58,282 bases of DNA from Cytophagales bacterium (GTDB taxonomy: Bacteria; Bacteroidota; Bacteroidia; Cytophagales; ES-bin-26): NCBI GenBank assembly GCA_014379925.1, contig JACMKY010000100.1, forward strand, positions 1 through 58,282, given 5' to 3'. Numbering within the stretch: position 1 is the first letter of the stretch; each line of letters opens with the position of its first letter. The notes under the pieces were generated by a model. That model had not been told where the DNA came from and ran no database searches. It saw only the letters and a program-made list of their open reading frames with translations. Below are positions 1 to 58,282 of the stretch, piece after piece. The position numbers and the translations under genes are program-made.

Positions 1-37
1 ATGGGCAACGCAGTTTACGAAAATCCACCAACCCCCT

Positions 38-84
38 CAACCTGCAACCTGCAACCTGCAACCTGCAACCTGCAACCTGCAACC
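38..84. repeat. Perfect tandem heptanucleotide array (CAACCTG)x6 plus a partial unit
   Basis: Read directly. Six exact CAACCTG units lie at 38-79, with a partial unit to 84. The array is bracketed by the same 10-mer CCACCAACCC at 25-34 and 85-94. It lies 13 nt beyond the stop of the minus-strand flippase gene. The same heptamer array recurs at 22437-22473. Confidence 0.95.
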
Positions 85-96
85 CCACCAACCCTT

Positions 97-1611
97 TCAC
101 CCCTTCCCGTACGCGCCCAGGTAGCGGTTGACCAGGCCGTTCTTGATCCGGGAGAAGTCCAGCTTGGCCATCAGCTTCTGTATTTCCACCTTCAGGATGG
201 GGTGCGGCAGGAAAAAGATCAGCAACGTCTGCGCCAGCCCCCCGGCCAGCACCTCGGCCGCGAAGACCAGCGCCACCGGGCTGTTCACCGAACGCAGTCC
301 CGTGCCCACGGCGAAGATAACCCCCGCCACCACCAAACCGTTGAGCAGACCCGGCAGGTACCCCTTCAGCAAAGAACCGAACCCGATGGACAGGATGCGG
401 TGCATCAGGTACCCGTACATCAGGGTCTGGATAATTTCTCCGATGGCCACCGCCGTGGCAAACCCCGTCAGCCCGTAGCCCTTCAGCAGGAAGAACAACC
501 CACCCAGTATCAGCACGTACCCCAGTTTGAGCAGCAACTTGCTTTTCAGGTGGGCCGTGGCGCTGCAAACCGCGGCCGGGATGGTCGAAAGCACGTTGAA
601 GGGCACGGCCACGCACAGGATGCCCAGCACGGGAATGGATTCCGTCCACTGGTCGCCCAGCAGCACCAGCACCATCTCGCGCGAGGCGGCCATGATGCCC
701 AGGCTGATGGGCAACACCATGGCGGCAATCAGCACGATGCTCGACAGGTAGGCCTTGCCCAGCTTGTCGAGTTGCGCCTGCAACTGGCTGTACGACGAGA
801 ACATCACCTTCGAGAGGCTGTGCGTCAGTTGGTAGGTCGGCAGGTAGACCAGGTAGAAGGCCCGGTTGTAGATGCCCAGCGGGTACTGTCCCAACAGCCG
901 GCCGATGAGCAGGATGTCGAAACTGTTGCAGAAATACTCCGTGAAACTGATCAGGGAACTCTGGCTGCCGTACCGGACCAGGGGCCGGTAGTACTGCCAG
1001 TCGAAGAGGAGCCGGAGGTCGTGCCGCGCCACGAAGTTGAAGAGCAGGGCGTTGATCAGGCTCTGGCTCAGCGCGGCGTACACGATGCTCCAAACGCCCA
1101 GGCCGTTGAAGGCGCAGGTGAGGCCCACCCCCGCGTAGCCCACCACGTAAGAAGCCGTCTCCACGGCCGCCACCCGCTTAAAATCCAGCCGCCGCCGCAG
1201 CAGGCCGGCCGCCGTGGCCGCCAGTCCGTTGAAGAGCAGCGTGAAAGCCGAAGCCCGCAGGATCGGCACCACCTGCGGGTTGCCGAAGACCGCGTCGGCC
1301 GCCAACGGGGCTACCAGCCAGAAGAAGGCCGTAAACAGCAGCCCCAGCCCGAAGGAAGCGGTGAAGGACGCCCGGATGTCTTCGTTGGCCAGTTCTTTCT
1401 TCTGGATGAGGGCGTGCATGAGTCCCATCTGGGCGAAGTAGGCCCCGAAGCGGATGATCTGGTCCGACATGCTCACCAGGCCGTAGGCACCCGGCTCCAG
1501 CAACCGCGCCATCGTGGCCGAATAGCCGAGTTGAATCACGGCGTTGGCGATGGTCGAGGCCGTGCTCCACTTCACGCCCTGAACCGTTTTTGACGTCAGA
1601 CTCTGGCCCAT
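97..1611 (-). CDS. Polysaccharide biosynthesis protein, Wzx-type (MOP superfamily) flippase
   Basis: 504-aa ORF that is hydrophobic throughout, with many predicted TM segments. The N-terminus VQGVKWSTASTIANAVIQLGYSATMARLLEPGAYGLV matches the typical Wzx/polysaccharide-biosynthesis-protein start. It sits directly downstream of the wza/wzc-like genes on the same strand. Confidence 0.85.
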   Translation of the reverse strand: MGQSLTSKTVQGVKWSTASTIANAVIQLGYSATMARLLEPGAYGLVSMSDQIIRFGAYFAQMGLMHALIQKKELANEDIRASFTASFGLGLLFTAFFWLVAPLAADAVFGNPQVVPILRASAFTLLFNGLAATAAGLLRRRLDFKRVAAVETASYVVGYAGVGLTCAFNGLGVWSIVYAALSQSLINALLFNFVARHDLRLLFDWQYYRPLVRYGSQSSLISFTEYFCNSFDILLIGRLLGQYPLGIYNRAFYLVYLPTYQLTHSLSKVMFSSYSQLQAQLDKLGKAYLSSIVLIAAMVLPISLGIMAASREMVLVLLGDQWTESIPVLGILCVAVPFNVLSTIPAAVCSATAHLKSKLLLKLGYVLILGGLFFLLKGYGLTGFATAVAIGEIIQTLMYGYLMHRILSIGFGSLLKGYLPGLLNGLVVAGVIFAVGTGLRSVNSPVALVFAAEVLAGGLAQTLLIFFLPHPILKVEIQKLMAKLDFSRIKNGLVNRYLGAYGKG

Positions 1612-1623
1612 CGGTGTCCGAAA

Positions 1624-4026
1624 TTATTTGTAGTAGCCGGCTGACTTGGTCTTGTACCCGTATTCGTACGACGAATTGAAATCCATGCCGTTGATCACCA
1701 TGTACAAGTGGTTGATCTTGTTTTCGTTGTACAACTCGTTGATCGGCTCGAGCATGTCCCGGGTGGTGTACTTGTGCCTCACCACGTAGATGTTGGCATC
1801 GATGTGACGCAACAGGATGAAGTAATCCGACACGAACCCGATGGGCGGAATGTCGAGGATGATGTAATCGTACACTTCCCGCAGGGTGTGCAGCAGCGAT
1901 TCCATTTCCGGCATCCCGAGCAGTTCGATCGGATTGGGCGGGACGGGACCGGAGGTGATCACGTCCAGGTTCTTCACCTTGGTCTTGTGAATGACTTCGT
2001 CGAGCGGGTTGCTCTTGATGAGGTAGGACGACAGGCCGACCTTGTTGGCCGTCCCGAAATACCGGCTGACGGTGGGCTTGCGCAGGTCCGTTTCGATGAG
2101 CAAGGTCTTCTTGCCGGACAAGGCCAGTTCGCAACTCAGGTTCACCGAACAGAAGGTCTTGCCTTCCCCGGAGACCGATGAGGTGACGCCGATTACCTTC
2201 TTGCTGGTGCCGATGGCCAGGTACTGAAGATTCACCCGCACCGACCGGAACGACTCGGCGATGAGCGACTTGGGCTTTTCGATGATGGCCAGCTTGGATC
2301 CCTTGCCCGCGTTGGAGATCATGCCCAGAAACGGGATGCGGGTTACTTCGTTCAGGTCTTCCTTGCCCTTGATGGTGGTGTCCAGCTTGTCTTTCACCAG
2401 AATGACGGAAGCCGGAATGAAGAGGCCGATCAGCAGGGCAATGAGGAAAATGGGTTTGGCCTTGGGGAAGATCGGTTCTTCGCTGGCCAATTGGGCATCG
2501 TCAATCACCCTCTTGTCGGCTACGTTGGTGGCCAGGGCGATGGCGGCTTCGGTGCGTTTTTCCTGCAAAAAATCGCTGGTTTTGTCGTTGAGGCTGGTCT
2601 TGCCCTGCAGGTTCAACAGTTCCATCTCCTCGCCGGGCATCCGGTACACGTTGCCCTCCGCCTGCGCAATGCGCCGGTCGAGGTCGGAGAGGTTGAGGTT
2701 GGCGCTGCTGACCAGGCTGGTGAGCTGATCCACCAACGATTGCTTGGTGCTGGTGATCTTGCTCTCCACGCCCTGCAGCAGCGGGTTATCCTTCTTGGTG
2801 GAGTACACGTTGAAACCCGCCCGCTGCCGGTAGAGGTCGGACAGTTGAAGCATCAGGCTGTTGACCCCCGCGTTGTCCACGCCCACCGAGGCCGGCAGGG
2901 CGGCCGTAAAGCTTTCCGTCTGGTTTCGGAGCGTAGTCAGCACGTTTTGGTAGTATTTCAATCCCAACAGGGTCCGGTCCCGCTCGGTTTGCAGGGCCTC
3001 CAGCCGCTGGAATACGTTGCCGGACTGAATCCGGGGATCGATGAGGCGTTCCGACCGTTGGAACCTGGCCAGCGCCTGCTGGGCGCGCCGGAGCGAATCG
3101 GAGACCTGGGAGAGCTGCTTGTCGATGAAGTTGAGCGTCTTGATCCCCGTCTGGTTCTTCTCTTCCAGGTCGGACTCGATGTAGACCTCCATCAGTTTGT
3201 TGAGGAAGCGGATTTCCTTCTCGGGAATTTCGCCCTGGGTGGTCAGCTCCAGCAGCCGGGAGTCCCGGTCGAGGGGTTTGGCGACCACCTTCGACTGGTA
3301 GGTCTTGGTGAGGTAGTCCAGGTCGTTGATCACGAAGAAGTACTTGCCGCCGTCCATCGGCCGGTTCGGCTTGGGAATGATTTTGAAGCTCAGGTACTCG
3401 TCCTGGTAAGGCTGGTTCACGTCCAACGTCTTGGTGATGTCCACCTCGGAATACGTCCGGACCGGCTGGTGGTCCTGCAGGTTGTAGGTGTTGACCCGCT
3501 TGGTTTTTACCCGCAGTTGGTACTGTTTGGGGGAGAGAAGGGTGATGTAGACGGGCGCTCCCACCAGCTGGTTGTCCGCCGGGTTGAGCACCACCTTGAA
3601 GGGAAGGTCCTCGTACTTTTCCCGGACCACGTAGTCACCGAGGCGGTTGAGCCAGCCGTTCTCCACGTGGAAGTAAGAAACGGTGAAGTCCAGCCGCTCC
3701 ACCGCCCGCTTGACCATGGCCGAGGACGTAATGAGCCCTACCTCGTCCGACATCACCACCTTGGCGCCCCCGAACCGGGGGTCCAGCAGCTTCAAGGCGT
3801 CCTGCGCCCGTTTCGAGCCGCTTTCCTCCTCCATCAGCATCCGGGCCTTGAAGCCGTAGCGGGGGCTGGCCGACCGGGTGAAAAAGAAGGCGGCGGCCAG
3901 CGTGACGAGCACGGACAGCACGAAATAATACCACTGGTTGCGGAATTTGAACAGGAGCAGCGACAAATTCAACTCCCCGTCTTTCGATTCTTTTTTCATA
4001 CGCTTTGCAGCAAAATTATTTGCCAA
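1624..4026 (-). CDS. Polysaccharide co-polymerase / tyrosine autokinase (Wzc/GumC-like)
   Basis: 800 aa. It has an N-terminal TM, a long coiled-coil periplasmic region and a second TM (IFLIALLIGLFIPASVILV). The C-terminal P-loop domain carries Walker A SSVSGEGKTF, LLIETDLRKP and Walker B YIILDIPP. A terminal Tyr cluster SSYEYGYKTKSAGYYK is present. An alternative start is at 3999 (MKKESKDG). Confidence 0.9.
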   Translation of the reverse strand: MANNFAAKRMKKESKDGELNLSLLLFKFRNQWYYFVLSVLVTLAAAFFFTRSASPRYGFKARMLMEEESGSKRAQDALKLLDPRFGGAKVVMSDEVGLITSSAMVKRAVERLDFTVSYFHVENGWLNRLGDYVVREKYEDLPFKVVLNPADNQLVGAPVYITLLSPKQYQLRVKTKRVNTYNLQDHQPVRTYSEVDITKTLDVNQPYQDEYLSFKIIPKPNRPMDGGKYFFVINDLDYLTKTYQSKVVAKPLDRDSRLLELTTQGEIPEKEIRFLNKLMEVYIESDLEEKNQTGIKTLNFIDKQLSQVSDSLRRAQQALARFQRSERLIDPRIQSGNVFQRLEALQTERDRTLLGLKYYQNVLTTLRNQTESFTAALPASVGVDNAGVNSLMLQLSDLYRQRAGFNVYSTKKDNPLLQGVESKITSTKQSLVDQLTSLVSSANLNLSDLDRRIAQAEGNVYRMPGEEMELLNLQGKTSLNDKTSDFLQEKRTEAAIALATNVADKRVIDDAQLASEEPIFPKAKPIFLIALLIGLFIPASVILVKDKLDTTIKGKEDLNEVTRIPFLGMISNAGKGSKLAIIEKPKSLIAESFRSVRVNLQYLAIGTSKKVIGVTSSVSGEGKTFCSVNLSCELALSGKKTLLIETDLRKPTVSRYFGTANKVGLSSYLIKSNPLDEVIHKTKVKNLDVITSGPVPPNPIELLGMPEMESLLHTLREVYDYIILDIPPIGFVSDYFILLRHIDANIYVVRHKYTTRDMLEPINELYNENKINHLYMVINGMDFNSSYEYGYKTKSAGYYK

Positions 4027-4798
4027 TGTTGAGAACGCCCACGAAGGTAAGGAAAAGAACGGCTGAAGTGATAAAGCCCAGCAGGCTGCCGATCGGCGCG
4101 ATGTTGTTGCGGGCCGATTGCGCCTTCAAGGCCTCCACGTAGACCACGTCGTTGGGAACCAGGTAGAAGTAAGGCGACTTGATGACGTCCGCCTTGGTGA
4201 GGTCCAGCAGCACCACTTCCGTTCCCTTGGCCGTCTGCCGGACGAGCTTGATGTTCTGGCGGTTGCCAAAAACGGTCATGTCACCGGCCAGTCCCAGGGC
4301 GTCCAACAGGGTGGCCTGCCCGTTGAAGATGTAGAAGTAACCGGGCTTGCTCACCGCCCCCAGCACCACGATCTTAAAGCTCACCAGCTTCACCATGACC
4401 GTCGTGTTGGTGAAGTATTCGCCGATCTGCTTCTGGACGGCGGCTTGGGCTTCCTCCACCGTCAGGTCTTTTACCGACAGTTTCCCGACGGTGGGCAGGT
4501 TGATGCTTCCCGACTCGTCCACCGAGTAGCCGCTCAGGAACATGTTGCCCGGGTCGGAGGAATTGTTCGGGTTGGCGGGGTTGACGGTGTTGAGCGTGTT
4601 GGTGATTTCCTGCGTGGCACCCTGCACCCTCACCGACAGCACGTCGTTGGGCTGGATCCGGTAAAGGATTTTTTGGGTGGGAATGGTTTTGGCGTAACCC
4701 GATGAAAAGCTGTTGTCTTGCAGGTACGTGAGTTTTTTGTTGGGCACGCACGAACTGATGCCAAAGAGGAGGGCAAGGAGGTAAAGTATTTTTTGCAT
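4016..4798 (-). CDS. Polysaccharide export outer-membrane lipoprotein (Wza-like)
   Basis: The ORF is open to 4840, but the internal Met at 4798 gives a lipoprotein signal MQKILYLLALLFGISSC. A Poly_export-like YRIQPNDVLSVRV and an SLBB-like GAVSKPGYFYI...TLLDALGLAGD are present. It overlaps the wzc-like start by 11 nt. Confidence 0.85.
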   Translation of the reverse strand: MQKILYLLALLFGISSCVPNKKLTYLQDNSFSSGYAKTIPTQKILYRIQPNDVLSVRVQGATQEITNTLNTVNPANPNNSSDPGNMFLSGYSVDESGSINLPTVGKLSVKDLTVEEAQAAVQKQIGEYFTNTTVMVKLVSFKIVVLGAVSKPGYFYIFNGQATLLDALGLAGDMTVFGNRQNIKLVRQTAKGTEVVLLDLTKADVIKSPYFYLVPNDVVYVEALKAQSARNNIAPIGSLLGFITSAVLFLTFVGVLNIGK

Positions 4799-5006
4799 AC
4801 GTTTGATTGGGTTGTGAAGTTGGGGCCGTTGAATCCCCACCGTCTGCCTCGGGTGTCCGGCATCCGCCGCCTTCGAGTAGAGACGGGGATGGGTTACTGC
4901 GTAAAGCTGGTATCGGATAAAACAGACCAGGGAGATGAGACGGCACTCAACAACAAAGCACCCCCGTACCCGGTGAAATTAAAACCCGAATCGGGGCGAA
5001 TCCTTA

Positions 5007-5038
5007 CAAAGGTAAAAGATTCCGCCATTGCCGGTCAA
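5007..5038 (-). promoter_or_regulatory. Candidate Bacteroidota-type promoter for the wza-wzc-wzx block
   Basis: The minus strand reads TACCTTTG (5014->5007), which fits the TAnnTTTG -7 consensus. A TTG lies 21 nt upstream (5038->5036). This is a motif match only. Confidence 0.25.
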
Positions 5039-5100
5039 AGCCCTTCGCTCCCCAGCCAGTCAATTCCGGGTCTAGATGGGTTTTGCCGCCCGAAAGGTAA

Positions 5101-7914
5101 CTACCGTATTTTTACCGTCCACACGCCCGCCTCCGGTCCGCTGGCGCGGAAGACCAGGAGTTTGCTGAACGCGTCTGAATACACCACCGAAACCGGAAAC
5201 TGGCTGGCCACGGCCCCGTTGCCAACCGGCGTACCGTCGGGGCCGTAGAGGAAGGTCCGCTTTTCGCCGGGCGAGGTGAGGGCGAAGATTTTCCGGTCGG
5301 TGCCGAAGTCGTAGTACTGGCAGATTACCCCGCGCGGGGAGGTAACCGCTTTTTCGAAGAGCAGCGACGCGTTCCGGTCGATCAACGCCAGTTTTCCTTC
5401 GGATTGTCGGCTAACGACCCAGTCGCGGCCGCCCGCCTCCACCCAAAGCCGGAACGTGGCGTCTCCGGCGGGACGCGCCCACTGTTCCCGCCGTCGAACC
5501 TTGCCCGTCAGGTCCAGTTGCACCAGCTCGCCGTAGTCGGTGACGGTGGTCAGCCGCGTGGTTTCGTCGGTGAGCCCGGCTTCCACGTGCAGGGGACTGC
5601 TCACCCGGGTTCGGAGGCGAAGGGGAAAACCGGGGTACGACTGGCCCCGCCGGTTGAACGCGTGCACCGTTCCGTCGGTCTGCGTGGCCAGGAGGTAGTC
5701 CCGGTCGCGTACCCGCACGTGACGGACGGGGGTGCTCAGACGGTCGTCCAGCGGCCGGGGCCGCCAGCCGTCGAGCAGGATTCCCCGGTGGTCGAATAAA
5801 TAGAGGTTGCCGCCGATGTCGGACACCGCAAAACGGTAGTCCCCGCTGCGGTCGTAGTCCAGCACGGCCAGCGTGTGCAGGGTTGCACTGTCGGGGAGGG
5901 CAATCGGAAAGCCGGTCGCCCAGCCGCCGTTGCGGTTGAGCAAACCCAGGCGGCCCGCCGTGGCGAAGACAAACTGCGGGGGACCATCCGGGGGAAGCAG
6001 TTGCTGCACGCTGCTCACCAGGGGACCGTCCAGCTGCTTTTGTCCGATCCGCCGGCCGGCACCCGATACGAAGTGCAGTTGGTTGGCTTCGTCCTGCACG
6101 AGCATCTCGTAGGATTGGTCCTCCGGATTCCGGACCACGAAGACCGGCGTGCGGAGGGGATATTCGAACGCTACCCGGTTGTTGACCACGAAACGGTTTT
6201 CAACGGCCGGGGAGATCGTCCGCTCCCGGTAGGCAAACCGGAGGGTGGTTTCGTAGGCGTCTCCCCGGCGGGTCACCCGCAGGGCCGCCCGCTCGAAACG
6301 GCGGAAGAGGGCGGCGTGGGTGGTGAGCGTGGCCCGCCAGGTGGGGGAGGCGTTTTGCCGCAGCATTTCCCAGGCGGGTCCGGTGTGCACGAACGCGCTG
6401 AAATTCGCCGCCGCCGCGTCCTCTTCCAGGAAGGTGCGCTGCGGGACCGAATTCTCCCAGACGCGGCCCGCGGCCACCCCGTCGAGCAGGCGCTTGAGGG
6501 AAACCACGTGATCCGAAAAAACGACGTGGTTACCCACCGGCGCGTAGAAACACTGCGGAAACTCCCCGGCCCATCCCCCGAACAAACTGCCGAACGCGCA
6601 AACCGGAAACTGCGGAATGCTGATCTGGCGGATGGTGACGTTGGCGTAGCGCTCCGCGTAGGGCGGGGCGGCCTGGCGACGATCGGCTTCGGCCGCCAGG
6701 CGGCCCAGTTGATCCAGGGCCGCCCCCGGGTCCTGGGCTTCCACAAACAGCAGCCGGTTGCTGGGTTCCCCCTGGTTGTCGAGGAGTCCCAGGGCGATTT
6801 CCCGGCCTACCCAGCCGTATACCTCGCTCACGCGCAGGCCGTATTTTTCGCGCGCCTCCGTTTGGGCCCGGACGGCGGACGGGTCGTGCCGGGCCGCGTA
6901 GCGGTCCAGGGCGTCGCGCAGGCGCCGGGCGTCTTCGAAGCTCCAGTGCAGCAACACCGCCGTTTCGTCGGGCACCAGCCCCGTCAGCCGCGGGGGGCTG
7001 GCGGCCTGGTCCCGGAAAATGTCCAGCCAATCGACGGCCTCCTCCCGGGTGCGGAGCTCTCCACTGAGGCCGATCCGGTCGTTTTCGGAGGCCAGCGAAA
7101 GGCTGCCACCCCGCGCTACGGTGGAGAGCGAGCGAAAGAGATCCGCCCCTTCGGTGGCCACCATCCCGGCTACCCACTGCGGCAGGCGCGCCGGGTTGAC
7201 GTACACCCGCACGGGGTCGCTGCCCGCGCCACCGGCCAACGGTCCCCGGATTTCTGCCCACCCGTCCCCCGCCGATTCGTCCTGGATGGTGCGGACGGCG
7301 TCTTCCACCAGGAAAGGCGTGTAACTGCCGATCAGGTAGCGTTCGTGGAGGATGTACGAGAAGACGGTTTCCGGCGACCGCCGGGACTTGATTTCCCGGA
7401 TGCGGAATCCCTGGAACGTGTGCGCGTCGGTTCGGTAGGCAGGATTGTTTTCAAACTGAGTCAGCATCCGGTTCAGCCAACCCTGGTCGCCAAACTCCCC
7501 CGCGGGAACGAAGAAGAGGTAGTCGAAGTCATCGCGGGCGGTCACGTGCAGCGAGGCGGTGAGCAATCGCCCCTTCAGGAAATCGGCCAGGGGCCGGTTG
7601 GTGCGGCGGCTCATCGCGGCGAGGCTGTCCAGGCGTTCCAGCCCCGTGCGGAAGGCGGGAAGAGTAGCCAGGTTGGCCCAAACCGCCTTGGACTGGTTTT
7701 CCTGCCGCCAGGCCGGCAGATCCCGGGCTTCGAGCACCACCGCCGCGTTGGCGGGAATGAACGCCCAGGCGTCGGTCGGCCGGCGACTGCTCCACTGCTG
7801 ATAGACCAGCCAACCGGCCACCACGGCCAGCAGTGCCACCAGGACCAGACGGGTCGTTTTGTTCAAGGAACCGGGGGTTAAGTGATCAGCGTTCGGCTTT
7901 GAGCCATCAGCCAT
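5101..7914 (-). CDS. Large membrane-anchored protein, DUF3352-like N-terminal region plus beta-propeller-like C-terminal repeats
   Basis: 937 aa with a single N-terminal TM (TTRLVLVALLAVVAGWLVY). FIPANAAVVLEARDL follows, as in DUF3352 proteins (recalled, not searched). The C-terminal ~350 aa show repeated strand-rich segments (GNLYLFDHRGILLDGW, DGTVHAFNRRGQSYPGFP). Confidence 0.6.
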   Translation of the reverse strand: MADGSKPNADHLTPGSLNKTTRLVLVALLAVVAGWLVYQQWSSRRPTDAWAFIPANAAVVLEARDLPAWRQENQSKAVWANLATLPAFRTGLERLDSLAAMSRRTNRPLADFLKGRLLTASLHVTARDDFDYLFFVPAGEFGDQGWLNRMLTQFENNPAYRTDAHTFQGFRIREIKSRRSPETVFSYILHERYLIGSYTPFLVEDAVRTIQDESAGDGWAEIRGPLAGGAGSDPVRVYVNPARLPQWVAGMVATEGADLFRSLSTVARGGSLSLASENDRIGLSGELRTREEAVDWLDIFRDQAASPPRLTGLVPDETAVLLHWSFEDARRLRDALDRYAARHDPSAVRAQTEAREKYGLRVSEVYGWVGREIALGLLDNQGEPSNRLLFVEAQDPGAALDQLGRLAAEADRRQAAPPYAERYANVTIRQISIPQFPVCAFGSLFGGWAGEFPQCFYAPVGNHVVFSDHVVSLKRLLDGVAAGRVWENSVPQRTFLEEDAAAANFSAFVHTGPAWEMLRQNASPTWRATLTTHAALFRRFERAALRVTRRGDAYETTLRFAYRERTISPAVENRFVVNNRVAFEYPLRTPVFVVRNPEDQSYEMLVQDEANQLHFVSGAGRRIGQKQLDGPLVSSVQQLLPPDGPPQFVFATAGRLGLLNRNGGWATGFPIALPDSATLHTLAVLDYDRSGDYRFAVSDIGGNLYLFDHRGILLDGWRPRPLDDRLSTPVRHVRVRDRDYLLATQTDGTVHAFNRRGQSYPGFPLRLRTRVSSPLHVEAGLTDETTRLTTVTDYGELVQLDLTGKVRRREQWARPAGDATFRLWVEAGGRDWVVSRQSEGKLALIDRNASLLFEKAVTSPRGVICQYYDFGTDRKIFALTSPGEKRTFLYGPDGTPVGNGAVASQFPVSVVYSDAFSKLLVFRASGPEAGVWTVKIR

Positions 7915-8117
7915 TGGCGGTCAGCCGTTCGTAAGCCGTCAGTAGAGAAGTCATCGGCAGTGCGTTCACCAAAAACGCGCCCCGCTTTTTGCGCGCGTAC
8001 GCCACCGACGGACGCCGGGCAAAAACAGGTCAAGCAAAAATAGGGGAAAATTCGGGGAATGATTCGAGGGTTTGGCGTTTAGCCGTTGTTCATCGAGTAA
8101 ACGTCAGACGCTAAACG

Positions 8118-10058
8118 TCAATACGTGCCGCCTACTTTTCGCTGGTTCAACGTCAGTTTACCCGGAAAAGAGGGCAAGTGCCGGGGAATGCTGGTCGTTG
8201 CCGTGGTATCCGTCAGGGTGTGCAGAAAGGCAATCACCGCCTTCTTTTCGCCGGTAGTCAGGTTCAGCGGATCGGCCGGTAGCGTCTGGGTTGGCAAGTC
8301 GATTCCCATACCCGCTCCCCCGCCCCGGTTGTAGAAGTCCATTACCTCCTCCAGCGTCTGGTACACGCCGTTGTGCATGTAGGGTGCCGTCACGCCGACG
8401 TTGCGCACGGTGGGCGTTTTGAAGGCAAACCGGTGCAGGTCCTTGCGGTGGAGCGCGAACTTTCCTTCGTCGGGGTCCAGGGTGGGGTGCAGGGTGTCGG
8501 TGGTGGCGGGCACGCCGATGATTTCGGCTTCGGTATGCTCAAAAGCGGGGGGAACGGTGCCGTTGAAGAGGGGCGTAAAGTGACAGGTACCGCACTTGGC
8601 CTTTCCCAGAAACATATTGAAGCCATCCCGCTCGAGCGCGGTAAGCTTGGTTGAGTCGCCGCGCATGTACTGATCGAAACGGGCGTTGAGCCGGACCAGC
8701 GAGCGGACGTAACTGGCAATGGCTACCTTCGCGTTCCGTTCGGTAAGCGCCGGTTTCGCCCGGGGGAACGCCCGCCCGAAGAGCGCCGTGTACTGGCTGC
8801 TCTGGGCGAGGTCGCGGACCGATTTTTCCAGCGAACCGTGCATTTCAGTGGCGTTGCTCAACACATCCGTCGCCTGGTCTTCCAGGAAGGTGACGCGCAG
8901 GTCGTGGAACAACGAACGCTGCAAACCCGCGTTGAGCACGGTCGGGGCATTGCGCGCGACCGAACCCTTGAAGTCGAACGCCACGCTTTTGGCCTCTCCG
9001 TCGGCAAAGGCTTTCCGGGGATTGTGGCAGGAAGCGCAGGAACGCGACCCGTTTCCCGACAGCAACGGATCGAAGAAGAGCAGTTCTCCCAGGGCCACCC
9101 GTTCGGGGGTCAGGTGCGAATCGTGGTCGGGGGCGTAGTAATTGGGGTTGAAGGCGTCCGGGTCGAACAGGGTCCGGGCCTGGGCAGAGAGCGCCCGCAG
9201 TTCGGTAAACGCGGGAATGTCCAGCGCCCGCTGGGCATCGAGCAGCCCGCCGGAAAGGGAATTGGCGTAACCGCGGATGAACGTGGCCCGGTCGAAGCGG
9301 TCAAAGTTCCGGTTGGCGAGCACGTACTGCCGGCTGGTACGAAACGCGCGGTCCAGTTGAGCGACCAGTTGGGGGGACTTTTCCAGCAACCGCGGACGGT
9401 AGAGGCCGAAGGTTTCTTCCAGCGCACCCAGGGCGGCGGCGGCCTCCGGCAGGGAGTGGAAAGCCACCGGTGAATCAAAGCCGGAAATGCCCAGCGTAAT
9501 CACCCGGAACACTTCCAGGCGCATCGCATCGAAGACGTACCGATCGGTCAGCGGGTTGATTTCCGCCATGCGGTCCAGTCGGCGGACGTTGGAAAGCAGC
9601 ACGTTGATTTGTTGCTGCAGTTCAGGCTTGGCATCGGGCGGGTAGGGGGAGGCGCTGCCCGACGGAGTGCCGCCCGCGGCAAACAGGTATTCTTCCACCA
9701 CCTGAAAGCCTTCGGGCGGAACGATGGTTTGCAGCGGATCGTCGGCTTCCACTTCGTCGATGGGGGCCCCGTTGATGCTCTTGGCCGTCACCGGCGTGAG
9801 GTACTCCGCCAGGAACTCCACCTGCTTGTAGGCCAGCCGCGCCCGGCGAAAATTGCGTTGGATCAACGCGAGGGGCCGGTCCGCCTCGACCGCCGTTTTC
9901 AGGGCGACCACCGCCGAATCCAACTTTTGGATGGCTTGCCGGTAACGGATTTTCACCCGGGCGGCCTCCGGAACGGATTCCCGTTGGCGTTGGTAAAAAA
10001 AGGCCAGGACCACCAGACCCACGGCCAACAATCCGGCGTAGAGATACTTTCTTTTCAT
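8118..10058 (-). CDS. Di-haem cytochrome c peroxidase family protein (CCP/MauG) with long helical N-terminal extension
   Basis: 646 aa with an N-terminal TM/signal. Two CxxCH haem-c motifs are present (CASCH and CGTCH). The conserved C-terminal FKTPTVRNVGVTAPYMHNG is typical of the family. Confidence 0.88.
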   Translation of the reverse strand: MKRKYLYAGLLAVGLVVLAFFYQRQRESVPEAARVKIRYRQAIQKLDSAVVALKTAVEADRPLALIQRNFRRARLAYKQVEFLAEYLTPVTAKSINGAPIDEVEADDPLQTIVPPEGFQVVEEYLFAAGGTPSGSASPYPPDAKPELQQQINVLLSNVRRLDRMAEINPLTDRYVFDAMRLEVFRVITLGISGFDSPVAFHSLPEAAAALGALEETFGLYRPRLLEKSPQLVAQLDRAFRTSRQYVLANRNFDRFDRATFIRGYANSLSGGLLDAQRALDIPAFTELRALSAQARTLFDPDAFNPNYYAPDHDSHLTPERVALGELLFFDPLLSGNGSRSCASCHNPRKAFADGEAKSVAFDFKGSVARNAPTVLNAGLQRSLFHDLRVTFLEDQATDVLSNATEMHGSLEKSVRDLAQSSQYTALFGRAFPRAKPALTERNAKVAIASYVRSLVRLNARFDQYMRGDSTKLTALERDGFNMFLGKAKCGTCHFTPLFNGTVPPAFEHTEAEIIGVPATTDTLHPTLDPDEGKFALHRKDLHRFAFKTPTVRNVGVTAPYMHNGVYQTLEEVMDFYNRGGGAGMGIDLPTQTLPADPLNLTTGEKKAVIAFLHTLTDTTATTSIPRHLPSFPGKLTLNQRKVGGTY

Positions 10059-10078
10059 TCGCTGGCGATTCGATTAGG

Positions 10079-10117
10079 TAAAAAACCTGCCGGATTGCTC
10101 AATCCGGCAGGTTTTTC
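10079..10117 (-). terminator. Rho-independent terminator (bidirectional hairpin)
   Basis: Perfect 11-bp stem CCTGCCGGATT / AATCCGGCAGG (10086-10096 / 10101-10111) with loop GCTC. It is flanked by an A-run and a T-run. It lies 15-20 nt past the stop of the 10132 gene. Confidence 0.85.
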
Positions 10118-10131
10118 ATCGGCCGACAAAA

Positions 10132-11613
10132 TTACTTGGCGATGCCTTTCACCAGAATGATCTGGCTGGCCTGGTTTTCGGCCAAACGCTTGGAACCACC
10201 GTCTACCCCTTTGTAGCGGTCTCCCCGCCAGGAGTGGGGTTGGATGCAGATGGAGAAGGTGTTCGGAATGCCGATGAGGTCGGAGACGTCCACCATGGCC
10301 CCGTATTCCCAACTGCCAAACCGGGAGGTAGCAGCGGTGGCACTGCCGTACTTACCGGCATCCGGGGCCTGGCGGCGGTGATCCAACTCCAACACCACTT
10401 TCAGTTCCTTCGTGTTCAGGTTGTACTGGTACACGTACGAGTCGTGCGTTTCGTCCCCGTACACGTTGGAATCTTCCTGGATGTAGGCAAAGTTGTTGGT
10501 CACGCAAATGTTGTCGGGGTTCTGGAACGTACCCGCTTCGCTGCCCCGCTCGTCGCCGTCCAGCACCACCGATAAGCTGCCTTTGGTGGGATCGTTGTCG
10601 TCGAGAACCAGCTTGTACGTCCGGCCGTATTTGGTGCGGGAATAGTCCGCGTTGAAGCCCGTGTTGGCCTGACCGGTTACGTTGAAGTAGATTTCCCGGC
10701 CGTTGGCACCCCCGCCTTTGCGGTAGTCCAGGTCTTCGACGCGGCCAAACTTGAGGGCCTTCAGTTCGTCTATCTTGGGGGCCACGTTCAGGCCGGTTTC
10801 GGCCTGGTCGATTTCCACGAATTCCACCGGGTAGCTTTCTCCGAGTTTGGTGTCCCTTTCCCGCTGGTTGTCGTCGGTGCGCTTGAGCACGTACAACTTG
10901 CCGTTGTTGAGGTCGCCGGTGGTGCTTACGTACAGGGCTACCTGTCCGCCATCCACTTCAGAATCGTCGTCCCCGATGACGATCACCGTTTTTCCGGCGT
11001 ACGCCTCCTGGGGCAACGGAAGCGCATTCTCCGCACTCCACATCCCCAGGGCGGGCTTGGCCCGGTCAATGCCGGCCGAAGCGGGCGAAGCAAACGGCTC
11101 CAGGGCGTGCGTCATGGATTCCTTGCCGCTTTCTCCGCAGGTGAGGTAGAGCGGTCCGAACCCGTGTTCTTTGGGGGTGGCCAGGGTAGCCGAACAAAGC
11201 CGCCACACGCCCCCGTCGGAGTTCAGAATGTATTCGCCCTTGACGGGCTTGAACGTCTCGTCGAAGGTGATCCGGGATACGGCGAAGTTGTCTTCGTGGT
11301 TGACCAAGAGGGTAAACCCTTTGCCATCCTGGGATTTCAGGTAACCGGCCCCGTCAACCGAGCCCCCGAAAACGTAGGCGGGGGATTGGGGAAGCACGTC
11401 GTCGCTGCCAATCAGGGAGAATACTTCCAGGTTTTCAAAACCGGGCAGGGTTTTTACCAACGCCGGGGTGACGGAGTGGTTCTTCAATTGAACCTTGGCT
11501 GGCTCGTCGGGCTTGGTAGGAAGAAAATCCTCCAGGTAGGTGCAACTGGTCGCGGACAGCGTACCGGCCAACAAGGCCAACGCCATTCCTCTTTTGGACG
11601 TAGGTGTGAGCAT
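10132..11613 (-). CDS. Secreted lipoprotein, PhoX/DUF839-like beta-propeller family (tentative)
   Basis: The ORF is open to 11688, but the Met at 11613 gives a lipobox MLTPTSKRGMALALLAGTLSATSC. LVNHEDN, LYLTCGESG, FQNPDNICV and AYIQEDS resemble PhoX-type motifs (recalled). Confidence 0.55.
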   Translation of the reverse strand: MLTPTSKRGMALALLAGTLSATSCTYLEDFLPTKPDEPAKVQLKNHSVTPALVKTLPGFENLEVFSLIGSDDVLPQSPAYVFGGSVDGAGYLKSQDGKGFTLLVNHEDNFAVSRITFDETFKPVKGEYILNSDGGVWRLCSATLATPKEHGFGPLYLTCGESGKESMTHALEPFASPASAGIDRAKPALGMWSAENALPLPQEAYAGKTVIVIGDDDSEVDGGQVALYVSTTGDLNNGKLYVLKRTDDNQRERDTKLGESYPVEFVEIDQAETGLNVAPKIDELKALKFGRVEDLDYRKGGGANGREIYFNVTGQANTGFNADYSRTKYGRTYKLVLDDNDPTKGSLSVVLDGDERGSEAGTFQNPDNICVTNNFAYIQEDSNVYGDETHDSYVYQYNLNTKELKVVLELDHRRQAPDAGKYGSATAATSRFGSWEYGAMVDVSDLIGIPNTFSICIQPHSWRGDRYKGVDGGSKRLAENQASQIILVKGIAK

Positions 11614-11687
11614 AAGAAGGGTAAATTTGGTTTTTAGGTTAACTACTCGGAGTTGATTCGCAAAATGGATGTGGAACTGAACAGTCA

Positions 11688-11715
11688 CAAAACTACGGGA
11701 CGTATGTTAACCCAA
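11688..11715 (-). promoter_or_regulatory. Candidate Bacteroidota-type promoter of the PhoX-like gene
   Basis: The minus strand reads TAGTTTTG (11695->11688), matching TAnnTTTG, with a TTG 17 nt upstream. It lies in a visibly AT-rich 370-nt spacer. Motif match only. Confidence 0.25.
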
Positions 11716-11981
11716 ACGAAAGCTAATTTTAACAATCCGACAACTGCCTAATTGATAATGGTTATAAATTCGGTACGTAATGCTTTGTTTGACAAACCAA
11801 TAAACTACCCATCAATGGAAATCAGCATTCAACTGTGTTAATAGTTCTTAACAAAAGGATAACATTGGTTTAACCGGCCGGGGAAGAGACGGGCAAGCGG
11901 GCTTCGGAGAAACCGGTTTAACCGGGCGTACTTTTTGACGATCAAAAAGTTGGGGTCGCTCCGTGGTTGGCTTTGCGCCGG

Positions 11982-12374
11982 TCAGGGGTTGGTTTTGGGC
12001 GGGGCCTGGAGTTTTTCGAAGGCTTGGCGGCGGAGCGTTTCGGGAACCTTGGCCTCAATCACCTTCCGGTAAAACCGCTCCAGGAGCCGGTCCGGAAATG
12101 CGTCGGGGAGAGTCGTCGGACGGTGGTCGGGGTGGGGTTGCCAGTGCCGGTTATCCATCGCCTGCTTGGTCAGTTCCCAACGAATGTCTTCCTCGCCCGG
12201 GAGTTGCTCGCTGTCCATAACTTTGAGCAGCAGGGCATCGGTGGCGGCGGCAAGCACCTTGTCGTAATACGCCGTCAGGTCCCGCTGCCGCCGTTGTTCC
12301 CGGTGGCCCAGGTATCCCTGGTGAGCGAGGACCGCCAGTGCCAATACTCCGATGATGAATTCAACGATGTGCAT
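11982..12374 (-). CDS. Hypothetical small membrane-anchored protein
   Basis: The Met at 12374 gives MHIVEFIIGVLALAVLA (one TM helix) followed by a charged soluble tail. This composition is more protein-like than the antisense ORF 11967-12416. It follows the dnaK terminator. I see no recognisable family. Confidence 0.45.
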   Translation of the reverse strand: MHIVEFIIGVLALAVLAHQGYLGHREQRRQRDLTAYYDKVLAAATDALLLKVMDSEQLPGEEDIRWELTKQAMDNRHWQPHPDHRPTTLPDAFPDRLLERFYRKVIEAKVPETLRRQAFEKLQAPPKTNP

Positions 12375-12433
12375 GGCGTTCCGCTCAGGAATGGTGGCTT
12401 GCTTATCCGACCGTAAAGATATCTTCTCCAAAA

Positions 12434-12462
12434 CAAAAAGCCCGGCAACGCCGGGCTTTTTG
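12434..12462 (-). terminator. Rho-independent terminator of dnaK
   Basis: 7-bp GC stem GCCCGGC / GCCGGGC (12440-12446 / 12450-12456) with a 3-nt loop. On the minus strand it is followed by TTTTTGTTTT. It lies 23 nt past the dnaK stop. Confidence 0.9.
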
Positions 12463-12484
12463 TCTTCAGGAACAAACGGGAGGG

Positions 12485-14404
12485 TTACTTGGATTTGCCT
12501 TCCACTTCCTCGTAATCCACGTCGGTCACGTTGTCACCACCGGCGGCCGGACCCTCCGGCTGCGGTTGATTCGGCGCGCCGTTGGTGGCGCCGTCCCCGC
12601 TGGTACTGTACATTTCCTGCGAGGCGTTCTGCCAGGCGGTATTGAGGGCTTCCAGCGCCGAATCCACGCCGGCTACGTCCTTGGCGGCGTGCGTTTTGCG
12701 AAGCTCGGCCAGGGCGTTCTCGATGGCGGTCTTGTTGCCGGCGGAGAGTTTTTCACCGTACTCCTTCAACTGCTTTTCCGTCTGGAAAATCATCGAGTCG
12801 GCGGCGTTGAGTTTTTCCACTTTCTCCTTTTCGGTGCGGTCGGTGGCCTCGTTGGCTTTGGCCTCGGTGCGCATCCGCTCGATTTCGGCGTCGGTCAGGC
12901 CGCTGGACGCCTCGATGCGGATCTTCTGCTCCTTGCCGGTTCCCTTGTCGCGGGCCGATACGTTGAGGATACCGTTGGCGTCAATGTCGAAGGTTACTTC
13001 CACCTGCGGTACGCCGCGCGGGGCCGGTGGAATGCCGTCGAGGTGGAACCGGCCGATGGTGCGGTTGTCCTTGGCCATGGGGCGTTCGCCCTGCAACACG
13101 TGGATTTCCACGGAAGGCTGGTTGTCGGACGCCGTGGAGAACACCTCCGATTTCTTGGTGGGGATGGTGGTGTTGGCTTCGATGAGTTTGGTGAACACGC
13201 TCCCCATCGTTTCGATGCCCAGCGAAAGCGGCGTCACGTCGAGCAGCAGCACGTCTTTCACCTCACCCGTCAGCACCCCACCCTGAATGGCGGCTCCGAT
13301 GGCTACCACCTCGTCGGGGTTTACCCCCTTGGAAGGCTTTTTGCCGAAGAACTTCTCCACCTCATCCTGGATGCGGGGAATGCGGGTGGAACCACCCACC
13401 AGGATCACCTCGTCGATGTCGGCGTTCGACATCCCGGCGTTCTTCATCGCGCGGCGGCAGGGGTCCAGCGTCCGGCGGATCAGGTCGTCGCACAGTTGCT
13501 CGAACCTGGCGCGGGTCAGCTTTCGCACCAGGTGCTTGGGAATGCCGTTGACCGGCATGATGTAAGGCAGGTTGATTTCCGTTTCCGAGGAACTGGACAA
13601 TTCTATTTTCGCTTTTTCGGCCGACTCCTTGAGGCGTTGCAGCGCCATCGGGTCCTTGCGGAGGTCAATGTTTTCGTCGCTGATGAATTCCTGGGCCAGC
13701 CAGTCAATGATCTTCTGGTCGAAGTCGTCGCCGCCCAGGTGCGTGTCGCCGTCGGTGGATTTCACTTCGAACACGCCGTCGCCCAGTTCGAGGATGGAAA
13801 CGTCAAAAGTACCGCCGCCCAAGTCGAAGACGGCGATCTTCATGTCCCGGTTTTTCTTGTCCACGCCGTAGGCCAGGGCCGCGGCCGTCGGCTCGTTGAT
13901 GATCCGCTTCACGTCCAGACCGGCGATCTGACCGGCTTCCTTGGTGGCCTGCCGTTGGGCGTCGTTGAAGTAAGCCGGCACGGTGATGACCGCTTCGGTC
14001 ACGGTGGTACCCAGGTAATCCTCGGCGGTGGACTTCATCTTCTGCAGCACCATCGCCGAGATTTCCTGCGGGGTGTAGTAGCGGTCGCCGATCTTGACGC
14101 GCGGGGTATCGTTGTTGCCTTTTTCGACCGTGTAGGCGACGTTTTTCAGTTCTTCGGTCACTTCGGAATGCTTCCGACCCATGAACCGCTTGATGGATTG
14201 AATGGTATTCCGGGGATTGGTGACGGCTTGACGCTTGGCCGGATCGCCCACTTTTCGTTCGCCATTGCCACCCTCCAAGAACGCCACGATGGAAGGGGTG
14301 GTCCTTTTTCCCTCGCTGTTGGGAATCACCACCGCTTCGTTGCCTTCCATAACGGCCACGCAGGAGTTGGTGGTTCCCAAGTCAATTCCGATTATTTTTC
14401 CCAT
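12485..14404 (-). CDS. dnaK: Molecular chaperone DnaK (Hsp70)
   Basis: 639 aa. Matches [28 protein letters not shown] and [14 protein letters not shown], with a C-terminal acidic tail DVDYEEVE. This is unmistakable Hsp70. Confidence 0.99.
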
Positions 14405-14581
14405 GATTCGGTTAAGTTAATAATACTGAATGGATGTACTCAAGTGAACTGGAATCCGCGCTGAATGCGCACCCGCGGCGAGGGTTTCCATTGGCGGCGT
14501 TTCTTCCGCCCCCGGACTCGTCCGCCTTCGGGTCTGGATTCAACAAGGCGTGTGCCAAGCAACCCCGCCGTTTTCGTTAAG

Positions 14582-14594
14582 TGACATATTGTCA
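14582..14594. promoter_or_regulatory. Perfect palindrome TGACA-TAT-TGTCA, candidate operator
   Basis: Read directly. It lies 178-190 nt upstream of the dnaK start, inside a 660-nt non-coding spacer. No known regulator can be assigned. Confidence 0.3.
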
Positions 14595-15065
14595 GGCAAC
14601 GTTCCGGTCGTTGCACCCGGCCCGGGTAAAAAGCGCATTGGTGCGTAGTACGGCGACCTTGTCGAAAGGATTCAAAAAAATACATTTACGGGAAAAGAAC
14701 CTAAACGCCGCCGGAGCCGCCGGTTTTCGCCGTCCGGAATCCGCGTCCGGGGGTGGATTGCGCGGGGAAGCCTCCGGATTGAATCCGAACGGATTACGGG
14801 CCGGGTTCCGTCGGTCCGCCGTCGGGAGGTGGGGATTGCCTGACCAGAAAAAGCCCGGGCGGGTGGAAAGGGAAGACCAAAGTTGCCATTCGATTCCCAA
14901 TCATTACATTTCCTTTGCTGGTTGCCGCCCGCCGGAAGTAGGAAATTGAGGGAGCGTCCGTAAATTTCGAGTCTAATGGTCCGCCGGTCTACCCGCGGGG
15001 CGCATCCGAAATATCTTTCTTCCGGATTTCTACCGCGTAACCGGGCTTCTTAACTGAGAAAATTT

Positions 15066-15899
15066 ATGGTAATGCAGCAGGAAATAGAGATAGTTGACCT
15101 GAGGAGATTGACCGAAGTAATAAAAAATAAGTACAATTATGACTTTTCCAACTACGCTATGTCCTCCTTTAAGCGGAGGGTCCAGAGAATCATCGAACTT
15201 TACAAGTTCGCTTCCGTCGATGCCCTGATCCGGAAGTTGTCGGAGGAGCCCCCGTTTTTCCGGGAATTTCTCTCTGAGGTAACCGTCAACGTAACGGAAA
15301 TGTTTCGGGACCCGTCCTTCTGGCGGGAAATCCGCGACCACATCCTGCCCAACATCCTGCTCAACCACTCCTCCGTCAGCATCTGGCACGCGGGCTGTTC
15401 GTCGGGGGAGGAAGTCTTTTCGATGGCGATCCTGCTGAAGGAAATGGGCATCCTGGACAAGGCCAAGATCGTGGCCACCGACATTGACGTGGACGTGCTC
15501 CAGAAGGCGCGCTCCGGGACGTATCCCCTCAAGAACATGGACATCAACCAGAAGAATTACGTGCGCTTTCAGGGGAACCAGAGCCTGGACCGCTATTACC
15601 GCGAAGAGAACGGCAAAGCCATCCTGGACAAATCACTGGTGGAGGGCATTTCGTTCCGGGAACACAACCTGGTTTCGAGCGCCGTATTTTCCAAGTTCGA
15701 CCTGATTCTATGCCGCAACGTGATGATCTACTTCAACCAGAACCTGCAGAACACGGTGCTGAAGATGTTTCACGAAAGTCTTTTCAAGTACGGATACCTG
15801 ATTGTGGGTTCCAAGGAGTCGCTCATCTGGTGCGAAATCGCCAACAAGTTTATCGTCGTCAACAATGAAGAGAAAATCTACAAGAAAATCAAGGATTGA
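15066..15899 (+). CDS. cheR: CheR-type protein-glutamate O-methyltransferase
   Basis: 277 aa. It has a CheR N-terminal helical region (FSNYAMSSFKRRVQR), the SAM-binding IWHAGCSSGEEVFSMAILL, and DLILCRNVMIYF. Confidence 0.9.
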   Translation: MVMQQEIEIVDLRRLTEVIKNKYNYDFSNYAMSSFKRRVQRIIELYKFASVDALIRKLSEEPPFFREFLSEVTVNVTEMFRDPSFWREIRDHILPNILLNHSSVSIWHAGCSSGEEVFSMAILLKEMGILDKAKIVATDIDVDVLQKARSGTYPLKNMDINQKNYVRFQGNQSLDRYYREENGKAILDKSLVEGISFREHNLVSSAVFSKFDLILCRNVMIYFNQNLQNTVLKMFHESLFKYGYLIVGSKESLIWCEIANKFIVVNNEEKIYKKIKD

Positions 15900-15905
15900 A
15901 AATAG

Positions 15906-15993
15906 CGGTTGGTTGATGGTTGCGCTCGTTGGTTTTACCACGCAAACGATTGTCCGGCTGACGGAATGACCAACGACCAACCACGAACAACGG
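15906..15993. repeat. Imperfect inverted repeat built from GGTTG / CAACC units in the cheR-cheB spacer
   Basis: The left arm is CGGTTGGTTGATGGTTGCGCTCGTTGGTT (15906-15934). The right arm is GACCAACGACCAACCACGAACAACGG (15968-15993). The reverse complement of the right arm matches the left at about 20 of 26 positions. Confidence 0.7.
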
Positions 15994-15996
15994 AGA

Positions 15997-16593
15997 ATGG
16001 GGCGGTTTAACGTGAGCAACCAGTACAAAGCCATCGTAATCGGGGGTTCGGCCGGCAGTTTCCAGGGTATCAGCCGGATCCTGTCGGCGTTGCCCACCGA
16101 TTTCGAACTGCCGATCATTTTGTGCCTGCACCGGCTCAAACACGTTCGGAACGGTTTCGTGGAAGCGTTGAACATCAAGAGCGCCGTGTTGCTGGAGGAG
16201 CCGGAGGACAAGGAAAACATCAAGAAGGGAAAAATATACCTGGCTCCTTCCAATTACCACTTGTGCGTGGAACTGGGCAACACCTTCGCGCTTTCGACCG
16301 AGGAAATGGTCAACAACTCCCGTCCGTCCATCGACATCACGCTGGAAACCGCCGCCTATACTTACCGCAACCGCCTGATCGGAATCCTGCTGTCGGGCGC
16401 CAACAAAGACGGAGCCTGGGGAATGAAGAAAATCAAGGACCGCGGTGGACTGACCATTGTGCAGGAACCGTCGGAATGCATGATCGATACCATGCCCGCC
16501 GCCGCCCTGAGCCTGACGCCGGTGGACTACGTGCTGACCATCGGCGACATCATCGAATTTTTGAAAGAACTCGACCGGAAGTATAAACAATGA
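15997..16593 (+). CDS. cheB: CheB-type protein-glutamate methylesterase, catalytic domain only (no receiver domain)
   Basis: 198 aa. AIVIGGSAGS, ILCLHR and SRPSIDITL are consistent with the Ser-His-Asp triad. The length leaves no room for a REC domain. Confidence 0.88.
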   Translation: MGRFNVSNQYKAIVIGGSAGSFQGISRILSALPTDFELPIILCLHRLKHVRNGFVEALNIKSAVLLEEPEDKENIKKGKIYLAPSNYHLCVELGNTFALSTEEMVNNSRPSIDITLETAAYTYRNRLIGILLSGANKDGAWGMKKIKDRGGLTIVQEPSECMIDTMPAAALSLTPVDYVLTIGDIIEFLKELDRKYKQ

Positions 16594-17450
16594 TCACGGA
16601 TACTATGAAGCTCACTTACCGGAATGCAGGCATTTTCAGCGTTATTTTATTCGGGATCAGCAGCCTGTTCATCGGCTATCTGGTTTACCGGCTGCCCGCT
16701 GACGTAAGTACCCGGCTGAGGGATTTGGACCAGGCCCAACGACAGGGCTTATCCCAGGTAACGGGCCGCCTGGGCCTGGTGGTGGGTATTGGCCTGGCCA
16801 GCGGCCTGGCCGCCATCCTTTCCTTGGTGCTCGGCGCCAGGAGACGGGAGCTATCCGTGGCCTTGCCCGTGTCATTCGCCCCGGAAGCCCTGCCGTCCGT
16901 CACCGTGGGGGTTGCGCCGCAAAACGTCACCGAGCGCCTCGAACCGGTGGAACAGGCCTGGCGAAAGGGAGACGCCGCCACCCGGCTCGAGCGCGTGCTG
17001 CGGACGTTGTGCAACCAACTCGAAGCCTGCCAGGGTGCGTTGTTCCTGACCACCGAATCGGAAGGAAGGTGGTTCATCGATTTTCGCGCCGGCTACGCGT
17101 ACGGCCTACCCGAAAGCGGGCGGCTGCGCTTTGAATTCGGCGAGGGACTGGCCGGACAAGTCGCCAAGGAAGGACAGGGCGTGCACCTTTCCTCGGTACC
17201 TGATCACTACATCGTCGTCTTGTCGGGCTTGGGCAAGGCGTCTCCCAACCACCTCATCATCGCGCCCATCCCCGGTTCCGGGGAATTGGCCCCGGTGGCG
17301 GGCGTGTTGGAAATCGCGTCCTTCCGGGCGTTCACTGCCGCCGACGAGGAACTCATCCGACGGGTGGCGGCCCTGGTTGCCACCGAACAGGCGGGCATCC
17401 GGGAGGCAGCCGACCAGACCGAGGTCGTTGACGCCGGGCCGGTGCACTGA
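16590..17450 (+). CDS. Two-TM membrane protein with a C-terminal GAF domain
   Basis: 286 aa. The TM helices are IFSVILFGISSLFIGYLVY and LGLVVGIGLASGLAAILSLVLG. GAF-like motifs are GEGLAGQVAKEGQGVHL and VAGVLEIASF. The ATG overlaps the cheB TGA (ATGA). Confidence 0.8.
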   Translation: MITDTMKLTYRNAGIFSVILFGISSLFIGYLVYRLPADVSTRLRDLDQAQRQGLSQVTGRLGLVVGIGLASGLAAILSLVLGARRRELSVALPVSFAPEALPSVTVGVAPQNVTERLEPVEQAWRKGDAATRLERVLRTLCNQLEACQGALFLTTESEGRWFIDFRAGYAYGLPESGRLRFEFGEGLAGQVAKEGQGVHLSSVPDHYIVVLSGLGKASPNHLIIAPIPGSGELAPVAGVLEIASFRAFTAADEELIRRVAALVATEQAGIREAADQTEVVDAGPVH

Positions 17451-17617
17451 CGGGCAGATTGGCGGGTAAGAATGTTTGACAGTCAACCCTTTAAAATACG
17501 ATACCGGGCAAGTCAAATTTGCCTGACCAACGATTCATTTCTGAAAACGGATGCACCCATTCACTCACCGGCCCGTCGGCGCATCCATTTATCGGCCCAC
17601 CAACCCATCGCCGTATT

Positions 17618-20600
17618 ATGTTAAAGAAAATCAGGATTGGCAGCAAGATCATTGTACTGGTGCTTTCGATGGTACTGGTGGCGGTGCTGTCGGTCGGTTA
17701 CCTGGCGTTTGACCTCAGCAAGCAATCCCTGGGCGCCAAGTACCAGGAATCCCTGCGGGTCATTGCGTACGCCAAGGCCGAAAAACTGGAAAGCTTCTTT
17801 CGGCAGGTCGAATCCGGACTCGCCTGGGGGCAGTCGGCGGGTGCCGCCGCTTGGTCGGCCGACAGTACGGAAGCCGGTCTGGCCGCGGCCAGCGGCCTGG
17901 ACGCCGCACTTGCCACGATCACCCGCCTCCACGGATACAGCAACGTGTATTTGACCAGCCGCGAGGGAAAAATTTTGTACCGGATCAATTCTGCCATCCG
18001 GCGGCCGACGGTCGACAGTTTGCTGAACGGCACTGACCCGGGCGGATTTGCGTCGGGCCAGGAGCTTCGCCCGGATTCCGTGTACTACAGCCGGATATTC
18101 AAGCAAGCCGACGGTCTTTTCCTGCTGGCGGCATCCTCCGTGCCGCGAACGGACGGCAATCCCGCCGGGATGCTGGTGTACGAAATTCCCCTGGAGTCGG
18201 TCTTTCGGCTGGTGCGGGATACGACGGGCTTGGGCGCGACGGGCGAGGTGGCACTGGGGCGGTTCGACGGCACCCAAATCACGTACCTTACCCTGCTGGG
18301 AGCCGGTCCGCCGGGAATTCCGGTGACCCCGGCCAGGCTGTCGAAAGCCGCGGGACGTTCGGTAAGCCTGCCCATGCGGGAAGCCGTAAACGGGAAAACC
18401 GGCTCCGGCCTCGCGGCCGACGAACGGGGTACGGAAACCCTGGCGGCCTGGTGTCCGGTGGTACCCCTTCGCGGGGGGCTGGTCGTGAAGGTGGACGCCG
18501 CCGAGGTGTTTGGGGCGGCCACGCAACTGAGAAACGCCCTGTTGCTGGCGGGTCTGGCGGTTCTGTTGGTGTCGCTGGGCGTGAGTCTGGCCCTGGCCTA
18601 CCTGCTCACCTCCCCGTTGCTGGCCTTGCGATCAACCATGGTGCAATTGGGACAGGGCGTACTGCCCGACCGGCTGGCCAGCCGGAGTGAGGACGAGATC
18701 GGGGAGATGACCGACACGGTCAACAGCCTGGTGGACGGCTTGAAGAAGACGGCCAACTTCGCCCACAAGATCGGCAACGGAAATTTCGACGCGGACTTCA
18801 AGCCCATGAGCGGAAACGACACGCTGGGACTGGCCCTGCTGGGCATGCGCGACAACATTCAGGATTCGGCCAAGCGCGACGAAGAACGCAACTGGATCGT
18901 GACGGGCGTGGCCGAAGTGGGCGACATTCTGCGCGCCACCGACAACCTCGAAGACCTGGGCGAACGAATTACCGCTTACCTCACCCGCAAGATCAACGCC
19001 GTGCAGGGCGCCCTCTACGTGGTCAACGACGACGACCGCGACCAGGTGTTTCTGGAGATGATTGCCAGCTACGCCTACAACAAGAAAAAATACCTGCGGG
19101 CCCGATTCCGCTTTGCCGAAGGGCTGGTGGGGCAGGCCGCCATTGAGCAGGATACGCTGCTGCGCACCGAAATCCCCGACCAGTACGTCACCATCACGTC
19201 CGGCCTGCTGGGCGACCGCAAGCCCAAGTGCCTGTTGATTGTGCCGCTGATTACGGTGATCGGCAGCGAACGGGTGGTGTACGGGGCACTGGAAATGGCG
19301 GGATTCGAGAAGTTCAGTCCGCGCAACGTACAATTCGTCAAGGAGATCAGCGAAATCATTGCGCGTACGGTATTCAACATCAAGGTGAACGCCACCACCC
19401 GGACGCTGCTGCAGATGTCGCAGAAGCAGAGCGAGGAGTTGCAGCAACAGCAGGAAGTGCTCCGCCAGAATGCCGAGGAGATGGAGGCCACCCAGGAAGA
19501 ACTCAAGCGCTCGAACGGGGCCCTGGAAGACCAGGTGGAGGAAGTGAACCGCACGCAGAAGCGGATGCAGGTGCTGCTCGAAAACGCCTCCGAGGTAATC
19601 ACCATCTACGAGCGCGACGGCCGCATCCGCTACATCAGCTCCTCGGTCGAGCGCATCCTGGGGTATTCGCCCAACGAACTCATCGGTCTGCGGGACGTGG
19701 TGTACGTGCATCCGCTGGGGGTGGACGACTACGAGCGCATGTTCCGGGAACTGCTCGAACATCCCGACCAGCGGGTGACGGTCCAGTTCAGCTACCAGGC
19801 CAAGAACGGTGACCTGATCTGGCTCGAAGCCAGCGGCATCAACCTGCTGCACGATCCGGCCATCGCGGGCTTGGTGCTCAACACCCGCGACATCACCGAG
19901 CGGCGGCGGGCCGAAAAGGAGTCCCGCATGCGCGGCCAGATGCAGGCGCTTTCCGAGAATTCCCCCGACCTGATCACCCGCTTCAACAAGGAAGGCAAGG
20001 TGTTCTACATCAACCCGGTGATCGAGTCCTACACCGGGCGCAGCAAGGAAGAGTACCTGCTGAAATCCATCGAAGAGGTGATGCTCAACGCCACCGTCGT
20101 CGAATCGTGGGGGCGCATTCTGCGGCAGGTGATGGACAACAACGAGAAGGTTTCGACCGAAATGAACTTCCCGTCGGTGATGGGCGATTGCGTAATGCAG
20201 GTGAACGCCATCCCCGAATACAACGAGAACCAGGGCATTGAGTCCGTGCTGTTGGTGTCGCACGACATTACCGACCGGAAGCGGATCGAGCTGGAAATCC
20301 AGGCCAAGAGCAAGAAGATCACCGAAAGCATCAACTACGCCAAGCGGATCCAGGGAGCCATCCTGCCCAACACGGCCCACATTCAGGGAGTGTTCAGCCA
20401 GTCATTCATCCTCTACAAACCCCGCGACGTGGTCAGCGGCGACTTCCCCTGGTTCCAGCAAAAGGGCGACGACGTGTACATCGCGGCGGTGGACTGCACC
20501 GGCCACGGCGTACCCGGGGCGTTGATCTCGCTGATCGGCTACTTCCTGCTCAACAACATCGTCACCAACCGCGACGCCTCCGACCCGGGGCTTATCCTCG

Positions 20601-21073
20601 ACCAACTCGACGAGGGCGTGACCCGGACCCTGAAGCAGGACAGCTCCGAGACCGCCACCCGCGACGGGATGGACATCGCCCTGTGCCGCATCAACCAGCG
20701 CGCCGGAACGTTGGAATACGCCGGGGCGCACCGGCCGCTGTATTTTGTCCGCAACGGCGAACTGACGGAGGTGAAAGGCGATAAGTTTCCCGTCGGCGGT
20801 GCCCAGTACAAAACCCGCGTCGGTTTCACCACCACCCGGATGCGCATCCAACCGGGCGACGCGGTCTTTTTCTGTTCCGACGGCTTTCCCGACCAGTTCG
20901 GCGGGCCGGACGACCGCAAGTTCTCGCCCAAGCGCATCCGCGACCTGATCACCGAAAACATCGCCGCCGGCATGGAAGAACTCAACCACACGCTGGACCG
21001 CGAGTTTGAGGAATGGAAGGGACCCTTCAACAAGCAAACTGACGACGTTTTGATGATAGGTATTAAATTCTAA
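17618..21073 (+). CDS. Sensory PP2C (SpoIIE-type) Ser/Thr phosphatase, SiaA-like: TM, Cache-like periplasmic domain, TM, HAMP, GAF, coiled coil, 2x PAS, PP2C
   Basis: The ORF is open from 17519, but the Met at 17618 (MLKKIRIGSKIIVLVLS...) starts at the first TM. The second TM is LLLAGLAVLLVSLGVSLALAYLL, followed by HAMP (EDEIGEMTDTVNSLVDGL) and GAF (AEGLVGQAAIEQDTLL). Two PAS domains are marked by ENASEVITIYERDGRIRYISSS and ENSPDLITRFNKEGKVFYINP. PP2C motifs are VSGDFPWF, AAVDCTGHGVPGAL, RDGMDIAL and FFCSDGFPDQFGG. Confidence 0.9.
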   Translation: MLKKIRIGSKIIVLVLSMVLVAVLSVGYLAFDLSKQSLGAKYQESLRVIAYAKAEKLESFFRQVESGLAWGQSAGAAAWSADSTEAGLAAASGLDAALATITRLHGYSNVYLTSREGKILYRINSAIRRPTVDSLLNGTDPGGFASGQELRPDSVYYSRIFKQADGLFLLAASSVPRTDGNPAGMLVYEIPLESVFRLVRDTTGLGATGEVALGRFDGTQITYLTLLGAGPPGIPVTPARLSKAAGRSVSLPMREAVNGKTGSGLAADERGTETLAAWCPVVPLRGGLVVKVDAAEVFGAATQLRNALLLAGLAVLLVSLGVSLALAYLLTSPLLALRSTMVQLGQGVLPDRLASRSEDEIGEMTDTVNSLVDGLKKTANFAHKIGNGNFDADFKPMSGNDTLGLALLGMRDNIQDSAKRDEERNWIVTGVAEVGDILRATDNLEDLGERITAYLTRKINAVQGALYVVNDDDRDQVFLEMIASYAYNKKKYLRARFRFAEGLVGQAAIEQDTLLRTEIPDQYVTITSGLLGDRKPKCLLIVPLITVIGSERVVYGALEMAGFEKFSPRNVQFVKEISEIIARTVFNIKVNATTRTLLQMSQKQSEELQQQQEVLRQNAEEMEATQEELKRSNGALEDQVEEVNRTQKRMQVLLENASEVITIYERDGRIRYISSSVERILGYSPNELIGLRDVVYVHPLGVDDYERMFRELLEHPDQRVTVQFSYQAKNGDLIWLEASGINLLHDPAIAGLVLNTRDITERRRAEKESRMRGQMQALSENSPDLITRFNKEGKVFYINPVIESYTGRSKEEYLLKSIEEVMLNATVVESWGRILRQVMDNNEKVSTEMNFPSVMGDCVMQVNAIPEYNENQGIESVLLVSHDITDRKRIELEIQAKSKKITESINYAKRIQGAILPNTAHIQGVFSQSFILYKPRDVVSGDFPWFQQKGDDVYIAAVDCTGHGVPGALISLIGYFLLNNIVTNRDASDPGLILDQLDEGVTRTLKQDSSETATRDGMDIALCRINQRAGTLEYAGAHRPLYFVRNGELTEVKGDKFPVGGAQYKTRVGFTTTRMRIQPGDAVFFCSDGFPDQFGGPDDRKFSPKRIRDLITENIAAGMEELNHTLDREFEEWKGPFNKQTDDVLMIGIKF

Positions 21074-21219
21074 GAAAACGCATTTTATGTCGTTGGGAAT
21101 GTCCGGTAATTTGCTTGGTCTCCGAAAATCCACCGCGTCGGGTGCCGGCTGGCTTTTCTCCAACCAACGGATTCATCAACAATTGACAAAATCACCTCTG
21201 AAAACAAAGCAAAGGAACT

Positions 21220-21771
21220 ATGAAGTATGTATATGATTTGCACACTATCCTGTTGCAACGCAACCTGATACTGGTTTACGAGGGAGAATTTACCCAGGAA
21301 ATCACCAAAGCGGTGCTCTCCATGGCCGAACGCAACATGGAGTCGATGGGAGAGGAGTCGAACATCAAGCGCAAGGTGTTTAACGTGATGGTGGAGTGCC
21401 TGCAAAACATCTGCAAGCACGCCGACGAGTACGACCCGGACGCTCAGGTGACCAACAAGGCCATCTTCATGATCGGCAAGCAAGAGGAGGAATACGTCAT
21501 CACCACCGGCAACCCGATCCTCAAACAGAAGGTAGACAGCCTGCACAGCAAGCTCGAGCAGATCAACAGCCTGGACAAGGAAGGATTGAAAGCCCTTTAC
21601 AAGGATATCATCAAAAACGGCGACTTGTCCGAAAAGGGCGGGGCCGGGCTGGGATTCGTGGACATGGCCCGCAAGTCGGGACAGAAACTGGAGTTCGATT
21701 TCCAGCCCATGACCGACCAATGGTCGTTCTTCTCCCTGAAAACCACCATTCCGCGGACCGGTGTCGAATGA
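21220..21771 (+). CDS. SiaB-like (anti-sigma/HATPase-type) Ser/Thr protein kinase
   Basis: 183 aa. LILVYEGEFTQEITKAVLSMAE, VMVECLQNICKHA and the G-box-like KGGAGLGFVDMARKSG resemble SiaB/DUF6272 proteins (recalled). It sits between the PP2C and DUF1987 genes as in sia loci. Confidence 0.75.
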   Translation: MKYVYDLHTILLQRNLILVYEGEFTQEITKAVLSMAERNMESMGEESNIKRKVFNVMVECLQNICKHADEYDPDAQVTNKAIFMIGKQEEEYVITTGNPILKQKVDSLHSKLEQINSLDKEGLKALYKDIIKNGDLSEKGGAGLGFVDMARKSGQKLEFDFQPMTDQWSFFSLKTTIPRTGVE

Positions 21772-21862
21772 GTGGAGGAGTTTGAAACGCACGAATGCAT
21801 CGAGTGCATCGGGTGCCCCCGTGTCGTCGGTACCCTGGGTCCTCCCCAAACTTCCAAAACGC

Positions 21863-21913
21863 GTCCGTCGATGCCACTCATCGACTCATTACTCATCCAC
21901 TCACATACTCATA
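21863..21913. repeat. Copy D of a dispersed intergenic repeat (TCCGTCGATGC... followed by ACTCATC-type units)
   Basis: The sequence GTCCGTCGATGCCACTCATCGACTCATTACTCATCCACTCACATACTCAT shares TCCGTCGATGC and the CTCATC(C/A)ACTC units with the copies at 30911-30978, 37953-38062 and 54936-55006. Confidence 0.7.
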
Positions 21914-21929
21914 AAATTTATCAAGCCAA

Positions 21930-22292
21930 ATGGAAATCATTAACCTGGAAGGCACCGAAGACACGCCCAAGATTCTGTTGAACAAACCCAACGGCATTTT
22001 TGAAATCTCCGGCCGGTCGCTCCCCGAGGACACTGCCGAGTTCTACAAGCCCGTTTTGGAGTGGCTCGAGCGCTACACGGCCGATCCCAACCCCGAAACC
22101 CCGTTCGTCTTCAAGCTGGAGTACTTCAACACGGCTTCCTCTAAGCTCATCCTCGACGTGTTGTCCAAGCTGGAACGGATCAAGGGAACCACCATTAGCT
22201 GGTACCACCACGAGGACGACGAGGACATGGAAGAGGCGGGTTCGGAATTTTCCGAACTGGTGGAAGTGGAGTTTGAGTTTAAGACGTACTGA
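21930..22292 (+). CDS. DUF1987 / SiaC-like partner-switch phosphoprotein
   Basis: 120 aa. MEIINLEGTEDTPKILLNKPNGIFEISGRSLPEDTAEFYKPVLEWL...FKLEYFNTASSKL is the characteristic DUF1987 pattern. It has an acidic tail HHEDDEDMEEAG. Confidence 0.85.
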   Translation: MEIINLEGTEDTPKILLNKPNGIFEISGRSLPEDTAEFYKPVLEWLERYTADPNPETPFVFKLEYFNTASSKLILDVLSKLERIKGTTISWYHHEDDEDMEEAGSEFSELVEVEFEFKTY

Positions 22293-22296
22293 AGGA

Positions 22297-22351
22297 AGTT
22301 GCAGGTTACAAGTTGCAGGTTGACTGGGTTACAGTCCACAAGTTGCAGGTC
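22297..22351. repeat. Three dispersed copies of AGTTGCAGGT (reverse complement of the ACCTGCAAC heptamer motif)
   Basis: Copies lie at 22297-22306, 22311-22320 and 22341-22350, immediately after the siaC-like stop. They are the inverted partner of the array at 22431-22480. Confidence 0.85.
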
Positions 22352-22430
22352 ACGAGAAGGGGGAGGCATTTGAATCTTTTCTGCGTGTATTGATCCGTCA
22401 AAGAAACTTTTGCTGACCAACAACCGGCAA

Positions 22431-22480
22431 CCCAACCAACCTGCAACCTGCAACCTGCCAACCTGCCAACCTGTAACCTA
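22431..22480. repeat. Heptamer/octamer array (CAACCTG)x3 then (CCAACCTG)x2 running into the next start codon
   Basis: CAACCTG units lie at 22437-22443, 22444-22450 and 22451-22457. CCAACCTG units lie at 22458-22465 and 22466-22473. The ATG of the next ORF is at 22483. Confidence 0.9.
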
Positions 22481-22482
22481 CC

Positions 22483-22920
22483 ATGAGTGAGGAAATCCTG
22501 AAAGCCCTGACCCAGCTCTTTGCCATCATCACCAAGCAGGACGGGGGGGCCACGGAAGTAGAGCGCCGCTTCGTCACCCAGTTCTTCGGGCAGGAACTCA
22601 ACCAGGATTCGGTGAAGGCGTACGTGGCCCTTTACGAGGAATTTCTGGGGGAAGGCGGGTTGAACGTCGGCCGAAAGCAAGGGCAGCCTCACCACCGTCA
22701 AAGATTCCGTCCGTACGCTGGGCCTCTGCAAGAAAATCAACAAGACGCTCACCCAAAAGCAAAAAGTGATCGTGCTCATCCGGTTACTGGAACTGGTGAG
22801 CTCGGACAAGAATTTCACCCCGCAGCGGATGGGCATCATCGACACGGTTTCGACCGTGTTCAACATCGAGAAGGAAGACTACAAGGTCATCGAGCGCTTC
22901 GTGCTCAACGCCCGCAGTGA
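22483..22920 (+). CDS. N-terminal TerB-like helical segment belonging to the downstream ABC transporter but out of frame with it; only about 22483-22665 looks like genuine coding sequence
   Basis: MSEEILKALTQLFAIITKQDGGATEVERRFVTQFFGQELNQDSVKAYVALYEEFLGEGG is protein-like. After that the frame becomes R/H/Q/P-rich, while the +1 frame continues the same domain. See the frameshift finding. Confidence 0.5.
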   Translation: MSEEILKALTQLFAIITKQDGGATEVERRFVTQFFGQELNQDSVKAYVALYEEFLGEGGLNVGRKQGQPHHRQRFRPYAGPLQENQQDAHPKAKSDRAHPVTGTGELGQEFHPAADGHHRHGFDRVQHREGRLQGHRALRAQRPQ

Positions 22921-25648
22921 GGACCTGCAAGAATTCGAGGAGGTGCTGGTGGCCAGCAGCGACACCACCTCCCGCCACCCCCAAGCCAAGCACATTCACT
23001 TACACGATCTCCACGGGGAAATCATTTTCTTGCGGGTGCGGAGCGTAGACATCTACTTCGTGAAGTACGCGGGCACCGAGGATATTTTGCTGAACGGACT
23101 GATGATCAAGCCGTTTCAAACGTACCTCTTCTCCCACGGCAGCAGCATCAAGACGCCCAAAAGCCCTCCCTTGTACTACAGCGAGGTGATCAGCCAGTTT
23201 ATGAGCGGCCACCAGGACTACCGGCTCTCTTTTCTGGCGCATAACCTGGAATTTCGGTTTCCCAACGGCGGCATCGGCCTGCGCGACGTGAGCCTGCTGG
23301 AAGGGTCTTCCAAGCTCATCGGCATCATGGGTGGCAGCGGGGCGGGCAAGACCACGCTGCTGAACGTGCTGGCCGGCATCGAGAAGCCCCACCAGGGGGA
23401 AATCCTGATCAACAATTTCAACATTCACACCCAACAAGACAAGCTCCAGGGCGTGATCGGTTACATTGCCCAGGACGACCTGCTGATCGAGGAACTGACC
23501 GTTTACGAAAACCTCTACTACAACGCCCGGCTCTGCTTCGAGACGTATTCGGAGGCGCAGCTGGAAAAGGCGGTTATGAACGTGCTCACCAGCCTGGGCC
23601 TGGAGCAAACCCGCAACCTGCGGGTGGGCAGCGTGCTGGAAAAAACCATCAGCGGCGGCCAGCGCAAGCGGCTCAACATTGCCCTCGAGCTGATTCGCGA
23701 ACCGGCGGTCATGTTCGTCGACGAACCGACTTCCGGCCTTTCCTCGCGCGATTCGGAAAACGTGATCGACCTGCTCAAGGAACTCACCCTGAAGGGCAAG
23801 CTCATCTTCGTGGTCATCCACCAGCCTTCGTCCGACATCTACAAGATGTTCGACAAGATCTTCATCATGGACAAGGGCGGGTATCCGATCTACTACGGCA
23901 ATCCCGTGGAAGCGGTCACCTACTTCAAGCGGGCGACCAACCAGGTAGACAGCGAGCGGGGACAGTGCGCCGCCTGCGGCAACGTGAATCCTGAGCAGAT
24001 TTTCAACATCATTGAGGCCAAGGTGGTCGACGAATACGGCCAGTTTACCCAGAAGCGGAAGATGACTCCTCTGCAGTGGAACGAGTACTACATGAAGAAG
24101 GGACGGCTGGAAAACCTGCCCCTGTATAACGAAGTGCCGCCCCAGACGTTGAGCCTGCCCTCGCGCCTCAAGCAAACGCTGATTTTTGCCACCCGCGATT
24201 TTTTCTCCAAGGTCAGCAACCGCCAGTACCTGGCCATCAACCTGTTGGAGGCTCCCCTGTTGGCGGTGCTGCTGGCGTTCATCATCCGCTACCAGAATAC
24301 GCCCGGGGGATCGGGCGAATATACATTCCGCTACAACGACAACATTCCGGCCTACATCCTGGTGGCCATTCTGGTGGCCCTCTTCATGGGACTCACCGTG
24401 AGCGCGGAGGAAATCATCCGGGACCGGAAGATCCTGCGGCGGGAGGCGTTTCTGAACCTGAGCCGGACCAGCTACCTTTCCTCCAAACTGCTGATCCTGT
24501 TTGCGCTCTCCGCCGTCCAGACCCTGAGCTTCGTGCTCATCGGCAATGCCATCCTCGAAATTCACGGCATGACGTTCAGCTACTGGGTGATGCTGTTCAC
24601 CGTTTCGTGTTTCGCCAACGTGCTCGGCCTGAACATTTCGGCCTCCTTCAACTCGGCCGTGACCGTGTACATCATGATTCCGCTGCTGCTCATTCCGCAG
24701 ATGATCCTGAGCGGGGTGATTTTCAGCTTCGACAAGTTGAACGATGACCTGAGCACGAAGGGAAAGGTGCCGTTGGTGGCCGACCTGATGGCCTCGCGCT
24801 GGGGCTTCGAGGCGCTGGCGGTGGAACAATTCACGAATAACCCGTACCAGGCCCCTTACTACGAACTCGAGAAAACGCAGAGCGAAGCCTACTACAAGAA
24901 CACGTACCTGATTCCTGAACTGCTCGAAAAGCTGGAAACGTCGGTGGTCAATCACCGCGCAACCGAAGATTCAGTAAAAACCGTCCTCATCCGGGACCTG
25001 GCCATCCTCCGCAATGAGATCAACGCCGAACCCCACCGGGAGGGGCTGACGCTGGACGTGAACGATGCGCTCACGTCGGCCAATTTCACTCCGGTAGTGG
25101 CCGATCAGGTCCGGGCGTACCTCGGATTGCTGAAGGAAACGTATTCGGCGCAGTTCAACCAGGCCGACGTCAAAAAGGAGCAGATGATGACCTTTTTCGA
25201 GAGCGACCCGGCGCACGCCTACCGGGTGACCGAATACAAGAACCGCTACTTCAACGAGGCGCTGGCCGACCTGGTGAAGAATGCCACCGTGAAGGACCGC
25301 ATTACCGAACACCAGGGGCGTCTTTACCAACAGATCGACCCGATCTTTCAAGCGCCCAAGCCCGACGCATTTTTCCTGGACTACCGCACGCATTTCCTTT
25401 CGCCCAGCAAGCAGTTCGCGGGGCTGACCCTGCCCACCTTTTACTTCAACCTCGGGATTGTGTGGCTTACGTCCGCCTTCTTGTACCTGACCCTGTACCT
25501 GGAAGCGTTCCGCAACGCGTTCGCCCTGTTCGGCAAACTGAGTTTCGGTTGGGTGCGGGCCTGGGCGGACACGGCGGCCCGGTTGCTGGAAGGCATCAGG
25601 CAGTGGCGGCCCCGCAAACCCGCGCCCCGCGTCGAGCCGGCGGAGTGA
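22766..25648 (+). CDS. ABCG-type ABC transporter, fused ATPase and ABC-2 permease, with N-terminal regulatory extension
   Basis: 960 aa from a GTG. It has Walker A GIMGGSGAGKTT, signature ISGGQRKRLNIALEL and Walker B AVMFVDEPTSGLS, followed by about 6 TM helices. Homology-like sequence continues upstream to 22662 in the same frame, so the listed GTG start is probably not the true N-terminus. Confidence 0.88.
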   Translation: MIVLIRLLELVSSDKNFTPQRMGIIDTVSTVFNIEKEDYKVIERFVLNARSEDLQEFEEVLVASSDTTSRHPQAKHIHLHDLHGEIIFLRVRSVDIYFVKYAGTEDILLNGLMIKPFQTYLFSHGSSIKTPKSPPLYYSEVISQFMSGHQDYRLSFLAHNLEFRFPNGGIGLRDVSLLEGSSKLIGIMGGSGAGKTTLLNVLAGIEKPHQGEILINNFNIHTQQDKLQGVIGYIAQDDLLIEELTVYENLYYNARLCFETYSEAQLEKAVMNVLTSLGLEQTRNLRVGSVLEKTISGGQRKRLNIALELIREPAVMFVDEPTSGLSSRDSENVIDLLKELTLKGKLIFVVIHQPSSDIYKMFDKIFIMDKGGYPIYYGNPVEAVTYFKRATNQVDSERGQCAACGNVNPEQIFNIIEAKVVDEYGQFTQKRKMTPLQWNEYYMKKGRLENLPLYNEVPPQTLSLPSRLKQTLIFATRDFFSKVSNRQYLAINLLEAPLLAVLLAFIIRYQNTPGGSGEYTFRYNDNIPAYILVAILVALFMGLTVSAEEIIRDRKILRREAFLNLSRTSYLSSKLLILFALSAVQTLSFVLIGNAILEIHGMTFSYWVMLFTVSCFANVLGLNISASFNSAVTVYIMIPLLLIPQMILSGVIFSFDKLNDDLSTKGKVPLVADLMASRWGFEALAVEQFTNNPYQAPYYELEKTQSEAYYKNTYLIPELLEKLETSVVNHRATEDSVKTVLIRDLAILRNEINAEPHREGLTLDVNDALTSANFTPVVADQVRAYLGLLKETYSAQFNQADVKKEQMMTFFESDPAHAYRVTEYKNRYFNEALADLVKNATVKDRITEHQGRLYQQIDPIFQAPKPDAFFLDYRTHFLSPSKQFAGLTLPTFYFNLGIVWLTSAFLYLTLYLEAFRNAFALFGKLSFGWVRAWADTAARLLEGIRQWRPRKPAPRVEPAE

Positions 25649-25770
25649 TCGTACGAAAAACATACACCCGTACCGAATGGGCCCGCTTGGGTCTGCCGGT
25701 AAAAAAGCAAATCCCCAACTTTAGGTCGCGAAACGTTTTACGCTGGTCGTGGAACGGAAACCCCAGTCAC

Positions 25771-26679
25771 ATGAAAAAAACGTACCTCATTCTCCTCGCC
25801 GCCGCCGTGCTGGCGGGCTCAGGAACCGGATGCGAAAGCAACCGAATACCGGATCAACAGGCGTTTGCCGCCGCCGACACCACCACCAAGCCGACCACCG
25901 TCAAGGTTTCCAAGGAAGTGCTGTCGGACATCATCCAATCCATCCCCTCGCCGCTGGAAGTATCCTTTTTGATCAAGGACATGGGCGTCAAGTACGACAA
26001 GACGTCCCTCAACTCACTCAGCAACATTGCCAATTACAACACCAACTACCGGAAGGCATTGAACCTGGGCATCTACAGCACCGACCTGGGCTACGCCAAC
26101 GTGTACGGGCAAACGCAGGACGCCCTCAATTACGTGGGTTCGGTGAAAGAGATGGCCGACGGGTTGAGCATCGGACAGTTCTTCGATTTCGCCACCATCA
26201 AACGACTGGCCTCCAACAGCAGCAACCTCGACTCGCTGCTGCTGGTGACCACCACCAACTTCGAGAAGATCAACGTCCACCTGCAGGAACAAGATCGCGC
26301 CAACCTGAGCATCCTCATCCTGACGGGGGGCTGGCTGGAGGCTTTACACCTGACCTGCGAAGTGGTGAAGGACCACCCGAACGAGGCGCTCCGGGAGCGG
26401 ATCGGCGACCAGAAGGTGATCCTGGGCCGCTTGCTCACCCTGCTCAAATACTACGAAGCCGATCCCAGCATCCGCACGCTGCTGGCCGACCTGACGGAAA
26501 TGCAGAAGCATTACGACAAAGTGCAGGTGACCAAGGAATACAAGGAATCGACCACCAAGGAAGTAAACGGGATGCTGCAGGTGGTGGACAACAGCATCAC
26601 CAAGGTCACGGTGACCGACGAGGACCTGAACAACATCTCGGCTTCATCGGCCTCCATCCGAAGCAAAATCATCAATTAA
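25771..26679 (+). CDS. Hypothetical lipoprotein, predicted all-helical
   Basis: The ORF is open from 25462 (overlapping the ABC gene), but the Met at 25771 gives a lipobox MKKTYLILLAAAVLAGSGTGC. I recognise no family motif. It is co-directional with and close to the ABC gene. Confidence 0.75.
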   Translation: MKKTYLILLAAAVLAGSGTGCESNRIPDQQAFAAADTTTKPTTVKVSKEVLSDIIQSIPSPLEVSFLIKDMGVKYDKTSLNSLSNIANYNTNYRKALNLGIYSTDLGYANVYGQTQDALNYVGSVKEMADGLSIGQFFDFATIKRLASNSSNLDSLLLVTTTNFEKINVHLQEQDRANLSILILTGGWLEALHLTCEVVKDHPNEALRERIGDQKVILGRLLTLLKYYEADPSIRTLLADLTEMQKHYDKVQVTKEYKESTTKEVNGMLQVVDNSITKVTVTDEDLNNISASSASIRSKIIN

Positions 26680-26701
26680 ATCCGAATTATTCGTACACGA
26701 C

Positions 26702-27139
26702 ATGAGAACCGCAAGTAAATCGTTAGGGGCGTTTTTGGTGCTTTTCTTCGCTGGTTCGGTGGCTTTTGCCCAGTGTGAGGCGGACAAGTTCACCATCAAG
26801 TGCATGGAAAAGCTGGCGACCGGCTACACGTTCATGAAAAGCTACAAGATCGACGGCAACGGGGGAAGCAAACCCAAGGTGGAGTATTCGTACGTGTTCA
26901 GCAAGGGAACCAACTACATGGTCACGCTGGCCAACAAGGACCCGGAGTTGAAGGGAATGTCGCTGAGCCTCTACGACTCGAGCCGTCGGCTGGTGGCTTC
27001 CAACAAGGTAGACAACAAGTATTTTTCGGCCATCGGCTACACCTGCGGGGCCACGGGCATTTATTACTTAACTTTTACTTTCGACGAGACCCAGGACTAC
27101 TGCGCCGCCGCCGTGCTGGGATTCAATTCGAAGAAATAA
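26702..27139 (+). CDS. Small secreted Cys-containing hypothetical protein
   Basis: 145 aa with signal peptide LGAFLVLFFAGSVAFAQC and four further Cys. It starts 22 nt after the lipoprotein gene and a terminator follows. Confidence 0.7.
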   Translation: MRTASKSLGAFLVLFFAGSVAFAQCEADKFTIKCMEKLATGYTFMKSYKIDGNGGSKPKVEYSYVFSKGTNYMVTLANKDPELKGMSLSLYDSSRRLVASNKVDNKYFSAIGYTCGATGIYYLTFTFDETQDYCAAAVLGFNSKK

Positions 27140-27176
27140 GCCGTCGGCGGGCGGAAGTTGACCGCAGGGTAAATAA

Positions 27177-27212
27177 CAAAAAACCGCTCAGGTTGCTGGA
27201 GGGGTTTTTTGG
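27177..27212. terminator. Probable bidirectional intrinsic terminator between convergent genes
   Basis: AAAAAACCGCTCAGG-TTG-CTGGAGGGGTTTTTT forms an imperfect stem (one mismatch, one G-U) flanked by an A-run and a T-run. Confidence 0.5.
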
Positions 27213-27236
27213 TTTCGTTGAAAGCGGATGGTTTTC

Positions 27237-28160
27237 CTACACGTTCATCAGCGATTCCCGTCGGCGCATTTTTCCCGCCGGAATCCCGAACATCATCTTG
27301 AAACGGCGGCAGAAGTAGGCGGTGTCCTTGTAGCCTACCTCGGCCCCGATTTCCCGGATGCTTTTCTTGGTCGTGCGCAACAGATTGACCGCCGCTTCCA
27401 TGCGTTGGTATTCGATGTAGTCCTGCGGATTGATGCCCGTGAGCATCTTGAAATACTGCCCTACGTAGTCTTCCGATACGTTGGCCACGCCCGCCAGCAC
27501 CTTGTTGGACAAGTCCCCCCCCAACTGGTCCTTGATGTAGGCGAAGATATCGATCAGCCGCGGGTCCTTGAAATACGTGCTGTTGGTAGCCAGTTGTTCG
27601 ACGAAGAGGCGGTTGGCCAGGATGTAGCGGATCACCTCCACGACAATTTCTTCGGTTTTGATTTTGATGATCCGGCCCCGGCCCGGCAACTCCTGCAGTT
27701 CTTCGGAAATCACTTCGTGAATGACGCGGGCCAGGTGCGGGGAGTCGCGGATCACGAACGGCGGGATGTCGAGGGAAGCGAAGAAATTCACCGAATCAAA
27801 CACTTTGGCCTCGAAGGTGATGTAACCGAACGAATCCGGCAGGGTGCCCACCTTTCCCAAATCCTTGTTGACCCCGAAATATTTTTCTTTGTTGCCCATG
27901 AATTCCTCGTTGGTCAGCCCAACCGGCTGTTGGTGACCGTAGCTGATGGAAAGCATCTTGCCGCCGGGAATGAACAGGATTTCTCCCTCTTCCACCTTTT
28001 CCCTTTCTTTTCCAAAGTCGATACTGCCCTTGTACGACAGGACGATGGTGTTTTCCACGTCGTAAGAATTCCGGATGTTGACGTGCTGTAACACCTTGAT
28101 GTTCTTAGCTTTAATGAATCTAACTCCCAGCGATTCGATTATTTTATTGTAATCTTCCAT
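27237..28160 (-). CDS. AraC family transcriptional regulator
   Basis: The Met at 28160 (MEDYNKIIESLG) avoids an implausible hydrophobic extension. The C-terminal double HTH reads LSNKVLAGVANVSEDYVGQYFKMLTGINPQDYIEYQRMEAAVNLLRTTKKSIREIGAEVGYKDTAYFCRRFK. Confidence 0.88.
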   Translation of the reverse strand: MEDYNKIIESLGVRFIKAKNIKVLQHVNIRNSYDVENTIVLSYKGSIDFGKEREKVEEGEILFIPGGKMLSISYGHQQPVGLTNEEFMGNKEKYFGVNKDLGKVGTLPDSFGYITFEAKVFDSVNFFASLDIPPFVIRDSPHLARVIHEVISEELQELPGRGRIIKIKTEEIVVEVIRYILANRLFVEQLATNSTYFKDPRLIDIFAYIKDQLGGDLSNKVLAGVANVSEDYVGQYFKMLTGINPQDYIEYQRMEAAVNLLRTTKKSIREIGAEVGYKDTAYFCRRFKMMFGIPAGKMRRRESLMNV

Positions 28161-28240
28161 GAACAGGCACGAAGTTAAGAAGTCAGGGATTTCACTTATT
28201 TGGACAAATCTAATAGAAACGTGTAATATATAAAAGCGCA

Positions 28241-28278
28241 TAAAAAAAGTGTGCACTTTTATTTAGCGCGCACACTTT
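28241..28278 (-). terminator. Rho-independent terminator of the acyl-CoA dehydrogenase gene
   Basis: 9-bp stem AAAGTGTGC / GCACACTTT (28246-28254 / 28270-28278) with a 15-nt loop. On the minus strand it is followed by a T-run. It lies about 30 nt past the stop at 28309. Confidence 0.7.
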
Positions 28279-28308
28279 AAACTTTTTGAAGGCGGACCTT
28301 TTAATGCA

Positions 28309-29448
28309 TCACTTGAGTATCTCCCGGGATATCACTATTTTCTGAATCTCGGACGTTCCCTCGTAGATCTGGGTGATTTTGGCGTCGCGCATCAGTCGCT
28401 CCACGTGGTATTCCTTCACGAAGCCGTACCCGCCGTGGATCTGCACGGCTTCCACGGTGGTTTCCATGGCCACGCGGGAAGCAAACAACTTGGCCATGGC
28501 CCCCGCCTTGGTGTAGTCCCCGTGGGTGTCTTTCAGGTAAGCGGCCTGCAGGCACAGCAGCCGCGCCGCGTCGATGTGGGTGGCCATGTCGGCCAACTTG
28601 AATTGGATGGCCTGGTGCTGGGCGATTTCCTTGCCGAAGGCCTTGCGTTCCTTGGCGTACTGCAGCGACAGTTCGTACGCCCCCGAGGCAATGCCCAGGG
28701 CTTGGGCGGCAATGCCGATCCGTCCCCCGTTGAGGGTGGCCATGGCAAACTTGAAGCCGAAACCGTCGTCGCCGATGCGGTTTTCCTTCGGCACCTTCAC
28801 GTCGGTAAACATCAGTGAATGGGTGTCGGAGCCACGAATGCCCAGTTTGTTTTCCTTCCGGCCCACCACGAACCCGGGGGCACCTTTTTCGACGAGGAGG
28901 GCGTTGATTCCCCGGTGGCCCTTCTCGGGATACGTTTGGGCCATCACCAGGTAAACCGACGCGGTGCTCCCGTTCGTAATCCAGTTTTTGGTGCCGTTCA
29001 GCAGGTAGTAATCGCCCAGGTCCGTGGCCGTCGTCTTCTGCGAGGTGGCATCGGAACCGGCTTCGGGTTCCGACAGGCAGAAGGCGCCGATGATTTCGCC
29101 GGTAGCCAGGCGCGTCAGGTACTTCCGTTTTTGCGCTTCGGTTCCGTAGGTTTCCAGGCCCCAGCAGACGAGCGAATTGTTGACCGACATGACCACCGAG
29201 GCGGACGCATCCACCTTGGAGATTTCTTCCATGGCCAGCACGTAGGCGATCGTGTCCAGACCGCCACCCCCGTACTTGGGGTCTACCATCATGCCCATGA
29301 AACCGAGCTCACCCATCTTGCGCACCTGTTCGGCGGGAAAGGTCTGGTGTTCGTCCCGCTCAATCACTCCCGGCAGGAGTTCGGTCCGGGCAAAATCGCG
29401 GGCAGCGGCCTGCACGGCAAGGTGTTCCTCGGAGAGTTGAAAACTCAT
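28309..29448 (-). CDS. Acyl-CoA dehydrogenase (short/butyryl-chain type)
   Basis: The Met at 29448 gives a 379-aa protein starting MSFQLSEEHLAVQAAARDFA. It contains GAFCLSEPEAGSD and GGYGFVKEYHVERLMRDAKITQIYEGTSEIQ, which carries the catalytic Glu region. Confidence 0.93.
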   Translation of the reverse strand: MSFQLSEEHLAVQAAARDFARTELLPGVIERDEHQTFPAEQVRKMGELGFMGMMVDPKYGGGGLDTIAYVLAMEEISKVDASASVVMSVNNSLVCWGLETYGTEAQKRKYLTRLATGEIIGAFCLSEPEAGSDATSQKTTATDLGDYYLLNGTKNWITNGSTASVYLVMAQTYPEKGHRGINALLVEKGAPGFVVGRKENKLGIRGSDTHSLMFTDVKVPKENRIGDDGFGFKFAMATLNGGRIGIAAQALGIASGAYELSLQYAKERKAFGKEIAQHQAIQFKLADMATHIDAARLLCLQAAYLKDTHGDYTKAGAMAKLFASRVAMETTVEAVQIHGGYGFVKEYHVERLMRDAKITQIYEGTSEIQKIVISREILK

Positions 29449-29629
29449 CCCGGGAGAAGTGAGGGTGGATACGGCCATGGACGAAATAAGGGGGAAAAGG
29501 GGTGAAACCGCGCAGCAACTGGTCTTCAAATTTATCCCTAAAATCCCGAAGTTACAACTGCCCGCGCGGCCGCGCCAACCCAACCGGGAAGCGCGAGCTC
29601 GTGGCGGATGGGCAACCGATGCCGTTCCG

Positions 29630-30754
29630 TTAGCTTTGTTCCGCGAAATACATATCCACCTCGCCCTTGTTCTTGGCGGAGATCCGACCCCGGTGGGTAC
29701 ACGTGAATTGATCCTTCACCAACGCGTAGGTAGCCCCCGAGATGTTCACCTTGCCGGTTTGTCCGCTCGATTCCATCCGGCTGGCGATGTTGACCGCATC
29801 GCCCCAAATGTCGTAGGCGAACTTTTTTTTCCCCACCACGCCCGCCACCACGGGTCCGGTATGGATGCCCACGCGCAATTCCCAGGCTGGCTCGCCCCGG
29901 GCGATTTTCTCGGCGTTGATTCCTTCCATGAAGGCCTGGATGGCCAGGCCCGCCCGCACGGCATCGCGGGCGTGCGAAGAATTCGCCACCGGAATTCCTC
30001 CCGCGCACATGTAGGAATCGCCGATGGTCTTGATTTTTTCCAGGTTGTGCCGTTCCGTGATGTCGTCGAAGGCCACGAAGCAACGGTTCAGTTCTTCCAC
30101 CAGCGTCTGCGGTGGGAGCTGTTCGGCGATCCGGGTGAAGTCCCGGAAGTCGGTGAAGAGCACCGATGCCGACGCGTAGTGCTTGGGCGTGGCGAACCCC
30201 TGGTCCTGCAACTCCCGGGCGGTTTCGGCGGGCAGGATGTTGAGCAGGAGGGCTTCGATCTGCTCCTTCTGGCGATTTACCTCGGCCGTGCGTTCCACCA
30301 CCTTGTGTTCCAGGGTTTCGTTGGCCTGTTGCAACTCCCCGATCAACTGGCGGTTCCGGCGGCGCAGCGACAAGGCCTCCATGGCGTTGTCGATGGTAAT
30401 CTTCAGCTCATCCTTGTCCCAGGGCTTGGTGATGTAGCGGTATACCTTGCCGGTGTTGATGGCTTCGATGATGGCTTCCACGTCGCTGAAGCCAGTCAGG
30501 ATCATGCGGATGTTTTCGGGTTCCTCGGGCAGTTGTTGCAGGAACTGGATGCCCGTCATGTTGGGCATGCGCTGGTCGGTGATGACGAGGGAAATGGTTT
30601 CCCGTTCGATGATGTCCAGGCCTTCTTTCCCGGAAACGGCCGTAAAAATGGAGTAAAACCGCCGGAAAGCCGACTTGAAGACCAACAGGTTGTCGGCCTC
30701 GTCGTCTACGTAAAGAATCTTGTGTTTTTCGCTGACAGCTTCCATAACGAACAA
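29630..30754 (-). CDS. Response-regulator receiver fused to a class III adenylate cyclase
   Basis: The REC domain has KILYVDDEADNL and LVITDQRMPNMTG, followed by a coiled-coil linker. Cyclase motifs are SVLFTDFRDFT, EKIKTIGDSYM and YDIWGDAVNIASRME. The Lys/Asp specificity pair points to ATP as substrate. Confidence 0.9.
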   Translation of the reverse strand: MFVMEAVSEKHKILYVDDEADNLLVFKSAFRRFYSIFTAVSGKEGLDIIERETISLVITDQRMPNMTGIQFLQQLPEEPENIRMILTGFSDVEAIIEAINTGKVYRYITKPWDKDELKITIDNAMEALSLRRRNRQLIGELQQANETLEHKVVERTAEVNRQKEQIEALLLNILPAETARELQDQGFATPKHYASASVLFTDFRDFTRIAEQLPPQTLVEELNRCFVAFDDITERHNLEKIKTIGDSYMCAGGIPVANSSHARDAVRAGLAIQAFMEGINAEKIARGEPAWELRVGIHTGPVVAGVVGKKKFAYDIWGDAVNIASRMESSGQTGKVNISGATYALVKDQFTCTHRGRISAKNKGEVDMYFAEQS

Positions 30755-30910
30755 TTGCCAATTAACGGTGAACAGTAAACAACGAAACGCGTAGCTACCG
30801 CGCGCGTCGCCGATGAGGTGCGTTTAAAGCACGGATAACCAACGGGTACGCTGCCGATACATATGCCTCACGAAGCATGGTTAAGCAGTAACAAACGACG
30901 TTTAGACTTC

Positions 30911-30978
30911 CCCCCCGTCGACGCAACGCAGCAACGCTACTCATCAACTCCTTTACTCATCAACTCATCCACTCCCTT
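30911..30978. repeat. Copy A of the dispersed intergenic repeat
   Basis: The sequence CCCCCGTCGACGCAACGCAGCAACGCTACTCATCAACTCCTTTACTCATCAACTCATCCACTCCC ends 2 nt from the stop codon of the histidine kinase gene. Confidence 0.75.
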
Positions 30979-30980
30979 TC

Positions 30981-33248
30981 TCAGCCGTTGACGCTCAACG
31001 GTTCGTTGTTGAGGGGAATCTCAATGATAAACTCGGTGCCCTGGCCCGGTTCGCTTTCGACGCGGATGTTGCCCCGGTGCTTCTCGATGATGCCGTACGT
31101 GATGGACAACCCCAGGCCGGTGCCTTCCCCCACGCCCTTGGTGGTGAAGAACGGCTCGAAGATCCGCCGTTTCACTTCCTCCGTCATTCCCTTGCCCGAG
31201 TCGCGGATGGCAACCTCCACCCAGTCCCGGCCCACCTGACGGACGAGCCCGGTTCGGATGCGGATGGTTCCTTTTTCGGGGATCGATTGAATGGCGTTCA
31301 CCAGGATGTTCATGAATACCTGATTGAGCTGACCGGGGTAGCAGTTGACCAGGGGAATCGCGCCGTATTCCTTCACAATCCGAATCCGGTCCTTGAGTTG
31401 GCTGGAAAGAATGGTGAGCGTGGAATCCAGCCCTTCGTTGAGGTCGGCTTTTTTGAGGGCGTCCTCGTCGAGGCGCGTAAAATTGCGCAGGCTCTTGACG
31501 ATTTCCGTGGTGCGCACGGCCCCGTTCTTGATGCTCTGAAACAACTGTTCCGATTCCTCCACGAGTTCCTCCACGTCGGCTTCTTTTTTGAGCCGGGTCA
31601 GCCGCCCGAGTTTTTCCCGGTTGTCTTCCCCGGGTTGAAGGGCAAAGTATTCCTTGGCCAGGCGGATGATGTCCTGGTAGTTGGCCTTGAGCGAATCAAT
31701 GCCGGCCGAGACGAAGTTGATGGGATTGTTGATTTCGTGGGCCACGCCGGCCGTCAGCTGGCCGAGCGAAGCCATCTTCTCCGACTGCACCAGTTGCGTC
31801 TGGGTGGTCTTGAGGTTTTCCAGCGTCACGCTCAGCTCTTCGTTGACCTGGTTGAGGTGCCGGTTGGTGGCTTGCAGTTCGCGGGTACGTTCTTCCACCT
31901 GCACCTTCAATTCCTGTTTCTGCAGTTCGATCAGCTTGTACTTTTCCACCTCCTGCCGCAGGGATTGCTTGGACAAGCGGCCCACCTCCATCAACTGCGC
32001 TTCCAGTTTGTGGTTGGTGCGGGCGGTCTTGCGCGCCAGGTAAATGGCCGTGGCAACGGGAATGCTGAGCAGACCGGCGTACGAGACAATCGCTTCCGTG
32101 GCCTGCGAGGTGGCCAGGACGTCCGTACGTTCGAGGAAGAGGAAGAGCACAAAAATGGCAAATCCCATCACCCCCCGGCCAATGATGCCGGCGTCGTGCC
32201 GGCGCTTCCACAGGGCCTGTCCGATCACCCGCAGTCCTTCCAGGGTACTGGCCAGGATGAAGCCCGACAAAGCGTACTGATCAATGGTTTTGCCAAGCCC
32301 GCGCCAGACCAGCAGGCCACACAACAACCCGCCCGCCAAGGCAATCCACTTGAACTGCCGGGGCAGGGAAGTTTGGAAAACCGAATACAAAAAGGCGTTG
32401 TAGGAAACGAAAATCAGGGACAGAAAGAAGGGTTCCCGGAGGAGGTGGTACCAAATGCCACTCTCGACCTGATGCGCGTTGCTTTGTAGAAACTGAAGCA
32501 GAAAATAGCCGGCCATGCTGCCGGTGAAAATGCTGTACCAGAGATTCTCCCGGCCGCGGGCGTAGAAGACGTACAACAGCAGGTGCAGGAAAGCGAAGGA
32601 AATGAGAATGCCAAACAAGGGCATCTCAAAAACGGCCGATTTCCGCTCCCGGGTCACTTGTTGGTCAACTGCTTTGCTCAGGTCCGCCAACCGGGCGTTG
32701 AATCCCGCGTAGCGAGCCCGCGAACCGTACCGGGCGCGGATGGCTTCCGCTTTTTCGAACGAGTAGCGAACGGCCAGCAGGTGCCTCGTTTGCCCGTTCA
32801 GGGAGAGGGCTACCGGAAAGTTATTGGGGTTGTAGGTCCGTTCCTCTCCCTGGTAAGAAGCCACCACGCCGAAACTGCGCACCAGTTGGCCGTCCAGGTA
32901 GATTTCGGAAGCCCCGTCGTGGGACAATTGCAGGGCCACCGTGCCGTTCCGGAGCGTAGAATCGATTTCCAGCCACAACCGGAACCAGCCAATTCCCGGC
33001 CAGGTGTTCGGGGGCAGTCGGTCGAGGGAAAACCGCGGGGCCAGGTTGGGCCAGCCCTGATCATTCCAGGAAGGTTTCGACCACTCGAAATCATCGCCGG
33101 CCCCGTATTTCCAGGGCAGTCGGCTCAAGTCGACGAAATCCTTCTCGCGCAGGCTGTCGGCCGAGACGTACGCCCGGTTCGACTGCCCCCGCGCCGGAAC
33201 GAGGCCGAGCCCCGTGGCAAGCAAACAAAGGGTAATCCATGCGCTCAT
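30981..33248 (-). CDS. Sensor histidine kinase with 7TMR-DISM extracellular and 7-TM modules
   Basis: The Met at 33248 gives a signal peptide MSAWITLCLLATGLGLVPARG. A periplasmic jelly-roll-like region (WPGIGWFRLWLEID...SEIYLDGQLV) is followed by about 7 TM helices and a coiled coil. The kinase core has H-box GVAHEINNPINF and G-boxes RDSGKGM and GEGTGLGLS. Confidence 0.88.
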   Translation of the reverse strand: MSAWITLCLLATGLGLVPARGQSNRAYVSADSLREKDFVDLSRLPWKYGAGDDFEWSKPSWNDQGWPNLAPRFSLDRLPPNTWPGIGWFRLWLEIDSTLRNGTVALQLSHDGASEIYLDGQLVRSFGVVASYQGEERTYNPNNFPVALSLNGQTRHLLAVRYSFEKAEAIRARYGSRARYAGFNARLADLSKAVDQQVTRERKSAVFEMPLFGILISFAFLHLLLYVFYARGRENLWYSIFTGSMAGYFLLQFLQSNAHQVESGIWYHLLREPFFLSLIFVSYNAFLYSVFQTSLPRQFKWIALAGGLLCGLLVWRGLGKTIDQYALSGFILASTLEGLRVIGQALWKRRHDAGIIGRGVMGFAIFVLFLFLERTDVLATSQATEAIVSYAGLLSIPVATAIYLARKTARTNHKLEAQLMEVGRLSKQSLRQEVEKYKLIELQKQELKVQVEERTRELQATNRHLNQVNEELSVTLENLKTTQTQLVQSEKMASLGQLTAGVAHEINNPINFVSAGIDSLKANYQDIIRLAKEYFALQPGEDNREKLGRLTRLKKEADVEELVEESEQLFQSIKNGAVRTTEIVKSLRNFTRLDEDALKKADLNEGLDSTLTILSSQLKDRIRIVKEYGAIPLVNCYPGQLNQVFMNILVNAIQSIPEKGTIRIRTGLVRQVGRDWVEVAIRDSGKGMTEEVKRRIFEPFFTTKGVGEGTGLGLSITYGIIEKHRGNIRVESEPGQGTEFIIEIPLNNEPLSVNG

Positions 33249-33326
33249 TGGCAGCGTGTACAGTTTAGTCGTTGGCGGTTGGCCAAGTAGTCGGGGCGTC
33301 CTTGCCATCCCCAACGGGGCGTTTCC

Positions 33327-36300
33327 TCAGTTCCGGGTTTCGTCCGTTGCTTGCCGCAGGGCCGCCAGCTGCTTGTTCTGGGCCCGCAACCGCCGGCAGA
33401 GGATTTTCAGGATCTCGCGGGTTACTTCAATGCGGTCGGCCATGATTTCGTAGAAGGTGGGCTGATCCAGGCGCAGCAACAGCGTATCTTTCAACGCCGT
33501 CACGGAAGCAGAGCGCGGTTCGGGATCGAGCAGGGAAAGCTCCCCGAAAAAATCCCGCCCGGAGAGCTCGGCCAACGTGTACCCGCCGTCGTGAACGCGC
33601 ACGGCCCCTTCGTGGATGATGTACATGCAGGTGCCCACCTCGTCCTTCTCGAACACCCGCTCACCGGCCTTCACGGATACTTCCCGGACAATGGCGGCAA
33701 TGTCCACCAGCACCTCCTCGGAAGTTTCGGCAAAAATAGGGATGGTTTTGAGAACCATGACTTTCTCGACGGTCAGGAGGCTGGTATTCATCGGCTGGTG
33801 GCTAAATTGTTTGACGGCGCTTCCGGTTGGAGCACCGTTGCGGGACAGAGAGGAAGTATACTCGGGATGCAGGTGGGTGAGGGTCCACCAGGCCGTTTCG
33901 GCAATGAGCGGCTCCGACCGGGCGGTGGCTTCCTCGAACACCCGCGCTACTTCCTCCCGGAGCGAGGCCAGGGAAAGCGCCCGGATGGTGAACAGGGCCA
34001 CGGCCCGCGTCCAGGACCCGACGGCGGGTTCCTTTCCCAGCACCAGACACCGCAGGTAGTCGGGCAGGTTCCGTTTCGGATGGGGGAAGTGGGCCCCCAA
34101 CTGCCTGGTCAACCGGGACCCGGGCAAGTCGTCGAACAGGGGCAGCAGGGTCTGGTGCAGTTCCTTGGACAGCAGCACGTCGAGCATCTCCAGCGCGTTG
34201 GCCCGCTTTTCGGGCACCCGCAGGCTGTCCCGGGCCCGCAGGATGATGGAGGCATCGTAGACGAAGGAAAGCAGCCCCAGGAGTCGGTTCTTCAATTGCC
34301 CAAGCTCCTCCCGCAAAGCCGCCCCCATCTTTTCCAGGTCCGCCGCCGGATCGGGCGGGTATGCCTCCAGGGCCTGCCCCGCGTTCAGGTACCAGGCCGC
34401 ATCCGTCAATTCGGCCCGAATGACGTTCAGCACCGTTTCCCGCTCGCGGCCGACCGCCTGGTAGCGGGCGGTTGCCAGCGAATGGAGTACCTGGTTGCGG
34501 ACCGCCACCACCGGGTGGTGCAGGTGAGCCTTCAGCAGATCGATCGCGGACGGTCCCCCGATCCGGCCCGCGACGTGGCTCAGGCGGCGCAGCCGCCCGG
34601 CATCGGTGCCGGAAACCGCTCCGGAGCGGGCAAACTCTTTTTCGAACGCCGGCATGACGGCTTCGCCCGCTTCCACCAGCGAACGGCTGGCGGCCTCGAA
34701 CACCGGCGACCAACCCACGGCCCGGATCATGAGCGGGAACAGGCGCGGGTTGCGGATGCTGCCGCAGGCCCGCAGCGCCGCCAGGCGCACCTCCGTAGCC
34801 GGGTCCTGCAGCAGGCCGAGCAGCGGATGGTAGAACTGAGCAATGCCCACTTCGCCGATCACCGCCGCCGCCAACGTCCTTTCTTCGGGAAGGGAGGAGA
34901 CGATCAAGCGGGTCAGGTACCCGCCCGCCACGATCACCCCGCTGATCCCGCCCGATCGGATCAGACCGACCAGGGCTCCTTTCCGGGCCTCACCATCCGG
35001 GTGTTCCAGCCACGGGCTGATTTCATCGATCACCTCCGATTCGCCCAGCGCGCAGTAGGTGCGGATGGCGGTCTTGCGGATGGCCGGCACGGCTTCGTGG
35101 TTCATCCGTTCCCGCACGGCCGTTTGCAGGCCGGTCAGCTTGAGGCACTCCACTTGGCTGAGGGCTTCCTGACGCACTTCCGGGGTAGGGTGCGTCAGCA
35201 GTACCGCCAGGAAACGGTCCGGCGAAAGGTTGGCCTTGGTGAGCAGGCTCATCGCGTAGAGCACTTCGCCCGGGTGATCACTGCGTAGTTTGTTCCGCAC
35301 CAGTTCGAGGGAAGCGGCATCGTTGAGCACCAGGGAACTGCCCCGCAGCAAGCGGTTGGCCAGGGCTTCGCCCAGCGTCCGCAGGTACGCCCGATTGGCC
35401 AACGTCAGCAGCACCAGCCAACCCGCCAGCACGGCAAACAGCAGCCCGTTGACGAAGGCAAGCCCAAAAAAATCCGACCGGGTCAGTCCCAGCAGCACCA
35501 GCCCGGTCAGTCCCACGGCGAAGGCTTCCACGAAGCTGATGGCATCGTGGGCCGTGAGGCGCAACCGCTTCGACAAAGGTTGCAAAAGGGTCAGGAAGGC
35601 GGCGTCGTAGAGGGAATTTTTCAGGGCTTTGCTGATAAACATCATGCCCACCCATACCCACAGCACGGCCGTGGCGGTCGAACTGGCCAGGCCCGCCGCC
35701 ATGCCGACGAGCGTGGCGGCCAGCAGGCCCAGGGGAAGAACCATCAGGGCCAGGTGGATGCCAAACCGGCTCGTCAGGCGGCTGTAGAGCGCCGTCTTCA
35801 CCAGAAAAGAGACCAGTTCCGCCAATCCGAAGAAAATTCCCAAGAAAGCCGCGATGCGCGTCTGTTCCCGGAACTGATCCTGCACCTGGCTCAGGAAGGC
35901 GAAGTCAACGAAGATGGCCGCCACCGTGGCGAAAAGGGTAACCAGACCAAGCAGCCGGATAAAGTCGTTGCGAAGGAGGCCCGGCGGCGCGGCGGATTCC
36001 GCGTCCGTTTCGGCGGCTTCCAGGTGCGATCGTCTTTTTTGGATGATCAGGCCCAGGCAGAGCAGGGAAAGCCCGAATCCCCCCACTGAGATCCACAGCA
36101 GGTTGGGGGCCCCGATGGAAGACACCAACGCCGACGCCAGCAGGTACCCCGTTACGCTGGCCGGCAATTCGCCCGAGCCCACCACCCCGAGCAGCCGCTT
36201 GCTCTGTCGCACGTCGAACAGCAGGGCGGACAAGCGCACGAAATCGGAATTGGTGAGCAAGACCATCACCCGGTGCCAGACCATGAGGGCGAAGGCCAGC

Positions 36301-36632
36301 CAGGAAACCGAAGTGAAGGCCAACGCCAGGCGCAACGCCACCACGGAGAGCAGCAGGGCCAGGGCTTCCACCACCGTAGCCCGCGCAAGGGACAAGTGCT
36401 TTTCTACTTTCAGGTACGTTGCCATCACCAACAGCAGCATCCCGGAAGCGATGATGTAGAGGTAGGGAAAGCGGTCGGTCGGGAGTTCGGTCAGGAAGAT
36501 GGCCCCCGCCGCCGTCAGGAACACGGCCAGGGCCAGCGCCTGGAAAAAGGAATACAGCCAGAGCGTGCGCACGATCCAGCCCTCGCCCGGCCGCAAGTTG
36601 AGTAAACGCTCGATGTGGAGGGAAGCCTTCAT
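33327..36632 (-). CDS. Polytopic transporter-like membrane domain, HEAT repeats and C-terminal cyclic-nucleotide-binding domain
   Basis: 1101 aa. The N-terminal ~430 aa have about 11-12 TM helices. The middle is helical-repeat rich (LLTHPTPEVRQEAL, LLQDPATEVRLAAL, HHPVVAVRNQVL, all HEAT-like). The C-terminus has the cNMP cassette FGELSLLDPEPRSASV. Confidence 0.85.
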   Translation of the reverse strand: MKASLHIERLLNLRPGEGWIVRTLWLYSFFQALALAVFLTAAGAIFLTELPTDRFPYLYIIASGMLLLVMATYLKVEKHLSLARATVVEALALLLSVVALRLALAFTSVSWLAFALMVWHRVMVLLTNSDFVRLSALLFDVRQSKRLLGVVGSGELPASVTGYLLASALVSSIGAPNLLWISVGGFGLSLLCLGLIIQKRRSHLEAAETDAESAAPPGLLRNDFIRLLGLVTLFATVAAIFVDFAFLSQVQDQFREQTRIAAFLGIFFGLAELVSFLVKTALYSRLTSRFGIHLALMVLPLGLLAATLVGMAAGLASSTATAVLWVWVGMMFISKALKNSLYDAAFLTLLQPLSKRLRLTAHDAISFVEAFAVGLTGLVLLGLTRSDFFGLAFVNGLLFAVLAGWLVLLTLANRAYLRTLGEALANRLLRGSSLVLNDAASLELVRNKLRSDHPGEVLYAMSLLTKANLSPDRFLAVLLTHPTPEVRQEALSQVECLKLTGLQTAVRERMNHEAVPAIRKTAIRTYCALGESEVIDEISPWLEHPDGEARKGALVGLIRSGGISGVIVAGGYLTRLIVSSLPEERTLAAAVIGEVGIAQFYHPLLGLLQDPATEVRLAALRACGSIRNPRLFPLMIRAVGWSPVFEAASRSLVEAGEAVMPAFEKEFARSGAVSGTDAGRLRRLSHVAGRIGGPSAIDLLKAHLHHPVVAVRNQVLHSLATARYQAVGRERETVLNVIRAELTDAAWYLNAGQALEAYPPDPAADLEKMGAALREELGQLKNRLLGLLSFVYDASIILRARDSLRVPEKRANALEMLDVLLSKELHQTLLPLFDDLPGSRLTRQLGAHFPHPKRNLPDYLRCLVLGKEPAVGSWTRAVALFTIRALSLASLREEVARVFEEATARSEPLIAETAWWTLTHLHPEYTSSLSRNGAPTGSAVKQFSHQPMNTSLLTVEKVMVLKTIPIFAETSEEVLVDIAAIVREVSVKAGERVFEKDEVGTCMYIIHEGAVRVHDGGYTLAELSGRDFFGELSLLDPEPRSASVTALKDTLLLRLDQPTFYEIMADRIEVTREILKILCRRLRAQNKQLAALRQATDETRN

Positions 36633-36634
36633 GG

Positions 36635-37240
36635 CTACACCGCCAGCAACTGCCGGATTTCAGTCAGGTGTTTCTGCTTGAGCAGCTCCCGTGCCGCCCG
36701 GGCGGTGGGGGTGAAGTACCGGTGCTGCTCCAGGAACCGCAATTGAATCTCGTTCCACTGCCGCTCCGAACGGATCAGGCCGTGTTCCATTAATTCCCGT
36801 TGCAGGCCCTGCGCAATGGCGTGAAAGTCACCGCGCCCCAGGTAATCCAGGTCGGCGTCGCACATTACCCGTTCCAGGTGCGTACGCGGGGATTGCGGGA
36901 TGCGGGTAGCCAGGATGATGCCCCCCACAATGCCTACCTGATCGGCCGAGTAGCCGAACCGGGGCAATGCTTCCCCGGCAATGCGCACGGCAATGGGTTC
37001 GTTGTCCTGGTATTGTTCCAGGAAACCCGCGTCGTGGTAGTAAGCGGCCGTACGGAGCAACGTCAGGTCGTTGCCCGCCACGTTTTCCTTTTTCGCCAGC
37101 TTCTCCACCGACCGGCAAACGTCCAGCGTGTGGTGCCAGCCGTGGTAGTGAAGGTCCGGGGCAAGTTCGTTCCGCAGACGTCCGACGATGTGGTTTTTGG
37201 CTTCGCTGAAATTCATTGCATTACTTTGAACGGGAGACAC
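36635..37240 (-). CDS. HD-domain metal-dependent phosphohydrolase
   Basis: 201 aa. HYHGWHHTLDV and AAYYHDAGF form the H...HD signature. Its stop lies 2 nt before the start of the cNMP-binding protein gene. Confidence 0.85.
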   Translation of the reverse strand: MSPVQSNAMNFSEAKNHIVGRLRNELAPDLHYHGWHHTLDVCRSVEKLAKKENVAGNDLTLLRTAAYYHDAGFLEQYQDNEPIAVRIAGEALPRFGYSADQVGIVGGIILATRIPQSPRTHLERVMCDADLDYLGRGDFHAIAQGLQRELMEHGLIRSERQWNEIQLRFLEQHRYFTPTARAARELLKQKHLTEIRQLLAV

Positions 37241-37413
37241 CTACTCCGCACCAACGCGACCGTCCGGGCAACGGACCAAATGTAGTTTTTTTTGGGGAAC
37301 TGCAAAATGGCTGGCCGGGGATTAGCGCAACCGATTTCCCGAAATGAGCGATTCCGCGGAAAATAGTTTTTTGGCAGTTACGTTTACGGATCGACCTCTG
37401 TTCTCCGCTGCTT

Positions 37414-37956
37414 ATGCATCGTCTCTTTTGGACCGCCGGCTGGTTGTTCTTGCCTTCCTGCTCACTGGCTCAATTCGCCCGGTCCGTCCCCCCGCCGTCG
37501 GCCGTCCCCGCCCGCCTGGCCCCCCCGGTGGAACTCTACACGCGCGGCTACGGTGCCATCGTGGGCGTGCAACAGGGCCGGTATACGTTTCTCGAACTGG
37601 GCGGGGAAGCCAACTGGCGGACGGTCACGCTGTCCCACCCGCGTACGTACGGCGTGGGTGGCAACCTGGAGTACAACTTCGGACGGGGCGTGTTGGGTTG
37701 GAAGGCCTTCGGCTGGGTCCGGCCCGGGCGGATCGACTTCTCCTACGGCGCAAACCTGGTTTATTACACGGACTTCGATCGGGTTCGTTTCGGGATCGGG
37801 CCGTCGCTGGGCTACAAACTGCTCGGCTTTCACTTGCTGGCCGGGGCCAACCTGCTGGCCGGCAACCGCGCCATGACTTCCTACAATCCCTTTTACTTCA
37901 CCATCCGCTACTACGCCCCAATCCAGAAAAAAACGGGCTTCCGGAGGAGTAAATGA
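37414..37956 (+). CDS. Hypothetical secreted protein, possibly a small beta-barrel
   Basis: 180 aa with signal peptide MHRLFWTAGWLFLPSCSLAQ. Alternating aromatic/Gly strands are present (LEYNFGRGVLGWKAFGW, FSYGANLVYYTDF). I recognise no family. Confidence 0.55.
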   Translation: MHRLFWTAGWLFLPSCSLAQFARSVPPPSAVPARLAPPVELYTRGYGAIVGVQQGRYTFLELGGEANWRTVTLSHPRTYGVGGNLEYNFGRGVLGWKAFGWVRPGRIDFSYGANLVYYTDFDRVRFGIGPSLGYKLLGFHLLAGANLLAGNRAMTSYNPFYFTIRYYAPIQKKTGFRRSK

Positions 37957-38062
37957 GTTGATGAGTTGATGAGTTGATGAGGCTTCTTTTCAATCCATTG
38001 CCCAAATTCATCCGTCGATGCATTGCAGCGACGCTACTCCTTCATCCATCAACTCATCAACT
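37953..38062. repeat. Copy B of the dispersed repeat: (ATGAGTTG)x3, inner hairpin, then inverted CATCAACTCATCAACT
   Basis: ATGAGTTG repeats three times at 37953-37976. The inner palindromic hairpin CGTCG-ATGCATTGCAG-CGACG lies at 38013-38033, followed by ACGCTACTCC. CATCAACTCATCAACT at 38047-38062 is the inverted complement of the left array. The element fills the whole spacer between two convergent stop codons. Confidence 0.85.
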
Positions 38063-38064
38063 TC

Positions 38065-39735
38065 CTACCTCACTTTCGCATCGAAGGCGCCGGTCAGGAT
38101 TTTGCCTTCGCGTTTGATCTGCACCCAGATGCGGTAGTCGCCCGGCTCGGGGAAGGCGTAGGGGAAAGCCACGGTGGATGCTTCGTGCCCGGCGTGCAAC
38201 GGGTCAGCCGACGCGGGGGCGTGGTTCATTGCCGGCATCAGCAGGGCGTTCCGGTCGGTTTCGTTCATGGCGGCCAGCCTGGATAGCACCTGGTCTACGC
38301 TGTCGCGGAAGACCTGGGTGTCGGGTGCCGCAGGAGCGGCTCCTTCGGCGGCGATCCGGGATTCCATGAACTGCTGCTGGGCCATCGAGTACGTACCCAC
38401 CGGGTGCAAGTGAATGAAAACCCGTCCGTCGTCGCGCAGCACCGCCGCGTGACCCATCATGCCCAGGTAGGGTTCCAGCGCCGCGGGTTGTCCCGCCGCC
38501 GTTTGCACCCGGAAGGTCAGCGGATACACTTTGCCGGCTTGCAGGGCCCCGCCCGGGGATTGCTCCCAGGTGATGAGCGAACCGTCGGACAAACGCGTTC
38601 GGATGCCCGGGCTGCCGCACAACACGGCGTTGCTGTCGGCCAGCAGCGGCTGCCCCGATGCCAGCGGATTGGTCACCACGTAGGTGTCTTCGGTATCCCG
38701 GCGCAATCCGGCCGGGTTGAATGACGCGAGCGCAACGGAGACGTTGGGTACCGAGATGTCCACCGTATCGGTGATGGTAACCGGAAAGCCGTTGCGGAAA
38801 ACCACGTCGGCGTACACCAGGTAGCGTCCCGCCGGTACGTTCGGCAGCGCGACCTGAAAAGTGACCGTATCTTTCCGCACCGGGTGGAGGTGAGCGAACA
38901 CGTCCAGGGTACCCTGCCGCACCAGAAACAGGTGCATCAGTTTCCCGTGGTCGGCAACCAGGTAGCTCAACCGCTGATCGCCCACCGAAGCGGTGTCCAT
39001 CCGCAGGGTCAGCACCCGCTGGGCGTCGGGCGCGTCCACGCGGGCGGTGGCGGTGATGGGCCGGTACATGAACCGACGGTAGTCGTCTGCCCAACCGTTC
39101 CACCACGCGCTTCCCCCGTAGAGAATCAATCCGCAAAGCAGGGTGGTGACGCCCATCGCCACCAGCCGCTTGCGCCGGAGGGCGGGGGTGAGGGCTTCGC
39201 CGGGTTTCAGGGTGCCGTCGCTGACGCTGGCACCCACGGTGGTGACCATCAAGGCCAGCAACAATGCCCCCAGTCCGGCCAGTATCCAACCCAACTGCGC
39301 GGGCATTTCCCGCTGGGCCGTGACGGCGGCCAGCACGGGAATCGACGCCGTTCCCCGGCCCGCCGCGCCTTCCACCGCGATGCGCACGCTGGAGGAGCCG
39401 CGCCACATCAGCCAGACCAGGCCCTGGTAGTGTCCCGGCTGCCCGGCCACCGCCTGAATTTCGTCGGGCGAAGGCGCTCCCTCGTCCCCGGCCACCCAGT
39501 GGATGGGCTGCACCGTCACCCGCCGGACGCCCGCCCCCTCCACAAAAACCGACAGTTGGGCCGTACCCGGAATCACGTCGGGGGGTTGTACGTTCACCAG
39601 AATCCGGTACGGTCCGGCCACGCCCTGGTAGACCACGCCCGGGCTGCCGACGTGGGCGTTGGCGAGGGAAAACGTGAAGAGCAGGCAGCAGGCGAGAAAA
39701 CCCCGTATCTGCCGTTCGTTGGTAGGTTGGGTCAT
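38065..39735 (-). CDS. Secreted/membrane protein with N-terminal His after the signal peptide, two central TM helices and two HLHP-containing Ig-like domains (putative metal binding)
   Basis: The Met at 39735 (MTQPTNERQIRGFLACCLLFTFSLANA/HVGSPG) avoids overlap with the upstream gene. Repeats are GKLMHLFLVRQGTLDVFAHLHPV and GMMGHAAVLRDDGRVFIHLHPVG. The C-terminal FPEPGDYRIWVQIKREGKILTGAF resembles YtkA/cupredoxin-like metal-binding domains (recalled). Confidence 0.7.
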   Translation of the reverse strand: MTQPTNERQIRGFLACCLLFTFSLANAHVGSPGVVYQGVAGPYRILVNVQPPDVIPGTAQLSVFVEGAGVRRVTVQPIHWVAGDEGAPSPDEIQAVAGQPGHYQGLVWLMWRGSSSVRIAVEGAAGRGTASIPVLAAVTAQREMPAQLGWILAGLGALLLALMVTTVGASVSDGTLKPGEALTPALRRKRLVAMGVTTLLCGLILYGGSAWWNGWADDYRRFMYRPITATARVDAPDAQRVLTLRMDTASVGDQRLSYLVADHGKLMHLFLVRQGTLDVFAHLHPVRKDTVTFQVALPNVPAGRYLVYADVVFRNGFPVTITDTVDISVPNVSVALASFNPAGLRRDTEDTYVVTNPLASGQPLLADSNAVLCGSPGIRTRLSDGSLITWEQSPGGALQAGKVYPLTFRVQTAAGQPAALEPYLGMMGHAAVLRDDGRVFIHLHPVGTYSMAQQQFMESRIAAEGAAPAAPDTQVFRDSVDQVLSRLAAMNETDRNALLMPAMNHAPASADPLHAGHEASTVAFPYAFPEPGDYRIWVQIKREGKILTGAFDAKVR

Positions 39736-39737
39736 GG

Positions 39738-40874
39738 TCAGCGTTGAATGTTTTGCATCCACTTTCCCCACGCCAAGCCGAGCCGGGCCGAAACAACGCC
39801 GATCGCGAGGGCGATTCCCAAGCCCTTCAGCAAACCAGGGGTGCTCTCCAGGTTCCAGGAGGCGTACTTGAACCGGTATTCCCAGGTCGGATCGTTGCCG
39901 AAGTACCACGACTCCTGGCCGAAAACCCAGCTGCGCCCCACCGGCGACATCAGCAGGTTGCCCATCGGCCACTGCACGGCCAGCAACACCACCAGGAAGG
40001 CAAAACCCATTACAACCGACAGGAGCCAATCGTTTTTCCCCGCGAAACGATTCAGCAGCCAGTCAAGGGCCAGGGCCGGAAAGACCAGCAGCAGGGGGAA
40101 GTGAAAAGCCTGGTAGTGCGTGAGGTGATTGAGGACCGGACCGAGTTTGGGCTCGGCGGGAAACAACGGCAGGATCCACACCAGCAACGCCAGGATGGCC
40201 GAATAAACGCCGGCGGTGGCCGTAGCCGCCCACCGGAGTTGGGATGCGCGCGCCGCCGCCACCAGCAACAGGGGAAAAACGAGACTGGCAACCTGGTAGA
40301 ACGACGAGTGGTGCATCGAGAACCGGTCCAGCGAGTCGGAGGCCATCGTGAAGAGGGTAACCAACAGCAAGCCCGCCGCCACCACGAACAGCAACCGCCA
40401 AGAGAAGTTTCTTCTCTCAATCCGTTCGAGTGACCAGCCGGACGGGTTTTCGTTCCGGTTCTGCAACGCCAAAACCCCGATCATCGCTCCGAACTGTACC
40501 ATCATAATGCCCAGGGCCAACACCACGTGGGGCGGCGAGAGGATGACTACGTCCAGGCCGTAGGTGTTGTGCCACCAGTCGTCGAAGGGCGCGGAGGTGA
40601 GCATGGCAAAAGCGCCCCAGATGCAAAACAAGGCGCCCGTTGAACCGTGGAAGATGCCCCAAAACCGCACGCTCTGGCCCTTTTCGGCGAGGCTGCCGGC
40701 AAAGCTAACTTTCAGGACTCGGTAGCCGGAGAAAACGCCGGATACCACGGCGCCGAGGTAGATCAACAGGTGCGGTGGCGAAAGCAACCCGTCGCGGCCG
40801 ATGCTGGTGTGCCAGGAAATGTCCCAGATCAGGCCTACGATGATGCACAACGAGGAGAATACGGTGGCTTCCAT
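39738..40874 (-). CDS. Polytopic membrane protein with a duplicated WH...SPPH motif, family unknown
   Basis: The Met at 40874 gives 378 aa with about 10 TM helices. The duplicated motif reads WDISWHTSIGRDGLLSPPHLLIYLG and DDWWHNTYGLDVVILSPPHVVLALG. Its stop lies 2 nt before the start of the 38065 gene. Confidence 0.7.
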   Translation of the reverse strand: MEATVFSSLCIIVGLIWDISWHTSIGRDGLLSPPHLLIYLGAVVSGVFSGYRVLKVSFAGSLAEKGQSVRFWGIFHGSTGALFCIWGAFAMLTSAPFDDWWHNTYGLDVVILSPPHVVLALGIMMVQFGAMIGVLALQNRNENPSGWSLERIERRNFSWRLLFVVAAGLLLVTLFTMASDSLDRFSMHHSSFYQVASLVFPLLLVAAARASQLRWAATATAGVYSAILALLVWILPLFPAEPKLGPVLNHLTHYQAFHFPLLLVFPALALDWLLNRFAGKNDWLLSVVMGFAFLVVLLAVQWPMGNLLMSPVGRSWVFGQESWYFGNDPTWEYRFKYASWNLESTPGLLKGLGIALAIGVVSARLGLAWGKWMQNIQR

Positions 40875-41092
40875 GGATGGGGCTGGATAAAAATGGAGGT
40901 TAACGCGGGATGGTTCGAAAGGTAAGCATAATTCAGGATCACCCGGTTGGTTCAACGGTGAATTACCGGATTGATGCCAAGACAAGCGGGCGGGCAAATA
41001 CCCCTACGCGGAGAGGGAAAATTTTCAGTTGGTCCCCGGAACGACCTACGGTAATCGCCTGGAAAACGCTTAACTAGCTGGAATACAACTAG

Positions 41093-41368
41093 ACCGGTGA
41101 ATGCTTCACGAAAATTAACTCCGAAATTCTTCTCTACCAAGCCGACGATGGCAAAACGGCATTGGAAGTGCAATTGCGGGATGAAACCACCTGGCTTAGT
41201 TTGAATCAATTGGCTGATCTGTTTGGGAGAGACAAATCGGTCATATCAAGGCACTTGAAAAATATTTTCGAATCCGGTGAATTGAGCCAGCCGGCAACTG
41301 TTGCAAAAAATGCAACGGTTCAGCAGGAAGGGGGCCGACAAGTGATCAGGGAAATTGATTACTTCAAC
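41093..41368 (+). pseudogene. Remnant of a RhuM-family (virulence-associated, Fic/DOC-linked) gene: N-terminal ~90 codons, no ATG, truncated
   Basis: The in-frame translation is KINSEILLYQADDGKTALEVQLRDETTWLSLNQLADLFGRDKSVISRHLKNIFESGELSQPATVAKNATVQQEGGRQVIREIDYFN. This matches the conserved RhuM N-terminus (recalled). The expected LDVIISVGYRV continuation is missing and the sequence becomes low-complexity. Confidence 0.6.
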
Positions 41369-41551
41369 ACTTCGTGGTTAAGAACCATTCCTTCTCCGAC
41401 GGCAACAAACGCATCGCCGCCGATGGTTTCTGGACCAGAACCGAGCCCTCTACAAACCCGACGGAAGCCGCCGCCTGGCCGAACCGGCCGGGGATGTTTG
41501 CCTGACCCAGCGGTGGATGAAAAAAACAACGGGAAGGCACGTTCTGAAAGG

Positions 41552-43243
41552 CTATAAAACAGGAGAATGCAAGGCTTGCCCCGGCCGTTGAAAAAGGTCG
41601 GCGGCCAGGCGGGCATCGTGCCCGTAAATGTCTTCCCGGAACTGCACCGTTCCCGTGCTGTCCTGCCAGGCCGTGAAGTAGGCCAGGAACACGGGTATCT
41701 TCGTCTTCAACCGGATGTATTGCTCTTTGCCTTCCTTCAATGTCTGCTGCACTTTGGCCGGCGTCCAGAGCGAGTCGCCCCTCATCAGATAAGCTTGCAA
41801 AGCGAAAGGGTCGCTCAGGCGGATACAGCCGTGGCTGAAACCCCTTTCCGACCGGTTGAACATCCCCCGGCCCGGCGTATCGTGCAGGTAGATGTCGTAG
41901 GAATTGGGTAAAAGGAATTTGATGCGTCCCAGCGGATTCCCGGGTCCGGGTTGCTGACGAATGGTGTACCGGAAATTGCTGGCCGTGGTAGTATTCCAGT
42001 CGATTTGCGCCGGATTTATGGCCACATTGCTGACCTCGGCGAATAATTCCATCCGGTGGTTCGGCAGGTAATCGGCGCTGGCCCTTAACTTGGGCAGCAC
42101 TTCACCCACGGCGATGCTGTGGGGCACGCCCCAGGTAGGATTCAGCACCACGTATTCGATCTCGTCGTCGAAGATGGTGGTGGCGGTGGCCGCTTTGCCC
42201 ACAATCACGTCCATCTGCCAGACCTGACGGTTATTCTCAAACACGTGCAGCACAAACTCCGGGATGTTGATGCCCAGGTAGGTACCTGGTTTGCCGGCCG
42301 GAATCCATCGCCAGCGTTCCATATTCAATAGAATCTGGTTAATTCGTCGCTCAACCGGCACGTTGAGTTGTGCCAACGTTTTCGCGGTAAGGGTGCCCGT
42401 AGTCGCCAGCCCGTGCCGTTGCTGAAACTTTTTGAGTCCCTGCGTCAGCGATTCATCGAAGGTGGAGTCGATGGCCGCGTCCCGGGGAATGTCCTGGGTG
42501 AGTTGCAACCTTTTCTTCAGGGCAAAAATAACTTCCCGGTTGGCTTCGTCGGCCAGGTTTTGGTACTGCCCGGCGGGAAGTAGCGGCCAGCCACCCGCTT
42601 GGGCAATCTGCCGGTAGGTTTGGAGGGCTTTCCGAAGCCGCCCGTATTCCCGGTGGAGGGGTTCGAAGGTTGCAAAGGATAAGCTGCCGTTCAGCAAGGA
42701 CACCAAAATGCGGTGGTAATCGAATGATTTACCGGCAATGAACCAGCGGGCTTTTAAAGGATCAATCTTGCCTTTCCACAACCGGGGTGCGTACGTAAGA
42801 AACGAGGCCGTCAGCAGTGCGTCCAGTTCCTGCCGGAGTGGTTGGCCGGTGATTTTTTCCGAATGGACCGAATCGGTGGCTGCCAGGTAAAGCCGTTCCA
42901 GGTCTTCCGAGTAATACTCCTTCGTCGGCAACCCATCGTCCTGGGCGTGGTTTACCAGGTTGATAAACATACTGGCCAAGGCGTGCATCGTTCCCCCTTT
43001 CGACCAGACCAGGGCGTAGGGCGAATGGTTGCCAACCGTGTCGGCGTAGAACCGGATCACGCTACCGATGGCAATGGAGTCCAGGTTGTATTTCTGCAAT
43101 TGCTGCCGGATGAGCAGGCTATCGGTTTGCTCGGTTAATCCAGGCTTGGTACCACCGTTCGATGGGGCGGTGGCTTGGTCAGTCTTCTTCCCCGCGCAGG
43201 AAAAACACCAGGCAAGGAGAAGGACTGGGTAAAAATATTTCAT
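41552..43243 (-). CDS. L,D-transpeptidase family lipoprotein (YcbB/YkuD-like) with peptidoglycan-binding domain
   Basis: 563 aa with lipobox LLLAWCFSCAG. A PG-binding-like LKKFQQRHGLATTGTLTAKTLAQLN and the catalytic YLHDTP...SHGCIRLSDP are present. Confidence 0.9.
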   Translation of the reverse strand: MKYFYPVLLLAWCFSCAGKKTDQATAPSNGGTKPGLTEQTDSLLIRQQLQKYNLDSIAIGSVIRFYADTVGNHSPYALVWSKGGTMHALASMFINLVNHAQDDGLPTKEYYSEDLERLYLAATDSVHSEKITGQPLRQELDALLTASFLTYAPRLWKGKIDPLKARWFIAGKSFDYHRILVSLLNGSLSFATFEPLHREYGRLRKALQTYRQIAQAGGWPLLPAGQYQNLADEANREVIFALKKRLQLTQDIPRDAAIDSTFDESLTQGLKKFQQRHGLATTGTLTAKTLAQLNVPVERRINQILLNMERWRWIPAGKPGTYLGINIPEFVLHVFENNRQVWQMDVIVGKAATATTIFDDEIEYVVLNPTWGVPHSIAVGEVLPKLRASADYLPNHRMELFAEVSNVAINPAQIDWNTTTASNFRYTIRQQPGPGNPLGRIKFLLPNSYDIYLHDTPGRGMFNRSERGFSHGCIRLSDPFALQAYLMRGDSLWTPAKVQQTLKEGKEQYIRLKTKIPVFLAYFTAWQDSTGTVQFREDIYGHDARLAADLFQRPGQALHSPVL

Positions 43244-43540
43244 GGGATCAACAGCGCACGGATTCGTTTCACAAGGATGAGAAGACTTGGTGAATCGGTT
43301 GTCGGCAGTAAAGTTACGGCGTCAAGTAAACGCCGACCGAACAATTGTTCATCAAAATATAACGATAAACAGATAGGTGCTTAAATAGCGTCGGCCTGTA
43401 AAGGGGGTTCACGCCAAGACCGCCAACAAGCCTTTGCGCAGCGTACGCGTCACCCTGCGTTTGAAGGCGTTTTGATTCCGGATTACGAGTCCGATACCCC
43501 CGATGAAGTGGCAGCCAAGGAGGAAAATTTCCGGGCCTAA

Positions 43541-43850
43541 GCCAAATCCCACTGGCAGAACACGGTAGAGAACATCCCCGCCGAATACCCGGAACTGGCC
43601 GTGGAATCGACCGTAGTGAATGGCTTCGTGGGTGAGCAAATTACTGCGGTGGCGCGGACTCACTGGGTAGCAATGGTTGCGATGGGCACCGTAGGAGTGG
43701 GGTGGGGGAGAGGAAGTACGGATGGGAAGCAATACGACCGAAGTAATTCAAAAAGCACCGTGCCCGGTACTGGCCGTACCCGATCAGGCCCACGTGCCTA
43801 ATGCGCCATCCGCCAAAGAGTTAGTAGATCAAGCAATCACGCAGATCTGA
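43541..43850 (+). pseudogene. Universal stress protein (UspA family) C-terminal remnant, frameshifted
   Basis: One frame reads ...GFVGEQITAVARTHWVAMVAMGTVGVGWGRG. A second frame reads MGSNTTEVIQKAPCPVLAVPDQ...stop. Together they reproduce the Usp C-terminal pattern (DLIVMGTHG...LLGSVT..V...A.CPVLVVP) across a frameshift near 43700-43720. No intact N-terminal half is present upstream. Confidence 0.55.
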
Positions 43851-44123
43851 AAATAAGCCGCCGTTTCTCTTTTGCGGAAAATTCTACATTTTAGTACCAG
43901 TAAAAAGGAAAATCAGGGCTGATTTTCGGGAAAATCAAACGGTTTTGCCCCGAAAATTCAGTCGATGGTCAGTAAAAAAGCACGGCTGTCCTCCACTGGT
44001 TTCCAAAAAAGAAACGGCTGGAAAATAAGCAGATACACAGACTGGCAATTGACCATCAGCAAGTTAATTCAAGAAAACGGGGTGGATAATGCTGCTCGGT
44101 TGCTGGTCAACCACCAACCATCT

Positions 44124-44837
44124 TCAGCCCGCGCGGCGGACGCTGCCCGAACCGCTCGACTGCACGTTGCGGACGCGGGGCTTGCCCTTGTAGCGCACGT
44201 CGCTGGCCCCCGATGCCCCCACCTTAAGTTCCTCGTCGACGGAGACTTGCGCGTCGCTCGAGCCGGACGTTTCTACCTCGGCGCGGTGGCTTTGCAGACC
44301 GTAGCCCCGGTAATCGCTGGCTCCGCTCAGGTTCACTCGCTGGTTGTCGGCCCGGCCCGTCAGGGTGAGTTCACTGGCGCCCGAAACGGTGGCCCGCAGG
44401 GTTTTGGCCGAAAGGGCCAGGGTCACGTCGCTGGCGCCGCTGACCGCCAGGCGGAAATCGTTGGCCACGAAGGCCGATGCTCCCCGCACGTCCGTGGCCC
44501 CGCTCACGTCCAGGCTCGTCAGTTCGGGGCAGGTAAGGTAGACGTTGACCGGCTGGTTGCCCCGGGATTTCCAGTTGAACTTCTTCTCCCGGTGGATTTT
44601 CAGTACTTCCCCGTCTACTTCCGTGATGATGCGGCTTTGCAGGTCCCCGTCCGTTTCCACCGTCACCGACTGCGGACTGCCCGGTTTGATGAATACCCGG
44701 AGCGCCCCGCCCGCTTGCACGCCCCGGAAAGCGCCCACGTTGCGGGACTGCTTTACCTGGGCAAACGCGGCGGCGTGGAGCAGGCAAACGAGGACGGTAA
44801 GCGCGGCGATGCTCGGACCGTGGGATGCGTGGGCCAT
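44124..44837 (-). CDS. DUF2807 (GIN-domain, putative beta-helix adhesin-head-like) secreted protein
   Basis: The Met at 44837 gives a signal peptide MAHASHGPSIAALTVLVCLLHAAAFAQ. Repeated VSGASDV/LSGASDY/ASGASDV strands are typical of DUF2807. Confidence 0.8.
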   Translation of the reverse strand: MAHASHGPSIAALTVLVCLLHAAAFAQVKQSRNVGAFRGVQAGGALRVFIKPGSPQSVTVETDGDLQSRIITEVDGEVLKIHREKKFNWKSRGNQPVNVYLTCPELTSLDVSGATDVRGASAFVANDFRLAVSGASDVTLALSAKTLRATVSGASELTLTGRADNQRVNLSGASDYRGYGLQSHRAEVETSGSSDAQVSVDEELKVGASGASDVRYKGKPRVRNVQSSGSGSVRRAG

Positions 44838-45062
44838 GGGGGAAGGGTTTGGGGGGGAAGGTTTTGGTGAAAAAAATCCATGGGTAAGATGACGGATGGG
44901 AGACGAAGGTTGCACGCGGCCGCGTTTTATTTTCCGGGATCGCCCGCCACCACCAAAGTTTACCCGCGGAACGGTAAGTTCGGTGTACCTTTGGGACACC
45001 ACCCGGTCTTTCTTTGCTGCGGCGTTCCCGCTATCTTTGACCGAAACCAGTCGACGTCTGCC

Positions 45063-46844
45063 ATGCGGTTCCTTTTTCTCACGGGTTTACTGCTGCTGAA
45101 AAGCGGTTTCGCGCCGGGTCAGTCCGTCGACCGTCCGGCGGCGGAATCGGCTTACCAGGAAGCGGTGGCGGCGATGAACGTCGGCCAGACCGCCCGGGGC
45201 TTCCAACTGCTCGACCAGGCCCTGGCCCGGCAACCCGACCACCACGAAGCGCTCTACGCCCGCGCTTACTACCACCACGCCAACGGCACCGACGAAGAAG
45301 CTATTCGGGCGTGCCGGGTTTTGCTGAGCGCGTATCCCGGCGACACCGCGGCCTTCCTGCTGCGGGGGCAAGCCAACGCCGAACTGGCGCGCTACGAAGC
45401 GGCCGAGGCCGATTTCCGCCGGGCCTGGTCGCTCGACAGCACGGACTTTCACGTCCACAACGAGCTGGGACACCTGTTTTACGCGCAAGACGACTACGAA
45501 CGCGCCCGGATGCACTTCGACCGCTCGCTGGCCCTCCGGGCCAACGGTTTCGCGCACGAGTACCGGGCGCGGATGCTCTACAACGAAGCGCAGCCCGCCG
45601 CCGCCCTCCGGGAAGTGGAACGATTGATTGCGTTGGAACCCGGCAACCCGGATGCCCTTCGGTTGAAAGCGCAGATTTTCGTGGCCATGAACAAGGACGG
45701 CGAAGCCATCAAACTCTACACCGGGCTTCAAAAACAAAACCAGCTTACCGAATACGACCTGCTCAACTGGGGCTTGATCTACTATTACCAGAAGAAATAT
45801 CCTTCGGCCCTGACCTACTTCGCCATTCTCAAGAAGCACGACGTGCCCGACCTGTACTACTTCAAGGCCCTGACCGAATACCGGATGCGGAAATTCGAAA
45901 CCGCGCTTCAGTCCATCGACCAGGCCATTGCACTGGCTGACCCGGAAGACGAGGAAAGTGCGCCTTACTTCCACGACCGGGCCCTCATCCAACAGGCCTT
46001 GCCCCCCAAAAAAGGCCCGCGTCCGAATGCCGGGTCCGATTACCTCCGGGCGGTGGCGCTCACGCCCGAAATCGTGGACGGACGCAACTACGGGGGCGAT
46101 ACGCTGGAACTGCTCGGCAGTGCCAAACAGGCCCTGCGCGGCACGTACACGCCGCGCCAGCTCGACAGTGCCCGCGTGCGCGGCTACCAGCGGCGGGCCA
46201 CGCGCCTGGCCGACGGGGACGCGTACCCGGAAGCCTTGGCCGAAACGGAAAAAGCTTGGCGACTCGACTCCCTGGACGCCTACACTTACCACCTGCGGGG
46301 AAGGTGCCGCCTGGCGGAAGAAGCGTACGCGCCCGCCATCCGGGACTTTGAACGAGCCCTGCGCCCGTCCGGCAATCCGGTGGCCGACCAGACCTACCAC
46401 CTGCGCGGCCTGGCTTACGCGGGGCTGGAGATGTACCCGAGGGCCGTGGCCGACTTCGACCAAGCCATCACCCTCAACGGGGGCGAAGCGGAATACTTTT
46501 ACAACCGGGCCTTTGCCCACGCCGGGACGAACGATTTCACCCGCGCCCTGGCGGACGCCACCCAAGCCATCGAACTCCAACCGGCCGAGAGCGAATACCG
46601 GCTGGGCCGGGCCGAGTTCTACCTGGGCGACGGGCAATTCGACCAGACCCTCGGCGATTGCAACCACGTGCTGGCTACGGAAACCGACAACGCCGACGCG
46701 TACTACTACCGGGGTGCCGCCTACGAAGGGCTGAAAAACTATTCCCTCGCCCTCCGGGAATACGCGCAGGCGCTGCACCTGGACCCCGAATTCACCGAAG
46801 CCCGGCAGGCGTTGGAAGAAGTGACCCTCAAGGCGGGCAAATGA
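45063..46844 (+). CDS. Tetratricopeptide (TPR) repeat protein, secreted
   Basis: The Met at 45063 gives a signal peptide MRFLFLTGLLLLKSGFAPGQ. More than 10 TPR-like units follow (e.g. YYYRGAAYEGLKNYSLALREYAQALHLDPEF). Confidence 0.85.
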   Translation: MRFLFLTGLLLLKSGFAPGQSVDRPAAESAYQEAVAAMNVGQTARGFQLLDQALARQPDHHEALYARAYYHHANGTDEEAIRACRVLLSAYPGDTAAFLLRGQANAELARYEAAEADFRRAWSLDSTDFHVHNELGHLFYAQDDYERARMHFDRSLALRANGFAHEYRARMLYNEAQPAAALREVERLIALEPGNPDALRLKAQIFVAMNKDGEAIKLYTGLQKQNQLTEYDLLNWGLIYYYQKKYPSALTYFAILKKHDVPDLYYFKALTEYRMRKFETALQSIDQAIALADPEDEESAPYFHDRALIQQALPPKKGPRPNAGSDYLRAVALTPEIVDGRNYGGDTLELLGSAKQALRGTYTPRQLDSARVRGYQRRATRLADGDAYPEALAETEKAWRLDSLDAYTYHLRGRCRLAEEAYAPAIRDFERALRPSGNPVADQTYHLRGLAYAGLEMYPRAVADFDQAITLNGGEAEYFYNRAFAHAGTNDFTRALADATQAIELQPAESEYRLGRAEFYLGDGQFDQTLGDCNHVLATETDNADAYYYRGAAYEGLKNYSLALREYAQALHLDPEFTEARQALEEVTLKAGK

Positions 46845-46996
46845 GGTGCCGGGGCTGACAACCCGACGCTTCAACCGCCAATGGCCGAGACCGCGCAGCC
46901 GGCTAGTCCGCAGCGCCAGTTCGACCGCCCCAAAAACCGGGTCAACCCGCACTTCCTGTTCAACCGCCGCCGTCCGCTTCTTAAACGCTGCGTGCC

Positions 46997-47767
46997 ATGA
47001 ACGTATTGATCATTGAAGACGAAGAGTTAGCCGTCCGCAAACTGACCAGGTTGCTGGGCGAGGTGGATCCCACGCTGCAAGTGGTCGGCACGGTTGCCAG
47101 CGTACGGGCCTCGGTGGAATGGCTGCAAACTCATCCCGCGCCGGACCTGATCCTGATGGACATTGAACTGGCCGACGGACAGAGTTTCGAAATTTTCGAG
47201 CGGACGACCGTGGCCGCGCCGGTTACCTTCACCACTTCCTACGACGAATGCGCCCTGCAGGCTTTCAAGGTCAACCGCATTGACTACTTGCTGAAGCCGA
47301 TCAAGCGCCACGAACTCGAAGCCAGCCTGGCGAAGCACCGGCGGCTCCACAACCAGCCCGAAGCGGCCCCCCCCGTGGCCATCGACGCGCTGATGCACCA
47401 ACTCCGCCAGCAAATTCAGCCCACGGAAACCCGACGCCGGTTCCTGGTGCGCCACCTTTCGCAGTGGGTGCCGGTCGAAGTGACCGACATCGCGTACTTC
47501 CATTCCGCCGAGGGCGTGAGTTGGTTCCGCACCCGCACGGAACAGCGATTTTCGGTGGACTACACCCTGGATGAACTGGAAGCCACGCTCGACCCGGCGC
47601 AGTTTTTCCGGGTCAACCGGCATTTCATCGTCGGCATCGGCGCGGTGCAGCAGGTTCACCCGTACTTCAGCCACCGGCTCCGACTCACGCTCAAAACCAG
47701 CGCCGACGAAGAGGTATTGGTCAGCCGCGAACGGACCACTGACTTCAAAAAGTGGATGGGAAAGTGA
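46997..47767 (+). CDS. LytR/AlgR-family response regulator (REC + LytTR DNA-binding domain)
   Basis: The REC domain has MNVLIIEDEELAV and LILMDIELADG. The LytTR domain has AYFHSAEGVSWFRT and FFRVNRHFIV. No cognate kinase is adjacent. Confidence 0.9.
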   Translation: MNVLIIEDEELAVRKLTRLLGEVDPTLQVVGTVASVRASVEWLQTHPAPDLILMDIELADGQSFEIFERTTVAAPVTFTTSYDECALQAFKVNRIDYLLKPIKRHELEASLAKHRRLHNQPEAAPPVAIDALMHQLRQQIQPTETRRRFLVRHLSQWVPVEVTDIAYFHSAEGVSWFRTRTEQRFSVDYTLDELEATLDPAQFFRVNRHFIVGIGAVQQVHPYFSHRLRLTLKTSADEEVLVSRERTTDFKKWMGK

Positions 47768-48233
47768 GCGGCCGTTGCGATAATTCGATCAAGGCGTTCG
47801 GCGTATTTTCCAGCAGTGCCTTAACCGCCAGCAAGTCGGCGTGGACAAACTGTTCGAGCTGATGCACCAGCAAGGGAGCCATCAGCCGCTGCCAGCCTTT
47901 TAATTCAATGCTCAGTTCAAACGTAACCCGGGTGAGTTGGTCAACCCGCTCGAAGGTGCGTTGGTCCCAGAGCGCCAACGGGCCACCCAGGCTCTCGTAG
48001 GCCACCCGGCGGTTGAGGGCGGCCGCCGTTACTTCGGCCTCAACCGCCATCTCCTGGCCCAGTAGCTGCACCACCTGCTGAAGCCGCAGTCCCGCCCGCG
48101 CCAGCCCCGGCGCCGCCTGTTCACTGCGCTGCACCGTCTTTCGCCAGAACCCGTCAAACGCGTAACAGGCCATGACCCCGTAGACGTCGGTCAGCGGCGC
48201 GGCAATCAGTTCGGTACGGCGGGCGGTAATCAT
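47745..48233 (-). CDS. SRPBCC (START/polyketide-cyclase-like) family protein
   Basis: 162 aa. The length and pattern (ELIAAPLTDVYGVMA...FWRK...VTFELSIELKG) fit SRPBCC proteins. Its 3' end overlaps the convergent LytTR gene by 23 nt. Its start overlaps the upstream ORF by 4 nt. Confidence 0.6.
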   Translation of the reverse strand: MITARRTELIAAPLTDVYGVMACYAFDGFWRKTVQRSEQAAPGLARAGLRLQQVVQLLGQEMAVEAEVTAAALNRRVAYESLGGPLALWDQRTFERVDQLTRVTFELSIELKGWQRLMAPLLVHQLEQFVHADLLAVKALLENTPNALIELSQRPLTFPSTF

Positions 48234-48667
48234 GCCGGTGGCGGCGGTTGACTGACGATGTATTGCTCGGCGGCGGCCAGCGACGCCAACAAAACCGTTG
48301 GAACCCGGGAGTCGGGATGTTGCTGAAGGGCCTCCGAGGACAGCTTGGAAAACAGATCGGGCGACAGTACGCTGATGTTGAAGCGCAGCCCCGCGTCATA
48401 GGCCTGGTTGAAAAATTCGTTGACGATCCAATCGACGGTGCCGGTCCAGGCCGTCTCGAAATCTTTGGTATCGTGCACGTGAAACCGACAGGCGCGTTTT
48501 TGTCCTTCGGCCCGTTGCCAGTGCAACATGCGCAGGGTGGCCTGCTTCAATTCATCATCGGTACAGAAGCCGCTCCACCGCATAAACAGGTAGTTTTTGT
48601 CGGCATTGTAGGTCAACTCGGCGTATACCTCGTCAGCCGCATTGCGGGCAGTATGAATAAGCATCAT
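48230..48667 (-). CDS. Hypothetical protein (STAS/SpoIIAA-like fold suspected)
   Basis: 145 aa. It is translationally coupled on both sides by 4-nt overlaps. NYLFMRWSGFCTDDELKQA resembles DUF-type STAS-like proteins common in Cytophagia (recalled, weak). Confidence 0.55.
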   Translation of the reverse strand: MMLIHTARNAADEVYAELTYNADKNYLFMRWSGFCTDDELKQATLRMLHWQRAEGQKRACRFHVHDTKDFETAWTGTVDWIVNEFFNQAYDAGLRFNISVLSPDLFSKLSSEALQQHPDSRVPTVLLASLAAAEQYIVSQPPPPA

Positions 48668-49260
48668 TCCATCGGATCGGGGTTAGCGGACAGGGCCGGG
48701 TTGGTACGCTGGTAGCGGTCGAGCGTTTCGGCCGTGACGCCGAGGTAGCTGGCCACGTACGGGGGCGGCACCCGCCGGAACACTTTGGGGTGTTCGTGGA
48801 GCAGGCGGTTGTAGCGGTCTTCGGGGCTGTCTTTCAACAGCGACGCTTCCCGCTGCTCCAAGCGACACAACTGGTCCTGCAACAGCAGTTGCGCAAACCG
48901 CTGCCAGACGGGATGATGGCCACACAAGGTCATCACGTCGTCGTAGTTGGCTTCGAGCAGTTGCGTTTGGGTGAGCGTCATAACGTGGACGAAGGAGGGG
49001 CGCTGGGTAAAAAAGCTCACCAACGACCCCAACAACCCGTTTTCAAACACGAATTCCTTGGATACCTCCCAGCCGTCGAGGTCGTAGAACAGCCGCCCGC
49101 ACCCCTTCTCGACGAAGGCAATGGTCCGGCAGATATCGCCCTCCCGGGCGTATAACGCGTCGGGCGGCAAAATCCTGGGCTGAAGAATAGCCCGAAACGC
49201 GGCCATTTCGTCGGGACTGGGACGGGCAATGCGCTCAATGTTAGACAGAACCCGTTGCAT
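48664..49260 (-). CDS. Crp/Fnr family transcriptional regulator (cNMP-binding + HTH)
   Basis: 198 aa. It has a beta-roll region (GDICRTIAFVEKGCGRLF) and a C-terminal HTH (YVASYLGVTAETLDRYQR). Confidence 0.85.
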   Translation of the reverse strand: MQRVLSNIERIARPSPDEMAAFRAILQPRILPPDALYAREGDICRTIAFVEKGCGRLFYDLDGWEVSKEFVFENGLLGSLVSFFTQRPSFVHVMTLTQTQLLEANYDDVMTLCGHHPVWQRFAQLLLQDQLCRLEQREASLLKDSPEDRYNRLLHEHPKVFRRVPPPYVASYLGVTAETLDRYQRTNPALSANPDPME

Positions 49261-49548
49261 TGGGACAAAAAATGAGTTTGTTCCGCTAATATGAACAAGA
49301 AGACCAAGTTTACCTAATTTTTATGGTCTGCTTCCCCTGCCAAGCCACGTTGCGATCAGCAACCCCGTCGAGCAATCGCCGTTGCCGGGATGACCACCGG
49401 TAACTGGTCGGCGGTGACCACATTCCGGAAAGTGGTGACGTCTTCATCAATAAGCAATGGTTCGTCCGTTTCTCGGATTGTAAAAACGGCTCATTTTATT
49501 GGAAACGGCCTTTTTTTTCTACCTTGAACGCCCGACCGCCGCGTTCGC

Positions 49549-50397
49549 ATGAAGTCTTTTCTGCTGCCTCTCTTTTTGCTCGGGTGCCCGGGGCTGGCCC
49601 TGGCCAGCGGCGATCCCTTTCCCATCGGGGCGCGTTCGTTGGGCCTGGGCAATGCCGCCGTCACCCTCTCCGACCACTGGTCGCTCTTCAACAACGTGGG
49701 CGGGTTGGCCGGTACCGACCGTACCGCCGAGGGTCGGCGTACAGTAATGTCGTCGTTCAGCGGTCCGTACGGCGTGGCGGGCCTGTCGGTGGTGGCCGTG
49801 GGGGCGGTGCTGCCCACCCGTTACGGCACCTTCGGAGTGGGCGTCCAGCGGTTCGGGGATGAACTGCACCACGAGCACCTGGTGGGCCTGGCCTACAGCC
49901 ACCGGCTTGAGAACGTGAGCCTGGGGGTGAAGATCAACTACGTGCAGATTGCCACCCGCGGGCTGGGCAGCCGGGGAGCGGTGGCCATCGAGTTTGGCGG
50001 GGTGGTCCAGTTGCTGCCCGAACTCCGCTTCGGTGCCCACCTCTACAACCTCAACCAGGCGAAGCTGGCCGCCTACGGGGACGAACGATTGCCCACGTTG
50101 ATGAAGGCGGGGCTTTCTTACCAACCGGGCAAGCAGCTGATGATGAACGCGGAGGTCGAAAAAGACGTTGATTTTCCGGCCGTTTTCAAGGCGGGCCTGG
50201 AGTACGAGATCGTCAAGAAAGTGCACCTGCGGACCGGCATCAGCGCCAAGCCCTTTACCAACCACTTCGGGGTGGGCCTGCTGCACCGCAACCTGCACTT
50301 CGATTATGCCCTCACCACGCACCCGCAACTGGGTTTTTCGCACCACCTTTCCCTGGCGCTGGGATTGGAAACGAAAGCAACGACGACGGACCGATGA
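49549..50397 (+). CDS. Outer-membrane beta-barrel, PorV/PorQ-family-like
   Basis: It has a signal peptide MKSFLLPLFLLGCPGLALA. GARSLGLGNAAVTLSDHWSLFNNVGGLAG matches the N-terminal signature of PorQ/UPF0164-type barrels (recalled). An alternating beta-strand pattern runs throughout. Confidence 0.65.
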   Translation: MKSFLLPLFLLGCPGLALASGDPFPIGARSLGLGNAAVTLSDHWSLFNNVGGLAGTDRTAEGRRTVMSSFSGPYGVAGLSVVAVGAVLPTRYGTFGVGVQRFGDELHHEHLVGLAYSHRLENVSLGVKINYVQIATRGLGSRGAVAIEFGGVVQLLPELRFGAHLYNLNQAKLAAYGDERLPTLMKAGLSYQPGKQLMMNAEVEKDVDFPAVFKAGLEYEIVKKVHLRTGISAKPFTNHFGVGLLHRNLHFDYALTTHPQLGFSHHLSLALGLETKATTTDR

Positions 50398-52568
50398 GCA
50401 CGCGCGCAACAATGCGGTTCACCCGGCGTTGGTTCGGAACCCGGTGCCTGGCAACTGCCCGCCGTTGCCCCCCGCTGGCGTTCGCTCTGTGGTGGCTCTT
50501 TGCGCTGGGTGGAAACGAGGGGCGGGCCCAGGCGTATCCGCGCAAGGAGATCGACCTGGAAGCCTTCGTGCAAAACTTGTTCGCCGTCCAGAACGAGGAC
50601 GTGAACTACGAAGACCTCTACGAATCGCTTTTCCAGCTCTACACCAACCCGCTGGACCTCAACGACGCCACCCGCGGGGAACTGGCTTCCCTTTACATCC
50701 TGTCGCCCGGGCAGATCAACAACCTGCTGGCTTACCGTCAGCGGAACGGCCGCCTGTTGTCCATTTACGAGTTGCAGGCCGTGCCGGGTCTCGATTTGCC
50801 GACCATCTACCAGCTGCTTCCCTTCGTAACGGTGCCTTTCGTCTCCGCGCAGGACGACCCGCGCTCCCTCTGGCAGCGCATCGCCGCCGAGCCGAACAAT
50901 TTCCTGTTGTTGCGCTACGACCGCGGGCTGGAACGACGCAAGGGCTACACCGCGCCCGACACCGGTTCGAACGGCCGTCTTAGCGGGCGCTACCTGGGTT
51001 CGCCAGACCGGTTGTACGCGCGTTACCGCGTGAGCCACGCCAAGGATTTCAGTTTCGGCTTCACCCTCGAGAAAGACGCCGGGGAGCAAATCACCTGGGA
51101 GCCGGCCACCCGCCGCTACGGGGCGGACTTTTTTTCCTTCCACGCCAACCTTTCCCACCGGAAACGCTGGAGAAACGTCCTGCTGGGCGATTACCTGGTG
51201 CAGTTCGGGCAGGGAATGGTGCTGGCGGCGGGTTTTTCGCCGGGAAAAGGGGCCGAAAGCGTGGCCACCGTCCGGCGCAGCAACCTGGGCATCCGGCCCT
51301 ACTCCTCGGTGTTGGAAGCGGGCTTTTTCCGGGGGGGCGCCGCCACCTACCAGCTGAGCCGCCGCTTCGACCTGACGGGCTTCTACTCGCGCACCCGTCG
51401 CGACGCCAATCTGATCAGCGGGGGCGATTCAACGGAATCCGAAGCGGACTACATCAATTCGCTGCTGGTCACCGGCTTTCACCGGACGCCCAACGAGGTC
51501 GGGGCCAAAGGCAACATTCCGGAGCAGAACCTGGGGGGTAATCTGTTGTACCGCAGCACCGACCAGAACCTACAACTGGGGGTCACGTGGCTGCAAACCA
51601 CGTTCGGCCAGCGGCTGGAGCGGCGTCCGAACGCCTACAACGGGTTTGAGTTCAGCGGCCGGCAGAACCACGTGGCCGGGTTGAGTTACGCCTACAACTG
51701 GCGGAACTTCAACTGGTTCGGCGAATGGGCGCGTTCGCGGAGCGGGGGCATCGGGGGGGTGTCGGGCTTCGTGTCGAGCCTCTCCCCGCGGGTGGAACTG
51801 GCGATGCTCTACCGGCACTTCGACCGGAATTTCCACAGCTTCTACGCCAACGCGTTCGCCGAGAACACCCGCCCCATCAACGAACGGGGCACCTACTGGG
51901 GCGTCCGGATCACGCCCCACCGGAGGGTTTCCCTGGCCGCCTACTACGACCACTTCCGGTTTCCCTGGCTCAAGTTCCGGGTGGACGCTCCCTCGCGGGG
52001 GTACGAATACCTGCTCCGTTTCTCTTACCGGCCCAACCGGGTCCTGCTGCTGTACGCGCAGTTCCGGGAAGAAAACAAGGGCCGTAACCGGGCCGGCAAC
52101 GTGGCTAACCTGAACGCGGTGGTGGACAGCCGGCGGCGGAATTATTTGATTAACCTCGATTATACGGCCTCCCGGTTTCTCACGTTGAAATCCCGGGTGC
52201 AGTGGGGTGATTACCAGCCAAGGGGCGGGCCGTTGACCCGGGGATTCGCGCTGGTGCAGGACGTGAACGTGGAAGTGGGCCGGTTGAAGCTGGGAACGCG
52301 CTTCGCCCTCTTCGACACCGACGATTACGAAAACCGCCAGTACGTTTACGAAAAGGACGTGTTGTACGGCTTTTCGATCCCGGCGTATTACCAACGCGGC
52401 CTGCGGAATTACTTTTTGCTTCAATATCAGATTAACCGACGGATGGATGGCTGGCTGCGCTGGGCGCGCACCAACCTGCGCAACGCGGATACCGTCAGTT
52501 CGGGCCTGGAGGAGATCAACCAGCCGCGCCGCACCGACGTACACGTCCAGGTGAGGTACCGGTTCTGA
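50394..52568 (+). CDS. Helix-hairpin-helix (ComEA-like) domain fused to a large outer-membrane beta-barrel-like domain
   Basis: 724 aa. The ATG overlaps the upstream TGA (ATGA). After the signal region come two HhH units (DLNDATRGELASLYILSPGQINNLLAYR, SIYELQAVPGLDLPTIYQLLPF). A ~550-aa strand-rich region follows, ending in the OMP-like VHVQVRYRF. Confidence 0.75.
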   Translation: MSTRATMRFTRRWFGTRCLATARRCPPLAFALWWLFALGGNEGRAQAYPRKEIDLEAFVQNLFAVQNEDVNYEDLYESLFQLYTNPLDLNDATRGELASLYILSPGQINNLLAYRQRNGRLLSIYELQAVPGLDLPTIYQLLPFVTVPFVSAQDDPRSLWQRIAAEPNNFLLLRYDRGLERRKGYTAPDTGSNGRLSGRYLGSPDRLYARYRVSHAKDFSFGFTLEKDAGEQITWEPATRRYGADFFSFHANLSHRKRWRNVLLGDYLVQFGQGMVLAAGFSPGKGAESVATVRRSNLGIRPYSSVLEAGFFRGGAATYQLSRRFDLTGFYSRTRRDANLISGGDSTESEADYINSLLVTGFHRTPNEVGAKGNIPEQNLGGNLLYRSTDQNLQLGVTWLQTTFGQRLERRPNAYNGFEFSGRQNHVAGLSYAYNWRNFNWFGEWARSRSGGIGGVSGFVSSLSPRVELAMLYRHFDRNFHSFYANAFAENTRPINERGTYWGVRITPHRRVSLAAYYDHFRFPWLKFRVDAPSRGYEYLLRFSYRPNRVLLLYAQFREENKGRNRAGNVANLNAVVDSRRRNYLINLDYTASRFLTLKSRVQWGDYQPRGGPLTRGFALVQDVNVEVGRLKLGTRFALFDTDDYENRQYVYEKDVLYGFSIPAYYQRGLRNYFLLQYQINRRMDGWLRWARTNLRNADTVSSGLEEINQPRRTDVHVQVRYRF

Positions 52569-52703
52569 CGGGGTTCGGGCCGGGAAATAAGAGGTAGGAA
52601 GTGAGAAGTAAGAGGGAAACGGTTGTGGCATTTCCTGGCTTCGGCTTTCGCCTCCGGCGCGGCGTGGCCAGCCCGTTCGTTCCCTAAACCGGAAAAAAGT
52701 CCC

Positions 52704-53279
52704 ATGCTTGACGAGTATTACCATCTGTTGGAGGTGACCCCGGAGGCCAGCCTGGAGGAAATCAAGCGGGCGTACTGGCGGCTGGCCAAGCAGTGGCACC
52801 CCGACGTCAACCCCTCGGCCGAGGCCAAGGAACGGTTCATTCGCATCCACCAGGCCTACGAAATCCTGGTGACCTACCGCTGGACCGACCAGTCCGTTCC
52901 GCTGACGCCGGACGGGTCGGCCCTCCAGGGGGAATTGTTCGGCCAGAACTTCCGCTGGGACCGCAACCAGGACAATCGGCGGGAGCGGGTGGCGGCCTTC
53001 GCGCGGGTGCAGTACGAGGAATTTCGGCGCAACAACGAACGGTTTAAAAATTCACTCTGGTACTGGCCGGCGAAGGTGTTCACCTACTTCGCCTGGATGG
53101 TGGGTAGCCTGGCCGGCGTAGGTTTCCTGTTCTTTCCCTTCTGGGTGGCCTTTTCCCTCCAGCAAACCAAGGTTGCCCTCACCCTGTTTCCCTTCTCGCT
53201 GCTGGTCTCGCTGCTGGGACTGGCCATCGTCGGGGCCGCCTCCCGCTTCAGGCGGGAGTTGGAGCAGCGGTATTTCTGA
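52704..53279 (+). CDS. J-domain (DnaJ-like) protein with C-terminal membrane helices
   Basis: The Met at 52704 gives MLDEYYHLLEVTPEASLEEIKRAYWRLAKQWHPDVNP with the HPD motif. Two C-terminal TM helices are FTYFAWMVGSLAGVGFLFFPFWVAF and LTLFPFSLLVSLLGLAIVGA. Confidence 0.85.
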   Translation: MLDEYYHLLEVTPEASLEEIKRAYWRLAKQWHPDVNPSAEAKERFIRIHQAYEILVTYRWTDQSVPLTPDGSALQGELFGQNFRWDRNQDNRRERVAAFARVQYEEFRRNNERFKNSLWYWPAKVFTYFAWMVGSLAGVGFLFFPFWVAFSLQQTKVALTLFPFSLLVSLLGLAIVGAASRFRRELEQRYF

Positions 53280-53406
53280 TTCCGCGGCCGGCCGTAGCCC
53301 TTTGCGGTAGGCCGGTGCTGGCGGGTTTCGTACCCTTTTGGTTATTCTTTTCCCGGCGCTCAAATCCCGTCGGTACTCCCGTAAAAATAATGCGGCCGTC
53401 TTTGGT

Positions 53407-53444
53407 GGTTCCGTAGCGGGGGGCTGTCGGCTCGCTACGGAACC
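53407..53444. other. Perfect 12-bp stem hairpin in the spacer upstream of dctA
   Basis: GGTTCCGTAGCG (53407-53418) pairs with CGCTACGGAACC (53433-53444) around a 14-nt loop. There is no flanking T-run on either strand. Confidence 0.8.
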
Positions 53445-53577
53445 GCCCGGCGCACCAGACTGGCTTTCCAATCGGGCGCGGGGCCGCCCAGGTGCATTCT
53501 TCGTCTGACCACCGCAATCCCCCCGTTTTTCACTATACTTGTTTTCTGGCTTCTCACCCCCCGAAAACCCTACCCGA

Positions 53578-54900
53578 ATGGCACTCCGCTGGGCAACGTT
53601 GCGCAAGAACTTAACCTTTCAGGTACTGACGGCCATCGGACTCGGCATTCTGCTGGGTGCTTTCTTTCCCCGGGCGGGGGCGGCGATGAAGCCGGTCGGC
53701 GAAACGTTCATCAACCTCATCAAGATGGTGATCGTGCCCATCATCTTCCTGACGGTGGTGTTGGGCATCGGCAGCATCGGGAACCTGAAAAAGGTGGGGC
53801 GGGTAGGCGGCAAGGCCCTGTTGTACTTTGAAATCATCACCACCATTGCCCTGGTGATCGGCATTGTGGTGGCCAACCTGGTAAAACCCGGCGCGGGAGT
53901 AAATACGGCCGCCGTGGCAACGGCCACCGTGGGAAAAGGAGCGGCGGCTCCGTACGCCGATCAGGCCGCCGAGATGGACTGGGTGGCTTTTTTCACCCAC
54001 ATCGTTCCCGCCAACGTGTTCGAAGCCTTTGCCAAGGGCGACATCCTGCAGGTCCTGTTCTTTTCGGTGCTGTTCGGGTTGGCCCTCACCAAGCTGGGGG
54101 CGTACGGCGAACCCATCCTACGTTCCTTCGAACGCTTCTCCAAGGTACTCTTCGCCCTGCTGGGCATGGTCATGAGGCTCGCCCCGCTGGGCGCTTTCGG
54201 CGGGATGGCGTTTACCGTCGGCCGGTACGGCGTGGCCACGCTCTTGCCCCTGGCGCAGCTCATGGCCGTGGTCTACACCACGATGTTCGTCTTCATCTTC
54301 GTGGTCTTGAACGGCGTGGCGCGCCTGTTTGGCTTCAGCCTGTGGCGTTACCTGGGCTTCATCCGGGAGGAAATCCTGATTGTGCTGGGTACCTCCTCGT
54401 CGGAGTCGGTGCTGCCCCGGATGATCGACAAGATGGAGCGCTTCGGCTGTTCGCGGTCGGTGTCGAGCCTGGTTATTCCGACGGGCTACTCGTTCAACCT
54501 CGACGGCACGACCATTTACCTGGCCATCGCCACCATTTTCCTGGCGCAAGCCTTCGGCATTGACCTGAGTTTGGGGCAGCAACTGACCATCATCGGCATC
54601 CTGATGGTGACCAGCAAGGGCGCGGCGGCGGTCACGGGCGGTGGCTTCATCGTGCTGGCTTCCACGCTGGCGGCGACGAAGGTGATTCCGGTGGAAGGGC
54701 TGGCCCTGCTGTTGGGTGTGGACCGGTTCATGTCCGAGGCCCGCGCCATCACCAACCTCATCGGCAACGGCGTGGCCACGGTGGTGGTAGCCAAGAGCGA
54801 GGGGGAATTCGACGAGGCAAAATACCGGCGGGCGCTGGCCGGGGAAAACGAGCCAACCGAAACCGTGGATGAGCTGATGAGTGAAAAATTGAACGGATGA
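53578..54900 (+). CDS. dctA: C4-dicarboxylate / dicarboxylate-amino acid:cation symporter (DctA family)
   Basis: The Met at 53578 gives MALRWATLRKNLTFQVLTAIGLGILLG. Other motifs are VLPRMIDKME, IPTGYSFNLDGT, VTSKGAAAVTGGGFIVLA and NLIGNGVATVVVAK. Confidence 0.9.
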   Translation: MALRWATLRKNLTFQVLTAIGLGILLGAFFPRAGAAMKPVGETFINLIKMVIVPIIFLTVVLGIGSIGNLKKVGRVGGKALLYFEIITTIALVIGIVVANLVKPGAGVNTAAVATATVGKGAAAPYADQAAEMDWVAFFTHIVPANVFEAFAKGDILQVLFFSVLFGLALTKLGAYGEPILRSFERFSKVLFALLGMVMRLAPLGAFGGMAFTVGRYGVATLLPLAQLMAVVYTTMFVFIFVVLNGVARLFGFSLWRYLGFIREEILIVLGTSSSESVLPRMIDKMERFGCSRSVSSLVIPTGYSFNLDGTTIYLAIATIFLAQAFGIDLSLGQQLTIIGILMVTSKGAAAVTGGGFIVLASTLAATKVIPVEGLALLLGVDRFMSEARAITNLIGNGVATVVVAKSEGEFDEAKYRRALAGENEPTETVDELMSEKLNG

Positions 54901-54935
54901 ACGCGTCTCTCGCTCCTGGTTTTACGCATTTCTAT

Positions 54936-55006
54936 TTACTCATCCGACGGTGCATTGCATCGACGCTACTCATCCACTCCTAGGCTCATCCACTCAAAAA
55001 AATCTT
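54936..55006. repeat. Copy C of the dispersed intergenic repeat
   Basis: TTACTCATCCGACGGTGCATTGCATCGACGCTACTCATCCACTCCTAGGCTCATCCACTC shares the ...GCA..GCA.CGACGCTACTCATC core and the CTCATCCACTC units with copies A and B. Confidence 0.75.
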
Positions 55007-55068
55007 TCGACGGGTGTGATTTTTTTATCCTTCCGGCTACTAACCGTTCAGGATTAACTTCGAAAACG

Positions 55069-55560
55069 GTGGAAAAGGAGTTTGTCAATCTACTGAACGC
55101 ACACCCGGGCATTCTTTACAAGATTTGCCATTTGTATTGCGGGGACGAAGAAGACCGCAAAGACCTTTTTCAGGAGATGGTGCTCCAACTCTGGAAGGCT
55201 TTCCCGGCTTTCCGGCGCGAAGCCAAAGCCAGCACCTGGATGTACCGCGTCGCCCTCAACACCGCCGTCTCCAACTTCCGCCAGGGACGGCGAAATCCGC
55301 GCCCGGCTCCCTTGTCTTCCGCCGCGCTGCAGATTCCTGATCTGGCTACCGGAGCGGCCGGGCACGAGGAGATGGCCCAACTCTACGCGGCGATTGAACA
55401 CCTGACCGCCGTGGAAAAAGCGCTGGTGATGCTCTACCTCGACGAGAAAACCTACGAGGAAATGGCGATCATCCTCGGCATCGGCAAATCGAACGTGGGT
55501 ACCAAGCTGAGCCGTATCCGGGCCAAGCTGGAGAGAATGATGAAACCCGTTGCGCGGTAG
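55069..55560 (+). CDS. ECF-type RNA polymerase sigma-70 family factor
   Basis: Region 2 is DLFQEMVLQLWKAFPAF...WMYRVALN. Region 4 is LTAVEKALVMLYLDEKTYEEMAIILGIGKSNVGTKLSRIRAKL. The ORF is open from 54955, but those first 38 codons are encoded by repeat copy C. The GTG at 55069 (VEKEFVNLL) gives a typical N-terminus; the start remains uncertain. Confidence 0.8.
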   Translation: MEKEFVNLLNAHPGILYKICHLYCGDEEDRKDLFQEMVLQLWKAFPAFRREAKASTWMYRVALNTAVSNFRQGRRNPRPAPLSSAALQIPDLATGAAGHEEMAQLYAAIEHLTAVEKALVMLYLDEKTYEEMAIILGIGKSNVGTKLSRIRAKLERMMKPVAR

Positions 55561-55667
55561 GCGGATAGCCACCGGCGGCCTGGTGAAGATGCTTGCGTGG
55601 TGGACTTGGCTGCCCGAGCGGATGCTGACGACCAATAACCAACAACAAAGGATAACCAACAACGGAC

Positions 55668-56291
55668 ATGAACTTAGACGAAATGAAAACCACTTGGCAA
55701 GCGTATGACCAGAGGATAGCGGCCACCCACCAACTAAGTGAACGCCTGGTGCGCTCGATGATGAAGGACAAATCGAAAGGAACCCTGGCCCGAATGAGGC
55801 AGGAACTGAGGCTGGTTTCGGTTATTTTTACGGCGGTGATTTTTTTCTTCTCCGCGGTCATCCTCGGCAATGCTTTCGATTACACCCACTGGCTGGAATA
55901 CATTCCGACGGTGCTGTACATGCTGCTGGCCAGCACGGGATTGGTGCTTATCCTGGGAGAGTACCGCCAGCTCCGAAAGGTCAACCTGACGAAAGAAAAC
56001 CTGCGGGAAAGCCTTCGATTGGTGATCCGGTCGCACGAACGGTTTGGAGCAGCGTTGGGAAAGGTGTGGAAGTTGTGCATGGGGGCCGGTTTCCTGTTCG
56101 GGGTTTCCTTCGTGGCCCGAACCATCCCGAAGTACGGATGGGGCAAAGCCTTCCTCTTCGTGGGTGGTCAAGCGCTCCTCATCCTCCTGTTGTACGCAGT
56201 GGCCCGGTGGCTATTCGATGCTTTCCAGGATCCGCATACGGCCCAACTGAAGGAGAACCTGCGGGAGCTGGAAGAATTCGACTCCAATTGA
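55668..56291 (+). CDS. Hypothetical 4-TM membrane protein downstream of the ECF sigma factor (possible non-canonical anti-sigma partner)
   Basis: 207 aa with a cytoplasmic N-terminal ~45 aa followed by 4 TM helices. No zf-HC2 motif is present. It is preceded by the direct repeat ATAACCAACAAC x2 (55635-55646, 55652-55663). Confidence 0.65.
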   Translation: MNLDEMKTTWQAYDQRIAATHQLSERLVRSMMKDKSKGTLARMRQELRLVSVIFTAVIFFFSAVILGNAFDYTHWLEYIPTVLYMLLASTGLVLILGEYRQLRKVNLTKENLRESLRLVIRSHERFGAALGKVWKLCMGAGFLFGVSFVARTIPKYGWGKAFLFVGGQALLILLLYAVARWLFDAFQDPHTAQLKENLRELEEFDSN

Positions 56292-56448
56292 CGGGGATTT
56301 AACAGGAGGTAATCCAAGCGGCCCGATCAAGCCGAAATAGCACTGGGGAAAAGAAATGCTGCGGCTCGAAAACGAACGGATACCGGCCATGATTGGGCGC
56401 GGTTGCCCCGCGCCGGAACGCCTGATTCACGCAACCAAACCGCTCGTG

Positions 56449-57348
56449 CTACCCCCTTCTCAACGCGCCGGCTAGCACGCTCCGGATGCTCGTCCACTTC
56501 ACCTCCGGGTAGCGATCATTGTCGAGCGGTTCATTCTGGACGCTGAACATGCTGTGCAGGTACTGCGTCTGTTGCCAGCCAGGGTAGATTTCCTGCTCGC
56601 CCTCGGGATGCGCGGCGCGGTCGCGTCGGTTGTGGGCGGCGAGTTCCTCCCGACTGCCCATGCGGACCAGTTCGAACTTCTCCTTGGTCACCTCCCCCGC
56701 GACCGTTACCAGCTCCTTGGGGCTGATTTGGAAGCTGGCAATGCGCAGAATCCTCGGGGTGGCGGCGTCCAGCGCGGCGGCCGCCGTGAACGCCGCCGTG
56801 TCGTCCATGGTCGTAAAATCCACCCGCCAATCGGGGTCTTCCCAATAGCCGATGCGCTTCTGCTGGAAGTCGAGCAGCGGAATATTGTAGGTCAATACCT
56901 CGCCGAATGCCCCGTTGAGAATCGAGGTGCCCGCGATGGACGTCTTGTCGAGGTGTTCATTGAACGCCCGCCGCAGATCAAAATTGCGGTTATCGCCGAC
57001 TGAAAGCCTGGTGAAGTCGCTCGAAAAATCGGATGGAATGAAGCGGGGCACGCCCGCCGCGATGGCCGCTCCGAGCAGGACCGACTGGGTTTCAACGATC
57101 ACGTCGTGCAAGCCCTGCAGCGCCGAGATGACGCAGGAGGCTCCCGCGCACGCCCGCGTGAGTTGAGGCACGTCCGACATGTCTACTCGGAAGACCTTCA
57201 CCCCGCGTTGCTCAAGCTTTTCCACCTTAGCGCGGTCGGTGCCGGAACGAACCAGGGCGCGAACATCCGCGCCTCGGTCGAGCAAAGCATGAATAATCCG
57301 TCCGCCGAGATTACCCGTCCCGCCGGCTACTAGAATTGTCGTTGTCAT
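56449..57348 (-). CDS. NmrA-family NAD(P)-binding protein (isoflavone-reductase-like)
   Basis: 299 aa. It has the Rossmann motif TILVAGGTGNLGGRI, and its length and pattern are typical of NmrA/PCBER-like reductases. Confidence 0.85.
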   Translation of the reverse strand: MTTTILVAGGTGNLGGRIIHALLDRGADVRALVRSGTDRAKVEKLEQRGVKVFRVDMSDVPQLTRACAGASCVISALQGLHDVIVETQSVLLGAAIAAGVPRFIPSDFSSDFTRLSVGDNRNFDLRRAFNEHLDKTSIAGTSILNGAFGEVLTYNIPLLDFQQKRIGYWEDPDWRVDFTTMDDTAAFTAAAALDAATPRILRIASFQISPKELVTVAGEVTKEKFELVRMGSREELAAHNRRDRAAHPEGEQEIYPGWQQTQYLHSMFSVQNEPLDNDRYPEVKWTSIRSVLAGALRRG

Positions 57349-58282
57349 TGGTTGGTTTTCTTTTACGTTTCACGAAATTAAAAATGAATATTTTGAGTAG
57401 CGTTTTCGCTCCTCACCCGTGCAGGACCAACTGATGGCAAATCAGTGGCAGGCCCGTTATCCTAGTGGTCCCAAGGCATTGCGCAGAATGACGCAGTGAA
57501 TGAGGGTGGGAGTGATCGAAGCGTCAGGCCGGCCGGGAGGTGGAAGTCGGGCCTTGGTTGCTGGTGAAAAAAAATAGCAAGGTACGGTCGATGTAAAAAG
57601 TCTGGCCGAGAAAGTTGGTTGCAAAATGCCTCTGGATTTGCTGCTCCAACCGTCGTTTGGCTTGCGCAACTCCTTGACCGATCACTTGGGGTATTTCCGG
57701 CCGGTCGGGAACGTAGCCCGCAAAAAGGGATTCCCCCAGGGATTCAAACATCACCGTCAAACGTACGTGCATTGCCATGGGGGAAAAGGTTAGAACGGCA
57801 ACAACCAGGTTTCGCCGGAAGGCTGTTTTGCCACGCAGGCGCGGGACAAAAGGTAGTATAAACACTGACTCGCCAAAAATAAGTAAAAACACGGATATTC
57901 TGGCGTCAAATGAGGTAATACACCAAAGAGCGATTGCGTACGTCATTTAAAACAGGTGGCCATACAAGGCAGGAAAGCCCGGCCGGGCGCAGCGGGTAGC
58001 CGGAGGGCGATCCGTTCAAAGGCGTGGCGTACGAAGCAGAAGCAGTGAACCGTGGGTGCTTAAGAAAAGGGTGCCGGCCGCCGTTGGTAAGAGATGGAGT
58101 TGGGTTAAACCGCCCCTGGAAGGTGTCCAAACGTCCGCAAGGGCGTGCCGGGGTAGTTGCCGTCCGTGATCCGACGAAACAAGGGCACGGTCCTGCCCAC
58201 CGGCATAATGGCTTCCAGTTCAGCCAGTATTGGTTGTTGGCGTAAAAAGAGGTGAATGTTTCACTCTGCGAAGGTACTGGGA

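Follow-up and report, generated by a model that had tools for sequence, protein, structure and literature searches.

The presence of genes for a CheR methyltransferase and a CheB methylesterase beside a SiaABC-like phosphatase, kinase and phosphoprotein raises the question of which protein the two enzymes modify and which pathway they would serve. The earlier note on this DNA had proposed the phosphatase or, as an alternative, a small membrane GAF protein as the substrate, and had described a six-gene unit with no output and no known experimental precedent. Our analysis of the window (the whole 58-kb stretch of DNA) and of related loci bears out part of that reading: the synteny and the choice of the phosphatase as best candidate stand, whereas the GAF-protein substrate, the missing output and the missing precedent do not.

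The six ORFs were confirmed in the window, all on the + strand (Table 1). Their domain assignments hold according to Pfam and NCBIfam, the dCache_1 match of the phosphatase being below the cutoff (28.7 bits vs 45), and the ATGA overlap between cheB and the 2-TM GAF gene is as described. However, the conserved unit is larger, with an ABC exporter gene and a lipoprotein gene downstream. The spacers from cheR through the ABC gene are 97, -4, 167, 146, 158 and 190 bp in the window, with medians of 18, -1, 20, 93, 32 and 108 bp in orthologous loci; the start/stop overlap and the short spacers point to an operon organisation. The terminator scan gave 13 possible terminators vs 15.1 expected. For the phosphatase, the median length of the orthologues (1149 aa) favours the ATG at 17618 over a TTG at 17519.

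Table 1. Position of the cluster genes, their candidate modification sites and two regulatory genes in the window
Feature	Position	Strand	Description
cheR	15066..15899	+	SAM-dependent protein-glutamate O-methyltransferase, 277 aa
cheB	15997..16593	+	Receiver-less methylesterase/deamidase, 198 aa
2-TM GAF protein	16590..17450	+	286 aa; start overlaps cheB stop (ATGA)
Sensor phosphatase	17618..21073	+	1151 aa; TM, periplasmic Cache-like, TM, HAMP, GAF, signalling helix, PAS, PAS, PP2C
Signalling helix	19388..19567	+	Candidate methyl-accepting motif QNAEEMEATQEELKRSN; aa 591-650 of phosphatase
Candidate Glu pairs of phosphatase helix	19475-19480; 19496-19501		Glu620/621; Glu627/628
siaB-family protein kinase	21220..21771	+	183 aa
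siaC-family phosphoprotein	21930..22292	+	120 aa; predicted phospho-acceptor Thr68 = nt 22131-22133
ABCG-type ABC exporter	22483..25648	+	N-terminal TerB-like helical + FHA-like beta domain; window copy frameshifted near 22664-22672
Putative lipoprotein	25771..26679	+	302 aa; signal peptide plus Cys; eighth conserved gene
REC plus class-III nucleotidyl cyclase	29630-30754	-	
REC-LytTR regulator	46997-47767		

CheR matched PF01739 (1e-45) and CheR_N, and its best solved relative is the Bacillus subtilis CheR (5FTW, 8e-33); its orthologues across Cytophagales share 60-86% identity, and at 38% of positions the residue is shared by 95% or more of 81 sequences. CheB matched PF01339 (2e-48) and aligned with the CheB catalytic domain 3SFT (2.5e-29), the triad columns Ser18, His45 and Asp138 being invariant in 74/74 orthologues. 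Pfam detected no REC domain in its 198 aa, in agreement with the receiver-less enzyme initially described. In the case of the phosphatase, the Cache-like region is followed by HAMP, GAF, two PAS and SpoIIE/PP2C domains, the last having Pseudomonas aeruginosa SiaA (6K4E, 7.5e-38) as its best solved relative; the PP2C metal-site motifs are conserved and the sensor domain is nearly unconserved (1% of positions at 95% or more). The kinase matched NF038262 (186.6 bits, cutoff 85), DUF6272 (3e-46) and P. aeruginosa SiaB (6KKO_A, 2.7e-14). The SiaC-like protein matched PF09345 (4e-38) and aligned with P. aeruginosa SiaC (6KKO/6K4F) with FNTASS over LNTSS; N67-T68-A-S-S is invariant in 64/64 sequences. 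None of the three NCBIfam equivalogs (SiaA, SiaB and SiaC) scored above its cutoff. Judging from the conserved CheB triad, SiaC Thr68 and PP2C metal-site motifs, the enzymes of the cluster look active.

The arrangement was compared in 80 loci from different Cytophagales species, with testable loci as denominators. Depending on the gene, 58-72 of 58-73 loci retain the order (CheB in 72/73, GAF-helix in 64/65, PP2C in 63/63, SiaB in 62/63, SiaC in 60/60 and the ABC gene in 58/58), and across species the genes are co-directional with short spacers. Hence cheR and cheB adjoin the PP2C/SiaB/SiaC trio in almost all of the related genomes sampled, so that the hypothesis of the earlier note withstands the lack of synteny that it had named as a ground for rejection. 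A lipoprotein orthologue is found in 52 loci, on the same strand and starting ~51 bp past the ABC gene. This arrangement is far beyond chance and recurs in essentially all 80 loci. Phylogenetic inertia among related genomes could also preserve gene order without any functional unit, and several upstream housekeeping genes are indeed syntenic, which indicates some shared collinearity. However, this is so in only 33-44 of 64 loci (50-70% for the flanks, as opposed to 97-100% for the cluster), and in the window the upstream neighbour is a different gene, dnaK, with the cluster nonetheless intact. The genes of the cluster thus travel together. Together with the probable operon organisation, and with the partner switch that PP2C, SiaB and SiaC have been shown experimentally to form in P. 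aeruginosa, these data make inertia very improbable.

Regarding the substrate, the 2-TM GAF protein (GAF_2, 1e-11; TM segments at aa 14-32 and 63-81) shares a GEGL.GQ / SGLG / E.ASF signature with the GAF domain of the phosphatase and its orthologues are only 27-46% identical; its sequence contains neither a coiled coil nor a Glu-pair motif, which argues against the role of alternative substrate assigned to it. The HAMP/coiled-coil phosphatase is the best candidate, as the helix following its GAF domain carries a chemoreceptor-type motif, LRQNAEEMxATQEELxR(S/T)N, that is near-invariant in 58 orthologues. The motif includes two Glu-Glu pairs spaced seven residues apart; the first corresponds to the classical chemoreceptor methylation consensus E-E-x-x-A-T, and the second is followed by R-[S/T], not A-[S/T]. 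Methylation sites of Tsr include LEETAAS and MEQLTAT, and the resemblance to the E. coli Tsr/Tar system extends from the CheR/CheB catalytic domains to heptad-spaced Glu-Glu pairs (E-E-x-x-A-S/T) in a long helix. In an AlphaFold2 model (pLDDT 84.6) the motif lies on a continuous 65-residue helix leading from the GAF domain towards the PAS domains. The 80 loci contain 78 matches to the motif (0.02 expected from shuffles), and its only carriers there are the phosphatase and a receptor-like gene located directly upstream of cheR in 28/68 loci (27/28 with the motif). Because the motif is confined to these two proteins, the post-GAF helix of the phosphatase is likely a substrate of CheR and CheB.

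It had also been stated that the two enzymes have no canonical substrate here. This holds for MCPs in the window, but not for the motif, which is the hallmark of a very large group of PAS-GAF-helix proteins (at E <=1e-3 there are 10,095 representatives, and a single protein may hold as many as 9 modules), to which the gene upstream of cheR belongs. The family-wide profile of the helix is QEEE[LM]RQN[ML]EE[LM]xATQEE[ML], and of 417 occurrences, 376, 401 and 332 have EE as the acidic pair at -7, 0 and +7, with EQ or QQ occasionally in its place, like the Gln-encoded sites of chemoreceptors. The top matches come from the same genera and contain PAS, GAF and Cache domains only, and the genes are scattered as orphans, as MCP genes are. 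Among 53 sampled representatives no MCPsignal domain was found, and the sole enzymatic output was the PP2C of the sensor phosphatase.

The size, domain content, dispersal and single enzymatic output of the family would suit a situation in which dispersed, output-less receptors are the main substrates of CheR and CheB, and the phosphatase is a downstream hub, not the key methyl acceptor, that receives their signals, for instance, through mixed coiled-coil oligomers. Locus L080 also fits, as it retains cheR beside a short PAS-PAS-PP2C protein without the GAF-helix region and has no cheB; in this locus CheR must have a different substrate or the cluster must be decaying. However, the phosphatase's own helix has the near-invariant motif, and this proposal, which we hold to be unlikely but with some real chance of being right, overlaps our preferred explanation rather than excluding it. 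L080 is also compatible with a reading in which CheR and CheB serve canonical MCPs, or a Che-like pathway, with genes in another part of the genome; the adjacency to the PP2C/SiaB/SiaC genes would then reflect co-regulation or history and no substrate relation. By Pfam and PDB similarity, both enzymes are typical of their families. Pfam found no MCPsignal, CheA, CheW, stand-alone CheY or GGDEF in the other coding-like ORFs, as the earlier note had said, although this refers to the 58-kb window and not to whole genomes; its statement that there is no cyclase is right for diguanylate cyclases but overlooks the REC plus class-III nucleotidyl cyclase. This alternative is improbable in view of that same absence from the window, of the near-total synteny and tight spacing across genera only 60-75% identical in CheR, of the lack of MCPsignal among the 53 representatives sampled from the motif-bearing family, and of a chemoreceptor-type motif that, within the loci, is confined to the adjacent proteins.

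Structural constraints keep signalling helices conserved even where no methylation takes place, and conservation of the motif alone is thus no proof that it is methylated. The helix could merely be a structural coiled-coil transmitter with unmodified Glu pairs, and CheR and CheB would then act on SiaC, SiaB, the exporter N-terminus or the TM-GAF protein; in this respect, the C-terminal tail of SiaC is acidic (DEDMEEAGSEF) and is conserved among orthologues. Nevertheless, sequence inspection revealed no heptad E-E-x-x-A-S/T motif in the other cluster proteins, the motif carriers are precisely the phosphatase and the receptor gene adjoining cheR, and in the sole analogue studied by experiment it is the S-helix after the GAF domain that is methylated (PMC4574943). 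We therefore find this possibility slightly more doubtful than that of distant MCPs.

Turning to the output, the supposed absence of one is contradicted by the co-conserved exporter and lipoprotein genes immediately downstream, and the exporter is the probable output of the pathway. It has ABC_tran and ABC2_membrane domains, full-length orthologues of 1027 aa, a TerB match at about the cutoff and a TIGR00955 score of 255 bits, below the cutoff; the lipoprotein matched no Pfam family. A profile search of the PDB with the exporter retrieved only the Mek1 FHA domain (E = 0.019), and a Foldseek search with its AlphaFold2 model (pLDDT 79) retrieved FHA domains with a probability of 0.97, target TM-scores of 0.43-0.52 and E of at least 0.09. 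Conservation of the canonical residues for phospho-Thr binding (Gly-Arg, Ser-x-x-His and Asn-Gly-Thr) is not evident in this domain, and the FHA assignment is weak. A comparable case is Rv1747 of Mycobacterium tuberculosis, an FHA-bearing ABC exporter controlled by Thr phosphorylation, which also has its cytoplasmic N-terminal FHA-type domains encoded beside Ser/Thr phosphorylation machinery, including PknF (PMC3138270). However, Rv1747 carries a pair of bona fide FHA domains and is a substrate of a Hanks-type kinase; here, a single FHA-like domain with weak support follows a TerB-like one, and the phosphorylation system, which would act on the exporter through SiaC, is a SiaB/SiaC partner switch.

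The earlier note knew of no experimental description of a coupling of this kind, but there is one in Bacillus cereus, where RsbK, a CHASE3-HAMP-GAF kinase, has the PP2C RsbY and the RsbV/RsbW partner switch under its control and is methylated by the CheR-type methyltransferase RsbM on the signalling helix after its GAF domain (PMC4574943). In architecture, both systems have an extracytoplasmic sensor-HAMP-GAF-signalling helix protein with an adjacent CheR-type gene, the same helix as methylated or candidate element, and a pathway ending in a PP2C and a kinase/antagonist partner switch. RsbM, annotated as CheR, is an orphan methyltransferase without an esterase (PMC4574943), whereas the dedicated CheB of the Cytophagales cluster predicts a reversible modification; likewise, RsbV/RsbW control sigma-B, in contrast to SiaB/SiaC with their probable exporter target. 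The coupling is thus not unprecedented, and the Cytophagales cluster differs in the reversibility through CheB, the direct fusion of sensor and phosphatase, the SiaB/SiaC switch and the probable exporter output. A further reference on the RsbK-RsbM-RsbY-RsbV/RsbW sigma-B module of B. cereus is Chen LC et al. 2012, Environ Microbiol 14:2788.

P. aeruginosa SiaA and SiaB act on Thr68 of SiaC (PMC7647112), and SiaABCD (PMC7647112, PMC8457831) resembles the cluster in the A-B-C order, the membrane-anchored HAMP and SiaA-type PP2C protein, the SiaB-family kinase and the SiaC with Thr68. The Cytophagales cluster differs in lacking the SiaD diguanylate cyclase, in the GAF, signalling-helix and PAS-PAS modules of its phosphatase, and in the added CheR, CheB, TM-GAF protein, ABC exporter and lipoprotein. 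In comparison with Tsr/Tar systems, the window has no MCPsignal domain, CheA or CheW, and the output is a Ser/Thr phosphatase, not a histidine kinase; unlike canonical CheB, the cluster enzyme has no receiver domain and therefore no phospho-feedback from a kinase. In Wsp-type chemosensory systems, CheR/CheB homologues adapt a pathway controlling something other than flagellar rotation, as we propose here, but these systems have an MCP, CheW and CheA core and a response-regulator cyclase output, none of which is in the Cytophagales cluster.

Taking all this together, we give somewhat better than even chances to the cluster being a signalling module of eight genes, conserved in Cytophagales, in which a methylation-tuned sensor-phosphatase acts through a SiaB/SiaC switch on an exporter. 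This reading builds on what was observed, namely the genes present and their synteny, the conserved catalytic and acceptor residues, the motif with its specificity, and the helical geometry; from these we infer that the helix is methylated, that this affects phosphatase activity and that SiaC is linked to the exporter. The state of the membrane sensor (periplasmic Cache-like, HAMP and GAF) would be transmitted within one polypeptide through the long signalling helix and the two PAS domains to the SiaA-type PP2C, which together with the SiaB-type kinase would set Thr68 phosphorylation of the SiaC-type protein as a partner switch. CheR would methylate E620/621 and E627/628 and the receiver-less CheB would demethylate them, and the phosphatase would thereby have its gain or set-point reset, as occurs in chemoreceptors and B. 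cereus RsbK; both enzymes probably act also on the many motif-bearing paralogous receptor-like proteins. With no SiaD cyclase, the likely SiaC target would be the exporter, contacted via its TerB/FHA-like cytoplasmic N-terminus and working with the lipoprotein. In the many gliding Cytophagales bacteria in which the cluster is conserved, the CheR/CheB pair probably equips a signalling pathway other than chemotaxis with an adaptation ("memory") step.

The earlier note had described an orphan CheR/CheB methylation pair joined to a SiaABC-type partner switch, and had proposed that the pair methylates either the large HAMP/coiled-coil phosphatase or the GAF protein encoded with it. The observation is confirmed and extended here, and the interpretation is partly supported. 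All six ORFs, from cheR to siaC, are present on the forward strand, and every domain assigned to them holds in Pfam and NCBIfam searches. When the window genes were called by the strong GC3 bias of real genes and the remaining coding-like ORFs were scanned with Pfam, no MCPsignal, CheA, CheW, stand-alone CheY or GGDEF protein was found in the 58 kb, in agreement with the note. Its statement that there is no cyclase output stands for GGDEF proteins but not for cyclases in general, as the minus strand encodes a REC plus class-III adenylate/guanylate cyclase at 29630-30754, with the genes of a 7TMR-DISM histidine kinase and a cNMP-binding protein next to it. These genes form a separate cyclic-nucleotide signalling cluster (29630-37240, minus strand) composed of the REC-cyclase, the 7TMR-DISM kinase, a 1101-aa MFS-HEAT-cNMP-binding protein and an HD-domain protein.

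Genes of the CheR/CheB-PP2C cluster, with their positions in the window
Gene	Position	Strand	Evidence and remarks
cheR	15066-15899	+	PF01739 1e-45 plus CheR_N
cheB	15997-16593	+	198 aa, methylesterase domain alone, PF01339 2e-48
2-TM GAF protein	16590-17450	+	start overlaps cheB stop; TM segments aa 14-32 and 63-81
sensor phosphatase, 1151 aa	17618-21073	+	sub-threshold dCache, HAMP, GAF, two PAS, SpoIIE/PP2C
SiaB-family kinase	21220-21771	+	NF038262 SiaB_fam_kinase, 186.6 bits vs cutoff 85
SiaC-family protein (DUF1987)	21930-22292	+	PF09345 4e-38
ABC exporter gene, frameshifted	22483-22920 and 22766-25648		junction about 22664-22672
lipoprotein gene, eighth cluster member	25771-26679		no Pfam family

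Directly after the conserved lipoprotein gene lies the gene of a small secreted protein (26702-27139; 145 aa, with a signal peptide) that has no match in Pfam or NCBIfam. About 10 kb upstream of the cluster, exopolysaccharide export genes (97-4840, minus strand) encode a Wzx-type flippase, a Wzc-like chain-length/tyrosine-kinase protein and a Wza-like Poly_export/SLBB protein. A REC-LytTR regulator is found at 46997-47767. No convincing ORF, Pfam match, tRNA or Rfam family was found in a stretch of about 1.5 kb (40030-41550), and the Rfam and tRNA scans of the window gave no matches. Terminator prediction over 14300-25900 returned 13 candidates against 15.1 expected, and the promoter scan uses a sigma-70 model that is unsuited to Bacteroidota. 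The window has a G+C content of about 60%. The cluster's named relatives all belong to Cytophagales, and the NCBI label of the source MAG, Ferruginibacter sp. (Chitinophagales), may be wrong.

CheR homologues with 72-86% identity occur in many Cytophagales. When a CheR profile was scanned against a collection with a single genome for each species, at least 593 matches were confirmed, from which the best 80 loci were kept with 10-kb flanks; the window proteins were mapped onto them and counts were restricted to loci whose contig extends far enough. Co-directional and downstream of CheR we found CheB in 72 of 73 testable loci, the GAF-helix part of the large protein in 64 of 65, the PP2C domain in 63 of 63, SiaB in 62 of 63 and SiaC in 60 of 60. 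The synteny of cheR/cheB with the PP2C/SiaB/SiaC trio, on which the earlier note had made its proposal depend, is therefore borne out over 60-73 testable loci per gene. An ABC transporter of ~1027 aa, absent from that account, is likewise co-directional downstream of CheR in 58 of 58 testable loci, and the gene after siaC is this ABC exporter in all 58, followed ~51 bp later by a lipoprotein orthologue in 52 loci. Median spacers in the orthologous loci are 18, -1, 20, 93, 32 and 108 bp. Because the upstream housekeeping genes are syntenic in just 33-44 of 64 loci, and the upstream neighbour in the window (dnaK) differs from that of the other loci, the cluster behaves as a unit. Two loci depart from the common order. 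In L039 (15960-17846) an unrelated 283-aa ORF (16071-16922) occupies the place of siaB, and this is the sole locus in which siaB does not follow the phosphatase gene. L080 (9971-13482), from an uncultured Roseivirgaceae MAG, is a natural reduced variant in which cheR is followed by a 533-aa PAS-PAS-PP2C protein, siaB, siaC and the ABC gene; that protein has no sensor, HAMP, GAF or helix, and the locus has neither cheB nor the TM-GAF gene.

The closest solved relative of CheR is the Bacillus subtilis enzyme (5FTW, 8e-33), and CheB aligns to the catalytic domain 3SFT (2.5e-29), with the columns of Ser18, His45 and Asp138 invariant in 74 of 74 orthologues. Judged by such conservation, CheR, CheB, PP2C, SiaB and SiaC look functional. 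As Pfam detects no receiver domain in the window CheB (orthologue median length, 197 aa), any feedback on this enzyme must arise from the conformation of its substrate and not from CheB phosphorylation; feedback of this kind has also been proposed for chemoreceptors.

Regarding the substrate, the large phosphatase carries the better candidate site. Its periplasmic sensor shows almost no conservation (1% of positions at ≥95%), and its most conserved parts are the GAF domain, the helix that follows it and the PP2C domain, in which the metal-site motifs are kept. The single PDB match of the PP2C domain is Pseudomonas aeruginosa SiaA (6K4E, 7.5e-38 over 259 aa); the protein matches NF038263 with 1.3e-58 but scores 199 bits against a cutoff of 700, and we therefore consider it a SiaA relative and not an equivalog. 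The post-GAF helix has the consensus ...ELQEKQEVLRQNAEEM[E/Q/A]ATQEELxR[S/T]N..LE[E/D]QIEEVNRTQKRMQLLLENASE in 58 orthologues. It contains two Glu-Glu pairs, E620/621 and E627/628, spaced by exactly seven residues and each followed by a hydrophobic core residue, which read EEMEAT and EELKRS in the window. The first pair fits the classical chemoreceptor methylation consensus E-E-x-x-A-S/T, for which the Tsr sites LEETAAS and MEQLTAT serve as comparison. With its Glu pairs in heptad register, this helix is a candidate methyl acceptor for CheR/CheB. In an AlphaFold2 monomer model of residues 425-781 (pLDDT 84.6), the motif sits on one unbroken helix of 65 residues that begins where the GAF domain ends and leads to the first PAS domain. 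This is the geometry of a signalling helix; the second pair lies in a lower-confidence part of the model. The TM-GAF protein, which the earlier note had offered as the other possible substrate, was rejected: it is weakly conserved and has neither a coiled coil nor the Glu-pair motif. It may instead modulate the GAF dimer.

Within the sampled loci, the motif is specific. The expression EE[LMIV].[AST][ST].[EQ][EQ][LMIV], run over the 653,645 residues of the six-frame ORFs of the 80 loci, gave 78 matches against 0.02 in residue shuffles, all of them in the large phosphatase or in one co-directional gene upstream of cheR; the sole carriers of the motif in these loci are therefore the genes that flank cheR-cheB. 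By homology, the upstream gene is present in 28 of the 68 loci with enough upstream sequence, ending between some tens and some hundreds of bp before cheR, and 27 of the 28 carry EEEMRQNMEEL.ATQE. Its product is receptor-like, with a membrane sensor, a GAF domain, the helix and a coiled-coil tail, and has no enzymatic domain.

A search with the GAF-helix segment returned 10,095 cluster representatives at E ≤1e-3 (2,800 at ≤1e-30), many of them with 2-9 tandem copies. Three giant proteins of 1989-2405 aa (P0135, P0140 and P0152) have up to nine tandem GAF-signalling-helix modules with an EExxAT motif in each. The family profile, Q-E-E-E-[LM]-R-Q-N-[ML]-E-E-[LM]-x-A-T-Q-E-E-[MLI]-x-R, is built from 417 occurrences, of which 376, 401 and 332 have EE as the acidic pair at positions -7, 0 and +7, respectively; EQ, QQ and DE are minor variants, which by analogy recall the Gln-encoded sites of chemoreceptors. 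Among 53 representatives sampled, the only enzymatic output was SpoIIE/PP2C (5 proteins), with no HisKA, HATPase, GGDEF or MCPsignal domain. The closest relatives of one tandem member contain PAS, GAF and Cache domains alone, and come from genera that also have the cluster (Fulvivirga, Marivirga, Ohtaekwangia, Microscilla, Chryseolinea and Chryseosolibacter, among others). Three output-less receptor genes, taken from complete or large assemblies, stand alone between housekeeping genes, with neither CheR/CheB nor other signalling partners nearby, which is also the usual setting of MCP genes.

Downstream of the phosphatase, SiaB matches 6KKO_A (2.7e-14), and SiaC aligns to its P. aeruginosa namesake with FNTASS over LNTSS, the Thr being T68, the residue to which SiaB adds a phosphate in that organism and from which SiaA removes it (PMC7647112). 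The N-T-A-S-S sequence is invariant in 64 of 64 orthologues. The cluster thus shares with SiaABC(D) a SiaA-like PP2C, a SiaB-family kinase and a SiaC with Thr68, whereas a co-encoded SiaD diguanylate cyclase was not found in the window and an ABC exporter follows siaC instead. We considered the REC-cyclase as the missing output and rejected it, as it lies on the opposite strand, 7 kb away, and has its own kinase.

The full-length exporter orthologues (1027 aa) begin with a helical, TerB-like domain that scores near the Pfam cutoff, followed by an unassigned domain of ~90 aa, ABC_tran and ABC2_membrane, the transporter part being ABCG/White-like (TIGR00955, 255 bits, below cutoff). ABC exporters that bear FHA domains and are controlled by Thr phosphorylation are known, as in the case of Rv1747/PknF (PMC3138270). 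On the N-terminus of the cluster exporter Pfam finds TerB alone, at threshold, and no FHA; its profile has the Mek1 FHA domain as the lone PDB match (E = 0.019). An AlphaFold2 model (pLDDT 79, pTM 0.74) shows the helical domain followed by an all-beta domain, whose top Foldseek matches are FHA domains (Mek1, CEP170, Rad53, PNKP, kanadaptin and DgcB) with probability up to 0.97, target TM-score 0.43-0.52 and E ≥0.09. Because the canonical phospho-Thr-binding residues (GR, SxxH, NGT) are not evident in the exporter alignment, we call this domain FHA-like and no more. In the window, the exporter gene has a frameshift between nt 22664 and 22672, with the first ~60 codons (MSEEILKALTQLF...) in another frame and a TGA at 22661-22663, before the junction, in the second frame. 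The orthologues are uninterrupted, and the frameshift may be an assembly error of the MAG or a real pseudogenising lesion. The space before this gene contains (CAACCTG)n heptamer tandem arrays, one immediately before the ABC start codon (22437-22479) and three inverted copies just after the siaC stop (22297-22352); folding the RNA over 22290-22490 gives z = -2.0, and the 14-mer occurs 8 times against 0.02 expected. We discarded this inverted repeat as a cluster-specific regulatory element: since the same array is found at 38-79, at the 5' end of the window, it appears to be a dispersed intergenic repeat of this genome.

In bacterial chemotaxis, the textbook device for memory is the reversible methylation of glutamates; outside MCP/CheA arrays it has, to the best of our knowledge, been experimentally shown solely for RsbK/RsbM of Bacillus cereus. 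There, RsbM (BC1007, annotated as CheR) modifies the hybrid kinase RsbK by methylating its signalling helix (PMC4574943). An experimental case in which CheR-type methylation is coupled to a PP2C partner switch therefore exists, although the earlier note knew of none. RsbK has a CHASE3-HAMP-GAF-S-helix-HK-REC architecture (PMC4574943) and controls the REC-PP2C protein RsbY and the RsbV/RsbW switch that releases sigma-B (PMC4574943; PMC12848376). RsbM has no cognate esterase, and deletion of the chemotaxis CheB left sigma-B unaffected (PMC4574943). The cluster resembles this system in architecture and adjacency, that is, in an extracytoplasmic sensor, HAMP, GAF and S-helix next to a CheR-type gene. 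Unlike it, the cluster has a dedicated CheB, its sensor is fused to PP2C, with no HisKA, HATPase or REC detected by Pfam, its switch is SiaB/SiaC and its probable target is an exporter. Literature searches on other methylated S-helices, on CheR/CheB in Cytophaga or gliding bacteria and on SiaC/DUF1987 in Bacteroidota led to the B. cereus work alone, and no paper describing the cluster, the motif or the receptor family was found in a literature of incomplete coverage.

From homology and conserved residues, the first steps of a mechanism can be proposed: the variable periplasmic domain would perceive a ligand or an envelope signal and thereby change the state of HAMP and GAF, the signalling helix would relay this change through PAS-PAS to the PP2C domain, and PP2C together with SiaB would set the level of SiaC~P at Thr68. 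SiaC, in one of its states, might then bind the exporter N-terminus and alter export, and the lipoprotein might act in the envelope. CheR and CheB would add and remove methyl groups on the Glu pairs of the helix, which could shift the set-point of the phosphatase and so provide adaptation.

A CheA-independent chemosensory-like network is a plausible larger story behind the cluster. In such a network, PAS-GAF-helix receptors with up to nine modules and no enzymatic output may be adapted by the single CheR/CheB pair, and the PP2C/SiaB/SiaC phospho-switch may stand in for CheA/CheY. That Cytophagales in fact run it, with dispersed methylatable receptors feeding one PP2C/SiaB/SiaC switch and through it the FHA-like ABC exporter, is a tentative proposal whose truth we regard as rather doubtful. 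The cluster itself is widespread, offers a complete writer/eraser pair and has the SiaB/SiaC switch probably wired to an exporter in place of a cyclase, and the same motif recurs in a very large, undescribed receptor-like family; as the acceptor site is precisely predicted, the hypothesis is directly testable. If confirmed, methylation adaptation would be a portable module attachable to Ser/Thr phospho-switches, and the processing of environmental signals by gliding Bacteroidota would become more accessible to study. Cytophagales glide and have no flagella. The network, if true, would mean that sensory adaptation has been solved a second time, by independent assembly, and it might also provide the behavioural control of gliding or surface colonisation that has so far been missing.

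Follow-up and report, generated by a model that had tools for sequence, protein, structure and literature searches.

A block of four genes on the DNA analysed here (a 58,282-nucleotide contig of a Cytophagales bacterium, hereafter the window) can be read with moderate confidence as a module for cAMP signalling that is conserved in Bacteroidota of the Cytophagales and Chitinophagales type. Judged from sequence comparisons, its conserved core is formed by a cyclase, an HD-superfamily protein and a receptor, and its sensor input is variable. The four consecutive minus-strand reading frames encode the HD protein, the receptor (an NTT-like/HEAT/cNMP-binding protein that we call the anchor), a 7TMR-DISM kinase and a REC-class III cyclase. 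All four lie where the preliminary description had placed them, and their Pfam domains agree with it. The same description proposed a complete write-read-erase circuit. Most of that proposal is supported by comparative genomics, through the linkage of the genes, the ATP-type cyclase, the cNMP-binding cassette and the fusions of HD relatives; the 7TMR-DISM kinase falls outside the conserved core.

Products of the four genes

The REC-class III adenylate cyclase gene (29630-30754, minus strand; Pfam Response_reg 69 bits, Guanylate_cyc 180 bits) could start at TTG 30754 (374 aa) or at ATG 30745 (371 aa). The ATG appears more likely, close relatives being 369-370 aa long. The product consists of a receiver (13-121) of the RpfG/NosR-like type, a coiled-coil/cyclase-transducer segment, LLLNILPAETARELQ, and a catalytic domain (191-371). 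Both catalytic motifs reported earlier were found: EKIKTIGDSYM contains Lys242 and the metal-binding Asp246, and YDIWGDAVN contains Asp315 and Asn322 (numbered on the 374-aa product). The aspartate that sets specificity is the one in YDIW, not that in WGD. By this Lys/Asp pair the cyclase is classed as ATP-type, with every catalytic residue in place. The receiver residues D17, D18, D60, T87 and K110 are invariant in 114 of 114 homologs, as are D202, K242, D246, D315, N322 and R326 of the catalytic domain except for R326 (R in 79, Q in 34), and all six catalytic residues occur in 13 of 13 neighbour cyclases. In the PDB the protein best matches mammalian tmACs and Rv1625c-type cyclases; the closest named homologs come from Adhaeribacter, Pontibacter and Rufibacter.

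The anchor (33327-36632, minus strand) is built of three parts. Residues 1-430 (35343-36632) form a 12-helix NTT/MFS-like membrane domain (AF2 pLDDT 84), for which Foldseek returned the ATP/ADP translocators NTT1 of C. pneumoniae (9j3n, TMt 0.65) and AtNTT1 (9j3m, TMt 0.68). Residues 431-960 (33753-35342; Pfam HEAT_2, 53 bits, HEAT and HEAT_EZ) are modelled as all-helical repeats, a cytoplasmic HEAT solenoid whose PDB profile matches are alphaRep/HEAT proteins. Residues 961-1101 (33327-33752; Pfam cNMP_binding, 72 bits) make up a cyclic-nucleotide-binding (CNB) domain with a C-terminal helix, and this domain superimposes at about 2 Å on cAMP-bound M. tuberculosis CRP and GlxR. The phosphate-binding cassette that had been recognised here, FGELSLLDPEPRSASV (residues 1029-1044; FGELSLLDPEPRSA at 33507-33548), is indeed conserved across the family: F1029, G1030, L1035 and D1036 do not vary among 25 anchor homologs, at least 90% of which keep each of E1031, R1040 and A1042. 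Transport activity of the anchor is uncertain, since the protein falls short of the Pfam thresholds for TLC and for MFS_1 (26 bits for the latter) and its membrane domain has no sequence-level PDB match. Within the family, 9 of 25 members match TLC and 16 of 25 match MFS_1. The protein labelled "transporter-like" earlier belongs to the NTT-HEAT-cNBD architecture, which had been catalogued before (PMC5381601).

The sensor histidine kinase (30981-33248, minus strand; Pfam 7TMR-DISM_7TM 46 bits, HisKA 31 bits, HATPase_c 91 bits) begins with a signal-peptide-like stretch, which is followed by about 200 aa of extracytoplasmic domain, the 7TMR-DISM 7TM region, a coiled coil, HisKA with its H-box His504 in AHEINNP, and HATPase. 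Its reading frame can be extended upstream to TTG 33314; Met23 (33248), however, lies ahead of the signal-peptide-like segment. Residues 1-229 gave no Pfam match at E <= 1, and 7TMR-DISMED2 was not detected there. The transmitter region is 77% identical to that of close relatives.

Between the kinase and cyclase genes lies a spacer (30755-30980, minus strand) containing a short dispersed repeat. The "repeat copy A" of the preliminary description is confirmed as a repeat of about 50 nt (30915-30975). When the spacer was compared with the window by blastn, partial copies appeared at 37944-38062 and at 54944-54996. The spacer length of 226 nt holds for the TTG start and becomes 235 nt with the likelier ATG. 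The gap is only 4-5 nt in two close relatives, and the repeat is absent there. Because of this repeat-bearing spacer, co-transcription of kinase and cyclase in the window is not assured; a pattern scan of 30755-30980 found no Bacteroidota-type -7 motif. Such a motif, TACATTTG, was recognised by pattern scan and sequence reading at 37277-37284 (minus strand), with TTTG about 18 nt upstream and the HD GTG 37 nt downstream; its match to the consensus makes it a possible promoter for the block. The host genome is that of a soil-type Bacteroidota.

Gene order in relatives

A survey of the four-gene order, proposed earlier, finds HD-anchor-kinase-REC-cyclase kept in the two closest relatives, whose flanking genes differ and whose anchors are 59-61% identical to that of the window. 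The same parts recur in other orders and orientations in Pontibacter, Rhodocytophaga, a Catalinimonas-like contig and two further loci (L001 and L116), with differing sensor kinases. In Pontibacter sp. CP196710, a TPR-kinase is followed by REC-cyclase and HD, convergent with an NTT-HEAT gene and a separate cNMP-binding gene; identity to the window is 67% in the kinase transmitter, 72% in REC and 66% in the cyclase. Like the 7TMR-DISM kinase of the window, this TPR-kinase precedes a REC-cyclase, and the two cyclases are orthologous. Rhodocytophaga rosea has the REC-cyclase divergent from HD and anchor, and L116 has HK-REC-REC-cyclase-HD convergent with the anchor. In Chitinophagales and Marivirga a TPR-membrane cyclase, with a catalytic domain of the same subfamily (51-67% identical), replaces the REC-cyclase beside HD and anchor. 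This conserved linkage across rearrangements supports a functional link among the four genes. The 7TMR-DISM kinase itself does not belong to the core: relatives have TPR or Reg_prop kinases or a kinase-less TPR-membrane cyclase in its place.

In an unbiased clustering of anchor neighbours, HD comes out on top, being present at 27 of 80 loci with a median gap of 21 nt. Among the 30 loci labelled Bacteroidota by taxon, HD lies within 700 nt of the anchor in 22, a cyclase is found in the locus in 13 and within 2.5 kb in 9. An adjacent HD is missing at 8 of these 30 loci and at 45 of the 50 others; some of the loci that lack it are short contigs. One locus (L170) has HD and anchor and no cyclase within 8 kb; the genome behind it encodes a pair of REC-cyclase paralogs, P0372 and P0374, at a distance from the anchor.

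The HD protein and alternative readings of the locus

The small all-helical HD-superfamily hydrolase (36635-37240, minus strand; Pfam HD 23.1 bits, cutoff 22; AF2 pLDDT 98) probably starts at ATG 37216, giving 193 aa as gene-called in the database, and is separated from the anchor gene by 2 nt (36633-36634). Its structural matches in Foldseek include 2pjq, 2pq7, YpgQ and, among the top ones, PDE5, PDE4 and PDE2. In a PDB profile search 2pq7 and 2hek come first and class I phosphodiesterases (PDEs) third and lower, aligned over YHxxxHxxDV...HD. The HxxxH motif is not diagnostic of a PDE, because 2pq7 has it too; the class I signature fails, HD being followed by AGF, not xxHxG, and Pfam PDEase_I does not match the protein. 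The family is large (8,786 matches at E <= 1e-3 in a representative library), and among its 150 best representatives H25, H29, H61, D62, D120 and D122 are invariant. In 89 of these 150 the HD domain is fused to a class III cyclase domain, with the specificity Lys in 84 of the 89 and the Asp in 80. Of the 150, four carry a cNMP-binding domain, one an entire anchor (P0274) and one REC plus cyclase; P0194 is an HD-CNB-SpoIIE fusion. In independent metagenome HD loci a cyclase domain lies directly upstream on the same strand in 42 of 80, and in one locus (L120) a cNMP-binding hybrid kinase lies immediately 5' of HD. The assignment of HD as a candidate phosphodiesterase, the weakest step of the earlier proposal, thereby gains strong independent support from fusions with cyclases and cNMP-binding domains. 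Since HD is the leading neighbour of the anchor, is fused to cyclases and cNMP-binding domains, and has a model resembling both HD hydrolases and PDE5/PDE4, we regard it as a candidate cAMP phosphodiesterase, and its family as a strong candidate for what is likely a new, uncharacterised kind of such enzymes in bacteria.

One could envision instead that HD processes nucleotides, as a YpgQ-like NTP pyrophosphohydrolase or a nucleotidase acting on the substrate or product of the NTT-like carrier, with cAMP merely regulating the carrier and being removed by an enzyme encoded elsewhere. In both searches YpgQ, an NTP pyrophosphohydrolase, and the uncharacterised small HD hydrolases 2pjq and 2pq7 score level with the PDEs or ahead of them, the anchor is adjoined by HD more often than by a cyclase (22 against 9-13 of 30 Bacteroidota loci), L170 pairs HD with an anchor away from any nearby cyclase, and P0274 joins HD to a whole anchor. 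However, HD is joined to cyclases in the absence of any NTT domain in the 89 representatives and 42 metagenome loci mentioned above, and to cNMP-binding proteins that are not transporters in P0194 and L120. An NTP-degrading domain on an ATP-consuming cyclase has no obvious logic, whereas proteins that combine the synthase and the hydrolase of a single messenger are familiar (GGDEF-EAL, RelA/SpoT, CAPE; PMC5159850). We therefore consider the carrier-linked role of HD unlikely.

Nor is it probable, and we would give it quite a small chance, that the block combines two independent neighbours: a kinase and REC-cyclase generator with targets elsewhere, and an HD/NTT-HEAT-cNBD pair answering cAMP or cGMP from any cyclase of the genome, with no dedicated closed circuit. 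The unconserved kinase type (7TMR-DISM, TPR, Reg_prop or none), the 226-nt repeat-bearing spacer, genomes of the L170 type with distant REC-cyclase paralogs, the great abundance of this family's REC-cyclases and the diffusibility of cAMP would all fit such an arrangement. But cyclase, HD and anchor are repeatedly co-located in at least five gene orders, with two cyclase architectures and across families; L116 unites all of HK-REC-REC-cyclase-HD beside the anchor; and a cyclase within 2.5 kb at 9 of 30 Bacteroidota anchor loci is far above chance for a few dozen cyclase genes per genome (by our own estimate, less than 10% within 10 kb). Very improbable, finally, is an anchor that serves as a membrane-bound, cAMP-responsive scaffold whose NTT-like domain no longer transports and whose HEAT solenoid recruits partners, possibly HD or the cyclase. 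Its subthreshold TLC and MFS_1 scores and the lack of a sequence-level PDB match for its membrane domain would suit this role, as would the nature of HEAT repeats as protein-interaction modules (PMC5381601) and an NTT-HEAT-cNBD architecture that, in the part of the literature at hand, carries no experimentally assigned function. Yet the full 12-helix fold matches solved NTTs over about 480 columns (TMt 0.65-0.68), and the polar or charged residues Y59, R142, Q143, K145 and R146 (the last four in a conserved DVRQSKRL motif) are invariant across phyla, as expected of a working carrier.

A proposed circuit and its known counterparts

In the module as we prefer to read it, the transfer of phosphate, the activation of the cyclase, the identity of the ligand as cAMP, its hydrolysis by HD and transport of any kind are all predictions. 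The 7TMR-DISM module would sense an extracytoplasmic or membrane cue, and the kinase would autophosphorylate at His504 and pass the phosphate to Asp60 of the REC-cyclase. The phosphorylated receiver would then activate the homodimeric class III domain via the coiled-coil transducer segment, converting ATP to cAMP. Binding of cAMP to the C-terminal domain of the NTT-HEAT-cNBD protein might alter, through the HEAT solenoid, the activity of the NTT-type nucleotide carrier. The HD hydrolase, which may be translationally coupled to the carrier gene across the 2-nt gap, would cleave cAMP and so reset the system. The Crp-family gene 11 kb away (48664-49260), previously mentioned in this context, encodes a degenerate phosphate-binding cassette and adds no support.

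The known bacterial cAMP phosphodiesterases are the class III metallophosphoesterases CpdA/Rv0805 and the class II enzyme CpdP. HD would share their role in ending cAMP signals, but differs in fold and superfamily (all-helical HD as opposed to calcineurin-like metallophosphoesterase). Another parallel is CAPE of Marchantia, a combined adenylyl cyclase and phosphodiesterase of demonstrated activity (PMC5159850, PMC8115329, PMC11032487). There too a class III adenylate cyclase is coupled to an HD-superfamily cAMP-degrading domain, so that one locus writes and erases; the logic recurs in the cyclase-HD fusions and, divided between neighbouring genes, in the window, the HD activity being predicted. 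The PDE of CAPE, however, has about 330 aa and belongs to the canonical eukaryotic class I domains, whereas the bacterial HD has about 190 aa, lacks HDxxHxG and does not match PDEase_I; the usual domain order also differs, the bacterial fusions having the cyclase first.

Receiver control of a class III cyclase has a precedent in cyanobacterial CyaC (as cited in PMC1183210), in which a receiver lies upstream of the cyclase domain and a histidine kinase is in control. CyaC, being a hybrid, carries kinase and receiver domains of its own, unlike the window, where the 7TMR-DISM membrane kinase is separate and the receiver is RpfG/NosR-like. The anchor corresponds to the NTT-HEAT-cNBD fusions (HEAT repeats between an NTT/TLC-like membrane domain and a C-terminal cNBD) catalogued in 2017 by architecture and phylogeny, with no function assigned (Major, Embley and Williams; PMC5381601). 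Among these it is divergent, scoring too low for the Pfam TLC threshold. The split form described there, in which the cNBD has a gene of its own after the NTT-HEAT gene, is the one found here in Pontibacter, and the speculation of those authors that cAMP tunes the NTT carrier agrees with our reading. The passages searched in that paper make no mention of HD or cyclase gene neighbours; the present analysis adds the HD neighbour, which is conserved, a neighbouring cyclase and the fusion of anchor and HD. The combination of a membrane transport domain with a C-terminal CNB domain is also seen in the sperm Na+/H+ exchanger SLC9C1 and in HCN, CNG, SthK and MloK1 channels. These have an NHE domain or a voltage-gated-like pore in place of the NTT/MFS fold and no HEAT solenoid between membrane and CNB domains, and they are among the top Foldseek matches to the CNB part of the anchor, SLC9C1 ranking first by E-value.

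Organization and conservation of the gene block

The block consists of four minus-strand open reading frames placed as in the preliminary description, and Pfam and NCBIfam bear out each domain assignment. They encode a small HD protein (36635-37240; a marginal Pfam HD match, 23.1 bits against a cutoff of 22), a membrane protein with HEAT repeats, a cNMP-binding domain and a sub-threshold MFS_1 match (33327-36632), a sensor kinase (ORF 30981-33314; 7TMR-DISM_7TM, HisKA and HATPase_c) and a receiver-cyclase, REC-cyclase for short (29630-30754; Response_reg and Guanylate_cyc). The cyclase is likely to start at the ATG at 30745, the kinase at Met23 (33248) and the HD protein (193 aa) at the ATG at 37216. 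Also real are the 2-nt gap between the HD and membrane protein genes, the 226-nt spacer between the kinase and cyclase genes, and the cyclase and phosphate-binding-cassette motifs quoted in that description. The REC-cyclase has named homologs (65-70% identity) in Adhaeribacter, Pontibacter and Rufibacter, which places the source of the window in a Hymenobacteraceae-like lineage of the Cytophagales.

Within the kinase-cyclase spacer lies a dispersed, roughly 50-nt repeat (30915-30975), rich in GAGTTGATGAGT-like units, which has further stretches at 37944-38062 and 54944-54996 and is missing in close relatives. A TAnnTTTG scan detected no Bacteroidota-type promoter-like motif in this spacer; the one plausible site in the scan precedes the HD ORF by 37 nt (TTTG, about 18 nt, TACATTTG) and is a match to the consensus only. 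No promoter-like sites emerged from a sigma-70 scan of the block, which carries no information here, since Bacteroidota promoters are of another type; terminator-like sites in the block are at chance level, and the window gave no match in Rfam or tRNA scans. Directly downstream of the cyclase lie genes for an AraC-family regulator and an acyl-CoA dehydrogenase (27237-29583, minus strand), which mark the boundary of the block because they are not conserved there in relatives. Upstream of the HD gene, both close relatives (loci L082-L085) carry a gene for a 911-aa DUF4114 and Por_Secre_tail (T9SS-secreted) protein; the window has instead an unannotated 180-aa ORF (37414-37956, plus strand) and a 654-aa ORF (38065-40029, minus strand), neither with a Pfam match.

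Linkage was surveyed with the membrane protein, hereafter the anchor, as reference. Eighty homolog-encoding genome loci were fetched out of more than 570 across many phyla, and their neighbors were identified both by tblastn with the window proteins and by unbiased all-against-all clustering of neighboring ORFs, with results that agree. The commonest neighbor belongs to the HD family (27-28 of the 80 loci, median gap 21 nt) and is found either upstream on the same strand or downstream in convergent orientation. Among 30 Bacteroidota-labeled loci, an HD gene lies within 700 nt in 22, a cyclase is present in the locus in 13 and within 2.5 kb in nine; the corresponding figures for the 50 loci from other phyla are five, four and three.

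The exact order of HD protein, anchor, 7TMR-DISM kinase and REC-cyclase recurs in the two closest relatives, where the flanks differ, the anchors are 59-61% identical to that of the window and the kinase and cyclase genes are 4-5 nt apart. Elsewhere the parts are rearranged. In Rhodocytophaga rosea the REC-cyclase gene is divergent from the HD-anchor pair, with TPR and Reg_prop kinases close by; on a Catalinimonas-like contig a kinase gene converges on the anchor gene and the REC-cyclase is 3.7 kb off; at locus L116 an HK-REC-REC-cyclase-HD arrangement converges on the anchor. In Pontibacter sp. CP196710, which was found independently by way of the REC-cyclase, the genes for a TPR-kinase, a REC-cyclase and HD are convergent with an NTT-HEAT gene, and a cNMP-binding gene comes separately after it. 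The neighboring cyclase of Chitinophagales and Marivirga combines a signal peptide and TPR repeats with a single transmembrane helix, and its catalytic domain is 51-67% identical to that of the window. Because these arrangements keep the core parts while the sensor varies, the conserved core comprises the cyclase, the HD protein and the cNMP-binding membrane protein, with an interchangeable sensory input. The write-read-erase cAMP circuit initially proposed for the block is substantially supported by conserved gene linkage, domain fusions and intact functional residues, from which its biochemical steps are all inferred; the specific kinase, on the other hand, turns out to be a lineage-specific input outside the core.

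The third most frequent neighbor of the anchor, encoded at 14 loci, mostly from Chitinophagales, is a very large secreted repeat protein (median about 1,945 aa) lying within about 1 kb (L021, L038, L040, L046, L048, L053, L055, L059-L063, L065 and L068). The CNB-less NTT-HEAT relatives P0044, P0058 and P0062 have no HD neighbor, a sample of three loci that cannot discriminate; nor does the distant NTT-HEAT-cNBD protein P0047 have one.

The cyclase and its sensory input

The catalytic domain of the REC-cyclase (PF00211, residues 191-371) scores 179.8 bits against a cutoff of 21.9, and its best PDB matches are the mammalian membrane cyclases AC8, AC9 and AC5 and Rv1625c-type cyclases. All six class III residues are in place, namely the metal-binding aspartates D202 and D246, K242 and D315, and the transition-state residues N322 and R326, and the same holds for 13 of 13 neighbor cyclases. 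Five of these positions are invariant in 114 homologs; the sixth, 326, is Arg in 79 and Gln in 34. The Lys/Asp pair noted in the preliminary description does align with the Lys and Asp of the adenylate cyclase C2 domain (HMMER alignment), as K242 in EKIKTIGD and D315 in YDIWG. By these residues the protein is a class III adenylate cyclase of the Lys/Asp, ATP-type rather than the Glu/Cys, GTP-type, and is predicted to synthesize cAMP.

The receiver likewise retains its acidic pocket, phospho-acceptor Asp and conserved Thr and Lys (D17, D18, D60, T87 and K110), which are invariant in the 114 homologs. The kinase has HisKA (31 bits) and HATPase_c (91 bits) domains, an H-box His504 within AHEINNP, and a 7TMR-DISM_7TM domain (PF07695, residues 232-427) that scores 46.3 bits against a cutoff of 29. 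A 7TMR-DISMED1/2 extracellular domain was not found, residues 1-229 having no Pfam match at E <= 1. Transmitter and receiver genes adjoin with a 4-5 nt gap in L082-L085 and are adjacent in Pontibacter too. Given the identities between the Pontibacter sp. CP196710 proteins and those of the window (67% for the kinase transmitter, 72% for the receiver and 66% for the cyclase), the transmitter and the receiver-cyclase form an orthologous pair whose genes remain neighbors even as the sensor domain varies. Phosphotransfer from the kinase to the REC-cyclase is predicted.

The REC-cyclase belongs to an orthologous family that is widespread across Hymenobacteraceae and beyond, and the idea of a recent REC-for-TPR domain swap in the window lineage has to be softened in view of this distribution. 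Likewise, the Crp-family regulator gene initially pointed out near the block (48664-49260, minus strand) finds no support as a part of the circuit, and we reject it. Its product barely passes the Pfam cNMP_binding model (29 bits against 27.5) and, because its phosphate-binding cassette is degenerate (FENGLLGSLVSFFTQRPSF; FENG...RPS where the canonical form is FGE...R[ST]A), is probably not a cAMP receptor.

The HD family as candidate eraser

The window HD protein is an HD superfamily phosphohydrolase (PF01966), with the H...HD...D metal-binding residues and the HD fold. Residues H25, H29, H61, D62, D120 and D122 are invariant in all 150 best representatives of the family, and the AF2 model has a pLDDT of 98. 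Among family models the protein matches only the generic HD model, just above cutoff, with HD-CE and HDIG below threshold; a PDB sequence search with the protein alone gave no match. The family it belongs to is large. A word-indexed search returned 870 clusters, several of them N-terminally truncated with a cyclase C-terminus running in frame into the HD domain, and when 1.84 billion representatives were searched exhaustively with a profile, 8,786 matched at E <= 1e-3 and 1,742 still matched at E <= 1e-30.

In the 150 best representatives, the HD domain is joined to a class III cyclase domain in 89 (one also with REC) and stands alone in 47; four are fused to a cNMP-binding domain, two to a histidine kinase, one (P0274, NTT + HEAT + CNB + HD) to a complete anchor, and seven have other or unknown partners. 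The fused cyclases are of the ATP type, with the Lys present in 84 of the 89 and the Asp in 80. Sensors ahead of the cyclase-HD fusions are diverse by Pfam (Reg_prop/Y_Y_Y, TPR, MASE2, PAS, AAA-TPR), examples being P0202 (MASE2-cyclase-HD) and P0195 (TPR-cyclase-HD). The HD-CNB fusions are P0194 (648 aa, HD-cNMP_binding-SpoIIE/PP2C), P0231, P0301 and P0325. In an independent metagenome set of 80 HD loci, a cyclase domain lies just upstream of HD on the same strand in 42, at a distance of 57-133 nt in 39, and the anchor adjoins HD in two. Of the loci with no cyclase, L120 carries the gene of a cNMP-binding hybrid kinase immediately upstream of HD, and L157 that of a 7TMR-DISM kinase resembling the one in the window.

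One could envision that the protein is a member of an established phosphodiesterase class. Foldseek does match the model to a long series of PDE5A, PDE4D and PDE2A structures, at TMq 0.55-0.69 and E-values from 8e-4 (PDE5A) to about 2e-2 (PDE4D), which are no better than those of generic small HD hydrolases; the other matches are YpgQ and the uncharacterized small HD hydrolases 2pjq and 2pq7. A PDB profile search places class I phosphodiesterases third and below, behind 2pq7 and 2hek, aligned over YHxxxHxxDV...HD, with E-values of 0.04 for PDEB1 and 0.1 for PDE9A and a PDEB1/PDE9/PDE5 range of 0.04 to 1. The HxxxH motif in this alignment is not diagnostic, because 2pq7 has it too. Moreover, PDEase_I (PF00233) gives no Pfam match, the domain has about 190 aa against about 330 aa for the class I domain, and the class I signature HD[LIVMFY]xHx[AG] is absent: the protein reads YYHDAGFLE, that is HDAGF rather than HDxxHxG, with no second His. 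As for HD-GYP proteins (HHExxDGxGYP), the sequence contains no GYP and has no HD-GYP family match. Lacking both the HDxxHxG signature and the GYP motif, the HD protein is ruled out as a member of either class.

The phosphodiesterase role initially suggested for the HD protein is supported, as a candidate function, by the fusions to cyclase and cNMP-binding domains. The fusion pattern is most simply read as the HD domain hydrolyzing the cyclase product. GGDEF-EAL and RelA/SpoT proteins join the synthase and the hydrolase for one messenger. The HD family would share this logic with them and with CAPE, a plant fusion of adenylate cyclase and phosphodiesterase (PMC5159850). A search of the literature outside subscription journals found nothing relevant on this HD family as a cAMP phosphodiesterase, on COG4339 or on cyclase-HD bifunctional enzymes.

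L165 (10001-11473) offers an unexpected membrane-anchored variant, in which a YitT-family five-TM membrane domain and DUF2179 are joined to the HD domain. At L153 and L160, stand-alone HD genes with neither cyclase nor anchor neighbor are flanked by genes for tandem universal stress proteins (L153, 9013-9855 and 10658-11542; L160, 9187-9987); the call at L153 9013-9852 is confirmed by Pfam (Usp), the others being apparent by sequence.

The candidate membrane receptor and its possible function

The anchor has the domain order NTT, HEAT, cNBD, an architecture that Major, Embley and Williams listed in 2017 without assigning it a function, speculating that cAMP adjusts ATP uptake (PMC5381601). Later papers cite this catalogue only, and the NTT-HEAT clade is not known to have a characterized member. 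The window protein has no match to Pfam TLC (PF03219), scores 26.3 bits against a cutoff of 33.4 for MFS_1, and its transmembrane domain alone retrieves nothing from the PDB with phmmer. Among 25 aligned homologs, nine match TLC at E <= 0.01 (best 1.2e-9) and 16 match MFS_1; database annotations of homologs include "ATP:ADP antiporter, AAA family". We regard the anchor, from these comparisons, as a divergent NTT-HEAT-cNBD member lying below both thresholds.

Its AF2 model (pLDDT 84) comprises a 12-helix membrane domain, a HEAT solenoid and a cNMP-binding domain. Foldseek aligns it over about 480 columns with the solved translocators 9j3n (C. pneumoniae NTT1, TMt 0.65) and 9j3m (Arabidopsis AtNTT1, TMt 0.68); as modeled, the membrane domain has the NTT fold, and transport activity is putative. 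The polar and charged membrane-domain residues R142, Q143, K145 and R146 are conserved family-wide. The CNB domain (PF00027, 72 bits) superimposes in the model on cAMP-bound CRP and GlxR at about 2 Å rmsd. It does carry the phosphate-binding cassette recognized earlier, FGELSLLDPEPRSA (G-E...R-[ST]-A), conserved across the 25 homologs at F1029, G1030, E1031, R1040 and A1042, with S1041 also within the conserved cassette.

Systems that combine a cyclase with a cNMP receptor and a phosphodiesterase are known. What appears to be new is the likely identity of the eraser, a large HD family whose members are mostly joined to adenylate cyclases, as well as the tight association of this family with the uncharacterized NTT-HEAT-cNBD proteins and the testable hypothesis that results for both. 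Current accounts of bacterial cAMP turnover invoke CpdA-type and class II phosphodiesterases, and for many phyla whose cyclases number in the dozens no cAMP eraser has, to our knowledge, been assigned. It is tempting to speculate, as a reading we hold only tentatively and consider rather unlikely in full, that the HD domain of about 190 aa defines a large bacterial family of 3',5'-cAMP phosphodiesterases with thousands of members, most fused to ATP-type class III cyclases, and that the anchor is a cAMP-gated nucleotide carrier. If the HD domain does hydrolyze cAMP, its family (some 8,800 representative clusters, with over half of the best cyclase-fused) would fill the eraser gap, and cAMP would gain a bacterial counterpart of the make-and-break logic of GGDEF-EAL and RelA/SpoT. 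In the boldest version of the reading, the carrier would move cAMP or adenine nucleotides across the membrane and the module would govern whether the messenger is exported or exchanged.

Chlamydia, cyanobacteria and oomycetes have NTT-HEAT relatives, and the same reading would provide a first function for these widely conserved proteins, the uncharacterized one of Chlamydia included. The linkage ties the NTT-HEAT-cNBD proteins, which are found in many phyla, to a defined signaling context with a dedicated cyclase and hydrolase. The block of the window is a compact, nearly complete natural system whose pieces can be expressed and assayed one by one, and the function of anchor-type proteins is directly testable in culturable strains of Pontibacter, Rhodocytophaga or Adhaeribacter.

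Other cNMP-binding proteins occur near such genes. About 8 kb from the kinase/REC-cyclase/HD/NTT-HEAT/CNB cluster of Pontibacter sp. CP196710 lies a gene for a cNMP_binding-NTE_Ploop-patatin protein (L172, 1368-3233), possibly a second cAMP effector in that neighborhood. In a Chloroflexota MAG (L026, 10115-14916), CNB, NTT-HEAT-CNB, HD and CNB genes follow one another on one strand, the extra CNB domains flanking the anchor and HD suggesting an expanded receptor set.
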